Shown here: piece by piece, positions 1 to 64,000 of the stretch
Layout: each line of letters opens with the position of its first letter
Numbering within the stretch: the first letter of the stretch is position 1
Assembly: GCA_951406725.2 (NCBI GenBank)
Contig: OX597819.1
Span: forward strand, 54,870,001-54,934,000
Length of the DNA stretch: 64,000 bases
Direction: 5' to 3'
Source of the DNA: Octopus vulgaris
Lineage: Eukaryota
Made by a program: the position numbers and the translations under genes
Notes under the pieces: model-generated
The model's input: the letters and a program-made list of their open reading frames with translations, nothing else
The model's database searches: none
What the model was told of the DNA's origin: nothing

Positions 1-458
1 CAATATGGGACCAATAGATTGTTTACATTTTGTGTGATTGGCTGTCCATATACACTAAAAAAGCTTATAAAATCCTTACTTTATAATTTTTTTGCTTATG
101 CAGTATAAACCTAACAAACTTTCAATATATTAAACTAAAATGAGCCAGTGAGGAACTACCAATGTAGTCGCGAAATTTGTTCATTTCATGCCTGTATCAG
201 CCTTAGAATACTATGTATCATCCTTTAAGGGGTTTCAGGCCTAAGTTCCACGAAAACGAATAATCATAGCTAACACTTCGCCGATGGAGTTAACCCAAAA
301 CAACGAGATCGAAATATATTCGGTATTTAAACTTAGATTATATTTGTATATCTCTCTACCAACAGTTTGTCCTACTGTTTCAAGTGTTTATATTGATTTA
401 TTTACCAATTTCTATATCGGAATGAATATTTTTGTCTTTGCACAGAATGTTCGGGGGT

Positions 459-506
459 TTTGTCACTGAAGATAACGAGTCAGGTCGAAACACCAGTGTC
501 TAACGA
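459..506 (+). ncRNA. Degenerate type I hammerhead ribozyme motif (Penelope-like)
   Basis: TTGTCA-CTGAAGA(466-472)-T-AACGAGTCAGGTC-GAAA(487-490)-CACCAGTG-TC-TAACGA. Core boxes and GUC triplet are intact, stem I pairs 5/6, stem III is near-palindromic (ACACCAGTGT), stem II is damaged. Confidence 0.5.
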
Positions 507-1025
507 CCTGCCGACAACATTGTGAACGGGTTCCGTATTTTTGAACACAATTCTCAATGAGAAGTTTGTCTGGGGACGTCCTACGTTTGTATATTCATTA
601 TAAATGTCATAAACATCCTTGCTTTTCCTTCTGTTTATGGTTTCGTACGACCGAATGCCATATATTCTGGTTCCACACGAATGCAATGTAATCCCTTTTT
701 AACTGTTCTTGAGTATATTGCATATTCGTTATGTAGTGGCCGTTTGTTTTAGGATTCAAAACTTCATTCAATAACCAGACTTTTACGTTAGACATCCTTC
801 ATTAGAACTCCTTCATTTATCGATTTCCTGCTGGTTAATGAAAATTCAGAAGCTGGATTTTAAACCATACAATTGTAAACAGTGGAAATATAATAGTTGA
901 ATATTAATTTGTGTTCTTATTTTGTTACACCACAGCTGCTTTGTGTAATAATGTTTATTAAATGATTTATTATTATTTAAGAAACACACAAAAGCCGTTC
1001 GATTCACTTCAACATTTAAGTTTAA

Positions 1026-1076
1026 TTTATCAAAATATTTTCGTCGCATTAAGACCGCGACCTGTTCACTGACAAA
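1026..1076 (-). ncRNA. Second (inverted) copy of the G3-C8 hammerhead variant
   Basis: Mirror copy in the left arm. Its two differences fall in loop II and in stem I as a G-U wobble. Confidence 0.6.
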
Positions 1077-1098
1077 AATCCGTGATGCAGCACGGATT

Positions 1099-1149
1099 TT
1101 TGTCAGTGAACAGGTCGCGGTCTTAAAGCGACGAAAATATTTTGACAAA
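1099..1149 (+). ncRNA. Minimal type I hammerhead variant with G3-C8 core
   Basis: Stem I TTTGTCA(1099-1105)/TGACAAA(1143-1149); core GTGAACA(1106-1112); extra G; stem II GTCGC/GCGAC; GAAA(1133-1136); palindromic AATATT stem III; UUU triplet. Confidence 0.65.
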
Positions 1150-1996
1150 TTAAACTTAAATGTTGAAGTGAATCGAACGGCTTTTGTGTGTTTCTTAAAT
1201 GGCTTAAAACACCTTCCACGCTGCAATTGTTTTCGTTTCAGCACACGATCTCAGATCAAATCACTTGCTATGCAAGTATATCTCCGTAATTTATTATTAT
1301 TGCTAGCCATTAAATGAAATAACTTCTTATTGAAAACCAGGGAAAATGTTTACTCACTTGGATTTATATCATACTTTTGTAAATAAACCAATCGATATTT
1401 TTTGCGTGAGAGTACTCGTAAGCAAACATCTAGTGAACACACGTTCTTTTGAGAGATATTATTATATTTGAATAATGAGAGTTAAAAATGTGAAGGAACA
1501 TATGTTCTTAACGGTAATTGATTCACTAGCCAATTGTATAAACTATGAAAATCACGTATCAGTTGGATATAGTGTTGGTTAAAATTAATAGATAAAACAT
1601 CTATTGTGTTGCAACAACTGCTTCATACACTGGGGGCAAATGTCAAAAATGTGCATCATGAAAAAAATAAGATGTGTTTGGAAGAAAATTTCCAGCAAAA
1701 ACAAAACAAAAAAAGCACGAATGAAAACATTAGCATAAAACAATAAACAAATCATAAAATCCTCACACATTTACGAATATGTGTTGCGTGTATGTGTAGT
1801 CTAAATAAGAGTGCGTTTAGTTGTGTATGTATGTGTGTGTATGTGGACAAATGGGCTGCTTCGGCTCAGTGTTTAAGATGCATCTCTGTTTGCTAACTAA
1901 AGTGTTGATCTTTCACACTATGTCAGTGGCTTTGTGTAGTGTGTGACTGGAATAAAGATATGCTGTCAATGTATAGATATTATGTCAATGTAGATT

Positions 1997-2332
1997 AAGG
2001 CGGCGAGCTGGCAGAATCGTTAGCACGCCGGGCGAAATGCGTATCCGTATTTCGTCTGCCGTTACGTTCTGAGTTCAAATTCCGCCGAGGTCCACTTTGC
2101 CTTTCATCCTTTCGGGATCGATAAATTAAGTACCAGTTACGCACTGGGGTCGATATAATCAATTTAATCCGTTTGTCTGCCTTGTTTGTCCTCTCTGCGT
2201 TTAGCCCCTTGTGGGCAGTAAAGAAATAGGTATTTCGCTTGCCGCTACGAATTTGAACTCAGAACATAACGGCAGACGGAAACAGCTAAGCATTTCGCCC
2301 AACGTGCTAACGTTTCTGCCAGCTCGCCGCCT
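1997..2332 (+). mobile_element. SINE family B (GGCGGCGAGCTGGCAGAA head) with an inverted head fragment at 2249-2332
   Basis: B-box-like GAGTTCAAATTCC, core GCCTTTCATCCTTTCGGG, tail GCCCCTTGTGGG..AAAGAAATA; many copies in the window. Confidence 0.85.
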
Positions 2333-2825
2333 CCAGTATTCTTGGTCCCCAACTCCCTGCTATCAGGGCAAAGATGGCTATCCGCAAGTGCAAGTCTCAT
2401 GAGTCGGAGTGGCCGTTCCAGGGCGAATTCCCTGACCATTCGCTGAAGCAACGCCTTTACCATTTTATCCGATGAGATCATAAGACGGTCTGACAAGTCT
2501 CTTTAGATGTAGCTGATGTATCTGAAAACAAGACCATCATGAACAATAGTCTATGCAAAAGATTACCTCTAGAAAGAATACAAAAATAAAGGTAGCAACG
2601 AGTGACTATGACATTTTGTTCTCATGCCTACACATATACGTAAAGTACTTACAAAAAAAATAATCTTGAATAGAAACTATCCACAACATAAATATCATTT
2701 GTTATATTAATTCTCTTTGAATACACACGTAAATACTCTCTCTCTCTCTCTCTCTTTCACACACACACACACACATATGCTGAGGCACACACGCATATAC
2801 ATTAGAAAATAAGATACTAACAGGT

Positions 2826-2991
2826 AGGCGTAGGAGTGGCTGTGTGGTACGCAGTTTGCTTATGAACCACATAGGTCCGGGTTCAGTCCCACTGCGCGGC
2901 ACCTTGGGCAAGTGTCTTCTACTATAGCCTCGGGCCGACCATAGCCTTGTGAGGGGATTTGGTAAACGGAAACTGAAAGAAGCCCGTCGTA

Positions 2992-3056
<65 letters not shown>

Positions 3057-3238
3057 TTTTGTGTTTAAGTCTGTGTTTGTCATCCCCCCCCCCACGAACA
3101 TCTTAGCTGTTCGGCAAAAGAGACCGATAGAATAAGTACCAGGCTTACAAAGAATAAGTCCAGGAGTCGATTTGTCTCGACTAAAGGCGGTGCTCCTGCA
3201 TGGCCACAGTCAAATGACTGAAACAAGTAAAGAGAGTA
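2826..3238 (+). mobile_element. SINE family A (tRNA-type head, internal (TA)n(TG)n, tail GAAACAAGTAAAAGAGT)
   Basis: A-box TGGCTGTGTGG, B-box GGTTCAGTCCC; about 20 full or partial copies in the window. Confidence 0.9.
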
Positions 3239-3495
3239 TCATATTTTACTGAAACGGCATAACTTGAATATTGTACGTAAGTTTAAAGACTTTAAATCGT
3301 TTCCAATTTATTAAAAACGACTTAAATCCTTCAAACTTATGTACATATTCAAGTTCTGCCTTTTCGGTAAAACATGATCTTGGTAGCTTATTTTCTATTG
3401 TATATGTGTGAGCGCTTTTAAAGGGGCGGCACACACTCTAGCTACGCTAGTGTGTGTGTGCGCGCGCGCGCGAACGTGCATGTGTGTGTGGGGGC

Positions 3496-3554
<59 letters not shown>

Positions 3555-3556
3555 TG

Positions 3557-3585
<29 letters not shown>

Positions 3586-3587
<2 letters not shown>

Positions 3588-3822
3588 GGGCGGCGAGCTG
3601 GCAGAAACATTAGCACGCCGGGCGAAATGCGTAGCCGTATTTCGTCTGCCGATATGTTCTGAGTTCAAATTCCGCCGAGGTCGACTGTGCCTTTCATCCT
3701 TTCCAGGGTCGATGAATTAAGTACCAGTTACGCACTGGGGTCGATATAATCGACTTAATCTGTGTGTCTGTCCTTGTTTGTCCCCTCTGTGTTTAGCCCC
3801 TTGTGGGTAGTAAAGGAAATAT
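3586..3822 (+). mobile_element. SINE family B
   Basis: Matches 1997-2235. Confidence 0.85.
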
Positions 3823-3895
3823 GTATTAATATATATATATATACACACACGCGCATATACACACAGAGAGAGAAAGACAGATAGATGCATGCATG

Positions 3896-3967
<72 letters not shown>

Positions 3968-4261
3968 CGGAGCGTCTATCTGGCTTTCAGCGATACTGTG
4001 CAATATCATGCAATACACTATATGTTGTTTTGAATAAACAAACCCTGCTTCGTAGTTGGTCAATTTGCATATGGTGTTTCTAAAATTCTTTTAATCTTTA
4101 TTTTTCCAAGTGGATCATCCTGTGCTTTACAAGTGTATTATTTTGTACCTTAGCCTTAACCTTTTCGTTTAATTTTCTTAATAATCATCATACTGTTTGC
4201 ATGGATTAATAAATATACAGATTCTGCTTTAGAAGTGTATTAATTTGAATGAGTTAAATAG

Positions 4262-4395
4262 AATTTATATCGACCCCGAAAGGATGAAAGGCAAAGTCGA
4301 TCTCGGCGAAATTTGAACTCAGAACGTGACGGCAGACGAAATACGGCTACGCGTTTCGCCCGGCATGCTAACGTTTCTGCCAGCTCGCCGCCTTT
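4262..4395 (-). mobile_element. SINE family B, 5' part
   Basis: Reverse complement of the family B head and core. Confidence 0.8.
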
Positions 4396-4567
4396 CTAAT
4401 TTAAAGAAAGGTGTAATTTTAGGTGTAAGGGAGGTAACTGCTATAAGCATTTACTTATAAAGGGAAGTAACTTGAAAAACTTTTTTCCAGTTGTCATACT
4501 TCTTTATCAATTGTAATACTTCAATAAAAATATATCTAAAATCTTTTCAGTTTGAAATATGTATTTG

Positions 4568-4712
4568 TATTCTGTTGTGTCAGGGGAGAGTCATTTTTTT
4601 TGTGCCTTATAATTTAACACACTAACTAAGTATATTAAATTATAAGGCACAAAAAGTGTGTTAAATTATAAGGTACAAAAAGAAAATGACTCCTCCCAGA
4701 CACAACAGAATA
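4568..4712. repeat. Inverted repeat, ~55-bp arms
   Basis: 4568-4622 versus 4656-4712; the spacer holds an extra partial arm copy (TTAAATTATAAGGCACAAAAA). Confidence 0.85.
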
Positions 4713-4981
4713 TGCTTCAACACACGAACTCAAATAAAGAATCTTGCAAACCAAATCCAAAATCGAAATATATATTTGTAAGTTAGAAGCAAAAACACAA
4801 AGAAAAAATAATTGCTTATTAAAAATTTTTTATACTTACTGCTTTTTATTACTGACCTGTGCTGGGTCACTCTTTTGTGGGGGTTTTATTTGATTATATG
4901 AACCCATTCTTCATCTGGTTATTTATTCACATTTCGTAGTAAAGCTGACCCAGTTTTAAAGAAACCTATCTATCTATCTAC

Positions 4982-5053
<72 letters not shown>

Positions 5054-6307
5054 AACATAAGACTAAATCTCCTGGTGTCAGGAGATTTATGCTAATCCAT
5101 CATAAGGAGCTGAAACATAGCAATCAAGATACAAGGAAACAACCAAAGCTTGATCAAAACCATAGCTTGAAAAATAAAATTTTACTATTGCAGAGAAGCC
5201 TTTCTGATTTTCGAAGCCACGGAATATAAATCAGGGAAATCCAAATATTAATTTGAACATGTTGTTACGAACGCCGTAGACTGGGGTACTCGGCCTGAGA
5301 AATTATCACGTGAAAACGTTAAATGCTACAACAAAAAAAAAAGAAAAGAAAAGAAAAAAGTGTAGATTATATCGATAGTTGAAATTTCGTAAACACCGGC
5401 TGATGGGACAAAAATAAATAAATATATAAAATAAAACAAACCTCAGCAGGAAAATATAAAACAGAAATTAAAAGAACAAAGAGAGTTTGAAAGCACAATG
5501 CTCCAAACTACACCAGCTTAATCAAAAATTTATGATTAAAGCTGAAAAATTAAAATATGACTTTATATATTATGTTTAACAGTCATTTTTGTATTTGACT
5601 TGCGAAATTCTTAATGTGAACTCGTGTGTTGAAACATATTTTGTTGTACCTCGGAAGGGTTACTATGTCAATAATAAACACACACACACAAATGCTATTT
5701 CACTTCTTTATTTTATTTTTTTACTTTATTCATACATTTTTTATAAAAGAAAAAGAACCACTGCGTTTGTTTATTATGGGTGCAATGACCCTTTATATAT
5801 ACAGCAAAAAGCTTAGTAGAATGTTTGCCATAAATCATAACCAGTTGATCGTATCTTTGATGCTAAAAAACAATCTTTGGGAAAGACGCCTCATCAAAAG
5901 AATAAGTTCAAAAATATGGTTTATCTGTATAGAAAAGTAGTAACGAATTTGACAAGCAAGCCGCATGATGTATAGGAAAATGGTCTAAAGAAAATGACAA
6001 ATAGAAATTCCCCAAGACCACATCTTTTAACAATATATTGTTGAAAAATCTGTAGCACTATGTGGAAAGAATGTTGGCGGTGCTTTAGATGTGTAGCAAA
6101 TAATGAAAATTTTGCTCACACCTTTTTATACAGTGAAGAAAATAGGATATTGGATTAATGAGAAGAGAAGTTTTCCGTTGTCCATCGTGTTTTTTTGTTT
6201 TGTTTTTTTTTTCTGTTAAAAGTGTACATGGAACACTAAGGTTCTAGGAAAAGAAAAGAAAATAACGTTGGAAAGTTTTGTTCATAGAAGAAGTATGGTT
6301 GCTAAAA

Positions 6308-6602
6308 GTTTGCTCCTTCTCGAGCCACGCCTGGTTCATTAGGGCCGGTTTCCCGGTTTCCTTGGCGTATAGGTTCCCCACCTGGACGGGACGCCGGTCC
6401 GTCGCAGGTGAGCTGCAAGATGCAAGAGTGAGAGAAAGTTGTGGCGAAAGAGTCAGCAGAAGTTCGTCATTACTTTCTGCCGGAGCCGTGTGGAGCTTAG
6501 GTGCTTCACTCATAAACACAGACATCGCCCGGTCTGAGATTCGAACCCGCGATCCCTCGGCCGCGAGTGCGCTGCTCTAACCACTAGGCCATGTGCCTAC
6601 AC
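6308..6602 (-). mobile_element. SINE family C (tRNA-type head TGGCCTAGTGG...GGTTCGAATC)
   Basis: A/B boxes on the minus strand; second copy at 58647-58926. Confidence 0.85.
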
Positions 6603-7098
6603 TGGTTGTTAAGAGAGGAGTAAGAATATGCATGTGAAAGTGATGAATATGGTAGAATTAGTGCAGACAGTTCTTTTTACAACACAGAATTTTGACAGTC
6701 GTAACTGTCGAGAAACTGTCAAATGCGAAAATTTGTCGGTTGTTACGCTAAGCTGCTCGAGTCTGCCTGTCAAGCTCTTGTCTTTTCTATTCTTCAAACC
6801 TACTTTCTTTTATTGAACTCCTGAACAAAATCTGACTAGACAGATCAGTGGTGGTGTCATCACTCGAAAATACGTGACATGTTTATATATAATTTCAGAG
6901 ACCTGAAAATTCCTATTTGCATTTATGAAAATTTTCGCTACTGGAAAACAAACAGTTCGGGTTCAAATTGAAGTATAGGCACGCTATATTACTCAGCCAC
7001 CCATCAAAGAGTTGGTTACTTGACAACGAACGAAATTAAGATGTAAGTGTAGCAGGTTGTGCTAATGATGTTGACATGTGGAAAAATGACTGATAAAC

Positions 7099-7270
7099 AG
7101 GCGTAGGAGTGGCTGTGGGGTAAGTAGCTTGCTTATCAACCACATGGTTCCGGGTTCAGTCCCACTGCGAGTCACCGTGGGCAAGTGTCTTCTACTATAG
7201 CCTCGGGACGACCAAAGCCTTGTGAGTGGATTTGGTAGATGGAAACTGAAAGAAGCCCGTCGTATATATG

Positions 7271-7338
<68 letters not shown>

Positions 7339-7550
7339 TGTGTGTGTGTCTGCCCACCCCCAACATCGCTTGACAACCGATGCTGGTGTATTTACGTCCC
7401 TGTAACTTAGCGGTTCAGCAAAAGAGCCCGATAGAATAAGTACTAGGCTAACAAAGAATAAGTCCTGGGGTCGATTTGCTCGACTAAAGGCGGTGCCCCA
7501 GCATGGCCGTAGTCAAATGACTGAAACAAGTAAAAGAGTAAAAGAGTAAA
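7099..7550 (+). mobile_element. SINE family A, full length
   Basis: Head to (AAAAGAGT)n tail. Confidence 0.9.
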
Positions 7551-7847
7551 CCGCGAATATGAGAACACAAATGTGGTTTTGATTATCCACACAAAGATGA
7601 ATGTAATGCAAGGCCAAAAATAAGCATCTTAGAAGAGAGAATCTGAACGGTTGTATACGTGAATGCGAGTACATATTCAAGTGATTCTGAATATAGAGCG
7701 GTATCAAGCTGCGTTGACAACTCCAAACACATTCAAGTGAGTTTATATAATATGGTGCAGTTGCCAATTTTCATTGTTAGGTGCTGAAAAGGAACCGTAT
7801 TTTCTCAATCAATTGTATAACAAGAAGATTTCTGGTGATTGGTGTAT

Positions 7848-7963
7848 AGGCGCAGGAGTGGCTATGTGGTAAGTAGCTTGCTTACCAACCACATGGCTCC
7901 GGGTTCAGCCCTGTGAGTGGATTTGGTAGACGGAAACTGAAAGAAGCCCGTCGTATATATATG

Positions 7964-8026
<63 letters not shown>

Positions 8027-8238
8027 GTGTTTGTGTGTGTGTTTGTCCCCCTAGCATTGCTTGACAGCCGATGCTGGTGTGTTCATGTCCCCGTAACTTA
8101 GCAGTTCGACAAAAGAGACCGATAGAATAAATACTGGGCTTACAAAGAATAAGTCCCGGGGTCGATTTGCTCGACTAAAGGCGGTGCTCCAGCATGGCCG
8201 CAGTCAAGTGACCGAAACAAGTAAAAGAGTAAAAGAGT
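7848..8238 (+). mobile_element. SINE family A with internal deletion
   Basis: GGTTCAG joins directly to CCCTGTGAGTGG. Confidence 0.9.
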
Positions 8239-8737
8239 TGTTTGGTAGGTGTTTTGAAGGAAGTGCAGAAACCAAGTGTGTCAGACACCGTGACCATGAG
8301 TAATTGCTGTGGATAATGTAAGTACGGAAAGCTTCAAAATACACGCTAGATGCGCTGAGCCGAGTAAACTTCCTTCTACGAACACCATAAGCCGAGCGAA
8401 TATGTACAGAGGGAGGAAGATAAATGGTTGGAAGTAAGAGCATAGAAAATGTAGTCAATGTCCCTTATCGAAAATGTGAGGAGGTTATGGTAATTTGGTC
8501 TAATTATAATAACAGACAAAAATGAAATAGCAGAATGTGAACTGTCGCTTTGTGTAACCTCCAACAGAAACGATGTCGGAAGTCATGGCTTAAGATTGAC
8601 CCAGACGTAACCAAAGTGTTGCGTACTGACCATACTTTTCTTACTTTGCAAAACAGCTAAATTACACACCTAGCTCAAATAAGGTTAGTCCATAGTACTC
8701 CGTAAAGAGCACAGGGCTGGTTCCCCGTTTCTCTGGC

Positions 8738-8778
<41 letters not shown>

Positions 8779-8780
<2 letters not shown>

Positions 8781-8982
8781 TCTTTTACTCTTTACTCTTT
8801 TACTTATTTCAGTCATTTGACTGCAGCCATGCGGGAGCATTGCCTTTAGTCGAACAAATCGACCCCAGGACTTATTCTTTGGAAGCCTAGTACTTATTCT
8901 ATTGGTCCCTTTTGCCGACCCGCTAGGTTACGGGGACATAAACACACCAGCATCGGTTGTCAAGCGATGTTGGGGGGGACAA

Positions 8983-9051
<69 letters not shown>

Positions 9052-9183
9052 GATATGTAGAAAAATACAAACTGAGACAAGAACGCATAAGAACTTAGAA
9101 GACGATACAACAAACACAGACAGGACATTCGAAGCCCTCAGTCTTCAGTCAAGAACCGGATCATCGTAGTAATTTCGGCTGAT

Positions 9184-9216
<33 letters not shown>

Positions 9217-9380
9217 CGACGGGCTTCTTTCAGTTTCCGTCTACCAAATTCACTCACAAGTATTTGGTCGGCCCGAGGCTATAATAGAAGACACATGCCC
9301 AAGGTGCCACACAGTGGGACTGAACCCGGAACCATGTGGTTGGTAAGCAAGCTACTTACCACACATCCACTCCTGCGCCT
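8779..9380 (-). mobile_element. SINE family A with a ~135-bp insert (9047-9183) in its (TA)n core
   Basis: Both SINE halves flank a non-SINE segment bounded by (TA)n. Confidence 0.85.
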
Positions 9381-9425
9381 ATATATACATACATACATAC
9401 ATACATACATACATACATACATACA

Positions 9426-9460
<35 letters not shown>

Positions 9461-9464
9461 TATA

Positions 9465-9647
9465 CCTCCCTAGACAGGGAGCCGGTCCGTCGCAGGGTTG
9501 CTCATTTTTACCAACTGAATGGACTGGAACAGCGTGAAGTGAAGTGTTTTGGTCAAGAACGCAACGCATCGCTCGGTCTAGGAATCGAAACCACAATTTT
9601 TACAATCATAAATCCAACGCCCCAATCACTAAGGCATGCACTGCCAC
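9465..9647 (-). mobile_element. SINE family D, partial
   Basis: Homologous to 55567-55826 and 12382-12660. Confidence 0.7.
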
Positions 9648-9803
9648 TGGCGAAGATATACTATCCAATAACATTATTTACATTATTTACATTTGACGGA
9701 TATTAGCCCTCATCTTGTTTGTTGTTAACACAGCCTTCATCGGGTGTCTTGGGGAAATTTCGAACCTGGATTCTCATTCCTAAGGTAGTTTTCGATGTTG
9801 TTG

Positions 9804-9918
<115 letters not shown>

Positions 9919-9933
9919 CATTATTATTATTAT

Positions 9934-10488
9934 TCAGTGAGAGAGCAGTGCAATCCATCAAAGTGACACTGGGGTAAAATATACGAAGCCCAGTATACCC
10001 ATCATGACTACCCGCCTGATAAGGGTACACTAGGCACATACATCACAACCATATGTGCGCGACATGGTGATCTCATATCAAAATAAACAGCACATGACCT
10101 TGCAGGTAGGGCCCAATTAGAATTTTCTTCTAGTCGAGTAGCCCATCCCGCTCAAAAGGTCTCTGAATAAGGATCGTTTAAGGATGTTGAACAAACCACC
10201 CATGTTTCCAAAGGTGAATTATTCAAACTCCAAAGAATCCCTCTCAACACATGGCTATGATGCTCCCCCACTACTTCTGCTCGTGATCAGAGATGCACAT
10301 ATCGTCAGCCACTAAGGGATATGGTCAACTGGTTAAGGTCAAACAACTGACAAGCAAATCTGTGGTATTGAGCAGAATATTTGCTGTAGCCCATCTTTTA
10401 TACCAAGACAAAACAATGTACATGATAACACTTCCAATCAGTTAAGATCAGAAGCCATGAGAGCCACTGCCTGGTACTGCATCAGGGC

Positions 10489-10490
<2 letters not shown>
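9934..10490 (-). mobile_element. ~555-bp non-coding element inserted in (TAA)n, copy 1
   Basis: Flanked by (TAT)n on both sides; near-identical to 10540-11094; no ORF or A/B boxes seen. Confidence 0.8.
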
Positions 10491-10539
<49 letters not shown>

Positions 10540-10543
<4 letters not shown>

Positions 10544-11094
10544 TGAGAGAGCAGTGCATGCCATCAAAGTGATACTGGGGTAAATTATATGAAGCCCAGT
10601 ATACCCATCATGACTACCCGTCTGATAAGGGTACACCAGGCACAAGCATCACAACCATATGTGCGCGACATGGTGATCTCATGTCAAGATAAACAGCGCA
10701 TGACCTTGCAAGTGGGGCCCCAGTTAAAATTTTCTTCTAGTCGAGTAGCCCATCCCGCTCAAACGGTCTCTGAATAAGGATCGTTTAAGGATGTTGAACA
10801 AACCACCCATGTTTCCAAAGGTGAATTATCCAAACTTCTAAGAATTCTTCTCAACACACGGTTATGAAGCTCCCCCACTATTTCTGCTCGTGATCAGAGA
10901 TACACATATCATCAGCCACTAAGGGACATGGTCAACTGGTTAAGGTCAAACAACTGACAAGCAAATCTGTGGTATTGAGCAGAATATTTGCTGTAGCCCA
11001 TCTTTTATACCAAGGCAAAACAATGTACATGATAACACTTCCAATCAGTTAAGATCAGAAGCCATGAGAGCCAATGTCTGGTACTGCATCAGGG
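10540..11094 (-). mobile_element. ~555-bp non-coding element inserted in (TAA)n, copy 2
   Basis: Same ends as copy 1, with roughly 30 substitutions counted by eye. Confidence 0.8.
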
Positions 11095-11119
11095 TTATTA
11101 TTATTATTATTATTATTAT

Positions 11120-11426
11120 TTTTTTTTTTCTTCTTTCAAATTTGCTTCCATTTCTTGCCGAGTGTCTTCCCGACTCCTAGGGCAAAGAAACTTATAGTAT
11201 ACATTGGTAGGCCATTAAACCAAACTCAATAGTTCGTTCATTTTTTTTTTATTTTTTAAGTTAAATTAAAATACATGAGCAGCAACAGTTCTCACATCGA
11301 CAATGCTCTTCTCAATACGTGTGATGTACCAGTTAAGACAATCTTTTGCACTTCTTGCAGGGATGGTAAGCCAGGGATCATTCTCATATAATTTTCGGTT
11401 CCCTTCTTGATCATTCCTAGTGCTCC

Positions 11427-11429
<3 letters not shown>
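11120..11429 (-). mobile_element. 5'-truncated R4/Dong-like LINE (end of restriction-like endonuclease domain plus 3' UTR) in (TAA)n
   Basis: 11429-11292 encodes IGALGMIKKGTENYMRMIPGLPSLQEVQKIVLTGTSHVLRRALSM*, resembling the C-terminus of RLE-type LINE ORFs; A-rich tail; Dong elements are known to target TAA repeats. Confidence 0.75.
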
Positions 11430-11486
<57 letters not shown>

Positions 11487-11758
11487 CATCATCATTATTC
11501 AGGTCACTGCCTGGAATCGAACTCGGAATCTTGGGGTTAGTAGCCCACGCTCTTAACCACTACGCCATATGCAATATTATGTATACGATAAGGACGAGGA
11601 GTCCCAATTTGTTTTAACAATGTCTACCTTTCATCCTTTCGGGATCGATAAATTAAGTACTAGTTGCGTACTGGGTCTAGAGTAGAAAAGATATATTATC
11701 GAAAGTTTTGTGGTTCTTTATCGTTTCTTCTTCTATCGTGCAGATGATTAGTTGATAT

Positions 11759-11824
<66 letters not shown>

Positions 11825-11840
11825 GATCTATCTATCTATC

Positions 11841-12110
11841 TTTTTGCATGACACTATTGCCCAAGGTTCCCGTGGTCTTTTCCGTAGGCTTTTCTATCCA
11901 CGAACAAACCTAATCTGTTTTCCCTTTTAACATTGACATTTGCCTGTGATACACGATCCCCATTGATCGTCCCCGCTTTTTTTTTCTTTCACGATCCCTT
12001 TTGATCGGAATTCGACCTTTTTTTTTCTTTCCTTCTCTTCTTCCCAAAAAGAAAAGCTCTACCTTGTATTTTGTCCCTTCTGTGCTCAGCACTGCGTGGC
12101 CAATAAAGAA

Positions 12111-12111
<1 letters not shown>
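11841..12111 (+). mobile_element. LINE 3'-UTR-like element inserted in (ATCT)n
   Basis: Bounded by (TCTA)n on both sides and ends GGCCAATAAAGAAA; clade cannot be determined from this fragment. Confidence 0.6.
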
Positions 12112-12200
<89 letters not shown>

Positions 12201-12381
12201 TTGCATGACACTATTGCCCAAGGTTCCCGTGGTCTTTTCCGTAGGCTTTTCTATCCACGAACAAACCTAATCTGTTTTCCCTTTTAACATTGACATTTGC
12301 CTGTGATACACGATCCACCAACAACGTTACAGCACCTGAGCAATCTGGGAGTAAGAAAAGAGTACAAAGATGTATAGGGCA

Positions 12382-12660
12382 GTAGAAGCGCGTGGCGATG
12401 TGGTCAGGCCGTTGCACACACGATCGTAAGATTGTAGGTTTGATTCACGGACTGGGCGATGCGTTATGTTCTTGAGCAAAACGCTCCATTTCATGTCCCA
12501 GGCCATTCAACTGTAAATAAATTCCACGACGGACTGGCGTCTTGTTCAGGAAGAATATTGTGCTCTCGGTCACTTATACGCCATGGAAACCGGGTAAGAG
12601 CCGTATGGGCTCCAGGGCTCGAGACAGAAATTTCTAGGAGATGATGATGATGATCACGAT
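12382..12660 (+). mobile_element. SINE family D, degraded
   Basis: CGTAAGATTGTAGGTTTGATTC...GTTCTTGAGCAAAAC shared with 55567-55826. Confidence 0.65.
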
Positions 12661-12683
12661 GACGATGATGATGGCTGGCTGGC

Positions 12684-12788
<105 letters not shown>

Positions 12789-13065
12789 TTCTTTATTGGC
12801 CACGCAGTGCTGAACACAGAAGGGACAAAATACAAGGTAGAGCTTTTCTTTTTGGGAAGAAGAGAAGGAAAGAAAAAAAAAGGTCGAATTCCGATCAAAA
12901 GGGATCGTGAAAGAAAAAAAAGCGGGGACGATCAATGGGGATCGTGTGTCACAGGCAAATGTCAATGTTAAAAGGGAAAACAGATTAGGTTTGTTCGTGG
13001 ATAGAAAAGCCTACGGAAAAGACCACGGGAACCTTGGGCAATAGTGTCATGCAAAAAGATAGATT

Positions 13066-13131
<66 letters not shown>

Positions 13132-13214
13132 ATATCAACTAATCATCTGCATGATAGAAGAAGAAGCGATAAAGAACCACAAATCTTTCGATAATATATC
13201 TTTTCTACTCTAGA

Positions 13215-13520
13215 CCCAGTACGCAACTAGTACTTAATTTATCGATCCCGAAAGGATGAAAGGCAAGGTAGACCTCGGCAGAATTTGAACTCAAAACGTA
13301 AAGACATACGAAATACCTATTTCTTTACTACCCACTAGGGGCTAAATACAGAGAAGACGAACGAGGACAGACAAACGGATTAAGTGCGTAACTGGTACTT
13401 AACTTATCGACCCTGAAAGGATGAAAAGCAAAGTCGACCTCGGTGGAATTTGAACTCAGAACGTAACTGCAGACGAAATACGGCTACGCATTTCGCCCGA
13501 CGTGCTGACGTTTCCTTCGA
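13215..13520 (-). mobile_element. SINE family B, tandem/dimeric
   Basis: Two cores joined at AAAGAAATAG|GTATTTC. Confidence 0.75.
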
Positions 13521-13771
13521 TGGTATATCAACTATGTGAATGGATTATCAAAGCATTTACAATCAGCCCAAATTCCACACCCAATTGTAAGTGCTATTCA
13601 ACACTTAACCAACGTTTAGTGCTTCAATTTATTACTTAGATATGATAACAAACGAATGAAACCTGATACTATGCATTATCTAAGAGATAGCCTATAGGGC
13701 GTTATTTGCACTTTACTCTATCGGTAAACTCGTTATCTTATATGCTCACAAAGCATTGTGCTTATAGAAAA

Positions 13772-14156
13772 CTAGCAGTATCGCCCGGCGTTGCTCAGGT
13801 TTGTAAGGGAAATAACTATAAAGCATTTTTAGAGAGTTATAGCCAAAAAATAGCAAAAAAATGGAAAAAAAATGATGGTAATTTTTTTTTTGAGAGTTAA
13901 AAAAGGTGGAGTTGCGTCCCCTAGACGGTCTGTGGTTTGGGTTTCTGATTCTCGACCCCATGTCGAATTTATCGATTTTTTTCAGAACTGGGGGAACTTT
14001 TCAAAATTTTCGCTGCGTTAGTTTTGAATTATGACATTGGGCTATGTGTGTGTCAAGTTTCATCAGAATCGGTTGAAAGCCGTGGTCAGAGTGAGGGTAC
14101 GAGAAAACAGACACACAGAAAACGCACAGACAAACTGCCGTTTATATAGAGAGAGA
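13772..14156 (-). mobile_element. Non-autonomous Helitron
   Basis: Minus strand starts TC, ends CTAG, has a subterminal hairpin (13784-13799), and lies between A and T with no TSD. Confidence 0.8.
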
Positions 14157-14489
14157 TTTATAACCTGAACCAATATTCTGTACTGGAGTTCCACCAAAAG
14201 TAAACTTACTGCACTGAGTTATATGTGAAGATGAGACTGACTATGAAACTAATAAACCCATCACGTTCATGTTGCGTGAGTTCATAAGAGCCTAGTGTTC
14301 CTATCAATAATTTCGTATCAGCTTTCCTGTGTTTCCCTTCTCTGAGCTTTGTATCGTCAAGCATCATTTGTCAGTTAAGCATTGGTGTCGATGTTATGTA
14401 CTAAATCCGGCCTCTCTGAATTGTTGACCATGTGCCTAAATCAGAAGCAAAACTAAGCTGAAAGGAGTGGCCAACTAAAGCAACCATAA

Positions 14490-14920
14490 TATTGGTTTCA
14501 AATTTTGGTACGAGGCCAGCAAGTTCTGGGGAGCCGACCCCAGTACTCAACTGGTACTTATTTTATCGACCCCTGAAAGGATGAAAGGTAAAATCTACCT
14601 CAGCGGAAATTGAACTCAGATCATAAAGACGGACGAAATACTGCTAAGCATTTTGTCCCACGTGGTAACGATTCTCTCAGCTCACTGCCTTAAAGGCAAC
14701 CATAATATTAGATTAAGAAGTAAGGCGGTGAGCTGGCAGAGTCGTTAGCGGCATTTCGTCTTTCTTTATGTTCTGAGTTCAAATTCTGCTGCGGTAGACT
14801 TTGCCATTCACCCTTTCGGGGCCGATAGAATAAGTTCCAGTTGAACTCCGGGTTCGATGTAATCAACTTATAACCTCCCCCGATATTGCTGGCCTTGTGC
14901 CAAAATTTGAAAACAATATC
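14490..14920. mobile_element. Head-to-head pair of SINE B copies with the alternative (B2) tail
   Basis: Minus copy ~14490-14692 with TSD-like GCAACCATAATATT (14480-14493 and 14696-14709); plus copy 14722-14920. Confidence 0.75.
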
Positions 14921-16383
14921 AGATTGAAATGTATGTGAGTTGAAAACGTTTAAAGTAATCTCTTATTCATGTATGGCTGTTTAAGATGTTTACGAATAAA
15001 TGCAAATAAAACGAACAAGGCCAACGTAGACACACAAGAATGAAAATTTATCAATTTGGAAGATGGGATGGGGTATCAGGGTACACATCTTTGATCATCG
15101 CTCGATACAATCATTTCCACAAATTAGACTATCCAAAATTGTACTAGTGTATTTTGGGGCTTTGAGGTGAATCTCTTCATTATTGTTGATAGATTGCGAA
15201 CGTAAGGTCGCATTGACAGCATTGTAATCCTCCGAATAATGCAATGCGCTGGGTTTCTTCATGCACAGTTATAGCATACTAGCTTAAAAGCCGTACTCCG
15301 TGCGGACTTTTGAGCTAGCTCCTACAGAGGGCTGATTGGGCCTGCAGCCTAGAACTAAAGGGAGCTAAATAGCCTGACTATAATACGTCTATAATGACTT
15401 CATGTCCTGGTGGTGCTTGACCAGAGGTTAAGGATGGATGAGAATTAATTCTGTAATGCAATTATTCTATTGTTCCAGTCCCAAGTTGAATTCCAATTGT
15501 TCGCCGATTTCTCCCAAAGTTCTGATCTCGACGTAAAATTAACGAAGCGAATGTCATTTATCTCCCGCTTGATCTCTGATGTCATCTGACAAGCGCCAAC
15601 CAAGATGATGTGAATCAGCCAAGCTTTACCGGCTAGAAATAACAACCAAAATGCTTTTAAGTCAGATCCCAATACTGGATATTCAAGAACCAAATGAAAG
15701 GCAGATTATCAATCCCAGGATCATTATGATTCCAAAAAGGTATAATATGTCTATGTAGAGAAAATGTAGAGTAAGCTGCAGGGGTCCCGGACAGACAGAA
15801 TTTCACATTTATTATTATAGACATAGATTAGTCTTAGTTTCCCTATAACAGTAGGAAACCGGACACCTTCCCAGAGTACCCACACCTTAAGATGACACTT
15901 CCCTAAAGTGGTCTTTATTTAAATTCTATCTTTTTGGGACTTCTGGTACTCGTGTCTCGTCCGTTTTTCTCAATATATATATATTATCAACATTGTTCTC
16001 TTACATTAGATCGAATAAGTCAGTGATCAGCTTTTGTCGTAATATTCTATCGAAAATCTCAAACATTCTGTGAACGTGGTCACCTTTTCATAAAGGTCTT
16101 TCACTCACTTTGCTTGGGGGGGGGGTGCTCCATTCTTTTTCTTCCCCCTCCCCCATCTTTCATTTCTTGGTGGTTTCCCACCCTTCTGTAATCTCCAATC
16201 CATCCTTAAGACAATCGAGTGGCGCTGCTAATCGTTAACTTGTCCTATGCTGGCAGCATAAACACTCGATTTCTTCGCCGTCGTCAACTGTTTGAAAAAT
16301 GTGTTTAAACATTCGAATGAGTGGTTTTAAGGTTGGCGCTGATTGGTGACGTATACTTAGTTCTGATGGTGTTATCACCTATA

Positions 16384-16449
<66 letters not shown>

Positions 16450-17139
16450 GCTTTAGTTTTACCTACTCCACTTCATATTTCATTAATTATAATTTCGTGT
16501 CTGAATATATGTTTAGCTGGGAGTAACTGGTTAAAATAAACTCAATAAGGTCGGTTGAAGCTAAGCAATAGTGTTGTGGATTTCCTGTTGGTTATATCTA
16601 AGGTTGTGGTTGATAACTTCCAGCATGACGTCGATTTACGTCTGTTTTCTCAATTTATTTTGAGTACTCTATAACTAAGTAAAATTTATTTTCATGGTGG
16701 CATTTACCAACTAACTCGGTTTTATTTAATCTTCTTTTTTTTTTTAATATAAAATGTCTAGTGACTTGGTCAAGACGAGATATTTTCTTTCGTTGCATAG
16801 GTTACAAAGAAGGCTGTCATTAATGTATGCATTGCTAAATACTAAAATTGATAATGGTTTAGAAATTGGGTGTGAATCACTTTCACGGGGGAAATTGATT
16901 AATCACAATCCCAATAGGTTCAATTGCATACAAAAGCTCCTCCAAATTCATTATCCTGAAGTTAATGTGACGTCTCCAGCAATTCAAACTTCAATAGCTC
17001 GACATTTCATCTGTTTAATCCTTCTGATACTAACTTACCTGACACCGCCCTTGTTTCCACGATGCAAAACTATCCATTTTCAAGTATCTAGAAATTTAAG
17101 CACTCTGTAACTATTTCTGTGAAAATGTTTTGTTGTGTT

Positions 17140-17358
17140 AAAGGTGGTGAGCTGACAATCATTAGCAGGCAGGGCAAAATGCTAAGCGGCATTTCGTCCG
17201 TCTTGGCGTTCTGAGTTCAAATACCCCCGAGGTTGACTTTGCCTTTCATCCTTTTGTGGTGGACAAAGTAAGTACCAGTTGAGTACAGGGGTTGATGTAA
17301 TCGACTTTTCCCTTCCCCCGAAATTGGTAATCTTGTGCCAAAATTTGGAACCAATATT
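17140..17358 (+). mobile_element. SINE family B, B2 tail
   Basis: Head and core plus CTTGTGCCAAAATTTGGAACCAATAT. Confidence 0.75.
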
Positions 17359-17417
17359 TTGTTGTTTTCTTCCAAACATTTACTTAATGCCGGAGAAGAT
17401 AGTTAGTTCAGTAAATA

Positions 17418-17981
17418 TTGGGTTGTGCGGAAAGTTCGTGCCGATTTTTAAAGGAAAGAAAAAGGTCAATAAATACTTGCCATTACCTTTTTAATCAACC
17501 AAGTATGAACCATTTTGTTGTACAATGCGTCTCTATCTTTCCTTTAACTTGAAAATACCCTCTTCTCAGAATTGAGGTGGTTTCATGACAAAGAATTCAT
17601 CAAGGTATCTTTTTACGTCATCCAAGGAATTGAAATTTTTACCATTAAGGCTATTCTGCAGAGACCTGAATAAGTGGAAATCCGAAGAAGTAATATCTGG
17701 TGAATATGGAGGTGGGGTAAAACATCCCAGCCGAGCTGCAGCAATTTTTGTCTGGTTCCCAAAGCATCAGGTGCCGAAAATGAACTTTCTTATCTTCCAT
17801 TTTAAAGGGTTACAAAATTAACACAGGTTATAGGACATAAACCTTCTTCCACGAAAAGATAGCTTAAACTGTGCTCTAAATGGAAGTGTAGTCAAATCCT
17901 ATTTTATGGACTCAACCACGTTCTAAAATAAGTCGAAAGTTAAACTACTATAAATCGGCACGAACTTTCCGGACAACCCAA
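17418..17981 (-). mobile_element. Internally deleted mariner transposon
   Basis: ~30-bp TIRs TTGGGTTGTGCGGAAAGTTCGTGCCGATTT and TA TSD (17416-17, 17982-83). Minus strand 17735-17491 gives PPYSPDITSSDFHLFRSLQNSLNGKNF...QQNGSYLVD* with stops. Confidence 0.92.
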
Positions 17982-18803
17982 TACTTTCAAATACTTGATC
18001 AATTTAACAAATCGAAACCTACAGATAGTATTTCTTTAGAAATACGTTTACAAAAAGATTAAAAAAAGAATGTTATTAAATTTTAATTTTTGTGTGCATG
18101 TTTGGTTTAAGGCTGGCATCGACTGTATGAACATTTATAATTCTGAGTTAGTTTACTCCAAGTAATTCTGCGTTCACCTAAGGAGAGAGATTTTTTTTAG
18201 AAATAAAAGTAACAGTGGAATAAGAAGCAACACATCAAAGGCTTTCCAGAATCGACCTAGAGCTATACATCAACAACAAACAGTGTTGCAATGAAGATAG
18301 TCCTTTCCTAAAGAAATCTTAGAGAATTTCAACCAAAGACTTTAAATTAAATAATGTTTCCATCTTATTTGCATTATGAAAACCATACAAAGACATAAAA
18401 GAGAATGCCTGAACTTGCTGATCAGAACCTTTACAAATAACTCTGAAGTTTGCATAAAATTAGCGAAAAAGCTTTAATAATCTTTAGATACTATGTCCAA
18501 GTATTGACGCTCTATAAAAAATTTTTTTAATAATTTATTTAATTAAAAGTATTTGGAAGTAATGTGACTCATTTTTATCTAATAGATTTGTCAGACGCCG
18601 GTTAAATGCTGTGACCAAAGATAGACAGCATTATGAAGAATATTTGCGAAGATAAATATGCTATTTCGATACATATTCCACAAATGTAATAATGACATCA
18701 TCGGAAAATGAATGACATCACTACAAGGAAAATAGTCTCAACTGGACCTGTGACAGATATACATCATTCGTGACACTTGGAAGAACACGCTTTTTCGCAA
18801 TAC

Positions 18804-18891
<88 letters not shown>

Positions 18892-19253
18892 AATGAAATA
18901 TGTTATTAATAAAACAGATTACAAGCTAGAAGCAACCATATTGCTGGGTGTGTAATCCACATCATCATTAGTTGTTTCTTAAAAGTTATTTCTTCCATCT
19001 CGAAGAACATTGCCTTCGTTTAAAAAGGTAACGAAATTAAATACTTAACTTGCAACATCAAATATATTTCAGTTTCATTTCATTATTGTTTTCACGTCTC
19101 AGTAGAAATTTACTAATTAAAGAGAACTTGTTTCATGATAAAGCGTGTTTTCACTTCGAAGTAACCACGCCTGCTTTCATCATTCGTTATGATGTCACCT
19201 GAATTTAATTGCATAACATGGATTTTAAGTGGCAGGATTCTAAGCACCCACTT

Positions 19254-19335
<82 letters not shown>

Positions 19336-19368
19336 TATTATTATTATTATATATATATTCATATATAT

Positions 19369-19419
<51 letters not shown>

Positions 19420-20008
19420 GATCTCCAACTACACCAGACTAGTTTTGTTGGCATACTGTATTTTCAACAATGTAGACGCGCTCCATTGCTGCCATGGATT
19501 TCAAAAAGTGACATCATTATTTATCTCTCGCAAGCTTTAATCCTAAATCATAGAGCTGACTCTAGTGAGATCTCGGAAGACTGAGATATTGGGCCGAAAT
19601 AACACACAATAAGGCTGTGTGGTTAAGAAGTTCACTTCGTAACTATGTAGTTCTGAGTTCGATTCCACTGCGATGCACCTAGAAGTATGTGTCTTATACG
19701 ATAACCTCGAGTTACACAATACCTTGAGAGTAGATTTCAGTCGATGGAATTGTGTGGAAACCCAACGTCTGTCTGTCTGCTTATCTATCTGTTCATTTGT
19801 CTCTATCTGTGTGTGATTATGCGTGCGCGCATGCTGCTTACATCTTTCGCTGCTGTACTTCGACAACATCAGCGATGGATATAAGCATCATCGATAAACC
19901 GATAGACCCGTGGATATCCCCCTGTCCCATTCACCGCCAGAAAAGCACCAAATCAGTGATAGGCCTACTGGAAGCCTATAATTTACAACGCTATTTTTCA
20001 CAAATGGT

Positions 20009-20222
20009 AAAGGCAACGAGCTGGCAGAATCGTTAGCAACGCCGGGCACAATCTTTAGCGGCATTTCGTCCGTCTTCATGTTCTGAGTTCAAAGGTCTTT
20101 CATCATCGCGGGATCGATAAAATGAATATCAGTTGAGCAGTGGGATCGATCTAATCGGCTTGCGCCCCTACTCTACCCCGCCGGAAATTTCTGGCGTTGT
20201 GCCAAAATTTGAATCCAATATA
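20009..20222 (+). mobile_element. SINE family B, B2 tail, degraded
   Basis: Head plus GTGCCAAAATTTGAATCCAATAT. Confidence 0.7.
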
Positions 20223-20579
20223 AAATGAATAGTAATTGTAAAGAATTCATGAACACCATTTCTGGCTTATTGGAACCATATAGGAAAGATTAGCATTGTT
20301 AAGAAGCAAATCTGTGAAACGTCCCACATTTCTTCGAGCCAACACTGGAATCTTTGGAGGTTTCTTGACCTGCTAAAAACTGAAACTAAGTCTCTCTTAA
20401 ACCGCACAATAATATTCGCACAATATTAAAGATAGAAGGACGCATTTACATAATGCAATTCTAGATACAATATGCCTGAAACAAAGAAGGGCTGGAATGG
20501 TTCTGATCAGAGCTCTACTTAGTAATAACTGACCCGATGTTCGTCAATAAGCAATAACAACAAAAAACACCTAAGTATT

Positions 20580-21035
20580 TTTTATTTCTTTATTGCCCAC
20601 AGGAGGCTAAACATACTGGGGACAAACAAGGGGATTAAGTCGATTACATTGATCCCAGTGCCTAACTGAAACTTATTTAATCGAAGGCGACGAGCTGGTA
20701 GAAACGTTAACGCGTCGGGAGAAACACTTAGCGGTATTGCGTCTGCCGCTACGTTCAAATTCCGCCGAGGTCGACTTTGCCTTTTATCCTAAGTACCAGT
20801 TACGCACTGGGGTCGATATAATCGACTTAATCCGTTTGTCTGTCCTTGTTTGTCCTCCCTCTCTATGTTTAGCCCCTTGTGGGTTGTAAAGAAATAGGTA
20901 CTTATTTAATCGACCCCGAAAGGATGAAAGGCAAAGTCGACCTCGGCGGAATTTGAACTCGGAACGTAATGGCAGCCGAAATACTGCTAAGCATTTCACC
21001 CAGCGTGTTAACGTTTCTGCCAGAGTGCCGCCTTA
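20580..21035. mobile_element. SINE B (+, 20685-20899) nested in SINE B (-)
   Basis: 14-bp TSD ACTTATTTAATCGA at 20671-20684 and 20900-20913. Confidence 0.85.
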
Positions 21036-21269
21036 GCGAAAAAAACAAAAGAAGTAACCTCCTTTTCTAAGCATTGCAAGTGTAGGCATGGCTGTGTGGT
21101 TAAGAACCTCGCTTAGTATCTACATGGTTTTGAGTTCAGTCCCACTATGCGTCCCCGAATGGCACTATGCGGTACCTTGGGCAAATGTCTTTTACTATAG
21201 CCCCGGGCCGACCAAAACCTCATGAATGAATTTGATAGACGGACACTGTGTCCAGACCCGGTGTGGGAT

Positions 21270-22075
21270 CTTTGTGGTTTTCCTCAGTTTACAATCATCT
21301 TTAAAAAAATTTTTTTAATGTATCATATAGATGTAATTTTTGACGCTGAATCCAAATTTCGTATTCATTTATACCAGAAAAAAATTGCAAAAATGTTACA
21401 GGTGTCCAAAGTTTGATAATTTTCAGAATGTTCAACCAATCAGAGGACAGGGCGTTCGCTGCCTCTTCTATCATTAGGATGTGGGGCATCGGTATGTCAG
21501 AACATTAAGCTAGCTACAGTAAACAAACCAACAGGAGTTGCTAGAAATATCAGTCAAAACATTAAAATATACACGAGCAAAGTTAACCTTAAAACATTCG
21601 CGAGCAAATTAAATATTTAAAAGCTACAAACAAACCAACAGGAGTTGCTAGAAATAATAGTCAAAACATTGTTTTAAACAGACATTTATTAGTTTAAAAC
21701 ATTCAAGAACGAAAGTTTGCAATACATCCTAGGATTTTATAAAATAAATTATCTTTCTCATATTTCCTTCTCCACATAAATTCACAAAGATAAGAGTCAA
21801 CCTTTGGACGGTGTTTTCCACACCGGCGTTTGTTTCCTACACTCCTTTCCGCATGCGCAACATTTTTGGTTGCTATGGAAACAGAGTGTAAAATACTTGC
21901 TTCTGATAGGCTAAAATACCCAAATTTTGAAAATTTTAATGGCTAATAACAGTTTAATTATAGATTTATTGGGAAAATGAATTTCATTTTCATAATTAGT
22001 ATACAAAACTTAATCCATATACCAAATTTGAAAACAATTGAAGCAGAATTGTAAACAGTGACGAAAACCACAAAG
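21270..22075. mobile_element. ~800-bp TIR-bounded non-autonomous DNA element
   Basis: CTTTGTGGTTTTCCTCAGTTTACAAT versus ATTGTAAACAGTGACGAAAACCACAAAG; internal ~50-bp direct repeat; no TSD found. Confidence 0.6.
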
Positions 22076-22092
22076 TGTGTTTAGCTCCGAAA

Positions 22093-22262
22093 CACTACCG
22101 TAGCTAGGTTGGTGGCGGGGAGTATAGGGGCACTCCGCCCGGGGCAGCACTTTGGGGTCTGCTGTAGGCAATATGTGTGTGTGTGCGTGTGTTTTATGTG
22201 GGGTCCAGGGGCGGCAAACGGAAGGACCGCCCCGGGCGGCACACACTCTAGCTACGCTGGTG
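22093..22262. mobile_element. hAT-like MITE, 170 bp
   Basis: CA...TG ends, 15-bp imperfect TIR, exact 8-bp TSD CTCCGAAA (22085-92, 22263-70); related fragments at 3412-3452 and 26149-26275. Confidence 0.85.
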
Positions 22263-22423
22263 CTCCGAAAGGTTCTGAAATGGTGCGTCTTTGAGAAAAA
22301 ATGGTAATTGAGTTTCGAAATCTGCGTTTCAACGAGAAGGTCGTCTGTAAATAATAATAAGAAATATAATTTACTACGAAAACTTTTAAAGCAACAACTC
22401 TTCCACTCTCTATCTATCACCAC

Positions 22424-22474
<51 letters not shown>

Positions 22475-22494
22475 TATATATATGTATATATATT

Positions 22495-22980
22495 CGAGCA
22501 AAACGCCCCCCGTCCTATGGACGGTGCTGAGTTGTCAAACATTTAAGCCAAATTTTCTCAAAACAACTTGTCCGACCGTCCCACAAAGCCTCCCCTTTGA
22601 GAAACACTGATTTAACCTAAATTTGAGACACCAGCAAAAGAAGAAATAAAGATAGACGTTTTTCTATTCCAAGAAAAAGGATTTTACAAATGCACGTTCC
22701 CACGGCTTTATCGATCGCATTCTCGCCTGGAATCGATTTTTGTAATTATTTCAAGACTTATACACGCCCTGATACCGTTGGTATGTACACTACCGTCAAA
22801 TTTGCAGTGAATCAAGGTATGTGCTGTCACCTAGATGTTGCGAGTTCACTGTTGCGCAGAACGATGGAGGATGCCCGAGATCCTAGAAGACACAACAGAC
22901 AGACAGAACGGATTTTATATAATCAATATATATAGAAGACACAACAGACAGACAGAACGGATTTATCGATATATATATTT
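22495..22980 (-). mobile_element. Possible degraded non-autonomous Helitron
   Basis: Hairpin CCGTCC-TAT-GGACGG (22510-24) near a CTCG end; the other end has ACAGACAGA..TTTATAT like the 13772 element. Confidence 0.4.
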
Positions 22981-23001
22981 ACACACACACACACTCCCTC
23001 T

Positions 23002-23050
<49 letters not shown>

Positions 23051-23051
23051 T

Positions 23052-23107
<56 letters not shown>

Positions 23108-24088
23108 GTATATGTATTAACTTTCGCGCATTGCTTTCATTTTGTTTACAACCTCGTCTTCTAATGTTTATTTTCATATTATGAGAGCTATAACACACAA
23201 ATCCTGTTTTCTGATTGGATAAAAAAAAAAATTTAAACCTCTGTAACATTCTCCCAAATTTTTCTGGAATAAATGAGTCACAAACTCGGATTTGTCGTGT
23301 AAAAGTACATTAATATACCAAATTTGAAAATTTCCACTCAATTTAAAAATTTAAAAATCTGTGACTGCAACATAAAAGATCTCTCTCTCTCATTTTTCGC
23401 TTTTCTCAAACTCTTTCCGTCTCTCTACATTTTTACCACACCATCTCTCGCTCTCTGTAAAAGTATATCGCTCCCGCTGTGTGTTTTGTGTGTGTGTGTT
23501 GTGTGAGTGAGTGTGAGTGTGTGTGTTGTGTCAGTGTAAGTGTGCCTGCCTGCGTGTGTAAAGAATTTCATTAGGGTGACAGAGTGATTTAAAAACAATG
23601 TAATTTATTTTAATAGCATACTTTTCAGCTGTTTTTCTTATACACATGTACAAGCGTGTGTGTGCGCGCGCACACACACACACGCAGGTAGGCAGGCAGA
23701 ACCACACACACACACACACACACACAAATACAGACGGACGGACGCGATTGATGAGGGGTAGGTGCAAAATTTATTGATGCTTAATTCGCAGCAATGGATC
23801 ACCGCATCACCGTTCCATAAAATCAGCAATACATGTAAAAGTGACAAATAAACGAAGAAGGTACCACGTGGTCGTGGGATGTGCTAGACACAACAGCTAA
23901 ATTTCCATTAAAACACATATCTTTCCGTCTGAAAATCATTTTGAAATTATAAGTAGAAACAAATTTCAGATTCGGACTGTCCATATTTTAAACCTATGAT
24001 TCTAAAAAAAGATTCGGGGAAAAGCCAATATTTTAGGATTTATGGAGAGCAGGGGATTGATGAAAAAATTAGAAAAGATTTCACTATT

Positions 24089-25628
<1,540 letters not shown>

Positions 25629-27044
25629 AAATGCTCAACACTGTATTTGGTCGACAAATATCATTTATTTGTGGATTAATAGTACTACCAATGGTTTCGT
25701 GTGGAACGCAATTCACACTTCTTCAAACGCCCCACTTTAGAATGATGGCAAACGCATCTATTTTGGATGGGGCTGCTTTAATAAAAAAATATTTACCCAC
25801 CAAATACGGTGTTGCGCACGCGTTCTCAACTGTTCAACACTGTCGTACCAGTGCACCCGGTATTTTCAAATATCGGACGAGCACTAAGTACGAACATAGA
25901 GTCAAGACAAATCATGGAGAAACACAAACTGGAAATTTTTTTGTTGTAACTTAACATAAAAACAAACATTAATATATGTCTGTCTGTGTATGTGTATGTA
26001 TATGTATTATGCATGTGTATTTGTGCGCATGCTTATTTGTTTGTTCCCGCCCTTCAGGCCTGACAATCGGTGCCGTTTTGTTTACGTGCTTGTTTGATAA
26101 AAGAGACAGGTAGAATAAGTACTAGTTTAAAAAGTAAGTATTGGGGTCCGCTGGCGTAGCTAGAGTGTGTGCCGCCCGGGAAGGCCCTACCGTTTGCCGC
26201 CCCCGGACCCCACAAAAAAACAACAACACATATTGCCTACAACAGACTCAAAGGTGCCGCTCCTTTAAAAGTGTCATCCAGGGCCGACATATTCGACAAA
26301 CCTTACAGGGCATTGCTCTAGCATGGTTGCAGTCCAATGACGGAAACTAGTAAAATAGTTAAATAACTAGTATACAGAGTGATGCAGTTATTCGTCTCAC
26401 AAATTCATTCGAATTCTGTTGAGTTTTCAATACTTTTATTTTTAGTTTTCAGCGTCTCGGATGCATAAGTGTTTGTGTGTGTATATGTACATACATGACA
26501 GAATCATTTTAAAACATTGACATATATAGTTCTCATGTTTCTAATATAAAAAAAAAACAACAAGCTTTATATCCTCCCTACAGAGAGAAAGAGACAAGGA
26601 GACTGGGAGACAAAGAGAGAGAGAGACAAGGGGACTGGGAGACAAAGAGAGGGAAAAGGATATATTGTTATAAATTTCTTGTTTCCCTGTTTTTATCTCG
26701 CTGTCTATTTTATTCCATCTACAGTATAAACGAGGTCATTCAATCTCCTAGCTTGTTGACATCTGTAGTCAAAAGACCAAGTTGTTAAGAAAAGGTCAAA
26801 AGGCCAAATATACATATTATCAGTAGGAGAGAGAGGAAGAGGGAGAGAGATAGAAAGAGAAAGGGAGGGGGAGATACAGAAGTGACGGGGAAGAGACTAT
26901 TATTATTATTACTATTTATTATTTATTTATTTTTGAAGATAGTCTTCTCAACCGACGGACGGCCTTTACTGAGGACACTAGGAACTAGGGTGCGTGAAAG
27001 TTCGGTTGTCTGTGGGATCTAGTTATTTATTTATATATATATAA

Positions 27045-27456
27045 AGGCGCAGGAGTAGATGTGTGGTAAGTAGCTTGTTTACCAACCACATGGTTCCGGG
27101 TTCAGTCCGGCTGCGTGGCACCTTGGGCAAGTGTCTTCTACTATAGCCTCGGGCCGACCAAAGCCTTGTGAGTGGATTTGGTAGACGGAAATTGAAAGAA
27201 GCCCGTCGTATATATGTATATATATATATATATGCGTGTGTGTGTTTGTGTGTCTGTGTTTGTCCCCCCAACATCGCTTGACAACCGATGCTGGTGTATT
27301 TATATCCCCGTCACTTAGCGGTTCGGCAAAAAACACCGATAGAATAAGTACTGGGCTTACAAAGAATAAGTCCCGGTCGAGTTGCTCGATTAAAAGCGGT
27401 GCACCAGCATGGCCGCAGTCAAAATGACTGAAACAAGTAAAAAAAAAAAAGAAAAA
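27045..27456 (+). mobile_element. SINE family A
   Basis: Full length. Confidence 0.9.
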
Positions 27457-27644
27457 TATATAATAACCTCCCTCCCACCCCTAGTAACTGGCGTGACAAC
27501 TGACAATTTAAAACAAAATAATTCAGGAATATTAAATGTGTTACCTTATTTATTAGGGTCTCATTGCACTTATGTGAAACGAATTTGGTAGAAAAAAAAG
27601 CCTAAAAACATAACTGTTACCATTAATGTTATCATAATGTGAGA

Positions 27645-28378
27645 TAAGGCGTCGAGCTGGCAGAATCGTTAGCACGCCGGGCTATATGCATAGCGATATT
27701 TCGTCTGCCGCTACGTTCTGAGTTCAAATTCCGCCGAGTTGTCAAGCAGTGGTCGGGGACAAACACAATGACGTTGGCGGCGAGCTGGCAGAAACGTTAG
27801 CACGACGGGCGAAATGCTTAGCCGTATTTCGTCTGCCGTTACGTTCTGAGTACAAATTCCGCCGAGGTCAACTTTGCCTTTCATCCTTTCGGGGTCGATT
27901 AAATAAGTACCAGTTACGCACTGGGGTCGATATAATCGACTTAACCCGTTTGTCTGTCCTTGTTTGTCCTCTCTATGTTTAGCCCCTTGTGGGCAATAAA
28001 GAAATAAGAAACGTTAGCATGTCGGGCGAAATGCATAGCCGTATTTCGTCTGCCGTCACGTTCTGAGATCAAATTCCGCCGATGTCGACTTTGCCTTTCA
28101 TCCTTTCGGGGTCGATTAGATAAGTACCAGTTACGCACTGGGGTCGATATAATCGACTTAACCGTTTGTCTGTCCTTGTTTGTCCTCTCTGTGGGTAGTA
28201 AAGAAATAGGTATTTCATCTGCCGTTACGTTCTGATTTCAAATTCCGCCGAGGTCGATTTTGCCTTTCATCCTTTCGGGGCTGGATAAAATAAGTACCAG
28301 TTGAGTACTGGGTCGATGTAATCGTCTTAACGCCACCCTCCAAACTGCTGGCCTTTTACGAACATTTGAAACCATTAT
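27645..28378 (+). mobile_element. Head-to-tail array of four SINE B units
   Basis: Units start near 27645, 27776, 28008 and 28210; the last carries the B2 tail. Confidence 0.85.
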
Positions 28379-28708
28379 CAAATAATGTTTCCTAATCTAA
28401 GAACAAGTTTCGCAATTTCGAGCGGTTTAGTCGGTAATATCGTCCTTAGTCCTTGACTTGTTAAATAGTTTAAGAGGGTGAGCTGAAATGTTCTTAGCTT
28501 TAAGGGCGTCGCGAAAGGCCTGGCTGGAGGTCCAACCTTCTGATTTCTTTTAGGGGGCTTAGAAAAAGTGAAGGACTGCTGCAATAAGTGTCTGAATCTG
28601 AGCGGGTAATATTTTGAATAGAATCATAATTAACTGATCCTCCTGTATTTTCTTTTACCCAGAGCCAGGAAATGTCCAGTACCTCCACGTACATATCTTT
28701 TATCTCTT

Positions 28709-29108
28709 ACTCTTTTACTTGTTTCAGTCATTTGACTGCGGCCATGCTGGAGCTCCGCCTTTAGTCGTGCAAATCGACCCCAGGACTTATTCTTTGTAAG
28801 CCTAGTACTTATTCTATCGGTGTCTTTTTTCCTGAACCGCTAAGTTACAGGGACGTAAACACACCAGCATCGGTTGTCAAACGATGTTGGGTGGGACAAA
28901 CACAGACACACAAACATATACACACACATACATACATATATATATGACGGGCTTCTTTCAGTTTCCGTCTACCAAATCCACTCACAAGGCTTTGGTCGGC
29001 CCGAGGCTGTAGTAGAAGACACTTGCCCAAGGTTCCACGCAGTGGGAACGAACCCGGAACCATGTGGTTGGTAAGCAAGCTACTTACCACACAGTCACTC
29101 CTGCGCCT
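28709..29108 (-). mobile_element. SINE family A
   Basis: Full length. Confidence 0.9.
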
Positions 29109-29472
29109 ATATACGCCGGTAGTATGAAAGACAATACTGACCCCGGTAGGATTTGAACTCAGAAAGTAGAGAGTGGGGAGAAATATCCCAATGTTCTAAT
29201 GATTATGTCAACTTGCCTTCTAATTACATGCATTAAAATAACCCTATCTGTTATAGGCCCGGATTTTGTTTCTTTTAGCGGAGGGGGCAAGTTGATAGCA
29301 TCAATACCAGTATTTGCCTTGTACTAATTTCATGGACCTTCGAAAGCACGAAAAGCAAAGTCGATCCCGGCGGAATTTGAACTCAGAACATTTTGACGGA
29401 CGAAATGCCGCTAAGCATTTTGTCTCGCGTACTCACGATTCTGCTGGCTCGCTGCCTTTAAATACATTAAAA

Positions 29473-29586
29473 TTCCGGGTTCAGTCCCACTGCCTGGCAC
29501 CTAGGGCAAGTGCCTTCTACTTTAGCCTCGGGCCGACCAAAGCCTTGTGAGCAGATTTGGTAGACGGAAACTGAAAGAAGACCGTC

Positions 29587-29625
<39 letters not shown>

Positions 29626-29843
29626 AGTGTGTGTGTGTTTGTGTGTCTGTATTTGTCCCCTATCATCGCTTGACAACCGATGCTGGTGTGTTTACGTCTC
29701 CGTAAATTAGCGGTTCGGCAAAAGACACCGATAGAATAAGTGCTAGGCTTACAAAGAATAAGTCCTGAGATCGATTTGCTCGACTAAAGGTGGTGCTCCA
29801 GCATGGCCGCGGTGAAATGACTGAAACAAGTAAAAGAGTAAAA
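29473..29843 (+). mobile_element. SINE family A, 5'-truncated
   Basis: Starts at the B-box. Confidence 0.88.
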
Positions 29844-29903
29844 TGATGTAAATATTTTAGAAGATAACCATTTCTGTTATGATAAACACACCGCTATAGC
29901 TAC

Positions 29904-29963
<60 letters not shown>

Positions 29964-30879
29964 TGTACGCTGGTGTCTATGTCACATACGTATTTCTACG
30001 TGCGTGCTGTGTGCCGGTGTCTGTGTTACACACACACATGAGTATGCGGATCTAGATATTAACCGTGTAAAATTGTGAATAGTAATTTGAAACCACCACC
30101 GCGCTTGTTCGTTTCGATATTAAATTAGTGTTTATGTTTTGGTGTGGTTTATACTAAACTCATAATAGCCTTTAACACACACGCACACATGTACGTACCT
30201 ACTGACGAACGGACGAAACAAAAAGCAATTTCTTTATTTTCTGTATGGTAATAAGGGTATATAGGTCTATAAAGTAATATCTATATCTAGTATGTTGTTG
30301 GTTCTTATCCTGAACATGGTAGAATTTGATCACGGGAACTGAGACACAAAATTAAATACATTATCACGTGCAGTAGAATATATGTGTATGTATGAATGTA
30401 TGTAAAATGTGGGTGTGCAACCATAAGCCGCTTTCTAGTCTTTTCTCTCCGTTTGTAATGTTTACATGTGTATATCAGTTATTACTTTCTCACTCTTATA
30501 TTATATACTGATGCAAAAGAAATGAAATCGTGGTATTATGAAGCAAAATCAGAATTTTATGGTATACATACACATCGGTGCGAACACACAGACACACACA
30601 CATCAGTGCGCGCACACACAGACACACAACTATATTAAACTGATTCGACGCCAACATTCGATGTATATGCACTAAGCGAAAGAGACGAGAAACTGCTTTG
30701 TTGACATCCATATGATAGGAGAAATAATGTAGTTTCATATTTGATACATGTATAGAAAGATAGATAAACATTTTGTCTACACAAAGAAAAACTAGAGGAA
30801 TAAAATTTAAGTTCTTTATTCGGGCTGTTTAGTTAGCAAAACATTTTTCCTTCCGATAACTTGCAGCACAACTCGCTTA

Positions 30880-31260
30880 CAGTGAGTCAGACTGCAAAAT
30901 TATCAAAGCCAGATCATTAATAATTCAAATCTTTCTCACCGTCTCTCATTCATCTTTTCCATTAAACTAGTCTCTTCTTTCTTATTATCTTTTTCTTCTA
31001 CCTTGTTTGCTCTTCTTTTTTTATCGCTTTCTTTTTCTTCCGTTAAGAACAAAAGATAGCGAATAGTGTCAACTGATGGCGGCCAGGAAAAACGTGTAAG
31101 AAGCGGCCAATCATATCAGTGCTGTTCGTGTCATCTGGTCTCTTGGAGCGGTAGTTCTGCTTTAGGCAGCCGGCTTCCTGGCCACCTCTCTCTCTTTCCT
31201 CCTCTCTAACTCCCCCTCTCTATTTAGAAAGGAACGGTAGGCGCAAGCCACCGACACTTC
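30880..31260 (+). promoter_or_regulatory. Putative fascin promoter
   Basis: Repeat-free, CpG-retaining region with AP-1 TGAGTCA (30883-89), GGCCAATCA (31105-13) and TATA-like TATTTAGAAA (31221-30); no ATG between 31256 and the start codon. Confidence 0.45.
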
Positions 31261-31466
31261 ATCAAAATTACTTCGTCTTTCTAACCGATCTCACCTCTCC
31301 TCTCTCCTTCCCTCCCTTTGTCTTTTTAGTTGTGAGCACCTTCTATCTCCTGCTAGAGCTACCGAGGAGAGAGACAAGTGTAGCACTCTAGCAAAGCCGC
31401 ATACAAACTGGGATTTTTTTTCGACCGTCAAAACGAACGAACTTAATTAATCAAGAGGTTTCCACT

Positions 31467-32310
31467 ATGTCAGAAAACGGATTAAACGGACACAGGAATA
31501 ACTTGACGAGCCTTCAGTGGAAAGTTGGATTTATTAATTCAGAGCAGAAATACTTAACAGCTGAGACATTCGGTCATAAGATAAATGCTTCTGGAACGGG
31601 TTTAAAGAAAAGACAAGCATGGACATTGGAGCAAGACCCGAAAGAGGAGGTAGTCTACATTCGGAGCCACTTAGGTCGATACCTGTCTTCAGATAGATAT
31701 GGAAATATTACCGGAGAGTGCGAAGAGCCAGGCCGTTCGGAAAAGTTTTCTATTGAATATAATGATAAGGGCCAGTGGGCAATTAAGAACGTAGAACATG
31801 GTTGTTATGTGGGAGGAATCGATAACAATGTTATTGGACATAACAAGCCGCCCACATCCACAGAATGGTGGACCTTACAATTAGCAATTCATCCACAAGT
31901 TAACCTTAAAAACGTAAATAGGAAAGTTTATGCCCGTCTAGCAGCCGAGGAGGGCGAAATTCAATTTACCGAGGTGATTCCATGGGGCCAAGATTGTTTG
32001 ATCATTTTGAAATTTGTCGAGGGCAAATATGCACTGGTCACTTGTGATAATCGGTATTTACACCGTGATGGCCATCTGGTCGAGGAGTTGTCTCCAGAAA
32101 CTTTATTTACAATTGAGCTCAAGTCGGGTCAAATCTCTGGTCTAGCTCTGAAAGATGTTGACGGTTGCTACTTAACCGCTGTCGGACACACTGCCGTAAT
32201 GAAGGCACGTAACAGAGCCATCACAAAAGACGAACTATTTACTATCGAAGACAGCCATCCACAAGTCACCTTTACTTCCCATACTGGCAGAATTGTATCA
32301 ATTAAGCAAG
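31467..32310 (+). CDS. FSCN: Fascin (singed) actin-bundling protein, first coding exon (beta-trefoils 1, 2 and start of 3)
   Basis: Fascin motifs KYLTAETFGHKINAS..LKKRQAWTLE, SHLGRYLS, LAIHPQVNL, IPWGQD, TKDELFTIEDSHPQV. Donor CAAG|GTAAGC at 32310/32311, phase 1 after 281 codons. Confidence 0.97.
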
Positions 32311-33623
32311 GTAAGCCCGTAACTTCCCAATCCTTCCAATATCCATTCACATAGAGAAACGTATCTATAAAATTTCATAAATTAATAAATATTAGCATTT
32401 TACCTATGAATGAATCGGTGTTGAATTAATAGGAAATCATTTAATGTTACTATTTTTATAAGGGGAATATCAAGCTCATTCATTCAATTGTTCGTTTGCT
32501 TCCGCAATCATTTTAGCATCTTCTCTTTCCAACATAGTTGGGATTCCTCCTAATCTCGCTATTATGAAATTGTTCTCTAAATTTTACTCCTGTAACTTGA
32601 AATGTAAACGACCTGCCATTTCAACAGCATTTCGATTTATTATTGCATGTTTCACCTTTTTAAAATTAAACTAGAATGATGTTATCGAAGAAGAGGAAAC
32701 TCTTGAACCTTCGCATCTTCTAGGGGATTTTCATGTTAATTTCCTCCTTTCCCATTTTTTGTGCAGGGTATTAACCGGCTAATTTTATTCATGCTACATT
32801 TTCTCTACAATGTACATATTTCATGTACTGATCTGAAATAAAACAGTAGAGTCGGGGTATCTTATCCGAATTTTTAATTTCGTTTTTAATTTTTTTTTAG
32901 TGTCAATTTTTACCTTTCATTTTATTTCAAGGAAATGACACATTCAAAACATTAATTCTTTATATAGTTTTTTTGCTTTTTTTTTTCTAAATTATTACTA
33001 TATCTTGTATTTTTTTTTTTCTTGTTTAAGTCACAATGATTCAGCATGACTGTTTTATCAGTAAATCCTATGTGTAAATGAGGGAGAGTTCAGACTGCTG
33101 TGTGGTAGCGGTGGCAGAGGTTATGGTAGACCGTTGTCAGTCGCTATCATCATCATTTATAATGCTGCCCTAGACCTTGCAAGTTACTACTACACACAAT
33201 TTCTACGACTGCTTCTCCGCTAGAAATCTTTCAACCTTTCTCTGTTTCCCTTCCTTTTTCAATTTCCATTTTTCTCTTTTCTTTTCCATTTTTTCTCTCT
33301 TTTTCTTTATATCTCCCTCTTTTTACCCTCCTTTTCTTCCTCGTTGTCTTTAATAAGTGATAAAAATGACATGTTTTTAACATAAATTTGAGCTGTTTCA
33401 TCGTTATCGACATCTTATTGTTCTTATCAAACCTCCCCTTACATACATACATACTAACCTCGTGTCTTTTAGCTCATTAGTTGAAATCGAAAACGCGAAG
33501 GTTCTTTAGAGCTGCTGAAACATGGTAGTTCTGACAGCACACATGTTCAATGCATGGACGTTATTCAGTCACCGCATTAATTATTGTCATTAACCAATTA
33601 CACTTGTCAATATGTTCAAATTC

Positions 33624-33666
<43 letters not shown>

Positions 33667-33828
33667 TAAGCCTTATCTTTCGGAGAAAAATGTGCTTTTA
33701 CCTTAGTAGAAAAATTAACCCCCCACCCCCAACCGGCATCTTTCCGCTATCTTACTACCTTTTCCTATTTATCTTTATCTTATCTCTTATCTATCTCCCT
33801 CACTCACCTCTCTCTTTTTCTTTAGGTG

Positions 33829-33860
<32 letters not shown>

Positions 33861-34939
33861 CATGTGTATGTGTGTCTCTTTCTCTCTCTAAATATATGTG
33901 TGTGTTTGTGTGTATATATATGTGTATATGGATGTATGCATGTGTGAGTGTGTATATCTGTTGTGTGGGTGCGGTAAACCGGCTTTACATATCCAGACGT
34001 TTCTGACCATCGATCAGATGATCAATACGACTACATACCTTCGCTTGAAAATTTGTCGATTTTTACCTATAAGTAAAAATCATTATTATAGTATCATTTA
34101 AAACATAAAGAAATGCATGAATGTCACGTAATCTTATTGCTCAGTCAGTCTACTGTAACTCTAAAATATTTTCCTTGTGTAAATCTTTTTAATAACAAGA
34201 CGACGTCACCTGCTTCGCCGGTGTTGTTAAATTTTCATGTTTTACAATATCTTAGAATAAATGTTTTATTTTTAATTGCAGTCTTATGATAATATTTATT
34301 ATAAAATCAAACCCCTTGAGAATTCATGGAATAGATGCAGATTTATACAAAATATATATTTTTGAATAAATCACTAGATCTATTGTTGATTAAAGTGCCT
34401 TTGTTTTATTAATTAACATATACAATACTTTCGGCTTTTTAATTAAAGATCACGGGACTTATTTAATAATTAAATTAGTTGCAATATCAGGAAGATATTA
34501 ATATCAATACTTATATTTATATGGTTAATGAAATGAGGTTGGACAGAGATATTCCTCTTTCATTCTGCATGATTTTGATTGCAGAACAAGAACTGATGCC
34601 ATTCTTTACCAAAGCTATAGTTGTCCGCTACTAAATCGCCACCACTATTTCCCATTAATTTGTAATATGCCGATTCACGAATTAAGTGTCACTTTCTATC
34701 TTCAGTTAAGCGATTTTACTTCCTTTTCGCCTTTAATACATTTGCGAAAAGGAATGAATGACAAAGTTACATTTTTGTTGTTCGTTGCTTTTACAGAATC
34801 TATTTTTATCTCTATCCATACACATTTTTCTTGTTCTGTTCACCAATAAGAACCAAATCCGAACGTGCCAACAAGAGAGCTCGTCTCTAAATTCTCGTTC
34901 AAACCATAATCTGCTTTAAAGAAGATACACTGCCTAAAA

Positions 34940-35730
34940 GAAAGAAAAAACAGGATGATCACAATTGGAACATCTTTGATCATTTGTCTGCTCGTTCAGA
35001 AGTTGACCTAGACACTTTATGTTAAACGAACCAGTTACCAAACTCTCTATTTGGTCGCACAAACCTGCTAAAAGTAGAAATAAAATTATACCTATATAAG
35101 GATAAAATTGAAAGAAAAAAAAATAAAAGGTGGGGGCGAGTGAGTCATGGCTGGAACTTGATTTGATCGTAGGTACTTTCTATCAGCAACAATACCTGCT
35201 AAATTTTATTTCATTAGTCATTCACGACCTACCTACTTTACATGTCAAACCAAATTTTCTATTGTTGCTTTGTTGCTTCTCGGAAAAACCTGTTTGAGAC
35301 CAACAAGATAGTTATTACATGGTTGTTCGGCTTGCAAGAAAAAAAAATTAAAATCTCCCGAGCAGGCCTTCAACCGTCTTTAAAAGTGAAGGATACATTG
35401 GACAATGCAGTTGTAGATATACAAAGAAATGATTGAATGGTCACCGTCGGAACGTTTTATATCATAGGTTTGCTGAATCAGAGCTGACCTGGGGCTAAAT
35501 AATAACCTGTGTAAAAGAAAGAGACAAGCCGGTATGTGATCACTTGACCTGTTAGAAATGGCAGCCAAATGTCAAAAGTATGACGAACAACACCACCTTT
35601 TAAAAGCAAAATGGGAAGGGTATTAAACGATCTAGTCCTTGATAAATCACCGAATAAAATACCTGATTGTTGGAATAGGTTTTTTTTATGGGTTTTCTCG
35701 ATTATGATTGATCTGTGGCTAAACAAACAA
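34940..35730 (+). repeat. Cluster of about four degraded ~200-bp copies of an old repeat
   Basis: Recurring GGCTGGAA..TTTGATCATAGG..ATCAGAGCTGACCTGGGGCTAAA-like block, also at 20360-20560, 42200-42270 and 59020-59110 (-). Confidence 0.5.
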
Positions 35731-37972
35731 CCTGTATTGTTTTTATTGTCTTTAAAGTTATTGCAATAAGTATTTTTTGTTTAGAAATCCTCTTGGAAAT
35801 TCTTTAATGGTCTTTTTTTCCATTTTGACATTTTTTTGTCACACTAACCTTGGCGTATCTTAATTTGGCATTTTATTATTTTATTTTTTATCCTTGGTTT
35901 TAAGTCAGAACGACCGACCCTTCTCTTGACTTTTCTGGGTTTTAAAGACCAGAAAAGAGAGGGGGAGCTCTTTCTTGCTTTGTCATATTTCCCCTTATGA
36001 AGGAAGTTCTCAGCTACATTATAATATCGAGTCCCCCACCTCTTCCTCATTTTCCCCGCCCTTCCCCCCATTCGCATCACATGTCCGACTACCCTACCCC
36101 CTACTCCTACCCTTTCTCCTCTTCCCGGTCTCATATTTTGAGTCTAGGTCGGTATGACATGACATTATTTCATTTCAGATACGACTTCCCTTCAATAGAT
36201 ATTGTACTCTTCAAATCGAAATGGAATCTATAGTAGTGTATGTGAATGTGTGAGGGCGGGAGGGAGGTATTGTTAGGTGGAGATTCGGGGATATTCAATA
36301 ATGTGACGCCAAGTTCTGAGTTGTTCCTTCTGAGAATTTATATCCTTTTATTTTGGAGTGTCTCAAAGATTTAGTCTTTTTTTTTTTTTTACTTCTGTCA
36401 ATACCATCATGATGATGTCTTCTCCTCACTTATTGTTACAAAAAAAAAAAAAAAGTAAAGAAAAATTCCTTTGACCAGGCTCTTTCTCTTTATACTGGAT
36501 ACGAAGTTCTATGTTCAAAAGCGATTTTACTGAGGATGGTGGGGGTCCCGAAAAAGAAATTTTCTTTCTTTCATAAAGTTTGAAGAGCACCATCAGTTAC
36601 AACCATATGTAAGTGTACATAGAGAAGTTGTTACATATACACTTTTTTTTTCATCTCTGAACATATACTACGTACAGGCGACTGACATAATTCTTGCTCA
36701 ACCATTACGTTATATGGGAGGGGATAGAGACTGGAGAATGCTGTCGATCTATTCAGCAGACATATCTTTATAGTATTTTTTGCTTTTGGTTCCTTTAAGT
36801 AGATTTTATGTGACACTTATGTTTCTCTGATGGGGAATTTGACTCGGATATGTAGTTTTGAAATTATATCCTCCAGCTCAAATTACCTACGTTGAAGATA
36901 ATCTCTTTTCTCTCAAATGATTCTTAAAATTTCCGTTATAAATTTATTCAAGTTTATTTCTTTTTCATGGCTGGTGAGTGAATTTCGTTGTCTAAAACTG
37001 AATGATGCCTGTCCTATGTGTACATATGTGTGTATTTAAATATATGTACGTACGTGTGGTGTGTGTGTTTATGCCTCCTTGTCTTGACATCGTGCGTTAG
37101 TTAGTTGTAATATGAGTATCACCTTAATACTAAACATTTTCCTTTTCTTTCCAATCTTCGGTGAAAATATGCCTGCCCGTGGGGAAACATCACTTTACTT
37201 GAAAACGGGTGAGGGTTAGCAACAGGAAAAGCATTCATTTGTAGAAAATCTGCCCCAACGATCTCTGACTGACCCAGGCACGCGTGGAAAAGTAGATGTT
37301 AAATGGCGATTTGCTTGTTTTAAATAATTTTAATAATTTCACAGCTTTATGCACAACACACCTTTTTCGATCTGTTGCATAAATTAACATTAGGAGGAAA
37401 CGTACAGCTGACTCAATTCTGTATGTCAATTTATGCTCTAAAGTTACTTTGATTTTAATTTTCGTTTTTGACTCAGACCCAAGTGTTTTTATTTTGGAGA
37501 GGTAGATCACCGGATGGATAGCAGATACATTTTATTGGGTGGAGAAAGTTTAAGCTAAATGTGTTTCTGTGTTAAAAGATGGCAAATGTCATCAAACATC
37601 CTGATAATTCCTCAGTTGGATTCATGTCAAAAAAAATGACCACTTCCAAATGTCAGTAAGATCTCATACCAAAATGAACTGAAGACTGCAAAGCAAATGG
37701 AACTTAATAGAACCTGTCTTTAGATTGATTTTTTTTGTTTTTTTTTTGTTTGAAGCTGGCAGAATAAATATGAATAAAGATATAGACATGCTTGTATGAT
37801 TCAGGAATTTTGTTTTGCAATCATGCAGTTCTTGTTTGATCTCACTGTTTGGCAGGTAACCAATACTGTCTGAATGGAATTTGGTTAGAGGATGTGTGCG
37901 TGTGTAAGGCTGTATGTATATATGTATATATATACATATATCTGTGTATATATACATATATATATGTGTATG

Positions 37973-38003
<31 letters not shown>

Positions 38004-38519
38004 ACATGTGCTGGTGTAGCTGTTTGTATGTATATGTGTGTGTGTAAAATATATATATATATATATATCAAGAGAGAGAGATATACAGGTGTTGTGTGAT
38101 AAGAAGCTTGCTTTCTAACCACATAGTCTGAGGTTCAGTCCCGCTGCATGGCACCATAGGCGAGTGTCTTCTACTATAACCTTGAATTGACCAAAGTCTT
38201 GTGAGTGGATTTGGTAGATAGAAACTAAAAGAAGCCTGTCGTATATGTGTGTCTTTGGATTTGTCCCCCACTACTGCTTGATAATTGGTGTTTGTCACTG
38301 TAACCTAGCGCTTTGGCAAAAGAGACTGATAGAATGACAGCCAGGCTTCAAAAAAGAAATAAGTACTGGGGTTGATTCTTTTGACTAAAAATTCTTCATG
38401 TCCGTAGTGTAAAGACATACAAGTGAAATATAAATCGTTGCTATTATGCAAAATGTCGTAAGCCCAAAATGTTGTTTTTTCAGAAAACAAAAAAATAGTT
38501 TCACCATTCCATAGCAAAA

Positions 38520-38750
38520 CAGCGACAAGCTAGCAGAACCGTTAGCACACCAGGCAAAATGCTTAGCGGTATTTTGTCTAGCGTTACATTCTGAGTTCAA
38601 ATTCTGCTGAGGTCGACTTTGCCTTTCATTCTTTTGGGGTCAATAAATTAAGTACCAGTTACGCACTGGGGTCAATGTAATCGACTTAATCCCTTTGTCC
38701 TTGTTTGTCCCCTCTGTTTTTAGCCCCTTGTGGGCAATAAAGAAATAAAA
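38520..38750 (+). mobile_element. SINE family B, CpG-decayed
   Basis: Family B sequence with many CG>TG/CA changes. Confidence 0.85.
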
Positions 38751-38936
38751 ACTGTTGTACTACACTTTGACAATTTTTGATATCTTGGCATCTGAAGCAG
38801 CTGGAGATAGGATAATTTGACCAAAAGAACCAGCTAATGCAAGCAAGAATAAATATTGAAAAAAACGCATTTGACCAAATTTGGACATACGACAGTTTAA
38901 CATAACAATGTGTGTGTGTGTAGAAATTTTTTTAAT

Positions 38937-39121
38937 TTAGTTCCATAACCACCAAAATTACCTGATGGTTTCATAAATAATTAGTCCTCCTTACAATGGG
39001 ATAACAATTAGATACTCATTAGCCATATCTGATGAAATGAGTATCTTAATTGCTCTTCCTTTGTAAAGAGGATTAAATATTTATGAAACCATCCAGTTGT
39101 TTTGGCAGTTATTGAGCCAAT
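38937..39121. repeat. Imperfect ~185-bp fold-back (old MITE-like)
   Basis: GATGGTTTCATAAATA..GATACTCATT versus AATGAGTATC..TATTTATGAAACCATC, with a ~15-nt loop. Confidence 0.8.
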
Positions 39122-41189
39122 AATACACCCACTCTAGGTGAAATAAACATCAAAGGAGCTAATCAGTTATTGCAAGCTCTTCTTCTGAATTCATCAAAGT
39201 GTGTGCGCGTGCACGCACACACACACACACACACAGATCTCTATTGGTTTTGTCAGGGAGGATTCAGGTGTCTGATCAATTGAGCGTGCTCAATAGATTA
39301 GCATGTGATTGATTGAGTATTCCACAGTCATGAATTCCCTTAAGGTAATTCTTGGACAGAATCAGCATGACACTGTGTGTGACAATCCTGTAATTCAAAA
39401 AAGAGGTGTGTTTGTAGGTCTGTGTGTGTATTTGAAGGGTCTTGCAGGTTACTTGGTGACCTCACTGCTGCTGGTGCTACATAAAAACAAAAAACATTTA
39501 GTTCATTCTGTAAAGGTGTTGGCATTAGGAAGGGTAATTAGCTGTAGAAATTATGCCAGACCAGGTACTAGACCATGGTGCAGTCTTTGACTTGCTAGCT
39601 CCTGTCAAAATGTCCAACCCATGTCAACATGGAAAGCAGTTCATAAATGATGATGATAATTCTTGTCCGTGCCTCTGTTTACAACTGTTTATGAACCTGC
39701 CTAGTGCTTTGACAAATAGAGATTGATAAAATAGGTGCTGAGGTCAATATGATAGAGTAAACCCTTGACAGAAGTCCAATGACTGAAGCTAATATAAAAA
39801 ATAGAAATAGTGGAACAATTCTTTTTCTTGCAAATGTTTTTTTTTCCTGCAGGTTTGAAAGCAATGTAAAATGGTTTTTCTTGTTCCTTCTCAATCTAAG
39901 ATCTGTTAGAGGAATTTTAAAATTAAAATAATAAGTTTCTCTTTGTTTTTCTTTACAAGCGTTTCTGTCATTTTATACTAATGACTAACAAATACTTGCC
40001 CAGTTCTTGGGTTCACAAACAGAAACACTTAGAAAAAATCTTAACTATTAATATACAACTACTTTCTGACAGGAAGTATCTAATACTGCTAATTCTTAGA
40101 GGTTTTCTAAGCTTACATAACTTGGTTATCTCAGATTATCACTGAATCATGCAGTAACATGTAATAATGACATGTATTGTTATAACAACATTCTTGGTCA
40201 TTTTACTTTTACTTCTCATGTTTTAACTATGCTATTGTTGCCATTTCATAGTAGAATGGTTCTTACAACACTGGGAGAATATATAACATCAGATTAAAAG
40301 CATTTAAAATTAGACTTTTTACTTTTCTGTCTGGTTGTACATCCATACTATTTTTGCAAGTCAATGAGAATGCCTTGATATTATAGCTCTAGTTGCTAGA
40401 AATAGCAGTTAACCTTCTTTTAAATCACACTGCTTTAAAAGGGAAGGCTATGTTAAATAATGCCAATTTTAGATTGGCAGTAAATGGGCAAATTCAATAG
40501 TTTGACAGAATGCCTCATGGTTTTCTTGGCACTTTGCATTCCATGTTTATTCTTACTATTATTTTAACATTAGTAATATATAATTACAATAATGCTAATA
40601 GCCTATACATTTTCTTTATTTATAACCACTGAAAGACAAAAAATTGAAACAATTTGAAGTTTTTTCTCAGAATCATTTTCCTATTGTGCTACCATCCTTA
40701 AAACTTCTGTATTTGTTAGATGAATCCATCATCCCTCTACTCACAATCAAAGCTTTAGGCCATCAATGGTACTCAAATTATGAATATTCAGATTTTACAA
40801 ATATTGAATTTGATTTTTACATAATTCCTTTTAAAGAACTAAATGATGGATCACTCTGCCTTATAGAAATAGCTCATCATTCAATTATTCCAATAAAAAA
40901 CAAATGCTTGAATGATTATCTCCATCTGCTGACATAATACACTCTTAAACTGTTTTCTCTTTGGAAGTTAACCCTTTTGTTACCATATTCGCTTTGAAAT
41001 ACTTGGCCTTTGTTCCAGTTAATTTTTAAAATAATAAATATAATAAAATAACAACCTATGCCAGCATGGACAACAAACGTTAAATGATAATAGTGATCAT
41101 TATTATACTTTTTTGGGGGACACAAATTAACATGAAATTTTAATGAAGGAATTCGATTTAGATTACTTTAAAACAAGATGTTAGTACTG

Positions 41190-41355
41190 ATGTAGGAGTG
41201 GCTGTGTGGTAAGTAGCTTGCTTACCAACCACATGGTTCTGGATTCGGTCCCACTGCGTGACACCTTGGGCAAGTGTCTTCTACTAAACCCTCGGGCTGA
41301 CCAAAGCCTTGTGAGTGGATTTGGTAGATGGAAACTGAAAGAAGCATGTCATATA

Positions 41356-41387
<32 letters not shown>

Positions 41388-41398
41388 TGCAGCACGAA

Positions 41399-41468
<70 letters not shown>

Positions 41469-41675
41469 CTGTGTTTGTCCCCTCTCCCAACATTGCTTGA
41501 CAACCGATGCTGGTGTGTTTACATCCCCATAACTTCACGGTTCGGCAAAAGAGACCAATAGAATAAGTACTAGGCTTCCAAAGAATAAGTCCTGGGGTCA
41601 ATTTGCTCAACTAAAAGGTGGTGCTCCAGCATGGCCACAGTCAAATGACTGAAACAAATAAAATAAAAGCAAAAG
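41190..41675 (+). mobile_element. SINE family A inside an older TTAA-bounded MITE (~40968-41726)
   Basis: Full-length SINE; flanks match the 41832-42035 family. Confidence 0.85.
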
Positions 41676-41831
41676 GAATAGTAGAACCTGGGCCAGTCTG
41701 AAGCAGGTTGGTATCAAAGCAGTTAAAGTAGATGCAGGACTAAATTAAATTTATACTCTAATCAACCAGGATTGTTCTATGGCCAATGTTCTGAAATCCA
41801 CTTGGGTGGTAGACTTAATCTGTCATCCACT

Positions 41832-42035
41832 TTAACTCTTTCGTTAATATTTCTGTTGAAATATGGTGCTTTTGTTTCAAATAATTTTGAAAAGAAGAAT
41901 TGAGTAAGATGATTTTGTCATTATTAGGCTAGTGTTTGGAACATAAATCAACATCAAATTTTATGGGGAAATTTTAAATTTAGATTACTGTAAAAGGGCA
42001 AGTTTATATTGTTGAACCAAGGGTGAAAGGATTAA
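41832..42035. mobile_element. piggyBac-like MITE, degraded
   Basis: TTAA-CTCTTTC...GAAAGGA-TTAA; related copies near 48960-49200 and 59150-59360. Confidence 0.5.
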
Positions 42036-42481
42036 CTTCACCATCTGACATCTTTAGTAGCATCCACCCTATTGCAAGCATTCAGGTCAGATCTCTGGTT
42101 TAAGAATATCTCCTTCTCTTTCACCAATCTGTACAGTGTCATGGACTCTGCTTGTCTTTCTAAAAATAAAAATAAGTAAAACTTAGATACACAAAAAGAC
42201 AGGGTTGTTAAGGCTGGAATTTCTTTGATCATAACTCTGTTTAATCAAGGCTGACCTGTGGGTTAATCAATGACTATTTTCGTAACAGTCCTCATGGTTT
42301 AGAAATAGTTCCAGAAACTGATGTGTTAATAGGTTAATTGTTAAAGGGTGCCTGTGATCAGAATGATAAAGAAGCTAAGAGGGGCTTCCATGTTATTGAT
42401 GATGGAAAGTCTATACTTCATTCATTTAGTTATTGCCAGTATGTGATTATATGTGAGAGAGAGAGAGAGAGAGTGTGTGTA

Positions 42482-42520
<39 letters not shown>

Positions 42521-42524
<4 letters not shown>

Positions 42525-42820
42525 ATTTTACAAGATTAGTTACGTATATTTATTATTGTAGTCATCTTTAACCTGATGAGTGGCTATATTTATATTGAAG
42601 TGATTTTACTACTACTAATATTTTTACTATAATCACTTCTTAAATATAGCCACGAAACATGTGTCATTATTCTACCAAATATATACATTTTATTTATTAT
42701 TTTGCACATTACTTAATCATTGTTATGTTTTATCTTATATTTAATCTTTCTATATGTAATTTTCTAGTTGCTGTAATTTAATTTTTCATTATTGAATTGA
42801 TAAAAAGTGGTTTTTCTCTA

Positions 42821-42823
<3 letters not shown>
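42521..42823 (+). mobile_element. ~300-bp hammerhead-bearing element inserted in (TA)n
   Basis: Flanked by (TA)n on both sides; contains the 42569-42669 HHR. Confidence 0.65.
42569..42669 (+). ncRNA. Type I hammerhead ribozyme motif with extended stem II
   Basis: CTGATGA(42573-79); perfect 13-bp GTGGCTATATTTA/TAAATATAGCCAC plus 9-bp GAAGTGATT/AATCACTTC; GAAAC(42654-58)-ATGT-GTC(42663-65); stem I TAAC/ATTA with one C-A mismatch. Confidence 0.8.
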
Positions 42824-42866
<43 letters not shown>

Positions 42867-43160
42867 ACACACACAAATGTGTGCATATGTATGTATGTAT
42901 ACTCACACACACCCATTGCCATCTAATGTCTATTGTCCTATGCTTGCATGGGTTGGTGGAATTCACTGATTTTCTTTGGTTGGATGGCCTTCCTGTTACC
43001 AACTCTCACCTGTTTTTCAAGTAGGGTAATATGTCTTCTTGGCCAAACAGATATTTCATGGAAACAATCAATATTGCTTGTATGACTGTGCCGATCATTT
43101 ATAATCATCACATGACATCAACACAAGGGTACACACGCACTTACACACGCACTCTCATAC

Positions 43161-43260
43161 TCACTCTCACACACTCGCTCACTCTCACACACTCGCTCAC
43201 TCTCACACACTCGCTCACTCTCACACACTCACTCACTCTCACACACTCGCTCGCTCTCAC
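43161..43260. repeat. 18-bp minisatellite (TCACTCTCACACACTCGC), ~5.5 copies
   Basis: Read directly; gives the LTLTHS repeat in a spurious ORF. Confidence 0.85.
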
Positions 43261-43965
43261 ATACACAACGGACTTCTGTCAGTTTCTGTCTGCCAATTTC
43301 ACTCACAACTTTTGGTTGACCCGGGGACTATAATAGAAAATACTTGCCTGAGGTGCCTTGCATTGAAACTGAACCTGAAGCTACATGGTTGCAAAACAAG
43401 CTTCTTAATTATTCAGTTTGTGTCTGCAACTATGTGTTGTATAAATGGATTATATAAATTCTTAGATGAAATATAAAAAAAAAATATTGAATATTTATTT
43501 AGTCTGTGATGCATAAATTAGAAATGGCGTAATGCCAATGAGTCAGCTCTGAGATTTCACCACTGAAATCATTCTTCGAGTCTGCTTGGATAAAGGCCTG
43601 CTAGTTGTCTCTGACTATTGCAATGGTTCTGATATTTATTGATTTACTATTTTACTTTGATGATGATTACATAGGTGCAATTCCACATACTGTGGGTACC
43701 TTTGTTTATACAACTACTAATTAACTTGTCTGTACTAAAGACCATTTGCTAAACTTTAAAGCATTATATTTCTACCCTTTAATTCGTTATAATTTTAATC
43801 TACCCTTTATCTGTTTGACTAATGAACTTATAGGAGGCGATAAACTAATTTCGCAAATCCCAACAGTGAGATAAAATGTAGAAGAGGAATAAATGATATT
43901 TTCATATTTGTAGTATCAAATTTAATTCATAACCATTTAATTCTTTTGTATATCGCATAAAATAT

Positions 43966-44168
43966 GCTCTTTTACTTGTTTCAGTCATTTGACTGCGGCC
44001 ATGCTGGAGCACCGCCTTTATAGTCGAGCAAATCGACTCCCACAGCATATTCTTTGTAAGCCTAGTACTTATTCTATTGGTCTCTTTTGCCAAACCGCTA
44101 AGTTACGGGGACGTAAACACACCAGCATCGGTTGGCAAGCGATGTTGGTGGGACAAACACAGACAATC

Positions 44169-44202
<34 letters not shown>

Positions 44203-44383
44203 TTATATATACATATATACGATGGGCTTCGTTCAGTTTCCGTCTACCAGATCCCCTCACAAGGCTTTGGTCGGCCCGAGGCTATAGCAGAAGACACTTG
44301 CCCAAAGTGCCACGCAGTGGGGCTGAACCCAGAACCATGTGGTTGGTAAGCAAGCTACTTACCACATAGCTACTACTAAGCCT
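43966..44383 (-). mobile_element. SINE family A
   Basis: Full length. Confidence 0.9.
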
Positions 44384-44946
44384 ATATATATATATATATA
44401 GTTCCAGAGTTGTAAGTTTGATTTTTTTTAATGCTGGGTTAACTGCTAGCCATATAGTGTTTAAACCAACCAAGTCTGGCCCAAATATTGTTTTATATTC
44501 AGGCTCACTAGATCTAGCCTCTCACATCTGCCTGACAATGTCATTCCATAGATGAATAAACACGTCATTGAAATTTCAAAGCAATGAGATTAATGCATTA
44601 TGCATTCAAAAGAATCTGAATAAATAAGCATTACATTTGACAATAATCTGAAAGCTAAATGATTAAAAGTCATGCAGAACTTTATATAATTTTCTCAGTC
44701 CTTTTTAATGAAATGCAGTTATTCCAGTATATGAATCATTAATGTATAATTATTACATGAATATGGATGACATTTACTGATAGTGATTTGGTCTGAAACT
44801 GTTGAAACTAAAACAATTATAGCATAGAAGACATAGGCCATTCAAAAGCACACAGACAAAATTTCCTCATACCAACTGCAACCTGGTCACTGACAATGCC
44901 ACTGTAACTAATTTGAGGTGAGGCTTTCAGTCAGTGTGTATACATA

Positions 44947-44997
<51 letters not shown>

Positions 44998-47900
44998 CTT
45001 CAGGATTATAAATGGGATTTCTTTTTCTTTTACTTGTACATGTATGAATGTACTAACTAGTTTTTTATCCTTTAGTCATCCCTGCTTCAGTAAGCTGTGC
45101 CCATCCTATCCTCATTTTTCTTTCTTCAGGCATAGTGTATAAATCCTTTCATAGTCCATGTGTCCATTTTGAAAGATGATGGGGGTGGGTGTAGTTTGAG
45201 GGTGTTTTGGCTAGTATTTCTAGCAGGCTGAGTGACTGAATGGGGATACTCTCTCATTGGTTCATGCTTAAATAGCATTTTGAGAAGAGACCAAAGCTTA
45301 TTGCTAATGTGATTTAAAAAAAAAAAAAAAATTGATTTCTTTCTGTGCAAATATGAATGATGACCTCATCAGTCAGAAGTACATAACGAAATGAAGTCTC
45401 CTTCATCATTTAAATATCTTTTATTCCTTATAAGGGCAACCAGTACAAAAGAGGTTTTAGACTAAGAAACAAATTTCTCATATTTTGAATTAGAATTTTC
45501 TTTTCTTTTGACTTGTGTTGCTTGACATCCTCAATATTTAGAATTAGCTAAGATTGATGTGATGGTCATAAAGATGGTATATAATGTAAATATTAGATGG
45601 CTTTTGAAAGCAAAATAATGAGCAAACACTAAAATGAAAGTATGAATTTCTAGATTTAATCAGAATAAATTTAGTACCCCCACCCTCCACCCCACTCACA
45701 ATAAAAGAAGCTGAATGGATGATGACAATTCATTCATCATCTTTTATTATATTTCTTTTATTATATGATGAATGCTAACACTGAGATTGAAATTGTGGAG
45801 TACCTGATATTGTTAAAAAATTGTTTTTAATTTTGTGATTGGATGATCACTAGCCAATTACATGCTGGAAGCTACCAAATTAATAACCACAATAGACAGG
45901 ATCCAAACCAACTGATATATATATATGAGAGACAGAGAGGTGGAAGACAAGACTGAAGTTTATATTTGTTATAGACAAGTTTTCAGTTTGTCTTTGGAAA
46001 TTGATGTCTTTAGTCATTGAACAATTTGTTTGCTGGCATACTCAAAACTTCAGGATTTTAGAGCATTATTGTTTCGCCCCAAGTCAACCTTGGTCAAGAA
46101 GACTTATGATGAAAGGCATTTCAACCATGACCATATCAACTCTGGTATCAAAAATGTAAGGAACCCTGAACTATATTGTGCTATGTCCTTTACATCTGCT
46201 TTTCTCTGCTGGTATGGATTGGATAGGTCATCTTGGTTCAAGTGAGCTCTTACTTAGAATTACTCCCTTCCCTTTCAACAGGTCAGGGATCATGTCTTAC
46301 CTGTTCATTTTTGTCTTGGCTTCTACAACTGGATGCTCTTCCTATCACCAATCACTTTACAGAAAGTGGGTACATTTTATTGTGGCACCAGTAAGATTAG
46401 AGTTCTCTCTACTCTGGCTGGGTACCAGTGTCAGAGAATGCCTCCTGTCACTCCCAACTGACTAAAGAAAGCCTTTTGTTCCCTGTTTTGTCTCCATTCA
46501 TTAATTTCTTCTTTTCCAATTCGACTGTATGGGGAGAACGCTAAAATAAGAGAATAGAGTGAAAAAAACAGAACTAGAGTGACAGAAACAAGAGGTTAAT
46601 AGGTGGGAGAGACTGATTGATATTTTTGTTTTATTTTACATGACAGTTTGTGAACAGCCTCATTGGTTACAGGTTTCCTATGGGTCAGTCACTGGTCCCT
46701 GCATGTTGGACAGTGAAGAAGAGAAAGGAATGTCTGCAATTCAGTGTAGACCAAGTATCTGAAGGGACTTCATTATTAAATCACCATCTTTTAAAATTTT
46801 CTCCATGATCAGCAACAGAAAGATGCATACACATGTACATGGCCATGCATGCATATATATCATGCAAATGGCACCTGTAGTGCATAAAAGCACCCATTAC
46901 ACTCTTGAGTAGTTGGCATTAGGAAAGGCATCCATCTGTAGAAAACCATGTCAAATCAGACTGGGTGCAGCATGCCAGCCTGGTCAAACTATCCAACCCA
47001 TGCCAGCATGGACAACGGATATTAAATGATGATATATATAATGTCCATATTCACAATGTCATTCCATAATCTTTCAAATTCCATACTGTGTGCTATGGTA
47101 GATGATACTTACCTAAGGCTCTGAGCACAGGTATTGAAGTGGACCGCTTAATCGTACAACCAAGCCCGCAACCCTATATTTTAACATTATTATTCATAGC
47201 ATTCTATGGTATCTGAGAATTTAATTTCATTGAATATTTGTTCTGAGATGGCTGCAAAACTCTGTTTTTAAAAATGCTAGCAAAAGGGACACGAGTATCA
47301 GAGCACAACTGGGTTTAGGGTTTCCGTGTCGGCTTGCATCTTTCTGTTGACATTCCCTTCTTTCAGGTATCTGGTTTTTATACAAGTATGTAGTAATGTT
47401 AATTTGAAAAGAAAGCAGTTTCCTTTAAATAAACTGAAGAGTATTAAATGCTTCTTCCTTCTAGAGAGTAAAGCAGATTCTTTTCTTTCCCTTAATTGAA
47501 TGGTTAACAGTTGTAAAGGATGTGAGCTGTATGAAAATAAAAGTTCTAAATTGAAATTTGATTCTATGCAATCTTGAGAGAGAAAGGAAAACAAGATAAA
47601 AAAGGATGAAAAGATTGTAGAACAAGGGTTGGAGTGAAAATTAAGCTCTGTATTTATAAAGTAGTTTTTTTTAAGATCATTTCTTTTGATGTCAAATGAA
47701 AGGGTTGTTGTTACTATCATCATCATAATTTTTTTCAAGTCACTATTTAGGAATTATTTTTGTTGGGTTCTAATTTTTTAATAATGTGAAGAGCAAACGT
47801 TCAAATCTCATCTCATTGACATTTTACCTTACATTTTTATGTTGGAAGCCATAGCTGCTTAAGTCTTGACTGTTGATCTAAAGTGTAGTTTGTTCATATC

Positions 47901-48254
47901 TTGACGCTAGCACTCCAGTATTTCCGACCAATATTCCTAGCTAACCCCTTGACCCAACAATCAACTCCATTGTGATACAGAAACATTTGATGGTATGATG
48001 TACTATTGAAAGCAATGGTAGTAGCATATAATGACAAACTTCAGTACTCATTTTGTTGTCATATTTCTTAAGACACACACATACTCTATCTTTGTTTCAA
48101 TTGGTTTTGAAAATAATGAGAAATTTAGTGAAATAACTTTGTCATGATGTAAGCTTTTAATTTTGATCTCCTCAAAGCAGGAAGCCTATCATCATCCTCA
48201 CCCTTAATTTATGAGTGCATAACAAGTGGTGGGCAATAAACTAAGGTCACTTGG

Positions 48255-48412
48255 GTTAGGAATGACCATGCCTCTTTTCTTTTTTTAAGAATGCTTGTTG
48301 TTCTTGTTTCATGCATGGCTGCCTCTGCGTAGTTAGGAATGACCATGCCTCTTTTCTTTTTTTAAGAATGCTTGTTGTTCTTGTTTCATGCATGGCTGCC
48401 TCTGCGTAGTTA
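48255..48412. repeat. Perfect 77-bp tandem duplication
   Basis: 48255-48331 equals 48332-48408, with GTTA microhomology. Confidence 0.92.
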
Positions 48413-49656
48413 TTTGTGTTGTTTACTTTGTAAAATAGTAAGGGGAGAGGGTTGCTAGCACATCATCCTCAACCCATGTTTTTTCCCATCCACATCTTTA
48501 CCATATGGGGCCCTAACAAAATGCAATAATAGGTATAGATGCAAATCTAATTACTTGTCTCCTTCTAAAATCAGGCATAGCTTGGCGATCGATCAGTCGA
48601 CTTACAGCACCATTCGTTGTCTTCAGTTTACTTGGTAGTGTGTGTTTTTAACTTGACAATAAGGTCAAGGTAATCTCTGATTGGCTGTATGCAAATGAGT
48701 TCATTGCTGGGGTCTGGAAATCTTGTGAGGAAAAAAAATTTTGCGGCCAGGGGCTGCACCAGGTTCCATAGTCTGTTTTGGCTATTATTTTTATAATTAA
48801 ATATTAGGAATTGCATTAAAAAAATTTAGATATTTTGTGTATTGTGAAAGTAAAACCAAATTTATTGTACATAAATTTTAACAACAAAATCTTGCATGGA
48901 CCTCAATGGAGAATCACTGCTTTAGAGTTTCCCATAATTTACAACAGCTTTGAAATCTTGTGTGTAGTGTTACAACTGTAGCTTTTTCATGGCTGTATTT
49001 TTAAAGAAATATTTTGTATGAATTCAGTTTTAAAATAACAATTTGAAGGGATTCAGTGAAATAACTTTCTTGCTATTTATCTGGTTATGTAAAATGTAAC
49101 TTAACAAAAATGATTCTAATTATGGTGGTCTTGATTTAAATAAAAAAAAAATCTCTTTAATAAAACATGAAGTTATCTCAAACAGGTTGGTATGTAAAAG
49201 ACTGATGAAATGTTTAAATGGAATATTGTTAAACTCCTTGATCTTGGAAGAGTTGTAAAGTTCATGGACATCTCCCATTTTTGGATGTAGCAAATAGGAA
49301 ATATTGTTTGTGTCTTGGGAAAGTCATTATCTCTCTTTCTATCTCTCACACACACACACACACACAGATGCTCAATTCTACTTCTTCGTTGTTAAGCAAC
49401 TGGATAAATGTCTAATGTGCTGGTTTAAACAATCATTCAGTTGTTTATTAAAGTTTTCGTTTCTGTTTGTGACCTCAGTGACTTAGCAATTTCTCCTCTC
49501 TAATGTTTGTTTAATGTGCTGGTTAAATGACTGAGTGATTATTTAACTAGCACATCAAACGAGCAGTTGATTAGTTAGTTGGTTAGATGTTTAACCAATC
49601 TAACCAATTGACTAGCAATAAAGAAGTGGAATTGAATCTGTGCATCTGTTATTACT

Positions 49657-50068
49657 GGATCTTTTCGGTTTGAATGGCAGTTTTTTCTAGCGGTGTCATA
49701 TGAAATTGTCACCCATAATTATGACCCTAGTATCGATCTATTGCATTTCAATCTATTTTAGGGTTAAGGTTAGTTAGGGTTAGGGGAAAGGCTATCTTTT
49801 TTTCTTCACAAATGTAAATAAACTCAATCTGTTTCGTAAATGAGGGACATATTCATACGGCACAGAATGTTTTTTACCTCAATAGTGTCAGTGATTGGTA
49901 GAAATTGCAGAAAAAAAAACAACAAATATCTTACAAACTATAGAATTTTCTCAATAAAGCCAAGAGAAAAAGATGTTTTATAAGCACCTTCTACCAGTAT
50001 ACGAAGTTTAAAATTTTTTAGTTACCTAGAAATTATGTTAAAAACTGCCGTTCAAACCGAAAAGATCC
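49657..50068. mobile_element. Merlin-like MITE, 412 bp
   Basis: 28-bp TIR GGATCTTTTCGGTTTGAATGGCAGTTTT (1 mismatch), exact 8-bp TSD TTATTACT; GG termini with an 8-bp TSD fit Merlin. Confidence 0.85.
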
Positions 50069-50880
50069 TTATTACTGATGTTATGACACATCAAAATTTG
50101 TTTCAACAAATATATTCACATAAAAAAAAATCTTGCAAAAGAAAAATAGGAAATATATACACTTAATTTATTCTTTTTCAGCATGTGTATATCATTGTTC
50201 ATACTTACATTGATATATATATTCTTTGTTACAGTGGTAAGAGCTGTTCCTTAAACTCATTTCACACCCTTCAAATCACTAAAGTGAAGACTTACTACTA
50301 CCACTGCTTTTTCTCCTTTTTTCTCATTCTGATGCTTCTTCTTCAATTTCTTTCTTCTTCCTCCCACTTTCTTCTAACATCGCCACCACCAGTGAGTCAT
50401 CTCAGCAGTTTAAGACTATAACTGCTGTACATCTGGTTCACCAATTTTAACTGGTGCTGCTTGTAATTGAATCAATACACCTTGCTAATCTATACACCTC
50501 TACAAAGATATTAGATATTTATTCTAAGCACCGAGTTGAGACAGAAAAGGCACAAGCTCACTGATTAGTCTCTAACCACGTCTTTTATTTGCCGGCTAAC
50601 CATGTGACTGATTACAGTACAGTGTATCTCCAGAATGTAACTGGTAATGTGGTCTGTGTAGTAACTCTACATGGTTCAGAATCTCTTTTATTTTAAAGTA
50701 TTATGCAGGTGTGACTGTTGGCACAGGCATGGGTGCGTGTAAGAAGTTTGCTTCACAACCACATAGTTCTGAGTTCAACTCCACTGCATGGCACCTTGGA
50801 CAAGTGTTTCCTAATATAGTCCTGGGGTTGACCAAGACCTTATGGATGTATTTGGTAAACAGAAACTAAAAGAAGCCCCT

Positions 50881-50914
<34 letters not shown>

Positions 50915-50935
50915 CATATATGTATATATATATAT

Positions 50936-51302
50936 CTTCTCTTTTTCTCTCCTGTCTGTCTTGATAGACAATGGGTCGCGCCAAGGGTGGGGCCTACTTT
51001 GATGATGAGCAGCGTCTGCTGTGACTGAACAGTCCAATTCTAGAGTGGCAATCCCTGGTACAGTTGCTGCACACGAACATCGATGGGTACGTGTGGGGTG
51101 TTGCTGCAGTTGTCCTCCTCCTGTCCCGCCTGTCCGACCACAGCTATGCTCTCCTTTCCTCAGCCATGGAAACGCCTTTCCTCACTGTCCGACGCCAGGC
51201 AGAGCGGTCAGCAGCTGTTACCTCCCACGTGTCCACACAGATGTTGGCAGTCCTCAGGTCGCGCTTGCACACATCCCTGTATCGTAGCTGTGGACGTCCC
51301 TT
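50936..51302 (-). mobile_element. 5'-truncated RTE-clade LINE inserted in (TA)n
   Basis: KGRPQLRYRDVCKRDL..WEVTAADRSAWR..(stop)..FVCSNCTRDCHSRIGLFSHSRRC (stop at 50994), the RTE C-terminal zinc finger. Confidence 0.9.
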
Positions 51303-51330
51303 ATATATATGAGAGAGAGAGAGAGACCAT

Positions 51331-51476
51331 GGAGTGGTTGGCATTAGGAAGGGCATCCAGCTGTAGAAAGATTGCCAGATCAGACTGGGCCTGGTGTCGC
51401 CTTCTGGCTTCCCAGACCCCAGTTGAACCATCCAACCCATGCTAGCATGGAAAGCGGATGCTAAATGATGATGATG
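51331..51476 (+). mobile_element. SINE family E 3' part ((GAT)n tail)
   Basis: GGCATTAGGAAGGGCATCCAGC..CCAACCCATGCTAGCATGGAAAG; also at 39515-39657, 46880-47033 and 59868-60230 (-). Confidence 0.75.
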
Positions 51477-51889
51477 TGTGTTACTGTGTTCTTACCCTAA
51501 CATTGTATGACGAGAATGTCACTGCCATACAAGCAATGTCCTGCATTTCCAGTCTTCCGAGATAAATCATATCATGGAGGAAATATCACCATGCTTGTAA
51601 ACAGGTGAAGGTTGGTAACAGGAAGGGCATCTGGTTGTAGAAAATCCACCTCAACAAATTCTGTTCAGCCCATGCAAGCATGGAAAAGTGGATGATGGTG
51701 GTTGATAGTTTCAGATCAGCCTGTATAAATAGTTGGAATTTTTGTTCAGTTTTACTTCATTTATTATTATTCTGTTTAAATATGTGTTTTCATGTTGGAT
51801 AATTGTAACCAGCTTACAATAGAGCAATTCTAGCCTGGATGAGCCAATAAATTTTCTTCCCATGTCTGATTTAAGTAAAGGGCAAATTG

Positions 51890-52221
51890 TATAATGTGTG
51901 AGGGAGAAGCATAGTGCGATCATGCATAATAGAAAAAGTGGGTACTGAATGCCGATGATGAGTAAAGGCTTGAAAGAGATGGAGTAAGCATGGTCTAATA
52001 GATGTGCAATGGGGAGCTGGCTGAATCATTCGCATACTCTCTCTTTTACTTGTTTCAGTCATTTGACTGTGGCCATGCTGGAGCACCGTCTTTAGTCGAG
52101 CAAATCGACCCCAGGACTTATTCTTTGTAAGCCTAGTACTTATTCTATCTCTATCTTTTGCCGAACCGCTAAGTTACGGGGACATACACACACACACACA
52201 CAACCACACATACACAGACAG

Positions 52222-52262
<41 letters not shown>

Positions 52263-52550
52263 CATACATATATACAATGGAGAAGGTATGTGATATGTAT
52301 TGAGGATGGCAGGTGAATAGAGAACTGCCAAGTGATTCAAGAATCTTGGATTACATAGCACTTGAAGAAAGAACTTGTGGAAAAGAAAGTCTTGGGGAAA
52401 ATTTGGGAAGAAGTGATCAAAGCTGATTTCAAGAGGCTGAACCCCACAAAGGGCAAACAAGTGCAACAAGTGGCAAGATGCCTTCCTGTGGAAGACTTGT
52501 TGAACCTTAGTGGACATGGAAAAGAGGCTGCAAAATGATATTGATAGTGA
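51890..52550 (+). pseudogene. Highly degraded RTE-type LINE 3' end, interrupted by a SINE A half (52037-52275)
   Basis: Remnant TCGK..WEEVIKADFKRL followed by a tail resembling the family E tail. Confidence 0.45.
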
Positions 52551-53928
52551 TTTCAAGCAGTTTTTTTAATTTTATTTTTTGTCATCCAAGCACAGACATG
52601 GTTGTGTGGTTAAGAAGCTTACTTTGCAACCACACAATTTCAAGTTCAGTCCCACTAGGTAGCACCTTGGGCCGATGCCTTCTACTAGAGGCCTTGGCTA
52701 GCCAATTCTTTGTGACTTTGTTAGATGGAAGCTTCATGGAAACCCATTATGTACACATGTATGTGTGCATGTCTTTGAGTCTGTGTTTGTCCCCCCACCA
52801 CCACTTGACAACCAGTGTTGGTTTATTTACAACCCTGTGACTTTGCAGTTAGGGTTCATCTATTTGACTAAAACCCTTCAAAGCTCCATCATGGCTACAG
52901 TCTGATGACTGAAAGAAATAAAGATAAATTTCTTCCAAATCATGGTGCATTTCCAAAAAAACATCCATCATGGTTTACTTCACATCTCCATCTATGCAGA
53001 GTGCAATCATCTGTTTATATCATCTGATATCTTTCTTCTTTTCCTTTGCCTTTTTTTTTCTTCCTTTTATTGCACAGAAGCTCATATGTTACCTAAGTTT
53101 ATGCAAAACTTATTCCTTCACAGTTGGATAATAATGACAATTTTTTCATAAAGCCACAGTAATTCTTCAACATTAACAGAGGTAATTTTGCTCCTTGAAC
53201 TTACTACACCAACCTCTTACTCATTGCTAGTTTCAATGCTAAGTATGTTACCATAACAATTGGGTATGTCATTAAACTAAAAACTTATCTAATGCTTCCA
53301 GAACCATCTAAACTGTCTAAAATTACACCTCCTGCTGTAAATTACTGATGTGTCAAATTCACTTAAATTTTGTTCCTATGTTAGCTTTCCAGGTATCTGA
53401 ATGCACACTCTCTTGTCTTTCTTCAGCAGCAGTCCTTGCTTGACATTAATCCAGCTGTACACCAAAACAATAATGTAACAAACATTGTATGTATTACATA
53501 AGTTGTGTATTGTACAGTTTGAAGGTGTATGACCTAGTGGTTAGGGTGCTGCACTCATGATCATGAGTTCATGGTTTCACTTCCTGGACTGGGTGGTACT
53601 GGCAACTGCCATGCTCAAATGCTGTTTTTTACGTGCTACCTGCACAGGAGCCAGTCCAGTGGCACTGGCAACAATCTCGCTCAAAATGCTACACAAATGG
53701 ACATAGATGTAGCATGAGGGAAGCAAGATGTCCAAGTCTGATTTAAATCTTATCCATACAGAATTGAATTCTTTATTAATGTAACATTCTGTAATTTTAG
53801 CAAAACATTCTTTTCTCTCACTCTCTCTCTCTCTCTCTCTCTTAATCTTTTTTCTTTTTCCACTGCAGTCATTTCAGTGTTCAGTTTTTCAATACTTTTA
53901 AGAGAATGAGTTTGGAAATTAACCTGCT

Positions 53929-54352
53929 TACTCTTTTACTCTTTGACTTGTTTCAGTCATTTGACTGCAGCCATGCTGGAGCACCGCCTTTAGTCGAGCA
54001 CATCGACCCCAAGACTTATTCTTTGTAAGCCTAGTACTTATTCTATCGGTCTGTTTTGAAGAACCGCTAAGTTATGGGGACGTAAACACACCAGCATCGG
54101 TTGTCAAACGATGTTGGGGGGACAGACACAGACACACAAACATTTAAGCACACACACACATATATATGTATATGTATATACATATATACGACGGGCTTCC
54201 TTCAGTTTCCGTCTACCATATCCACTGACAAGACTTTGGTTGGCCCGAGGCTATAGTAAAAGACACTTGCCCAAGGTGCCACACAGTGGGACTGAACCCG
54301 GAACCATGTGGTTGGTAAACAAACTGCTTACCACGCAGCCACTCCTGCTTCT
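53929..54352 (-). mobile_element. SINE family A
   Basis: Full length. Confidence 0.9.
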
Positions 54353-55566
54353 CTATTGATATTACTTCATTCATTAAACAAATCATTGCATTTTAGTTAT
54401 GATTGTCTTATTTGTTCTCTCCTATCTCTCTTATCTGTCTGTCTGTCTGCCTGTCATCTACATGTGTGTGTGTGTGTGTGGTCTCTCTTGCATATTTGTA
54501 TCCATATTCACTTCATGTTGAGATTAGTGAACTAATTTAACTGTGACTGCTTGACACTGAGCCAATATCTACTTTCCTCCTCCTCCTTCTCACTAATCTG
54601 CAAATTTGTTTACAAGTTTAGAAAGATAACAAAAAAAAAAAACACCTATCAAACAAAGTAACAAAAGGTAAAAAGAAAGACAGAAAAAAATGTCTTTGCT
54701 TGTACATTATTTTAACATACAAAACATATTTACTTCTCTGTTCAAACATGCAATGTGCTGGAGACTGTATCCATCATTGTGGGTGGTCACAAACACATAC
54801 ACAACCATTCAAAACCTCTACAGTCAATGCTAACCTATGTTAGTCTTAATATACTCTTTCACTATGCACAGAATATATTTATATTATAATATTAATTCCA
54901 CATATCTTATAATTTAGTATTTTCTGACATCAGTAACATAGAACATTCCAGTCTGCAACTGGAAGCGTCACTAACCAAACAAACTCAGATGGCTGCAGAA
55001 GATAAATGCCATTCTTCTCTTCTACACATTATCCCTGACAATACAGTAGCATCTTTAAACTATAGCAGCAGGCACACGTCTTCATGTGAAAGACAAATTA
55101 TGATTGTAATTCCATTAATCTCCAATCTGTTAATCTCCATATCAAAATCATGAATACAGGATTTAAATGACCAGACTTAGTTTAGATTAGCTGTTAAGCA
55201 GTTTTTATTTTTTTTTAAACATACCTCAGTTTACCTGCTGTGTGTAATCAATAGCAATTTCGCAATTGTCAGTTTTTAAAATTTTTTTACTATACCTACT
55301 GTAGTTGACTGATGCCTTATAAGAGACAATTGTTTGGTGGAAACTGTGCAGAAGCTTGTTTATGTATGTGTGAGAGAGAGTGTTTATGTTTGCTGGTGTA
55401 AAATTGGTGTTATCGCAAATTGCAGTGTAGTTGTTTGATAAATTTAGATCACTAAAAATAAGTATGAAAATGTAATAGATACTGGATTTAATAATGACTA
55501 AAATCTTTCAAAGTCATTGTTCAACATGGCTGCAGTTCAATAACTAAAACCCACTTGTAGAATATA

Positions 55567-55826
55567 AAATAAATAAATGCGCTCTTTTAAAGCCTAGTCA
55601 GGCTCATGGGCCCGGTTTCCCGGTTTCAATGGCGTATGTGTGCCCAAGCTGGATGGTATGCCGGTCCATCGCAGCGTTACTCATTTTTGTCAGCTGAGTG
55701 GACTGGAGCAATGTGAAATGAAGTGTTTTGCTCAAGAACACGACGCATCGCCTGGTCCGTGAATCGAAACCACAATCTTACGATTTGGATGCTGACACCC
55801 TAATCACTAATCCACACGCCTCCACA
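55567..55826 (-). mobile_element. SINE family D, full length
   Basis: tRNA-like head, GGTTTCGATTC B-box, (TTTA)n tail. Confidence 0.8.
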
Positions 55827-56589
55827 TACTTGTAGAATATATTAGAGTTCAAATTGTTGATGGTTTAACCCAGCCATATCTGGTCAAAAATTTTCCTTTT
55901 TTTTTCTTTTCAATCCAACCAGATCCTACCTCTCACATCCATCCTACATTGTAATTTAAAAAATTAGCAATCACACCATTAAAAATCTGAAACCTATAAG
56001 ATAATGCATGATTAATTCAAAACAGTGTGAATAAATAAGCATTACATTTAACAGAATAATCTGAATGCTTGAAGAGTTAAAGAAAATCTCTTTGCCCTGA
56101 TGGTTGATTCAGTTAATGCCTTCTTTCATCTGCTGAGTCTTCATATTCTTGCAGAAAAAAAAAAAAACATAGCTTATTTTTATTCCCACACGTTGCAGCT
56201 GCAGTTAAAACCTGAATTGCATTGAAAGAATTAAGACTTTATTGTTTGTAATATGCTACTAATGAATCTGAAGACTAAATCCTCAATCACATGATAATAC
56301 TTATATTTCTTAAATGAAGTTTCTTTATGGACTTGAAAGGATGATGTCCAATTCTAGGACACTTCCATGATGGAACTTGTCTTTATAGTTTTTAAGCAAT
56401 CTTGATGGAACATTTAAAAATTTGGGTGTTTGGGGACTACTTTTATCAGATAGAGATTTTTCACATGAAAATATAAGTTTTGTGACTTTGAAAATGAAAG
56501 CCCAACGTAATATCTTTGAATTTTAATTATTAACATTTTTTCTCCAAATTACAATTGAATAGACTAAGAGAGAACATAATGTCTTATCT

Positions 56590-57130
56590 GTCATTGATGG
56601 CTCGTTGGATGTTATTGATAACCTCTGTTATGTATATAGGTGGTCAAATTAATGCTGGAGGTAGTTGTAGTGAAAGTCTAGAAAGGGGTGGAAAAAGTGC
56701 CAAGAATAGTTATTTTTACTATCAACAATGTTTATCTGTGAGTGTACAAGAGAATGAATAGATGAGATATGATGTTTTCTGATAATGAGATTAGGACAGC
56801 GAATAGAAAGGAAAGTGAGTTGAGAGGGATTCATTGAATGTGCAACGTTGATTTATATGAGAGAAAGAGTACAAATGGAAGGAGAGACGGAGAAAGTGTG
56901 ACTGGGCATTTGAGGCATGAGGCTATACCAGTTTCACTTTCTTGGACATGTGACATTAATAGCTTACAACTCTACAAAAATGTGCTGACCAGTAACATTA
57001 AGATACTCATGAAAGGAATATTGAAGAACCAGGGAAAACCCAGACAAAAGTAACAAGGTTCTTCAGACACAGGACTGAAAGCAGAAGTGGATATACCATA
57101 CTAAACTGTAACAGAATAACAGCCATTTAA
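56590..57130 (+). pseudogene. Degraded RTE-type LINE ORF remnant
   Basis: LDVIDNLCY/IGGQINAGGSCSES and GKPRQK fragments in different frames. Confidence 0.4.
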
Positions 57131-57559
57131 ACATTTATGATTATTGCTCTTTTATGTAATTCCCTCATATATACAGTCCTTCTGATGACTGTATAAACCT
57201 CCAAACTGTTAAGTTTCTACTTTCATCCATGAAAGCTCATGACCTAATGTTTATAGTGTTCAAGCTCATCATTTTAAGGTTGTGGGTTCAATTCCTGGAC
57301 CAGGCAGTGCATTGTGTACTTGAGCAAGATATTTCATTTTATGTTGTTCCAGTCTCCTCATCTTTAAAAAGTACCAACCAGGTGCTGGTACAGGCCCTCC
57401 ACCCTCCAGCAGTCACATCAGGATATTCCACTAAATCAAGAGGGAGGGGACCAAGAGGGTTTCTATGTCTGCTTGCAACTACATGGGTACCTGAAACAAC
57501 TACATAGACACCTTAAAGTAAAACAATTAGCAAAAGTATGTTACATCTTACCACACTGT

Positions 57560-57778
57560 GGCGCAATGGCCTAGTGGTTAGGGCAGCGGACTCGCGGTCG
57601 CAGGATCGCGGTTTCGATTCTCAGACCGGGCGTTGTGTGTGTTTATTGAGCGAAAACACCTAAAAGCTCTACGAGGCTCCGGCAGGGGGTGGTGATCCCT
57701 GCTGTACTCTTTCACCACAATGGCGGTGCCCCAGCATGGCCACAGCTCAAGAGCTGAAACTGGAAAAACAAAAACAAA
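57560..57778 (+). mobile_element. Young SINE with a family C-like head and family A-like tail
   Basis: TGGCCTAGTGG/GGTTTCGATTC head, GGCGGTGCCCCAGCATGGCCACAG tail, possible ACTGT TSD. Confidence 0.8.
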
Positions 57779-58579
57779 ACTGTACTCTCTCATGTGTGAT
57801 GGCTGGCTGTACTTTGTACCATTTTCATCCATATAATAATTTCTGTTATCTAGAATTAATTATACAATTAGTAATCATTGTAATCATTAATGTCATAAGT
57901 TAGTCAACATTATCAACTACATAGTTTTACTACAACATCTAATTAAAGAAATAACTAGGTTGAAGTGGGACTAACATTAAACTGGGTATGACATTAAAAC
58001 TGTATCCAGTGGTGAGGCTTCTGTTTGGGAATTCTTCAGTTGTGGGGAGCATGGAGTGACCTCTTAATTACCATTACTCTCAGATCTGTACTGATCTAGA
58101 ACAGTTGTGCCTATCAGGGTCCTGTCTATGGGTAAATAGATTTTTGTAAGAGTAGATTGAGCTCCTTAGTTGCCGTGAAAGCAATCAATTTAGGAGGAAA
58201 ACTCCAAACTTGATACCGTCTTCCAACATGTCATAATGCAGTACAGAAGAAACTAACATGAGGTACGTCTAATAACATAGATTCATCCTATAGAGGCAAG
58301 TCTCTCATGTCCGTATGCATTCTGCTGAAGGCGGAGATAATGGGAAATGATGATGTCACTGACCAGGTACATGAATGTGTGCAGAAAAGTTTGACACCTC
58401 AAGAAGTAAATGAAAGGTGAAGTGAAACACTTTTGTGTGTTTTTAAAATGGCTAAAATAGTTGTTCCATGATGTAAATGCTTCAGTTTTGTTTTCTCCCC
58501 CACCTCACCCACTAATCACCTCGAAATTAAATCACTTACTATATATATATATATATAATTGTATGTATATATATGTATA

Positions 58580-58646
<67 letters not shown>

Positions 58647-58649
<3 letters not shown>

Positions 58650-58926
58650 TGTTCCTTCTCGAGCCATGCCTGCCTCATAAAGGCTTGTTTCCTGGGCATA
58701 TAGGTTCCCCACCTGGATGGGACGCTGGTCCGTCGCAGGTGAGATGCAAGAGGAAAGAGTGAGAGAAAGTTGTGGCGAAAGAGTCAGAAGTTTACCATTA
58801 CCTTCTGCCGGAGCCGCGCGGAGCTCAGGTGTTTCATTCATAAACACACACATCACCCGGCCTGAGATTTGAACCTGCAATCCCTTGACTGCGAGTCCGC
58901 TGCTCTAACCACTAGGCCATGTGCCC
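58647..58926 (-). mobile_element. SINE family C
   Basis: Matches 6308-6602. Confidence 0.85.
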
Positions 58927-60249
58927 CCCCCCCACACACACACAGCTCTTAAATTGTTGTCTTAATACGAAACTTCCTACATGGATTAAAGCTATTCATT
59001 TAATGATTTAAAAGGTTTTACTTGTTGTTTAACTCCCAGGCCAACTAGGATCAAGCAAACCTATAAATCTAATTGAAAGCATTTAAGCCATGACCATTTT
59101 GTCATTTGAACTAGATATATAATGTGTCCTTCCTTTTTTTTTTTATCCTTATGACACTAACGGACCTGAGACCATCTTTGGCTCCTTATTTTCAAATGAT
59201 CTATAGTAAAACCTATGATTGAAAAATTCATGTTCGTTTCTGTTTCAAACACCAGCTTAATAATAACAAAATGCTATTTTACTTAATTTGTCATTATTTT
59301 CAAAATTAATTAAAATGAAGGAAGTGTATTTCAACACAAATTTATTAACAAAAGTGTTATTGTTATGTGATTTGAGGGGAAAATTATTTGCCATTTCAAG
59401 CAGGCTAAACAACTATGTAAAGGCTGTCTTTTTAACTCAAGGCCTTTTGGTTTAAGTGAGAACTGTTTAAGTTTCAACAATTGTTTGCTTGTTAATCTAT
59501 CCTTGACATTATTTCACCAGTAGTAATTGATATCTGTATTTAATTTCTCATGAAAGTATTCAATTAGTGGAATATAGTTTTGAGGCCAAAAGCTACCTAT
59601 TGTTTTCTGTGAATGAAAAATTCTGAAATCTGAAGACACTTCAGATTTTTTGCAAGGTCTAGATTGCTATATAATTGTTTTAAATACCCACTTCACCCCA
59701 TTTGAATTATAAATGTATTTCAATTTCTTTTTAAATATATGTTTTGGCATGGCTGTATGATAAAGAAACTTGTTTCCCAACAATCCCATGACATGGCACC
59801 TTTGGTAAGTGTCTATTATAACCCCAGGTTGACCAAAACCTTGTGAATTCATTTCCTAGATAGTAATCATCATCATCATCATCGTTTAACGTCCGCTTTC
59901 CTTGCTAGCATGGGTTGGATGATATGACTGAGGACTGGCAATCCAGATGGTTGCACCAGGTTCCAATCTGATCTGGTAGTTTCTACAGCTGGATGCCCTT
60001 CCTAACACCAACCACTCCGAGAGTGTAGTGGATGCTTTTATGTGCCACCGGCACAAGGGCCAGTCAGGCGGTACTGGCAACGGTCACACTCAGATGGTGT
60101 TTTTTATATGCCACCTGCACAGGAGCCAGTCTGGTGGCACTGGCAACGACTTTGCTCAAATATTTTTTCATGTACCACAGCACAAGTACCAGTAAGGCGA
60201 TGCTGGTAACGATCACGCTCGAATGTTGCTTATATATATATATTTTGCT

Positions 60250-60859
60250 TCTTACCTGCATGGTTCTGAATTCAGTCCTACTGTGTAGCTCTGCATAGTG
60301 CCTTCTACTACAGCTATAGACTGACCAAAGCCTTGTGAATGGACCCATGTGGTAGAAGGAAACTGGAAGAAACTCCTATGTATGTGTGTTTATCTTACCC
60401 CACTGCTTGACAACCAGTGTTGCTTTGTTTACATCCCTGTAACTTGGCAGTTCAGCAAAAAGAAACTGATAGAATAAGTGCCAAACTTTAAAATATGTAC
60501 TGGGGTGATTTGTTCAACTGAATCCTTTAAGGCAGTGCTCCAGTATGGCTGTAGTCTGACTGAAAGAAGTAAAAGACAAAATATATGTATGTATGTATGT
60601 AGTTATATATATATATATATATATATATATTCTTTTACTTGTTTCAGTCATATGACTGTGGCCATGCTGAAGCGCCACCTTTAATCAAACAAATTGACTC
60701 CAGGACTTATTCTTTGTAAGCCGAGTACTTATTATATTGGACTCTTTGGCCGATCCACTAAGTTACCGGGATGTAGACACACCAACTTCAGTTGTCAAAT
60801 GATGGTGGTGGGGGGAACAAACACAGATACACACACACAAATATAAACATATACATATA

Positions 60860-60900
<41 letters not shown>
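60250..60900. mobile_element. Tail-to-tail pair of SINE A-related copies (+ 60250-60580, - 60631-60900)
   Basis: Family A 3' halves in opposite orientation, separated by (TA)n. Confidence 0.7.
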
Positions 60901-60911
<11 letters not shown>

Positions 60912-60917
<6 letters not shown>

Positions 60918-61297
60918 GGACCAAAATGATCTGACGCATTTGGAGGCTTAATAAAAGCACAAAATAAGAAATAATGAATGTACATATAATGCCATTTTAT
61001 TTCATTAAGTTTAAAAAATTAAATCGGCTAAATGCTTCCCATCATTGTCAACACACTGTTGGGGACGTTCATGAAATTTATTGATAACTCTATGGATCAT
61101 TTCTTCTGGAATGGTGAATTGTGATTTCTTCCTGTGGGGATATTTAAAATCAAAAGTATTCAGTCATCGCCCTCGATCCTTGATGAAGTAAAACGTGCAA
61201 TTTGTGTAGAAATAACAACCATTCCAGAAGAAATGATCCATAGAGTTATCGATAACTTTCATGACCGTCTCCAACAGTGTGTTGACAATGATGGGGA
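60912..61297 (+). mobile_element. Tc1/mariner-superfamily remnant with fold-back of its transposase 3' end
   Basis: 61120 onward gives CDFFLWGYLKSKVF..(frameshift)..IPEEMIHRVIDNFHDRLQQCVDNDG; 61038-61115 is an inverted copy of 61218-61295; left end abuts (TA)n. Confidence 0.8.
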
Positions 61298-63106
61298 AAA
61301 TTAATTTGCTTAGAAACAGTTGAATGTTGGTGACAGGAAAGGTCTCCAGCCATTGAAAATCAGTCTCAACAATTCCATCTAACCCATGCAAATGAAAAAT
61401 TTGACTTTAAAACCATGGTGATGATGATAATAATGACACAAGGTATATTCTCTTTTGGTAGTGAAATTCTTACATTGAGGAGTAGTAAGGAAACCCAGCA
61501 GTTATAAAAATTGACCTTTCAATAGGAAATAATTTGAGAATTTCATCAGAAATGTCTTGAATATTTAGACAAAATTTCTTAAATCTATGTTGATGGATTT
61601 ATTACTGATTTGTTTAGTCCCATGACAATTTTTTCTTTATGAAAGACTAGAAAAAAAGGAAAAAATATACAATGGTTTTCTTATATTGGGAATCCCTGGG
61701 TCATGGAATGAATTTCAAGGATTTCTCCAAGAGCAGAAAGGACAAGAAAAGCTGCTTTATGTTGTTACTGAATTTACTAGAAATAGCAGTCAAATGTCCT
61801 CAAATCATAAAATTCAAGAGGGCACTTTGCATTTGCGTTTCTAGATACATACATAATGCAATTGCTTTCAGTCATGTATCTAACTTGTAGTTAATCAACA
61901 ACAGACAAGTGATTAAATATTCATGAAATATGCCAGAAATAGTGGCCAGCTGTCCTTCAAATCACACCTTAATATGTGTATATCTGGCATGTATGCTGTG
62001 CATAAATAAATAGGCAGATATTTTGTACTACAACACTGAGTCAACCAATACTGTTTGAGTACTATTTAGATTCGGTAAATGAAAGTTGTATGGAAGCCCA
62101 TCTGATATATATATATATATATATATATAGTGTGGATGCCTGTATGTCTATGAATATTTGCACTTGACATAGAATGTGCTGAACCTCATGAATGGTGATG
62201 TCTGTTGGCATTTCCTCTCAAATAATCAGCCAGCTTTGTTATTTTGAAGAAGGACAATGAGAAAACCCTCACCTGAAAAGCAGTTATGTGCTAGCAACAT
62301 GAAGGGCATCTAGCTATAAAACAATACTTCAATAGTATGTATTCATCTAACCCATGCTATGGAAAAATGGACATAATGAATGATACAGCAGGTTTCCACA
62401 AAATTTACGCCTACCAAATTCCCGCTCACAAGGGATTAGTCAGCACAAGACCATGGTAGGAAATGCTTGTCTTAGACTGTGTAGGGAGACTGAATCAGGA
62501 ACCACACAAATGCCAAGCAAAGCTTTTTAGAATTAAGGAGGGTTCTAAGAAATGTCTAAATATTGAAAGCAGTGGTTTGTTTGTATGTGTAGCAATTGTC
62601 ACTTCAATAATCAGATTGTGGTAGTGTTGTCTTTGAGTCACTGTTATGATTCATTGATTTGATACAAAAACAGGTCATGTATTGAGAGAGAGAGATTAAT
62701 GATAAAAGCTTTTGGAGGAGAAGACGACACATAGCTGTGAACAACCTTGCATATTTGATGTTAAACCAATAAAAATGATTAAAAGTTTGTGTTTGTACCA
62801 GAATGTGGTACTGTAGATGATGTGTACTTGGCATAGAATCGACAGCTTTGCTTTTTATTGACTGATAAAAAGACTTTCCTACAATGTTAGATTTTATGAG
62901 GTGGGTAAAGGTGAATGATATGTGAAAACAGTTGAGACCCTGTGAAAATGTATGATCAGAATCAGCATTACATATAGAAGGGATTAAGCCTTCAAGTAGA
63001 TAGATCTATACCAAGCTCCCTTTTTTACCCTTTTTCCTTATGGCCTTTTATAAACATTGATCGGTTTCTGAATTGGTCGGTAGGTGCTTGTGTAATATTA
63101 CCATTT

Positions 63107-63496
63107 TACTCTTTTACTTGTTTCAGTCATTTGACTGTGGCCATGCTGGAGCACCACCTTTAGTCAAGCAATTCAATCCCAGGACTTATTCTTTGTAAGC
63201 CTAGTACTTATTCTATCATTCTCTTTTGTTGAACCGCTAAGCTACAGGGACGTAGGCACACCATCAGTTGTCAAGCGATGTTGGGGGGACAAACACAGAT
63301 ACGCAAACATATACACATACATACATATATACAACAGGCTTCTTTCAGTTCCCGTCTACCAAATTCACTCACAAGGCTTTGGTCGGCATGAGGCTATAGT
63401 AGAAGACACTTGCCCAAGGTGGCATGCAGTGGGACTGAACTTGGAACCATGTGGTTGGTAAGCAAGCTACTTACCACACAACCACTCCTACACCTA
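63107..63496 (-). mobile_element. SINE family A
   Basis: Full length, partly CpG-decayed. Confidence 0.9.
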
Positions 63497-64000
63497 TTTT
63501 GTCCACATCTTAGAATTAACTAAAAAAAAACAATGAAGAAATTTGCCATCCAAAAGAATTAGCTTGAGTTAGGGATTGGTCTGAAGATAAACAACAGAAA
63601 TTATGTTTGCAAGGACATTATGTAAATCCTAGTGAAATCCCAGAAAAGGCTTTATTTAATATATATGGAAGAAATAACTGATTAACTGAAAGTTGCTTAC
63701 CAACACACACACCAGCTACTGGATCACATATATGTACTTATCTCTTCACTCTATTTTATAGTGTTTCGTGCCATCTCTACTTAGGCTCTCCAGAATCCTT
63801 CTTATCATATTCTGTCTTCTCATCCAAGTTTTTGCACAAATCACTGCACCTAATCTTTTTGTTCCAGTATACTAATCTTTGTGGTATTCCATACTTGCCT
63901 ATATTTTACGTGCAGCTGTTCAAGAGGCACATTAAATGTGTTAATCTTGTCAGTCTCGGAGGTCCTGTTATGGCTGTGACACTCTTGCTGAGCAAACCAT

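What the first reader, a model, noticed from the sequence alone, without database searches (positions are those of the whole stretch)
975..1200. Palindrome encoding a non-canonical G3-C8 hammerhead on both strands
Seen: each arm reads stem I (TTTGTCA/TGACAAA), GTGAACA, G, stem II (GTCGC/GCGAC), GAAA, palindromic AATATT, U. Known: the hammerhead core CUGANGA has a tertiary C3-G8 Watson-Crick pair, and Penelope-like elements carry minimal HHRs with a palindromic stem III that cleave as dimers. GTGAACA differs from CUGANGA only at positions 3 and 8, as a compensatory swap, so a plain CTGANGA search would miss it. Inference: this is a Penelope/retrozyme-like family with an inverted pLTR and a variant ribozyme. 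The UUU triplet may make cleavage slow, and a read-through transcript would form a ~110-bp hairpin that masks the ribozyme.
Basis: partly seen in the sequence, partly recalled or inferred. Interest (0 to 1): 0.85.

Follow-up and report, generated by a model that had tools for sequence, protein, structure and literature searches.

The report
Swapped-core hammerhead in Penelope retrotransposon
The palindrome is one insertion of the front end of an abundant Penelope-type jumping gene, and that front end carries a hammerhead-shaped RNA motif with two paired core letters swapped (G3-C8 instead of C3-G8); it is likely a natural variant of a self-cutting RNA, but cutting is untested.

Summary
The palindrome is real (110 of 113 bp paired) but is only part of one insertion, 978-1288, with a 13-bp target duplication. 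The unit is the pseudo-LTR of a young Penelope-like retrotransposon (RT + GIY-YIG, Nematis-type linker) with over 10,000 arms in this genome. Its 5' UTR holds a minimal type I hammerhead motif. G3-C8 is the family's founding state (5,573 of 6,130 copies). The sister family has C3-G8 at the same place and distant relatives have U3-A8 or C3-G8, so the pair covaries between families. The two-strand layout is a by-product of integration: 46 of 46 palindromic loci pair a tailed arm with a tail-less one. Copies start at the likely transcription start, not at the cut site, so uncut RNA is likely the template. Cleavage is untested; no usable RNA data. It is not a retrozyme. I found no natural G3-C8 core in nine literature searches, but a key paper (Lünse 2017) was unreadable. 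This scan noted G3-C8 cores before on other DNA (phage, protist elements). Verdict: new variant of a known kind.

The parts
965..977 (.). left target-site duplication (13 bp, AT-rich)
   Evidence: identical to 1289-1301; duplications of about 9-14 bp at non-microsatellite loci of the family
978..1083 (-). inverted, tail-less arm of the pseudo-LTR (ends near unit position +115, shorter than the usual +143 to +152)
1026..1076 (-). minimal type I hammerhead motif, minus arm (predicted cut after 1033 on the minus strand)
1084..1288 (+). full pseudo-LTR unit (unit positions +2 to +206): 5' UTR, hammerhead motif, first 30 codons of the ORF, tail
   Evidence: 96% identical to the 3' pseudo-LTR of an EN-bearing copy; continues into the RT ORF in L218, L219, L223
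1099..1149 (+). minimal type I hammerhead motif, plus arm; predicted cut after U17 at 1142
1106..1112 (+). core strand GTGAACA with G3 (1106) and C8 (1111)
   Evidence: G3/C8 in 5,573 of 6,130 genome copies with intact stem II
1199..1288 (+). start of the element's ORF (first ATG of the open frame in near-full-length copies; the window copy has a 1-bp deletion in it)
   Evidence: sequence
1229..1288 (+). about 60-bp 'tail', present on one arm only; likely the stretch between two internal reverse-transcription start sites
   Evidence: arm 3' ends: 80 of 139 at +198 to +206, 53 of 139 at +143 to +152; 46 of 46 palindromic loci asymmetric; PMC11167929
1289..1301 (.). right target-site duplication

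Best explanation
The stretch 978-1288 is a single insertion of the pseudo-LTR of a Penelope-like retrotransposon, and its 5' UTR carries a minimal type I hammerhead motif with a G3-C8 core pair that is likely a weakly active, dimer- or protein-dependent ribozyme. Shown: the unit is both the 5' end and the 3' end of an RT + GIY-YIG element; G3-C8 is fixed in this family and in an older related family; related families have C3-G8 or U3-A8 at the same place. Inferred: RNA starts at unit +1 and is capped; the protein nicks both strands of an AT-rich target about 13 bp apart; reverse transcription starts inside the RNA at about +206 from one nick and about +146 from the other; on an RNA that begins at +1 both cDNAs are only 150-200 nt long, run to the same 5' end and are joined there, which gives the palindrome with one tail. 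Predicted: two motifs pair through AATATT (or the element's protein folds one) and cut slowly after U1142; cut RNA is not what gets inserted. Odds: element identity 0.97, hammerhead descent 0.93, measurable cleavage 0.6, twin internal priming 0.75.
For: Copy number: 6,746 exact hits of a core 17-mer against 1 for the reversed control; 10,537 hits of a downstream 24-mer. Linkage: the unit lies about 1 kb downstream of the endonuclease in 26 of 27 distinct loci, and upstream of the ORF in the 27th; ORF has DKSG, YVDD, a CX3CX2C linker and PF01541 GIY-YIG above cut-off. Core: 5,573 of 6,130 copies G3/C8, and 0 of the first 100 listed non-G3 copies are C3/G8. In 110 arms found through the downstream anchor, core positions deviate 1.6% against 4.7-5.8% downstream; common variants fall in 1 of 35 non-CpG structural columns (a G-U wobble) against 17 of 114 others, p 0.043. 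Older family B, sampled by downstream DNA: G3 in 9 and C8 in 10 of the 12 of 30 loci that reach the core; N7, loop II, outer stem I pair and the stem III palindrome (AATT) differ. Family C (4,622 hits; endonuclease about 50% identical; sister to A at 96/98 among the 10 rows) has C3-G8 in 93 of the first 100 listed and a compensatory change in stem II. 3 of the 8 metagenome relatives with any DNA after the ORF carry the motif there: U3-A8 twice, C3-G8 once; 0.007 expected by chance. Engineered C3G/G8C is partly active in the Anolis element, where cleavage needs the protein and the tail equals the gap between two RT start sites (PMC11167929). 5' ends: 66 of 128 arms at +8 or earlier, 2 within two bases of the cut site (about 2.7 expected from the background); G precedes +1 in 13 of 23 arms where the element has C (p about 1e-4 against 0.2).
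Against: No cleavage was measured and no RNA data bear on it. Copy ends show no trace of cut RNA. Selection on the motif looks loose in this clade: 82 of the first 100 listed family C copies have C instead of A9, and family D has a canonical core with an imperfect stem I. A versus B majority sequences are 36 of 40 identical in structural positions against 121 of 155 elsewhere, p 0.065, not significant. Stem II deviates 6.9% among copies, mostly CpG decay. Any path from C3-G8 to G3-C8 passes a mispair. Covariation rests on few independent events. Copies are not independent (7 share one junction carried by another element; two pairs are duplications). Many G bases before +1 could come from the other arm. 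Free-energy cofolding of two motifs did not favour the AATATT dimer helix. Rfam finds no hammerhead, but it also misses the canonical relative L292.
Confidence: 0.82

Rival explanations
1. The motif descends from a hammerhead but no longer cuts; the fold is kept for another reason (protein binding, translation control, promoter sequence) or by drift, and G3-C8 is a tolerated or chance state.
For: No copies start at the cut site; A9C dominates family C and stem I is imperfect in family D, yet both spread; A versus B conservation not significant; in the Anolis element ribozyme mutants do not affect insertion in vitro (PMC11167929); Naiads thrive without canonical hammerheads (PMC8557442).
Against: Positions 3 and 8 form a Watson-Crick pair in every family examined (G-C, C-G, U-A); this pair exists only in the active conformation (PMC3884650 passage). 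All other core bases are intact in families A and B, and subfamily changes avoid the core.
Confidence: 0.13
2. The palindrome is a foldback DNA transposon (MITE) or a small-RNA hairpin, and the hammerhead match is incidental.
For: Near-perfect inverted repeat; Rfam miRNA hairpin models score below gathering; half of the sampled loci are palindromic (46 of 92).
Against: The arms are never symmetric (46 of 46 have one tail), centres vary, 46 of 92 loci are single arms, and the unit is contiguous with an RT + GIY-YIG ORF.
Confidence: 0.02
3. It is a non-autonomous retrozyme that spreads through circular RNA made by ribozyme cleavage.
For: Short (about 206 bp), non-coding on its own, very high copy, type I motif; animal retrozymes are reported to derive from pseudo-LTRs (bioRxiv 10.64898/2026.07.22.740005, part 1 read).
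Against: Copies are collinear with the element's 5' end and bounded by +1 and the two tail ends, not by the cut site; only 1 of 92 sampled loci shows a direct partial repeat and none a tandem array.
Confidence: 0.03

Closest known systems
Minimal type I hammerheads of metazoan Penelope-like elements (Cervera and de la Pena 2014, PMC4209133; main text parts 1-2 of 4 and supplement 2 parts 1-2 of 3 read)
   Same: In the pseudo-LTR; extra base between A9 and G10.1; G10.1-C11.1 pair; palindromic stem III; U17 common; thousands of solo copies; pairs on opposite strands; U3-A8 covariation known from Schistosoma.
   Different: G3-C8: none of the alignment rows of their Figure S3 that I saw begins with G3 (all C3 or U3). 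Stem I is 7 bp, longer than their usual 4-5.
Poseidon element of Anolis carolinensis (PAc; Frangieh et al. 2024, PMC11167929; parts 1-2 of 4 read)
   Same: Hammerhead near the start codon; both target strands nicked at AT-rich sites; two internal RT start sites that define the tail; uncut RNA is the substrate; engineered C3G/G8C partly active.
   Different: Here the swap is natural and fixed; tail about 60 bp rather than 30-40; motif wholly in the 5' UTR; different clade.
Nematis clade of EN+ Penelope-like elements (Craig et al. 2021, PMC8557442; passages and supplement part 54 read)
   Same: C-terminal GIY-YIG; short CX3CX2C linker with 7 residues to the next Cys as in the Nematis rows of Figure S2 (Neptune has about 25-30); inverted arm and tail; (TA)n targeting.
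   Different: Clade assigned by linker spacing only; RT not placed on a tree with reference elements. About 1 kb of microsatellite-rich UTR between ORF and pseudo-LTR.
Natural hammerhead core variants (Perreault et al. 2011, PMC3088659; section 8 read)
   Same: Covariation at 3-8 accepted as natural and active.
   Different: That section reports U3-A8 only.

Membership tests
EN+ Penelope-like element | Single ORF with PLE-type RT and C-terminal GIY-YIG endonuclease, linked to the repeat | tested here: met
   About 1,000-aa frame with DKSG, YVDD, YIGET; PF01541 25.4 bits over cut-off 22.6; Pfam RVT_1 not matched, RT shown by motifs, by homologues named RT and by 27% identity to an RVT_1-positive PLE
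EN+ Penelope-like element | Pseudo-LTR: the same sequence at the 5' start and 3' end of the element | tested here: met
   Unit downstream of EN in 26 of 27 loci; unit runs into the ORF in L218, L219, L223
EN+ Penelope-like element | Inverted 5'-truncated arm and a tail on one end only | tested here: met
   46 of 46 palindromic loci; also in long copies such as L081, L160-L162
EN+ Penelope-like element | AT-rich or (TA)n targets with target duplication | tested here: met
   13-bp duplication in the window
Nematis clade | Short CX2-5CxxC linker before GIY-YIG | tested here: met
   Compared by eye with Figure S2 of PMC8557442
Nematis clade | RT groups with reference Nematis elements | not tested
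   No reference sequences were available as tool-held sequences; tree holds only relatives found here
Minimal type I hammerhead | Stems I and II, with U4 G5 A6, A9, G12 A13 A14, A15.1-U16.1 and H17 | tested here: met
Minimal type I hammerhead | C3 and G8 identity of the consensus CUGANGA | tested here: not met
   G3 and C8 in 5,573 of 6,130 copies; hence a variant, not a canonical member
Minimal type I hammerhead | Watson-Crick pair between positions 3 and 8 | tested here: met
   G-C in families A and B, C-G in C, D and L292, U-A in L287 and L288
Minimal type I hammerhead | Palindromic stem III that allows a dimer | tested here: inconclusive
   Palindrome present and kept through an indel (AATATT in A, AATT in B), but cofolding did not give the dimer helix and family C is not palindromic
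Minimal type I hammerhead | Mg2+-dependent self-cleavage after H17 | not testable with these tools
   Needs in vitro assay
Non-LTR retrozyme | Tandem monomers bounded by the cleavage site | tested here: not met
   Copy ends at +1, +146, +206; no tandem arrays among 92 loci
MITE / foldback DNA transposon | Symmetric terminal inverted repeats and no RT linkage | tested here: not met

The most novel reading that the evidence does not exclude
An active natural G3-C8 hammerhead, fixed for a long time in a very successful animal retrotransposon lineage, whose job is not to make the end of the template: selection keeps the catalytic 3-8 pair in three different Watson-Crick states while only uncut, capped RNA is ever inserted, so the ribozyme would act as a built-in switch that removes the cap-bearing leader and takes an RNA out of the template pool once two copies or the protein come together.
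Probability: 0.3. Interest if true: 0.78.

Novelty: new variant of a known kind. Interest (0 to 1): 0.55.

Why it matters
If it cuts, it is a natural example of a core swap so far found by me in print only as an engineered rescue mutant, and it means that CUGANGA-based searches miss thousands of motifs in one genome and may wrongly call elements 'ribozyme-free'. The set of related families (G3-C8, C3-G8, U3-A8, A9C) is a ready series for the open question of what hammerheads do for Penelope-like elements. The copy anatomy also gives genome-scale support for two internal priming sites and for uncut RNA as template, which had been shown in vitro for one lizard element.

Tried and rejected
A DNA search of the own genome with 1088-1200 found nothing; the tool skips very common words, and pattern searches then found thousands. 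Rfam gave only sub-threshold miRNA hairpins and also missed a canonical relative, so it is uninformative. Expression: no RNA holder listed; all 24 runs were contigs with RNA status guessed or unknown, and laying four of them showed no start or end positions; not used for or against. A 3.4-kb tandem on C2 with three copies was a duplication beside an unrelated PLE. I first called the element Neptune and changed to Nematis-type after seeing the linker alignment. A splice-acceptor reading of the sharp 5' boundary (branch-point-like CTAAC, pyrimidines, AG) was set aside: copies keep the AG and share no upstream exon; an intron there is not excluded. Within-family covariation at 3-8 was looked for and not found. 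A link between G3 and U17 is plausible (G3 could pair with C17; PMC3884650) but U17 is common in these motifs, so it is not counted. 5 of the 8 metagenome relatives with downstream DNA showed no motif (two have under 130 bases); 4 of 12 had no usable downstream DNA. No RT or EN was found beside family B or D loci, so their link to an ORF is by pseudo-LTR similarity only. PDB search gave nothing relevant. Lünse et al. 2017, Nelson and Uhlenbeck 2008 and Przybilski and Hammann 2007 were not held; I saw only their citations.

Full report
Observation. The inverted repeat 975-1087 / 1088-1200 is real, with 3 mismatches in 113 bp. Both arms parse as a minimal type I hammerhead with core GTGAACA, a bulged G, 5-bp stem II, GAA, palindromic AATATT, U17 and a 7-bp stem I. 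An equally strict descriptor finds only these two sites in the window and none in 60 resampled windows. Alone, the motif folds into stems I and II, and these stems keep probabilities near 1 in the element's own 5' RNA of 70-206 nt; in a read-through RNA of the palindrome they vanish.

The real boundaries. The plus arm continues to 1288, and 965-977 equals 1289-1301, so 978-1288 is one insertion. A core 17-mer has 6,746 exact hits in the 2.8-Gb genome against 1 for the reversed control; a downstream 24-mer has 10,537. In 111 fetched stretches from the first 31 Mb of contig C1, reduced to 139 distinct arms at 92 loci, 3' ends fall in two groups: 80 at unit +198 to +206 and 53 at +143 to +152. 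46 loci are palindromic and all 46 join one long and one short arm; 7 of them share one junction and count as one event. The genome is likely an octopus: a database protein named from Octopus vulgaris is 97% identical to the sister family's protein.

The parent element. Locus L081 has two inverted arms around a GIY-YIG fragment. Searching with that fragment gave 150 scored matches, many 94-98% identical. Of 27 distinct loci examined, 26 have the unit about 1 kb downstream of the endonuclease within the fetched DNA and the other has it upstream of the ORF. In L218, L219 and L223 the unit runs straight into the ORF, whose first ATG lies inside the unit (window 1199). The frame of about 1,000 aa has DKSG, YVDD, a CX3CX2C linker and PF01541. 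The linker spacing matches Nematis rather than Neptune in Figure S2 of PMC8557442; I did not test this on a tree. So the unit is the pseudo-LTR of a young EN+ Penelope-like element, and the window holds a solo inverted copy.

Is G3-C8 real? Among 6,130 copies with intact stem II, 219 lack G3 and 338 have G3 without C8, leaving 5,573. None of the first 100 listed non-G3 copies is C3/G8, so deviations are decay, not covariation. In 110 arms found through the downstream anchor, core positions deviate 1.6%, stem I 2.6%, stem II 6.9% (CpG) and downstream regions 4.7-5.8%. Variants at 10% or more, which mark subfamilies, hit 1 of 35 non-CpG structural columns (a G-U wobble in stem I) and 17 of 114 others (p 0.043). 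An older family B, about 68% identical, was sampled by its downstream DNA; 12 of 30 loci reach the core (picked by eye, the query included), with G3 in 9 and C8 in 10; it differs at N7, loop II, an outer stem I pair and the length of the stem III palindrome. The A-B contrast between structural and other positions is not significant (36 of 40 against 121 of 155, p 0.065). Family C (4,622 hits) has the same anatomy, an endonuclease about 50% identical, groups with A at 96/98 support among 10 rows, and has C3-G8 in 93 of the first 100 listed with a compensatory stem II change. Of 12 metagenome relatives, 8 have DNA after the ORF and 3 carry the motif there: two U3-A8 and one C3-G8, against 0.007 expected. 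The 3-8 pair is therefore Watson-Crick in three states across the clade. Against strong selection for catalysis: 82 of the 100 listed family C copies and L288 have C9, and family D has an imperfect stem I.

Mechanism. Of 128 arms that do not extend upstream, 66 start at +8 or earlier and 2 within two bases of the predicted cut site, where about 2.7 are expected from the background. G precedes +1 in 13 of 23 arms although the element has C there; this fits a copied cap, though several could be one-base overlaps with the other arm. The +1 context resembles an initiator (recalled consensus, not tested); Drosophila Penelope has an internal promoter with an initiator (PMC2377424 passages). For the Anolis element PAc, both target strands are nicked, reverse transcription starts at two internal sites that define the tail, uncut RNA is the substrate, cleavage needs the protein, and C3G/G8C partly restores activity (PMC11167929). 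Applied here (inference): an RNA beginning at +1, primed at +206 and +146 from opposite nicks 13 bp apart, yields two short cDNAs that meet at the 5' end, giving this palindrome. Two hammerheads on opposite strands are thus a by-product. The ribozyme most likely cuts slowly, as a dimer or with the protein, in RNA from intact elements, and not in the palindrome's hairpin. Cleavage is a prediction; the RNA runs offered nothing usable.

Comparison and novelty. It works like the minimal hammerheads of Penelope-like elements (PMC4209133) and meets their features except C3/G8 identity; activity is untested. It fails the retrozyme and MITE tests. Natural U3-A8 is published (PMC3088659 section 8; PMC4209133). 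Nine full-text searches gave G3-C8 only as an engineered mutant (PMC11167929; passages of PMC3884650 and PMC8495972); an Octopus repeat paper has no mention of hammerheads or ribozymes (PMC13282606). Lünse et al. 2017 on hammerhead variants of these elements was not held, supplement file 1 of PMC4209133 was not searchable, and bioRxiv supplements are closed, so a prior report cannot be excluded. Earlier AI notes of this scan describe G3-C8 cores in phages and, with an extra base, in protist elements; none matched this sequence or genome; I did not test them and they are not support.

Verdict. A new variant of a known kind: ordinary as an insertion, unusual in its ribozyme core, and useful as a natural test series. 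Interest 0.55.

Noticed in passing
window 459-510 (+): Canonical CTGAAGA...GAAA motif after TTTGTCA with weak stems; resembles loci L314 and L315, so probably a decayed copy of another hammerhead-bearing repeat family.
   Followed up: partly
L012, L014, L191, L192, L195, L196, L201: Seven loci share one identical palindrome junction inside a common element of about 1.45 kb that ends in a short hairpin and CTAG before (TA)n, like a Helitron 3' end (recalled); a palindromic copy seems to have been re-amplified as a passenger.
   Followed up: partly
L254-L283 (family C, 4,622 hits): The abundant subfamily has C instead of the conserved A9 (82 of first 100 listed), while rarer ones keep A9; the same change appears in metagenome relative L288.
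   Followed up: partly
L296-L305, L324, L325: Clustered repeat on contig C1 (7.5-9.4 Mb and 206.6 Mb) with a canonical type I hammerhead-like motif and a longer stem III; possible retrozyme or other family.
   Followed up: no
window 31467-32354 (+): Long exon of a fascin gene (PF06268, E 1e-35), about 30 kb downstream of the insertion.
   Followed up: partly
window 4573-4756, 5562-5728, 44782-44918, 58356-58488: Decayed pieces of the related pseudo-LTR families B, C and D within the window.
   Followed up: no
window 1988-2332, 3578-3818, 4268-4395: Several copies of a short interspersed repeat in both orientations.
   Followed up: no
L071-L072 (C2:171.238-171.252 Mb): 3.4-kb tandem triplication beside an unrelated Penelope-like element with a 764-aa RT + GIY-YIG frame (DKG motif); the tandem unit includes an inverted piece of that element's end.
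   Followed up: partly
L019 and L167: A copy sits directly in front of an intronless frame resembling dCMP deaminase (name recalled, not checked), duplicated at two nearby loci.
   Followed up: no
P0078: A database protein annotated as a dynein regulatory complex subunit isoform contains a piece 66% identical to this element's ORF over 15% of it, possibly an exonised or mis-annotated copy.
   Followed up: no

Follow-up and report, generated by a model that had tools for sequence, protein, structure and literature searches.

A hammerhead motif in the fascin intron of Octopus vulgaris: a probable truncated end of a decayed Penelope-like element

Introduction

The first coding intron of the fascin gene of Octopus vulgaris contains a repeat unit with the boxes and helices of a hammerhead ribozyme. 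This raises the question of whether the motif cut the fascin pre-mRNA and was later weakened by mutation, as a preliminary description of the sequence had proposed, or whether its damage has other causes. We examined the window, a stretch of 64,000 nucleotides, together with the remainder of the intron and other copies of the repeat in the same genome. Penelope-like elements (PLEs) with hammerheads are a known kind. Very probably the unit is the truncated terminal repeat (pLTR) of a decayed, high-copy PLE, and its hammerhead is near-silent, since a second copy is predicted to be needed and pairs have been lost to CpG decay.

Results

The placement of the unit on the sense strand of fascin was confirmed: the host ORF matches Pfam PF06268, and the unit lies in the first coding intron, which is ~37.6 kb long and ends before exon 2 at window-equivalent 69,899, outside the window. 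The unit of ~300 bp was also found embedded in (TA)n, as described (Table 1). Its 5′ junction was compared with those of copies L011 and L020. A TA run followed the end of the family in 18 of 24 scorable copies. In sequencing reads labelled as four organisms, the unique left flank and the family were found in all four, with contigs breaking at the microsatellite; in the same four runs the depth-weighted letters favored C at 42660 and G at 42666, summed depths not being equivalent to copy number. A second fascin-domain match (33.8 bits) was present on another contig, at C18:64242445-64242669 (locus L034).

Table 1. Positions of the hammerhead unit, its parts, and the host gene in the window
Feature	Position	Strand	Remarks
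Fascin coding exon 1 (host gene)	31467..32310	+	ORF; Pfam PF06268, E 1e-35; GT donor at 32311
Fascin first coding intron	32311..64000	+	Runs on to window-equivalent 69,898; depleted in CpG beyond about 36 kb
5′ (TA)n	42494..42520	.	Likely target microsatellite; meets the element inside the element's own AATATAT (micro-homology)
Putative Penelope 3′ end (pLTR)	42521..42823	+	5′-truncated; Neptune-like; without the ~75-bp tail
TCATC	42562..42566	+	From the rare change T42563C; predicted to sequester the CUGAUGA box
Helix I, 5′ strand	42569..42572	+	TAAC
Catalytic box	42573..42579	+	CUGAUGA
Helix II	42580..42653	+	Arms of 13 bp and 9 bp split by a 4x1 internal loop; variable (CTA)n in the 25-nt loop
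GAAA, helix III, and GUC site	42654..42665	+	A15.1-U16.1, C15.2-G16.2, tetraloop; predicted cut after 42665
Helix I, 3′ strand	42666..42669	+	GTTA in the family but ATTA in this copy, without the first pair
Two family CpG positions outside the ribozyme	42686..42722	+	42686-87 and 42721-22, both decayed here
3′ (TA)n	42824..42857	.	

The CTGATGA (42573-42579) and GAAAC (42654-42658) boxes are both exact in the window copy, and a GTC site is present at 42663-42665, followed by A42666, all as the preliminary description had reported. These boxes fit the type I criterion (CUGANGA plus GAAA, with an NUH site). The stem II described as 22 bp has two perfect arms, an outer one of 13 bp (42580-42592/42641-42653) and an inner one of 9 bp (42597-42605/42631-42639), but it is not continuous, a 4x1 internal loop splitting the two. 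The perfect inner arm is peculiar to the window copy: in 86 of 87 other copies a T at 42636 makes one of its pairs G-U. GTAG (42558-61) and CTAC (42672-75), put forward as a possible extension of stem I, are present in the window copy but were kept in only 39 of the 87 copies; with 73% of cells paired and the pairing broken in whole subfamilies, they were rejected as a conserved helix I extension.

The 128-nt hammerhead segment folded with z=-5.5, and none of 200 shuffled sequences folded as well. CTGATGA by itself is no more frequent in the window than chance predicts (10 seen vs 9.8 expected), and the hammerhead was the sole match of a descriptor scan of the window and the rest of the fascin intron. 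In an Rfam search nothing reached the gathering score, and the matches that appeared at E<=10 included no hammerhead family and were rejected as microsatellite look-alikes.

A search of the genome that carries the unit gave 2225 candidates; of these 40 were scored, and the 39 others were 85-92% identical. A 30-nt motif pattern that permits CpG-type changes only had at least 391 exact matches in the genome, and the reversed control had 0. Among 100 of the matches listed, tallied by eye, the three ribozyme CpG sites were changed in 16, 17, and 15, and the exact CpG state of the window copy was found in three. At the cut site, CA outnumbered TG by 11 to 3 in the 100 unselected matches listed (also by eye). 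Genome-wide, the double-decayed state of the window copy was present in nine copies, the window copy included. The TG/CA state as a subfamily mark found no support: ten such copies, again including the window copy, were scattered on a weakly resolved tree.

As read from these copies, the family state is ACACGTGTCG with a paired helix I, G and C being in the majority at the changed sites. The earlier proposal that both defects are products of CpG decay thus held, and so did its check against the family consensus, in which stem I is paired: 68 of the 100 matches listed (by eye) were intact at all three ribozyme CpGs. The helix III palindrome is ACACGUGU in the family and ACAUGUGU in the window copy. 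In the family alignment 91% of cells were paired in helix I, 95% in helix II, and 100% in helix III. Covariation within the family was thin, with six double changes among 29 chosen rows, each in a single row. No published description of this family was found in the literature searched; it may be catalogued in Repbase or Dfam.

Longer copies were followed upstream from the unit. Past a region that is AT-rich and duplicated internally, they reach the end of an ORF that has a GIY-YIG endonuclease (EN). The EN piece of the family matched Pfam GIY-YIG at the cut-off (22.6 bits). Twenty stretches were taken around EN matches, 11 of them near the family and nine from more distant relatives with long frames. 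The order in the longer copies was reverse transcriptase (RT), Cys-rich linker, GIY-YIG, then 1.3 to about 2.9 kb of AT-rich 3′ region, and the repeat. The 303-bp unit was found downstream of EN, at 77-88%, in L124, L126, L129, L130, and L133, and an inverted copy of it upstream in L124, L126, and L133. Direct or inverted hammerhead pLTRs surrounded the ORF in L124, L126, and L133 and, in a sister element, in L135 and L138-L141. RT and GIY-YIG are encoded in one ORF, which is broken in L124, L133, and L134 and intact in the sister; the RT regions of these three loci were 75-79% identical to the intact 838-aa sister ORF. The motifs DIDNYY, PMGAPDS, and YRDD, picked out by eye, are what we take to be the RT motifs. 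A Pfam search with the sister protein gave no RT domain match, and its atlas neighbors had HTH_animal plus GIY-YIG, which serves as a lead only. Apparent ORFs in the 3′ region of the element were rejected as its gene, being hydrophobic or low-complexity open frames. A tblastn search of the window with the sister protein found no PLE ORF elsewhere in it.

The sister PLE comprises seven loci (L135-L141) with intact RT-EN ORFs of 838-862 aa that are 96-99.6% alike, a 3′ region of ~3.3 kb, pLTRs in both direct and inverted orientation, and a hammerhead with short arms. In the EN matches nearest to the window family, open frames around EN did not exceed 236 aa among the top 25 and reached 432 aa in L134. 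Because these frames are so short, the family of the window copy looks dead or nearly so, and the sister family looks young. Across families, EN candidates numbered 16,366 genome-wide.

A Cys-rich, Zn-finger-like linker, CTCR...C...C, lies ahead of EN in L124 and L136. It points to Neptune or Nematis; the element is Neptune-like by motif, and our preference for Neptune over Nematis is an assumption. According to PMC8557442, the linker is common to both groups.

Judged by these joins, the 303-bp unit is the 5′-truncated pLTR of a decayed PLE with RT and GIY-YIG, and its motif is a real hammerhead motif at the end of that element, with cleavage as a prediction only. Of the two origins proposed earlier, the Penelope pLTR insertion is the one borne out, the longer copies joining the unit to the RT plus GIY-YIG ORF. 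A retrozyme would agree with a length of about 300 nt, with the low GC, with the two direct repeats 410 bp apart at locus L124, and with the solo monomers described in a preprint (bioRxiv 10.64898/2026.07.22.740005). We nevertheless hold this origin to be very unlikely, and for the window copy it appears largely refuted already: the 5′ ends vary continuously, the alignment reaching past the motif on its upstream side by anything from about 0 to 890 bp, and pass over into the PLE 3′ region and ORF; there is neither a tandem in the window or intron nor a fixed-length non-coding monomer; and a circle would require two cuts. What lies here is one end, in truncated form, of an element that bears an ORF.

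With crude patterns, inverted neighbors were found in 13 of 30 unselected copies and 3′ tails in 11 of 24 scorable copies. At positions 7929-8868 of L124, as oriented, a near-full element has two direct pLTRs, 410 bp apart, at its 3′ end, and a local tandem of this kind is an arrangement from which a retrozyme could arise. In L125, L126, L128, L132, and L134, PLE pieces of different families are adjacent or nested, in line with shared (TA)n targets.

The window copy differs from the family majority at 12 of 275 positions when compared with 87 other copies, a sample biased by including the top matches to the window copy and loci chosen for the same state. Four of the five family CpG positions are decayed, two inside and two outside the ribozyme, and the CpG at G12 (C11.1-G12) is intact. 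The outside site at 42721 was TG in 18 of 30 unselected copies; the decayed state there may be inherited and not new decay. A third change, T42563C, had been missed in the preliminary description. C is present at this position in only 3 of the 87 other copies, and with it 42562-66 and the CUGAUGA box are predicted to pair in a competing hairpin. The first helix I pair of the window copy is C-A. The changes at 42563, 42660, and 42666 are each predicted to weaken the ribozyme. The penalty for the active fold was 12.3 kcal/mol, against 8.1 as the median of 25 intact copies, values that are relative only, the core not being modelled. The altered palindrome still paired as a dimer (-6.0 vs -10.3 kcal/mol). 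By these predictions the hammerhead is likely to be near-inactive in the fascin pre-mRNA, and three weakening changes would be compatible with some selection.

The CpG content of the region was then compared with the damage. CpG o/e was 0.37 in the fascin intron vs 0.92 upstream of the gene, with GpC o/e near 1 throughout; in 4-kb bins it was 0.23-0.47 from 36001 vs 0.73-1.09 upstream. The sharp step from about 0.9 to about 0.3 at ~36000, some 4 kb into the intron, is as expected of a gene whose body is methylated except at the 5′ end. In the octopus, 5mC is reported from gene bodies but not from transposons (PMC9476566), and the CpG o/e suggests that gene-body methylation is likely to be behind the CpG loss in the intron. 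In 30 copies, the first matches listed and not picked by CpG state, fewer decayed ribozyme CpGs accompanied a higher CpG o/e of the flanks (rho -0.66, p 8e-5), the median flank value being 0.875 for intact copies (n=16) vs 0.42 for decayed ones (n=14). The three ribozyme CpGs were decayed in 6, 7, and 7 of the 30 copies vs 7 of 23 at the outside site 42686, where the tally covers the 23 copies with CG, TG, or CA. Because the decay is regional and the ribozyme CpGs show no excess over the outside site, the damage of the window copy is explained without selection, weak selection being possible.

These results bear on the proposal that a monomeric ribozyme cut the fascin pre-mRNA and that weakened alleles were selected. 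Its sense orientation, intact core boxes and C11.1-G12 CpG, very stable helix II, and three weakening changes all speak for such a cutter, as does the under-representation of retrozymes in Xenopus introns reported in the preprint (bioRxiv 10.64898/2026.07.22.740005). The CpG pattern speaks against it, with two of the four decayed positions outside the ribozyme, the same CpG state in eight other copies, and a decay that follows flank CpG depletion and spares the ribozyme any excess; moreover, ACAUGUGU leaves the closure of the monomer tetraloop unchanged, and the dimer still pairs. We consider this proposal improbable.

The form of helix III also bears on this question. By conventional numbering it consists of one C-G pair and a palindromic tetraloop, and according to Cervera and De la Pena (PMC4209133), a 1-bp helix III with a palindromic loop marks the dimer-dependent type. 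The same authors report undetectable cleavage in vitro for a single minimal PLE hammerhead and low cleavage for dimers, and one of nine dimers cut in the 2026 preprint (bioRxiv 10.64898/2026.07.22.740005); most invertebrate retrozyme hammerheads cleave efficiently and some of type I do so as monomers, according to PMC7229834. Run over the window and L068, which together hold the whole fascin intron, a covariance model found just the one family copy, and the descriptor found no other hammerhead in the intron that might be a dimer partner, a search that degenerate or permuted motifs could escape. Because helix III is of the dimer type and the intron holds no partner copy, the undamaged insert is likely, by analogy, to have cut the fascin pre-mRNA little. 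The earlier view of a pre-mRNA cutter later weakened is therefore unsupported on three counts: the type of helix III, the missing partner in the intron, and a decay that is regional rather than ribozyme-specific.

The layout of the ribozyme was kept across related families despite different letters. Helix I is TAAC/GTTA in the window family vs CCAC/GTGG in the sister, and across families helix II is CTATA/TATAG vs CTGTA/TACAG. The helix III loop palindromes are CACGTG, CGATCG, and CAATTG, with CGATTG in three of the seven sister loci. Helix II is long in the window family and in L142, whereas L143 and the sister have one of 4-5 bp; the L142 RT is 90% identical to that of the sister. Judged from how the identities nest, the older state is likely to be the long arm. 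Hammerheads of other sequence with a long helix II were also seen at L142:6877-6996 (-), at L130:1139-1267 (-), and in L141/L143/L134; long arms are common in the Octopus vulgaris genome and occur in several families.

Discussion

The events leading to the present locus may be envisaged as follows. The enzymes of the element would have made a nick in a (TA)n tract and copied into the intron only the final ~300 nt of the element RNA. Two repeats of the parent RNA would pair through their palindromic helices III to give a dimeric ribozyme that processes the precursor. The fascin intron offers no second copy in cis, and little cutting would be expected even before mutation. Germ-line gene-body methylation likely turned four of the five family CpGs into TG or CA regardless of ribozyme function. 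A caveat to the near-silent reading, drawn from comparison with known ribozymes, is that the family helix II by far exceeds, in length and in stability, the 7-8 bp of the minimal hammerheads that have been tested.

The element resembles the EN+ PLEs Neptune and Nematis (Craig et al. 2021, PMC8557442, 10.1101/2021.04.23.441226). As described there, these share with it a single ORF with RT then GIY-YIG and a Cys-rich linker before EN, and also hammerhead pLTRs, 5′ truncation, an inverted upstream copy, a tail, and a (TA)n bias. Unlike them, the window family has a long AT-rich, internally duplicated 3′ region, and its tail is about 75 bp vs 30-40 bp. With the minimal PLE hammerheads (PMC4209133) it shares type I architecture, a 4-bp helix I, G10.1-C11.1, a 1-bp helix III with a palindromic loop, and mostly solitary truncated copies; helix II is 13+9 bp in the window copy vs 6-8 bp in the main text of that paper, whose supplements may hold longer arms. 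The metazoan non-LTR retrozymes (PMC7229834 and bioRxiv 10.64898/2026.07.22.740005) likewise have a type I hammerhead in a low-GC repeat of ~300 bp related to pLTRs; unlike them, the window unit has no tandem and no fixed monomer and is continuous with an RT-EN ORF.

Co-option of the copy to tune the splicing of fascin by slow cleavage, in the manner of the CPEB3 ribozyme or of the intronic hammerheads of amniotes, would suit the sense, intronic position and a distal helix more perfect than in the family. With 12 of 275 positions off the family majority, a damaged cut site, and no signs of constraint, we give it almost no credence. As the truncated end of a PLE, the window copy is one fossil among hundreds to thousands and says little about fascin. 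The family, in turn, is a natural series for the role of PLE hammerheads and for monomer cutting, spanning a helix II of 4-5 bp and of 11-22 bp, three helix III palindromes, and single and double CpG variants. Claims that intronic ribozymes were weakened by mutation are to be weighed against regional CpG decay.

A rather doubtful extension is that methylation-driven mutation passively disarms exactly those hammerhead copies that land in expressed genes, because in this animal group gene bodies are methylated and transposons are not. The three ribozyme CpGs of the family occupy load-bearing spots, namely the helix II closing pair with G12, the center of the palindrome through which dimers would pair, and the cut site together with the first pair of helix I. 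If left intact in such genes, long-armed hammerheads might cut pre-mRNA; what is observed is that decay goes with CpG-poor flanks.

Elsewhere in the window, at ~940-1320, a head-to-head inverted repeat of another family was noted, which is also present in L078. It holds CTGAAACGAAAACAATTGCAG on the minus strand, which resembles hammerhead boxes in an unusual order.
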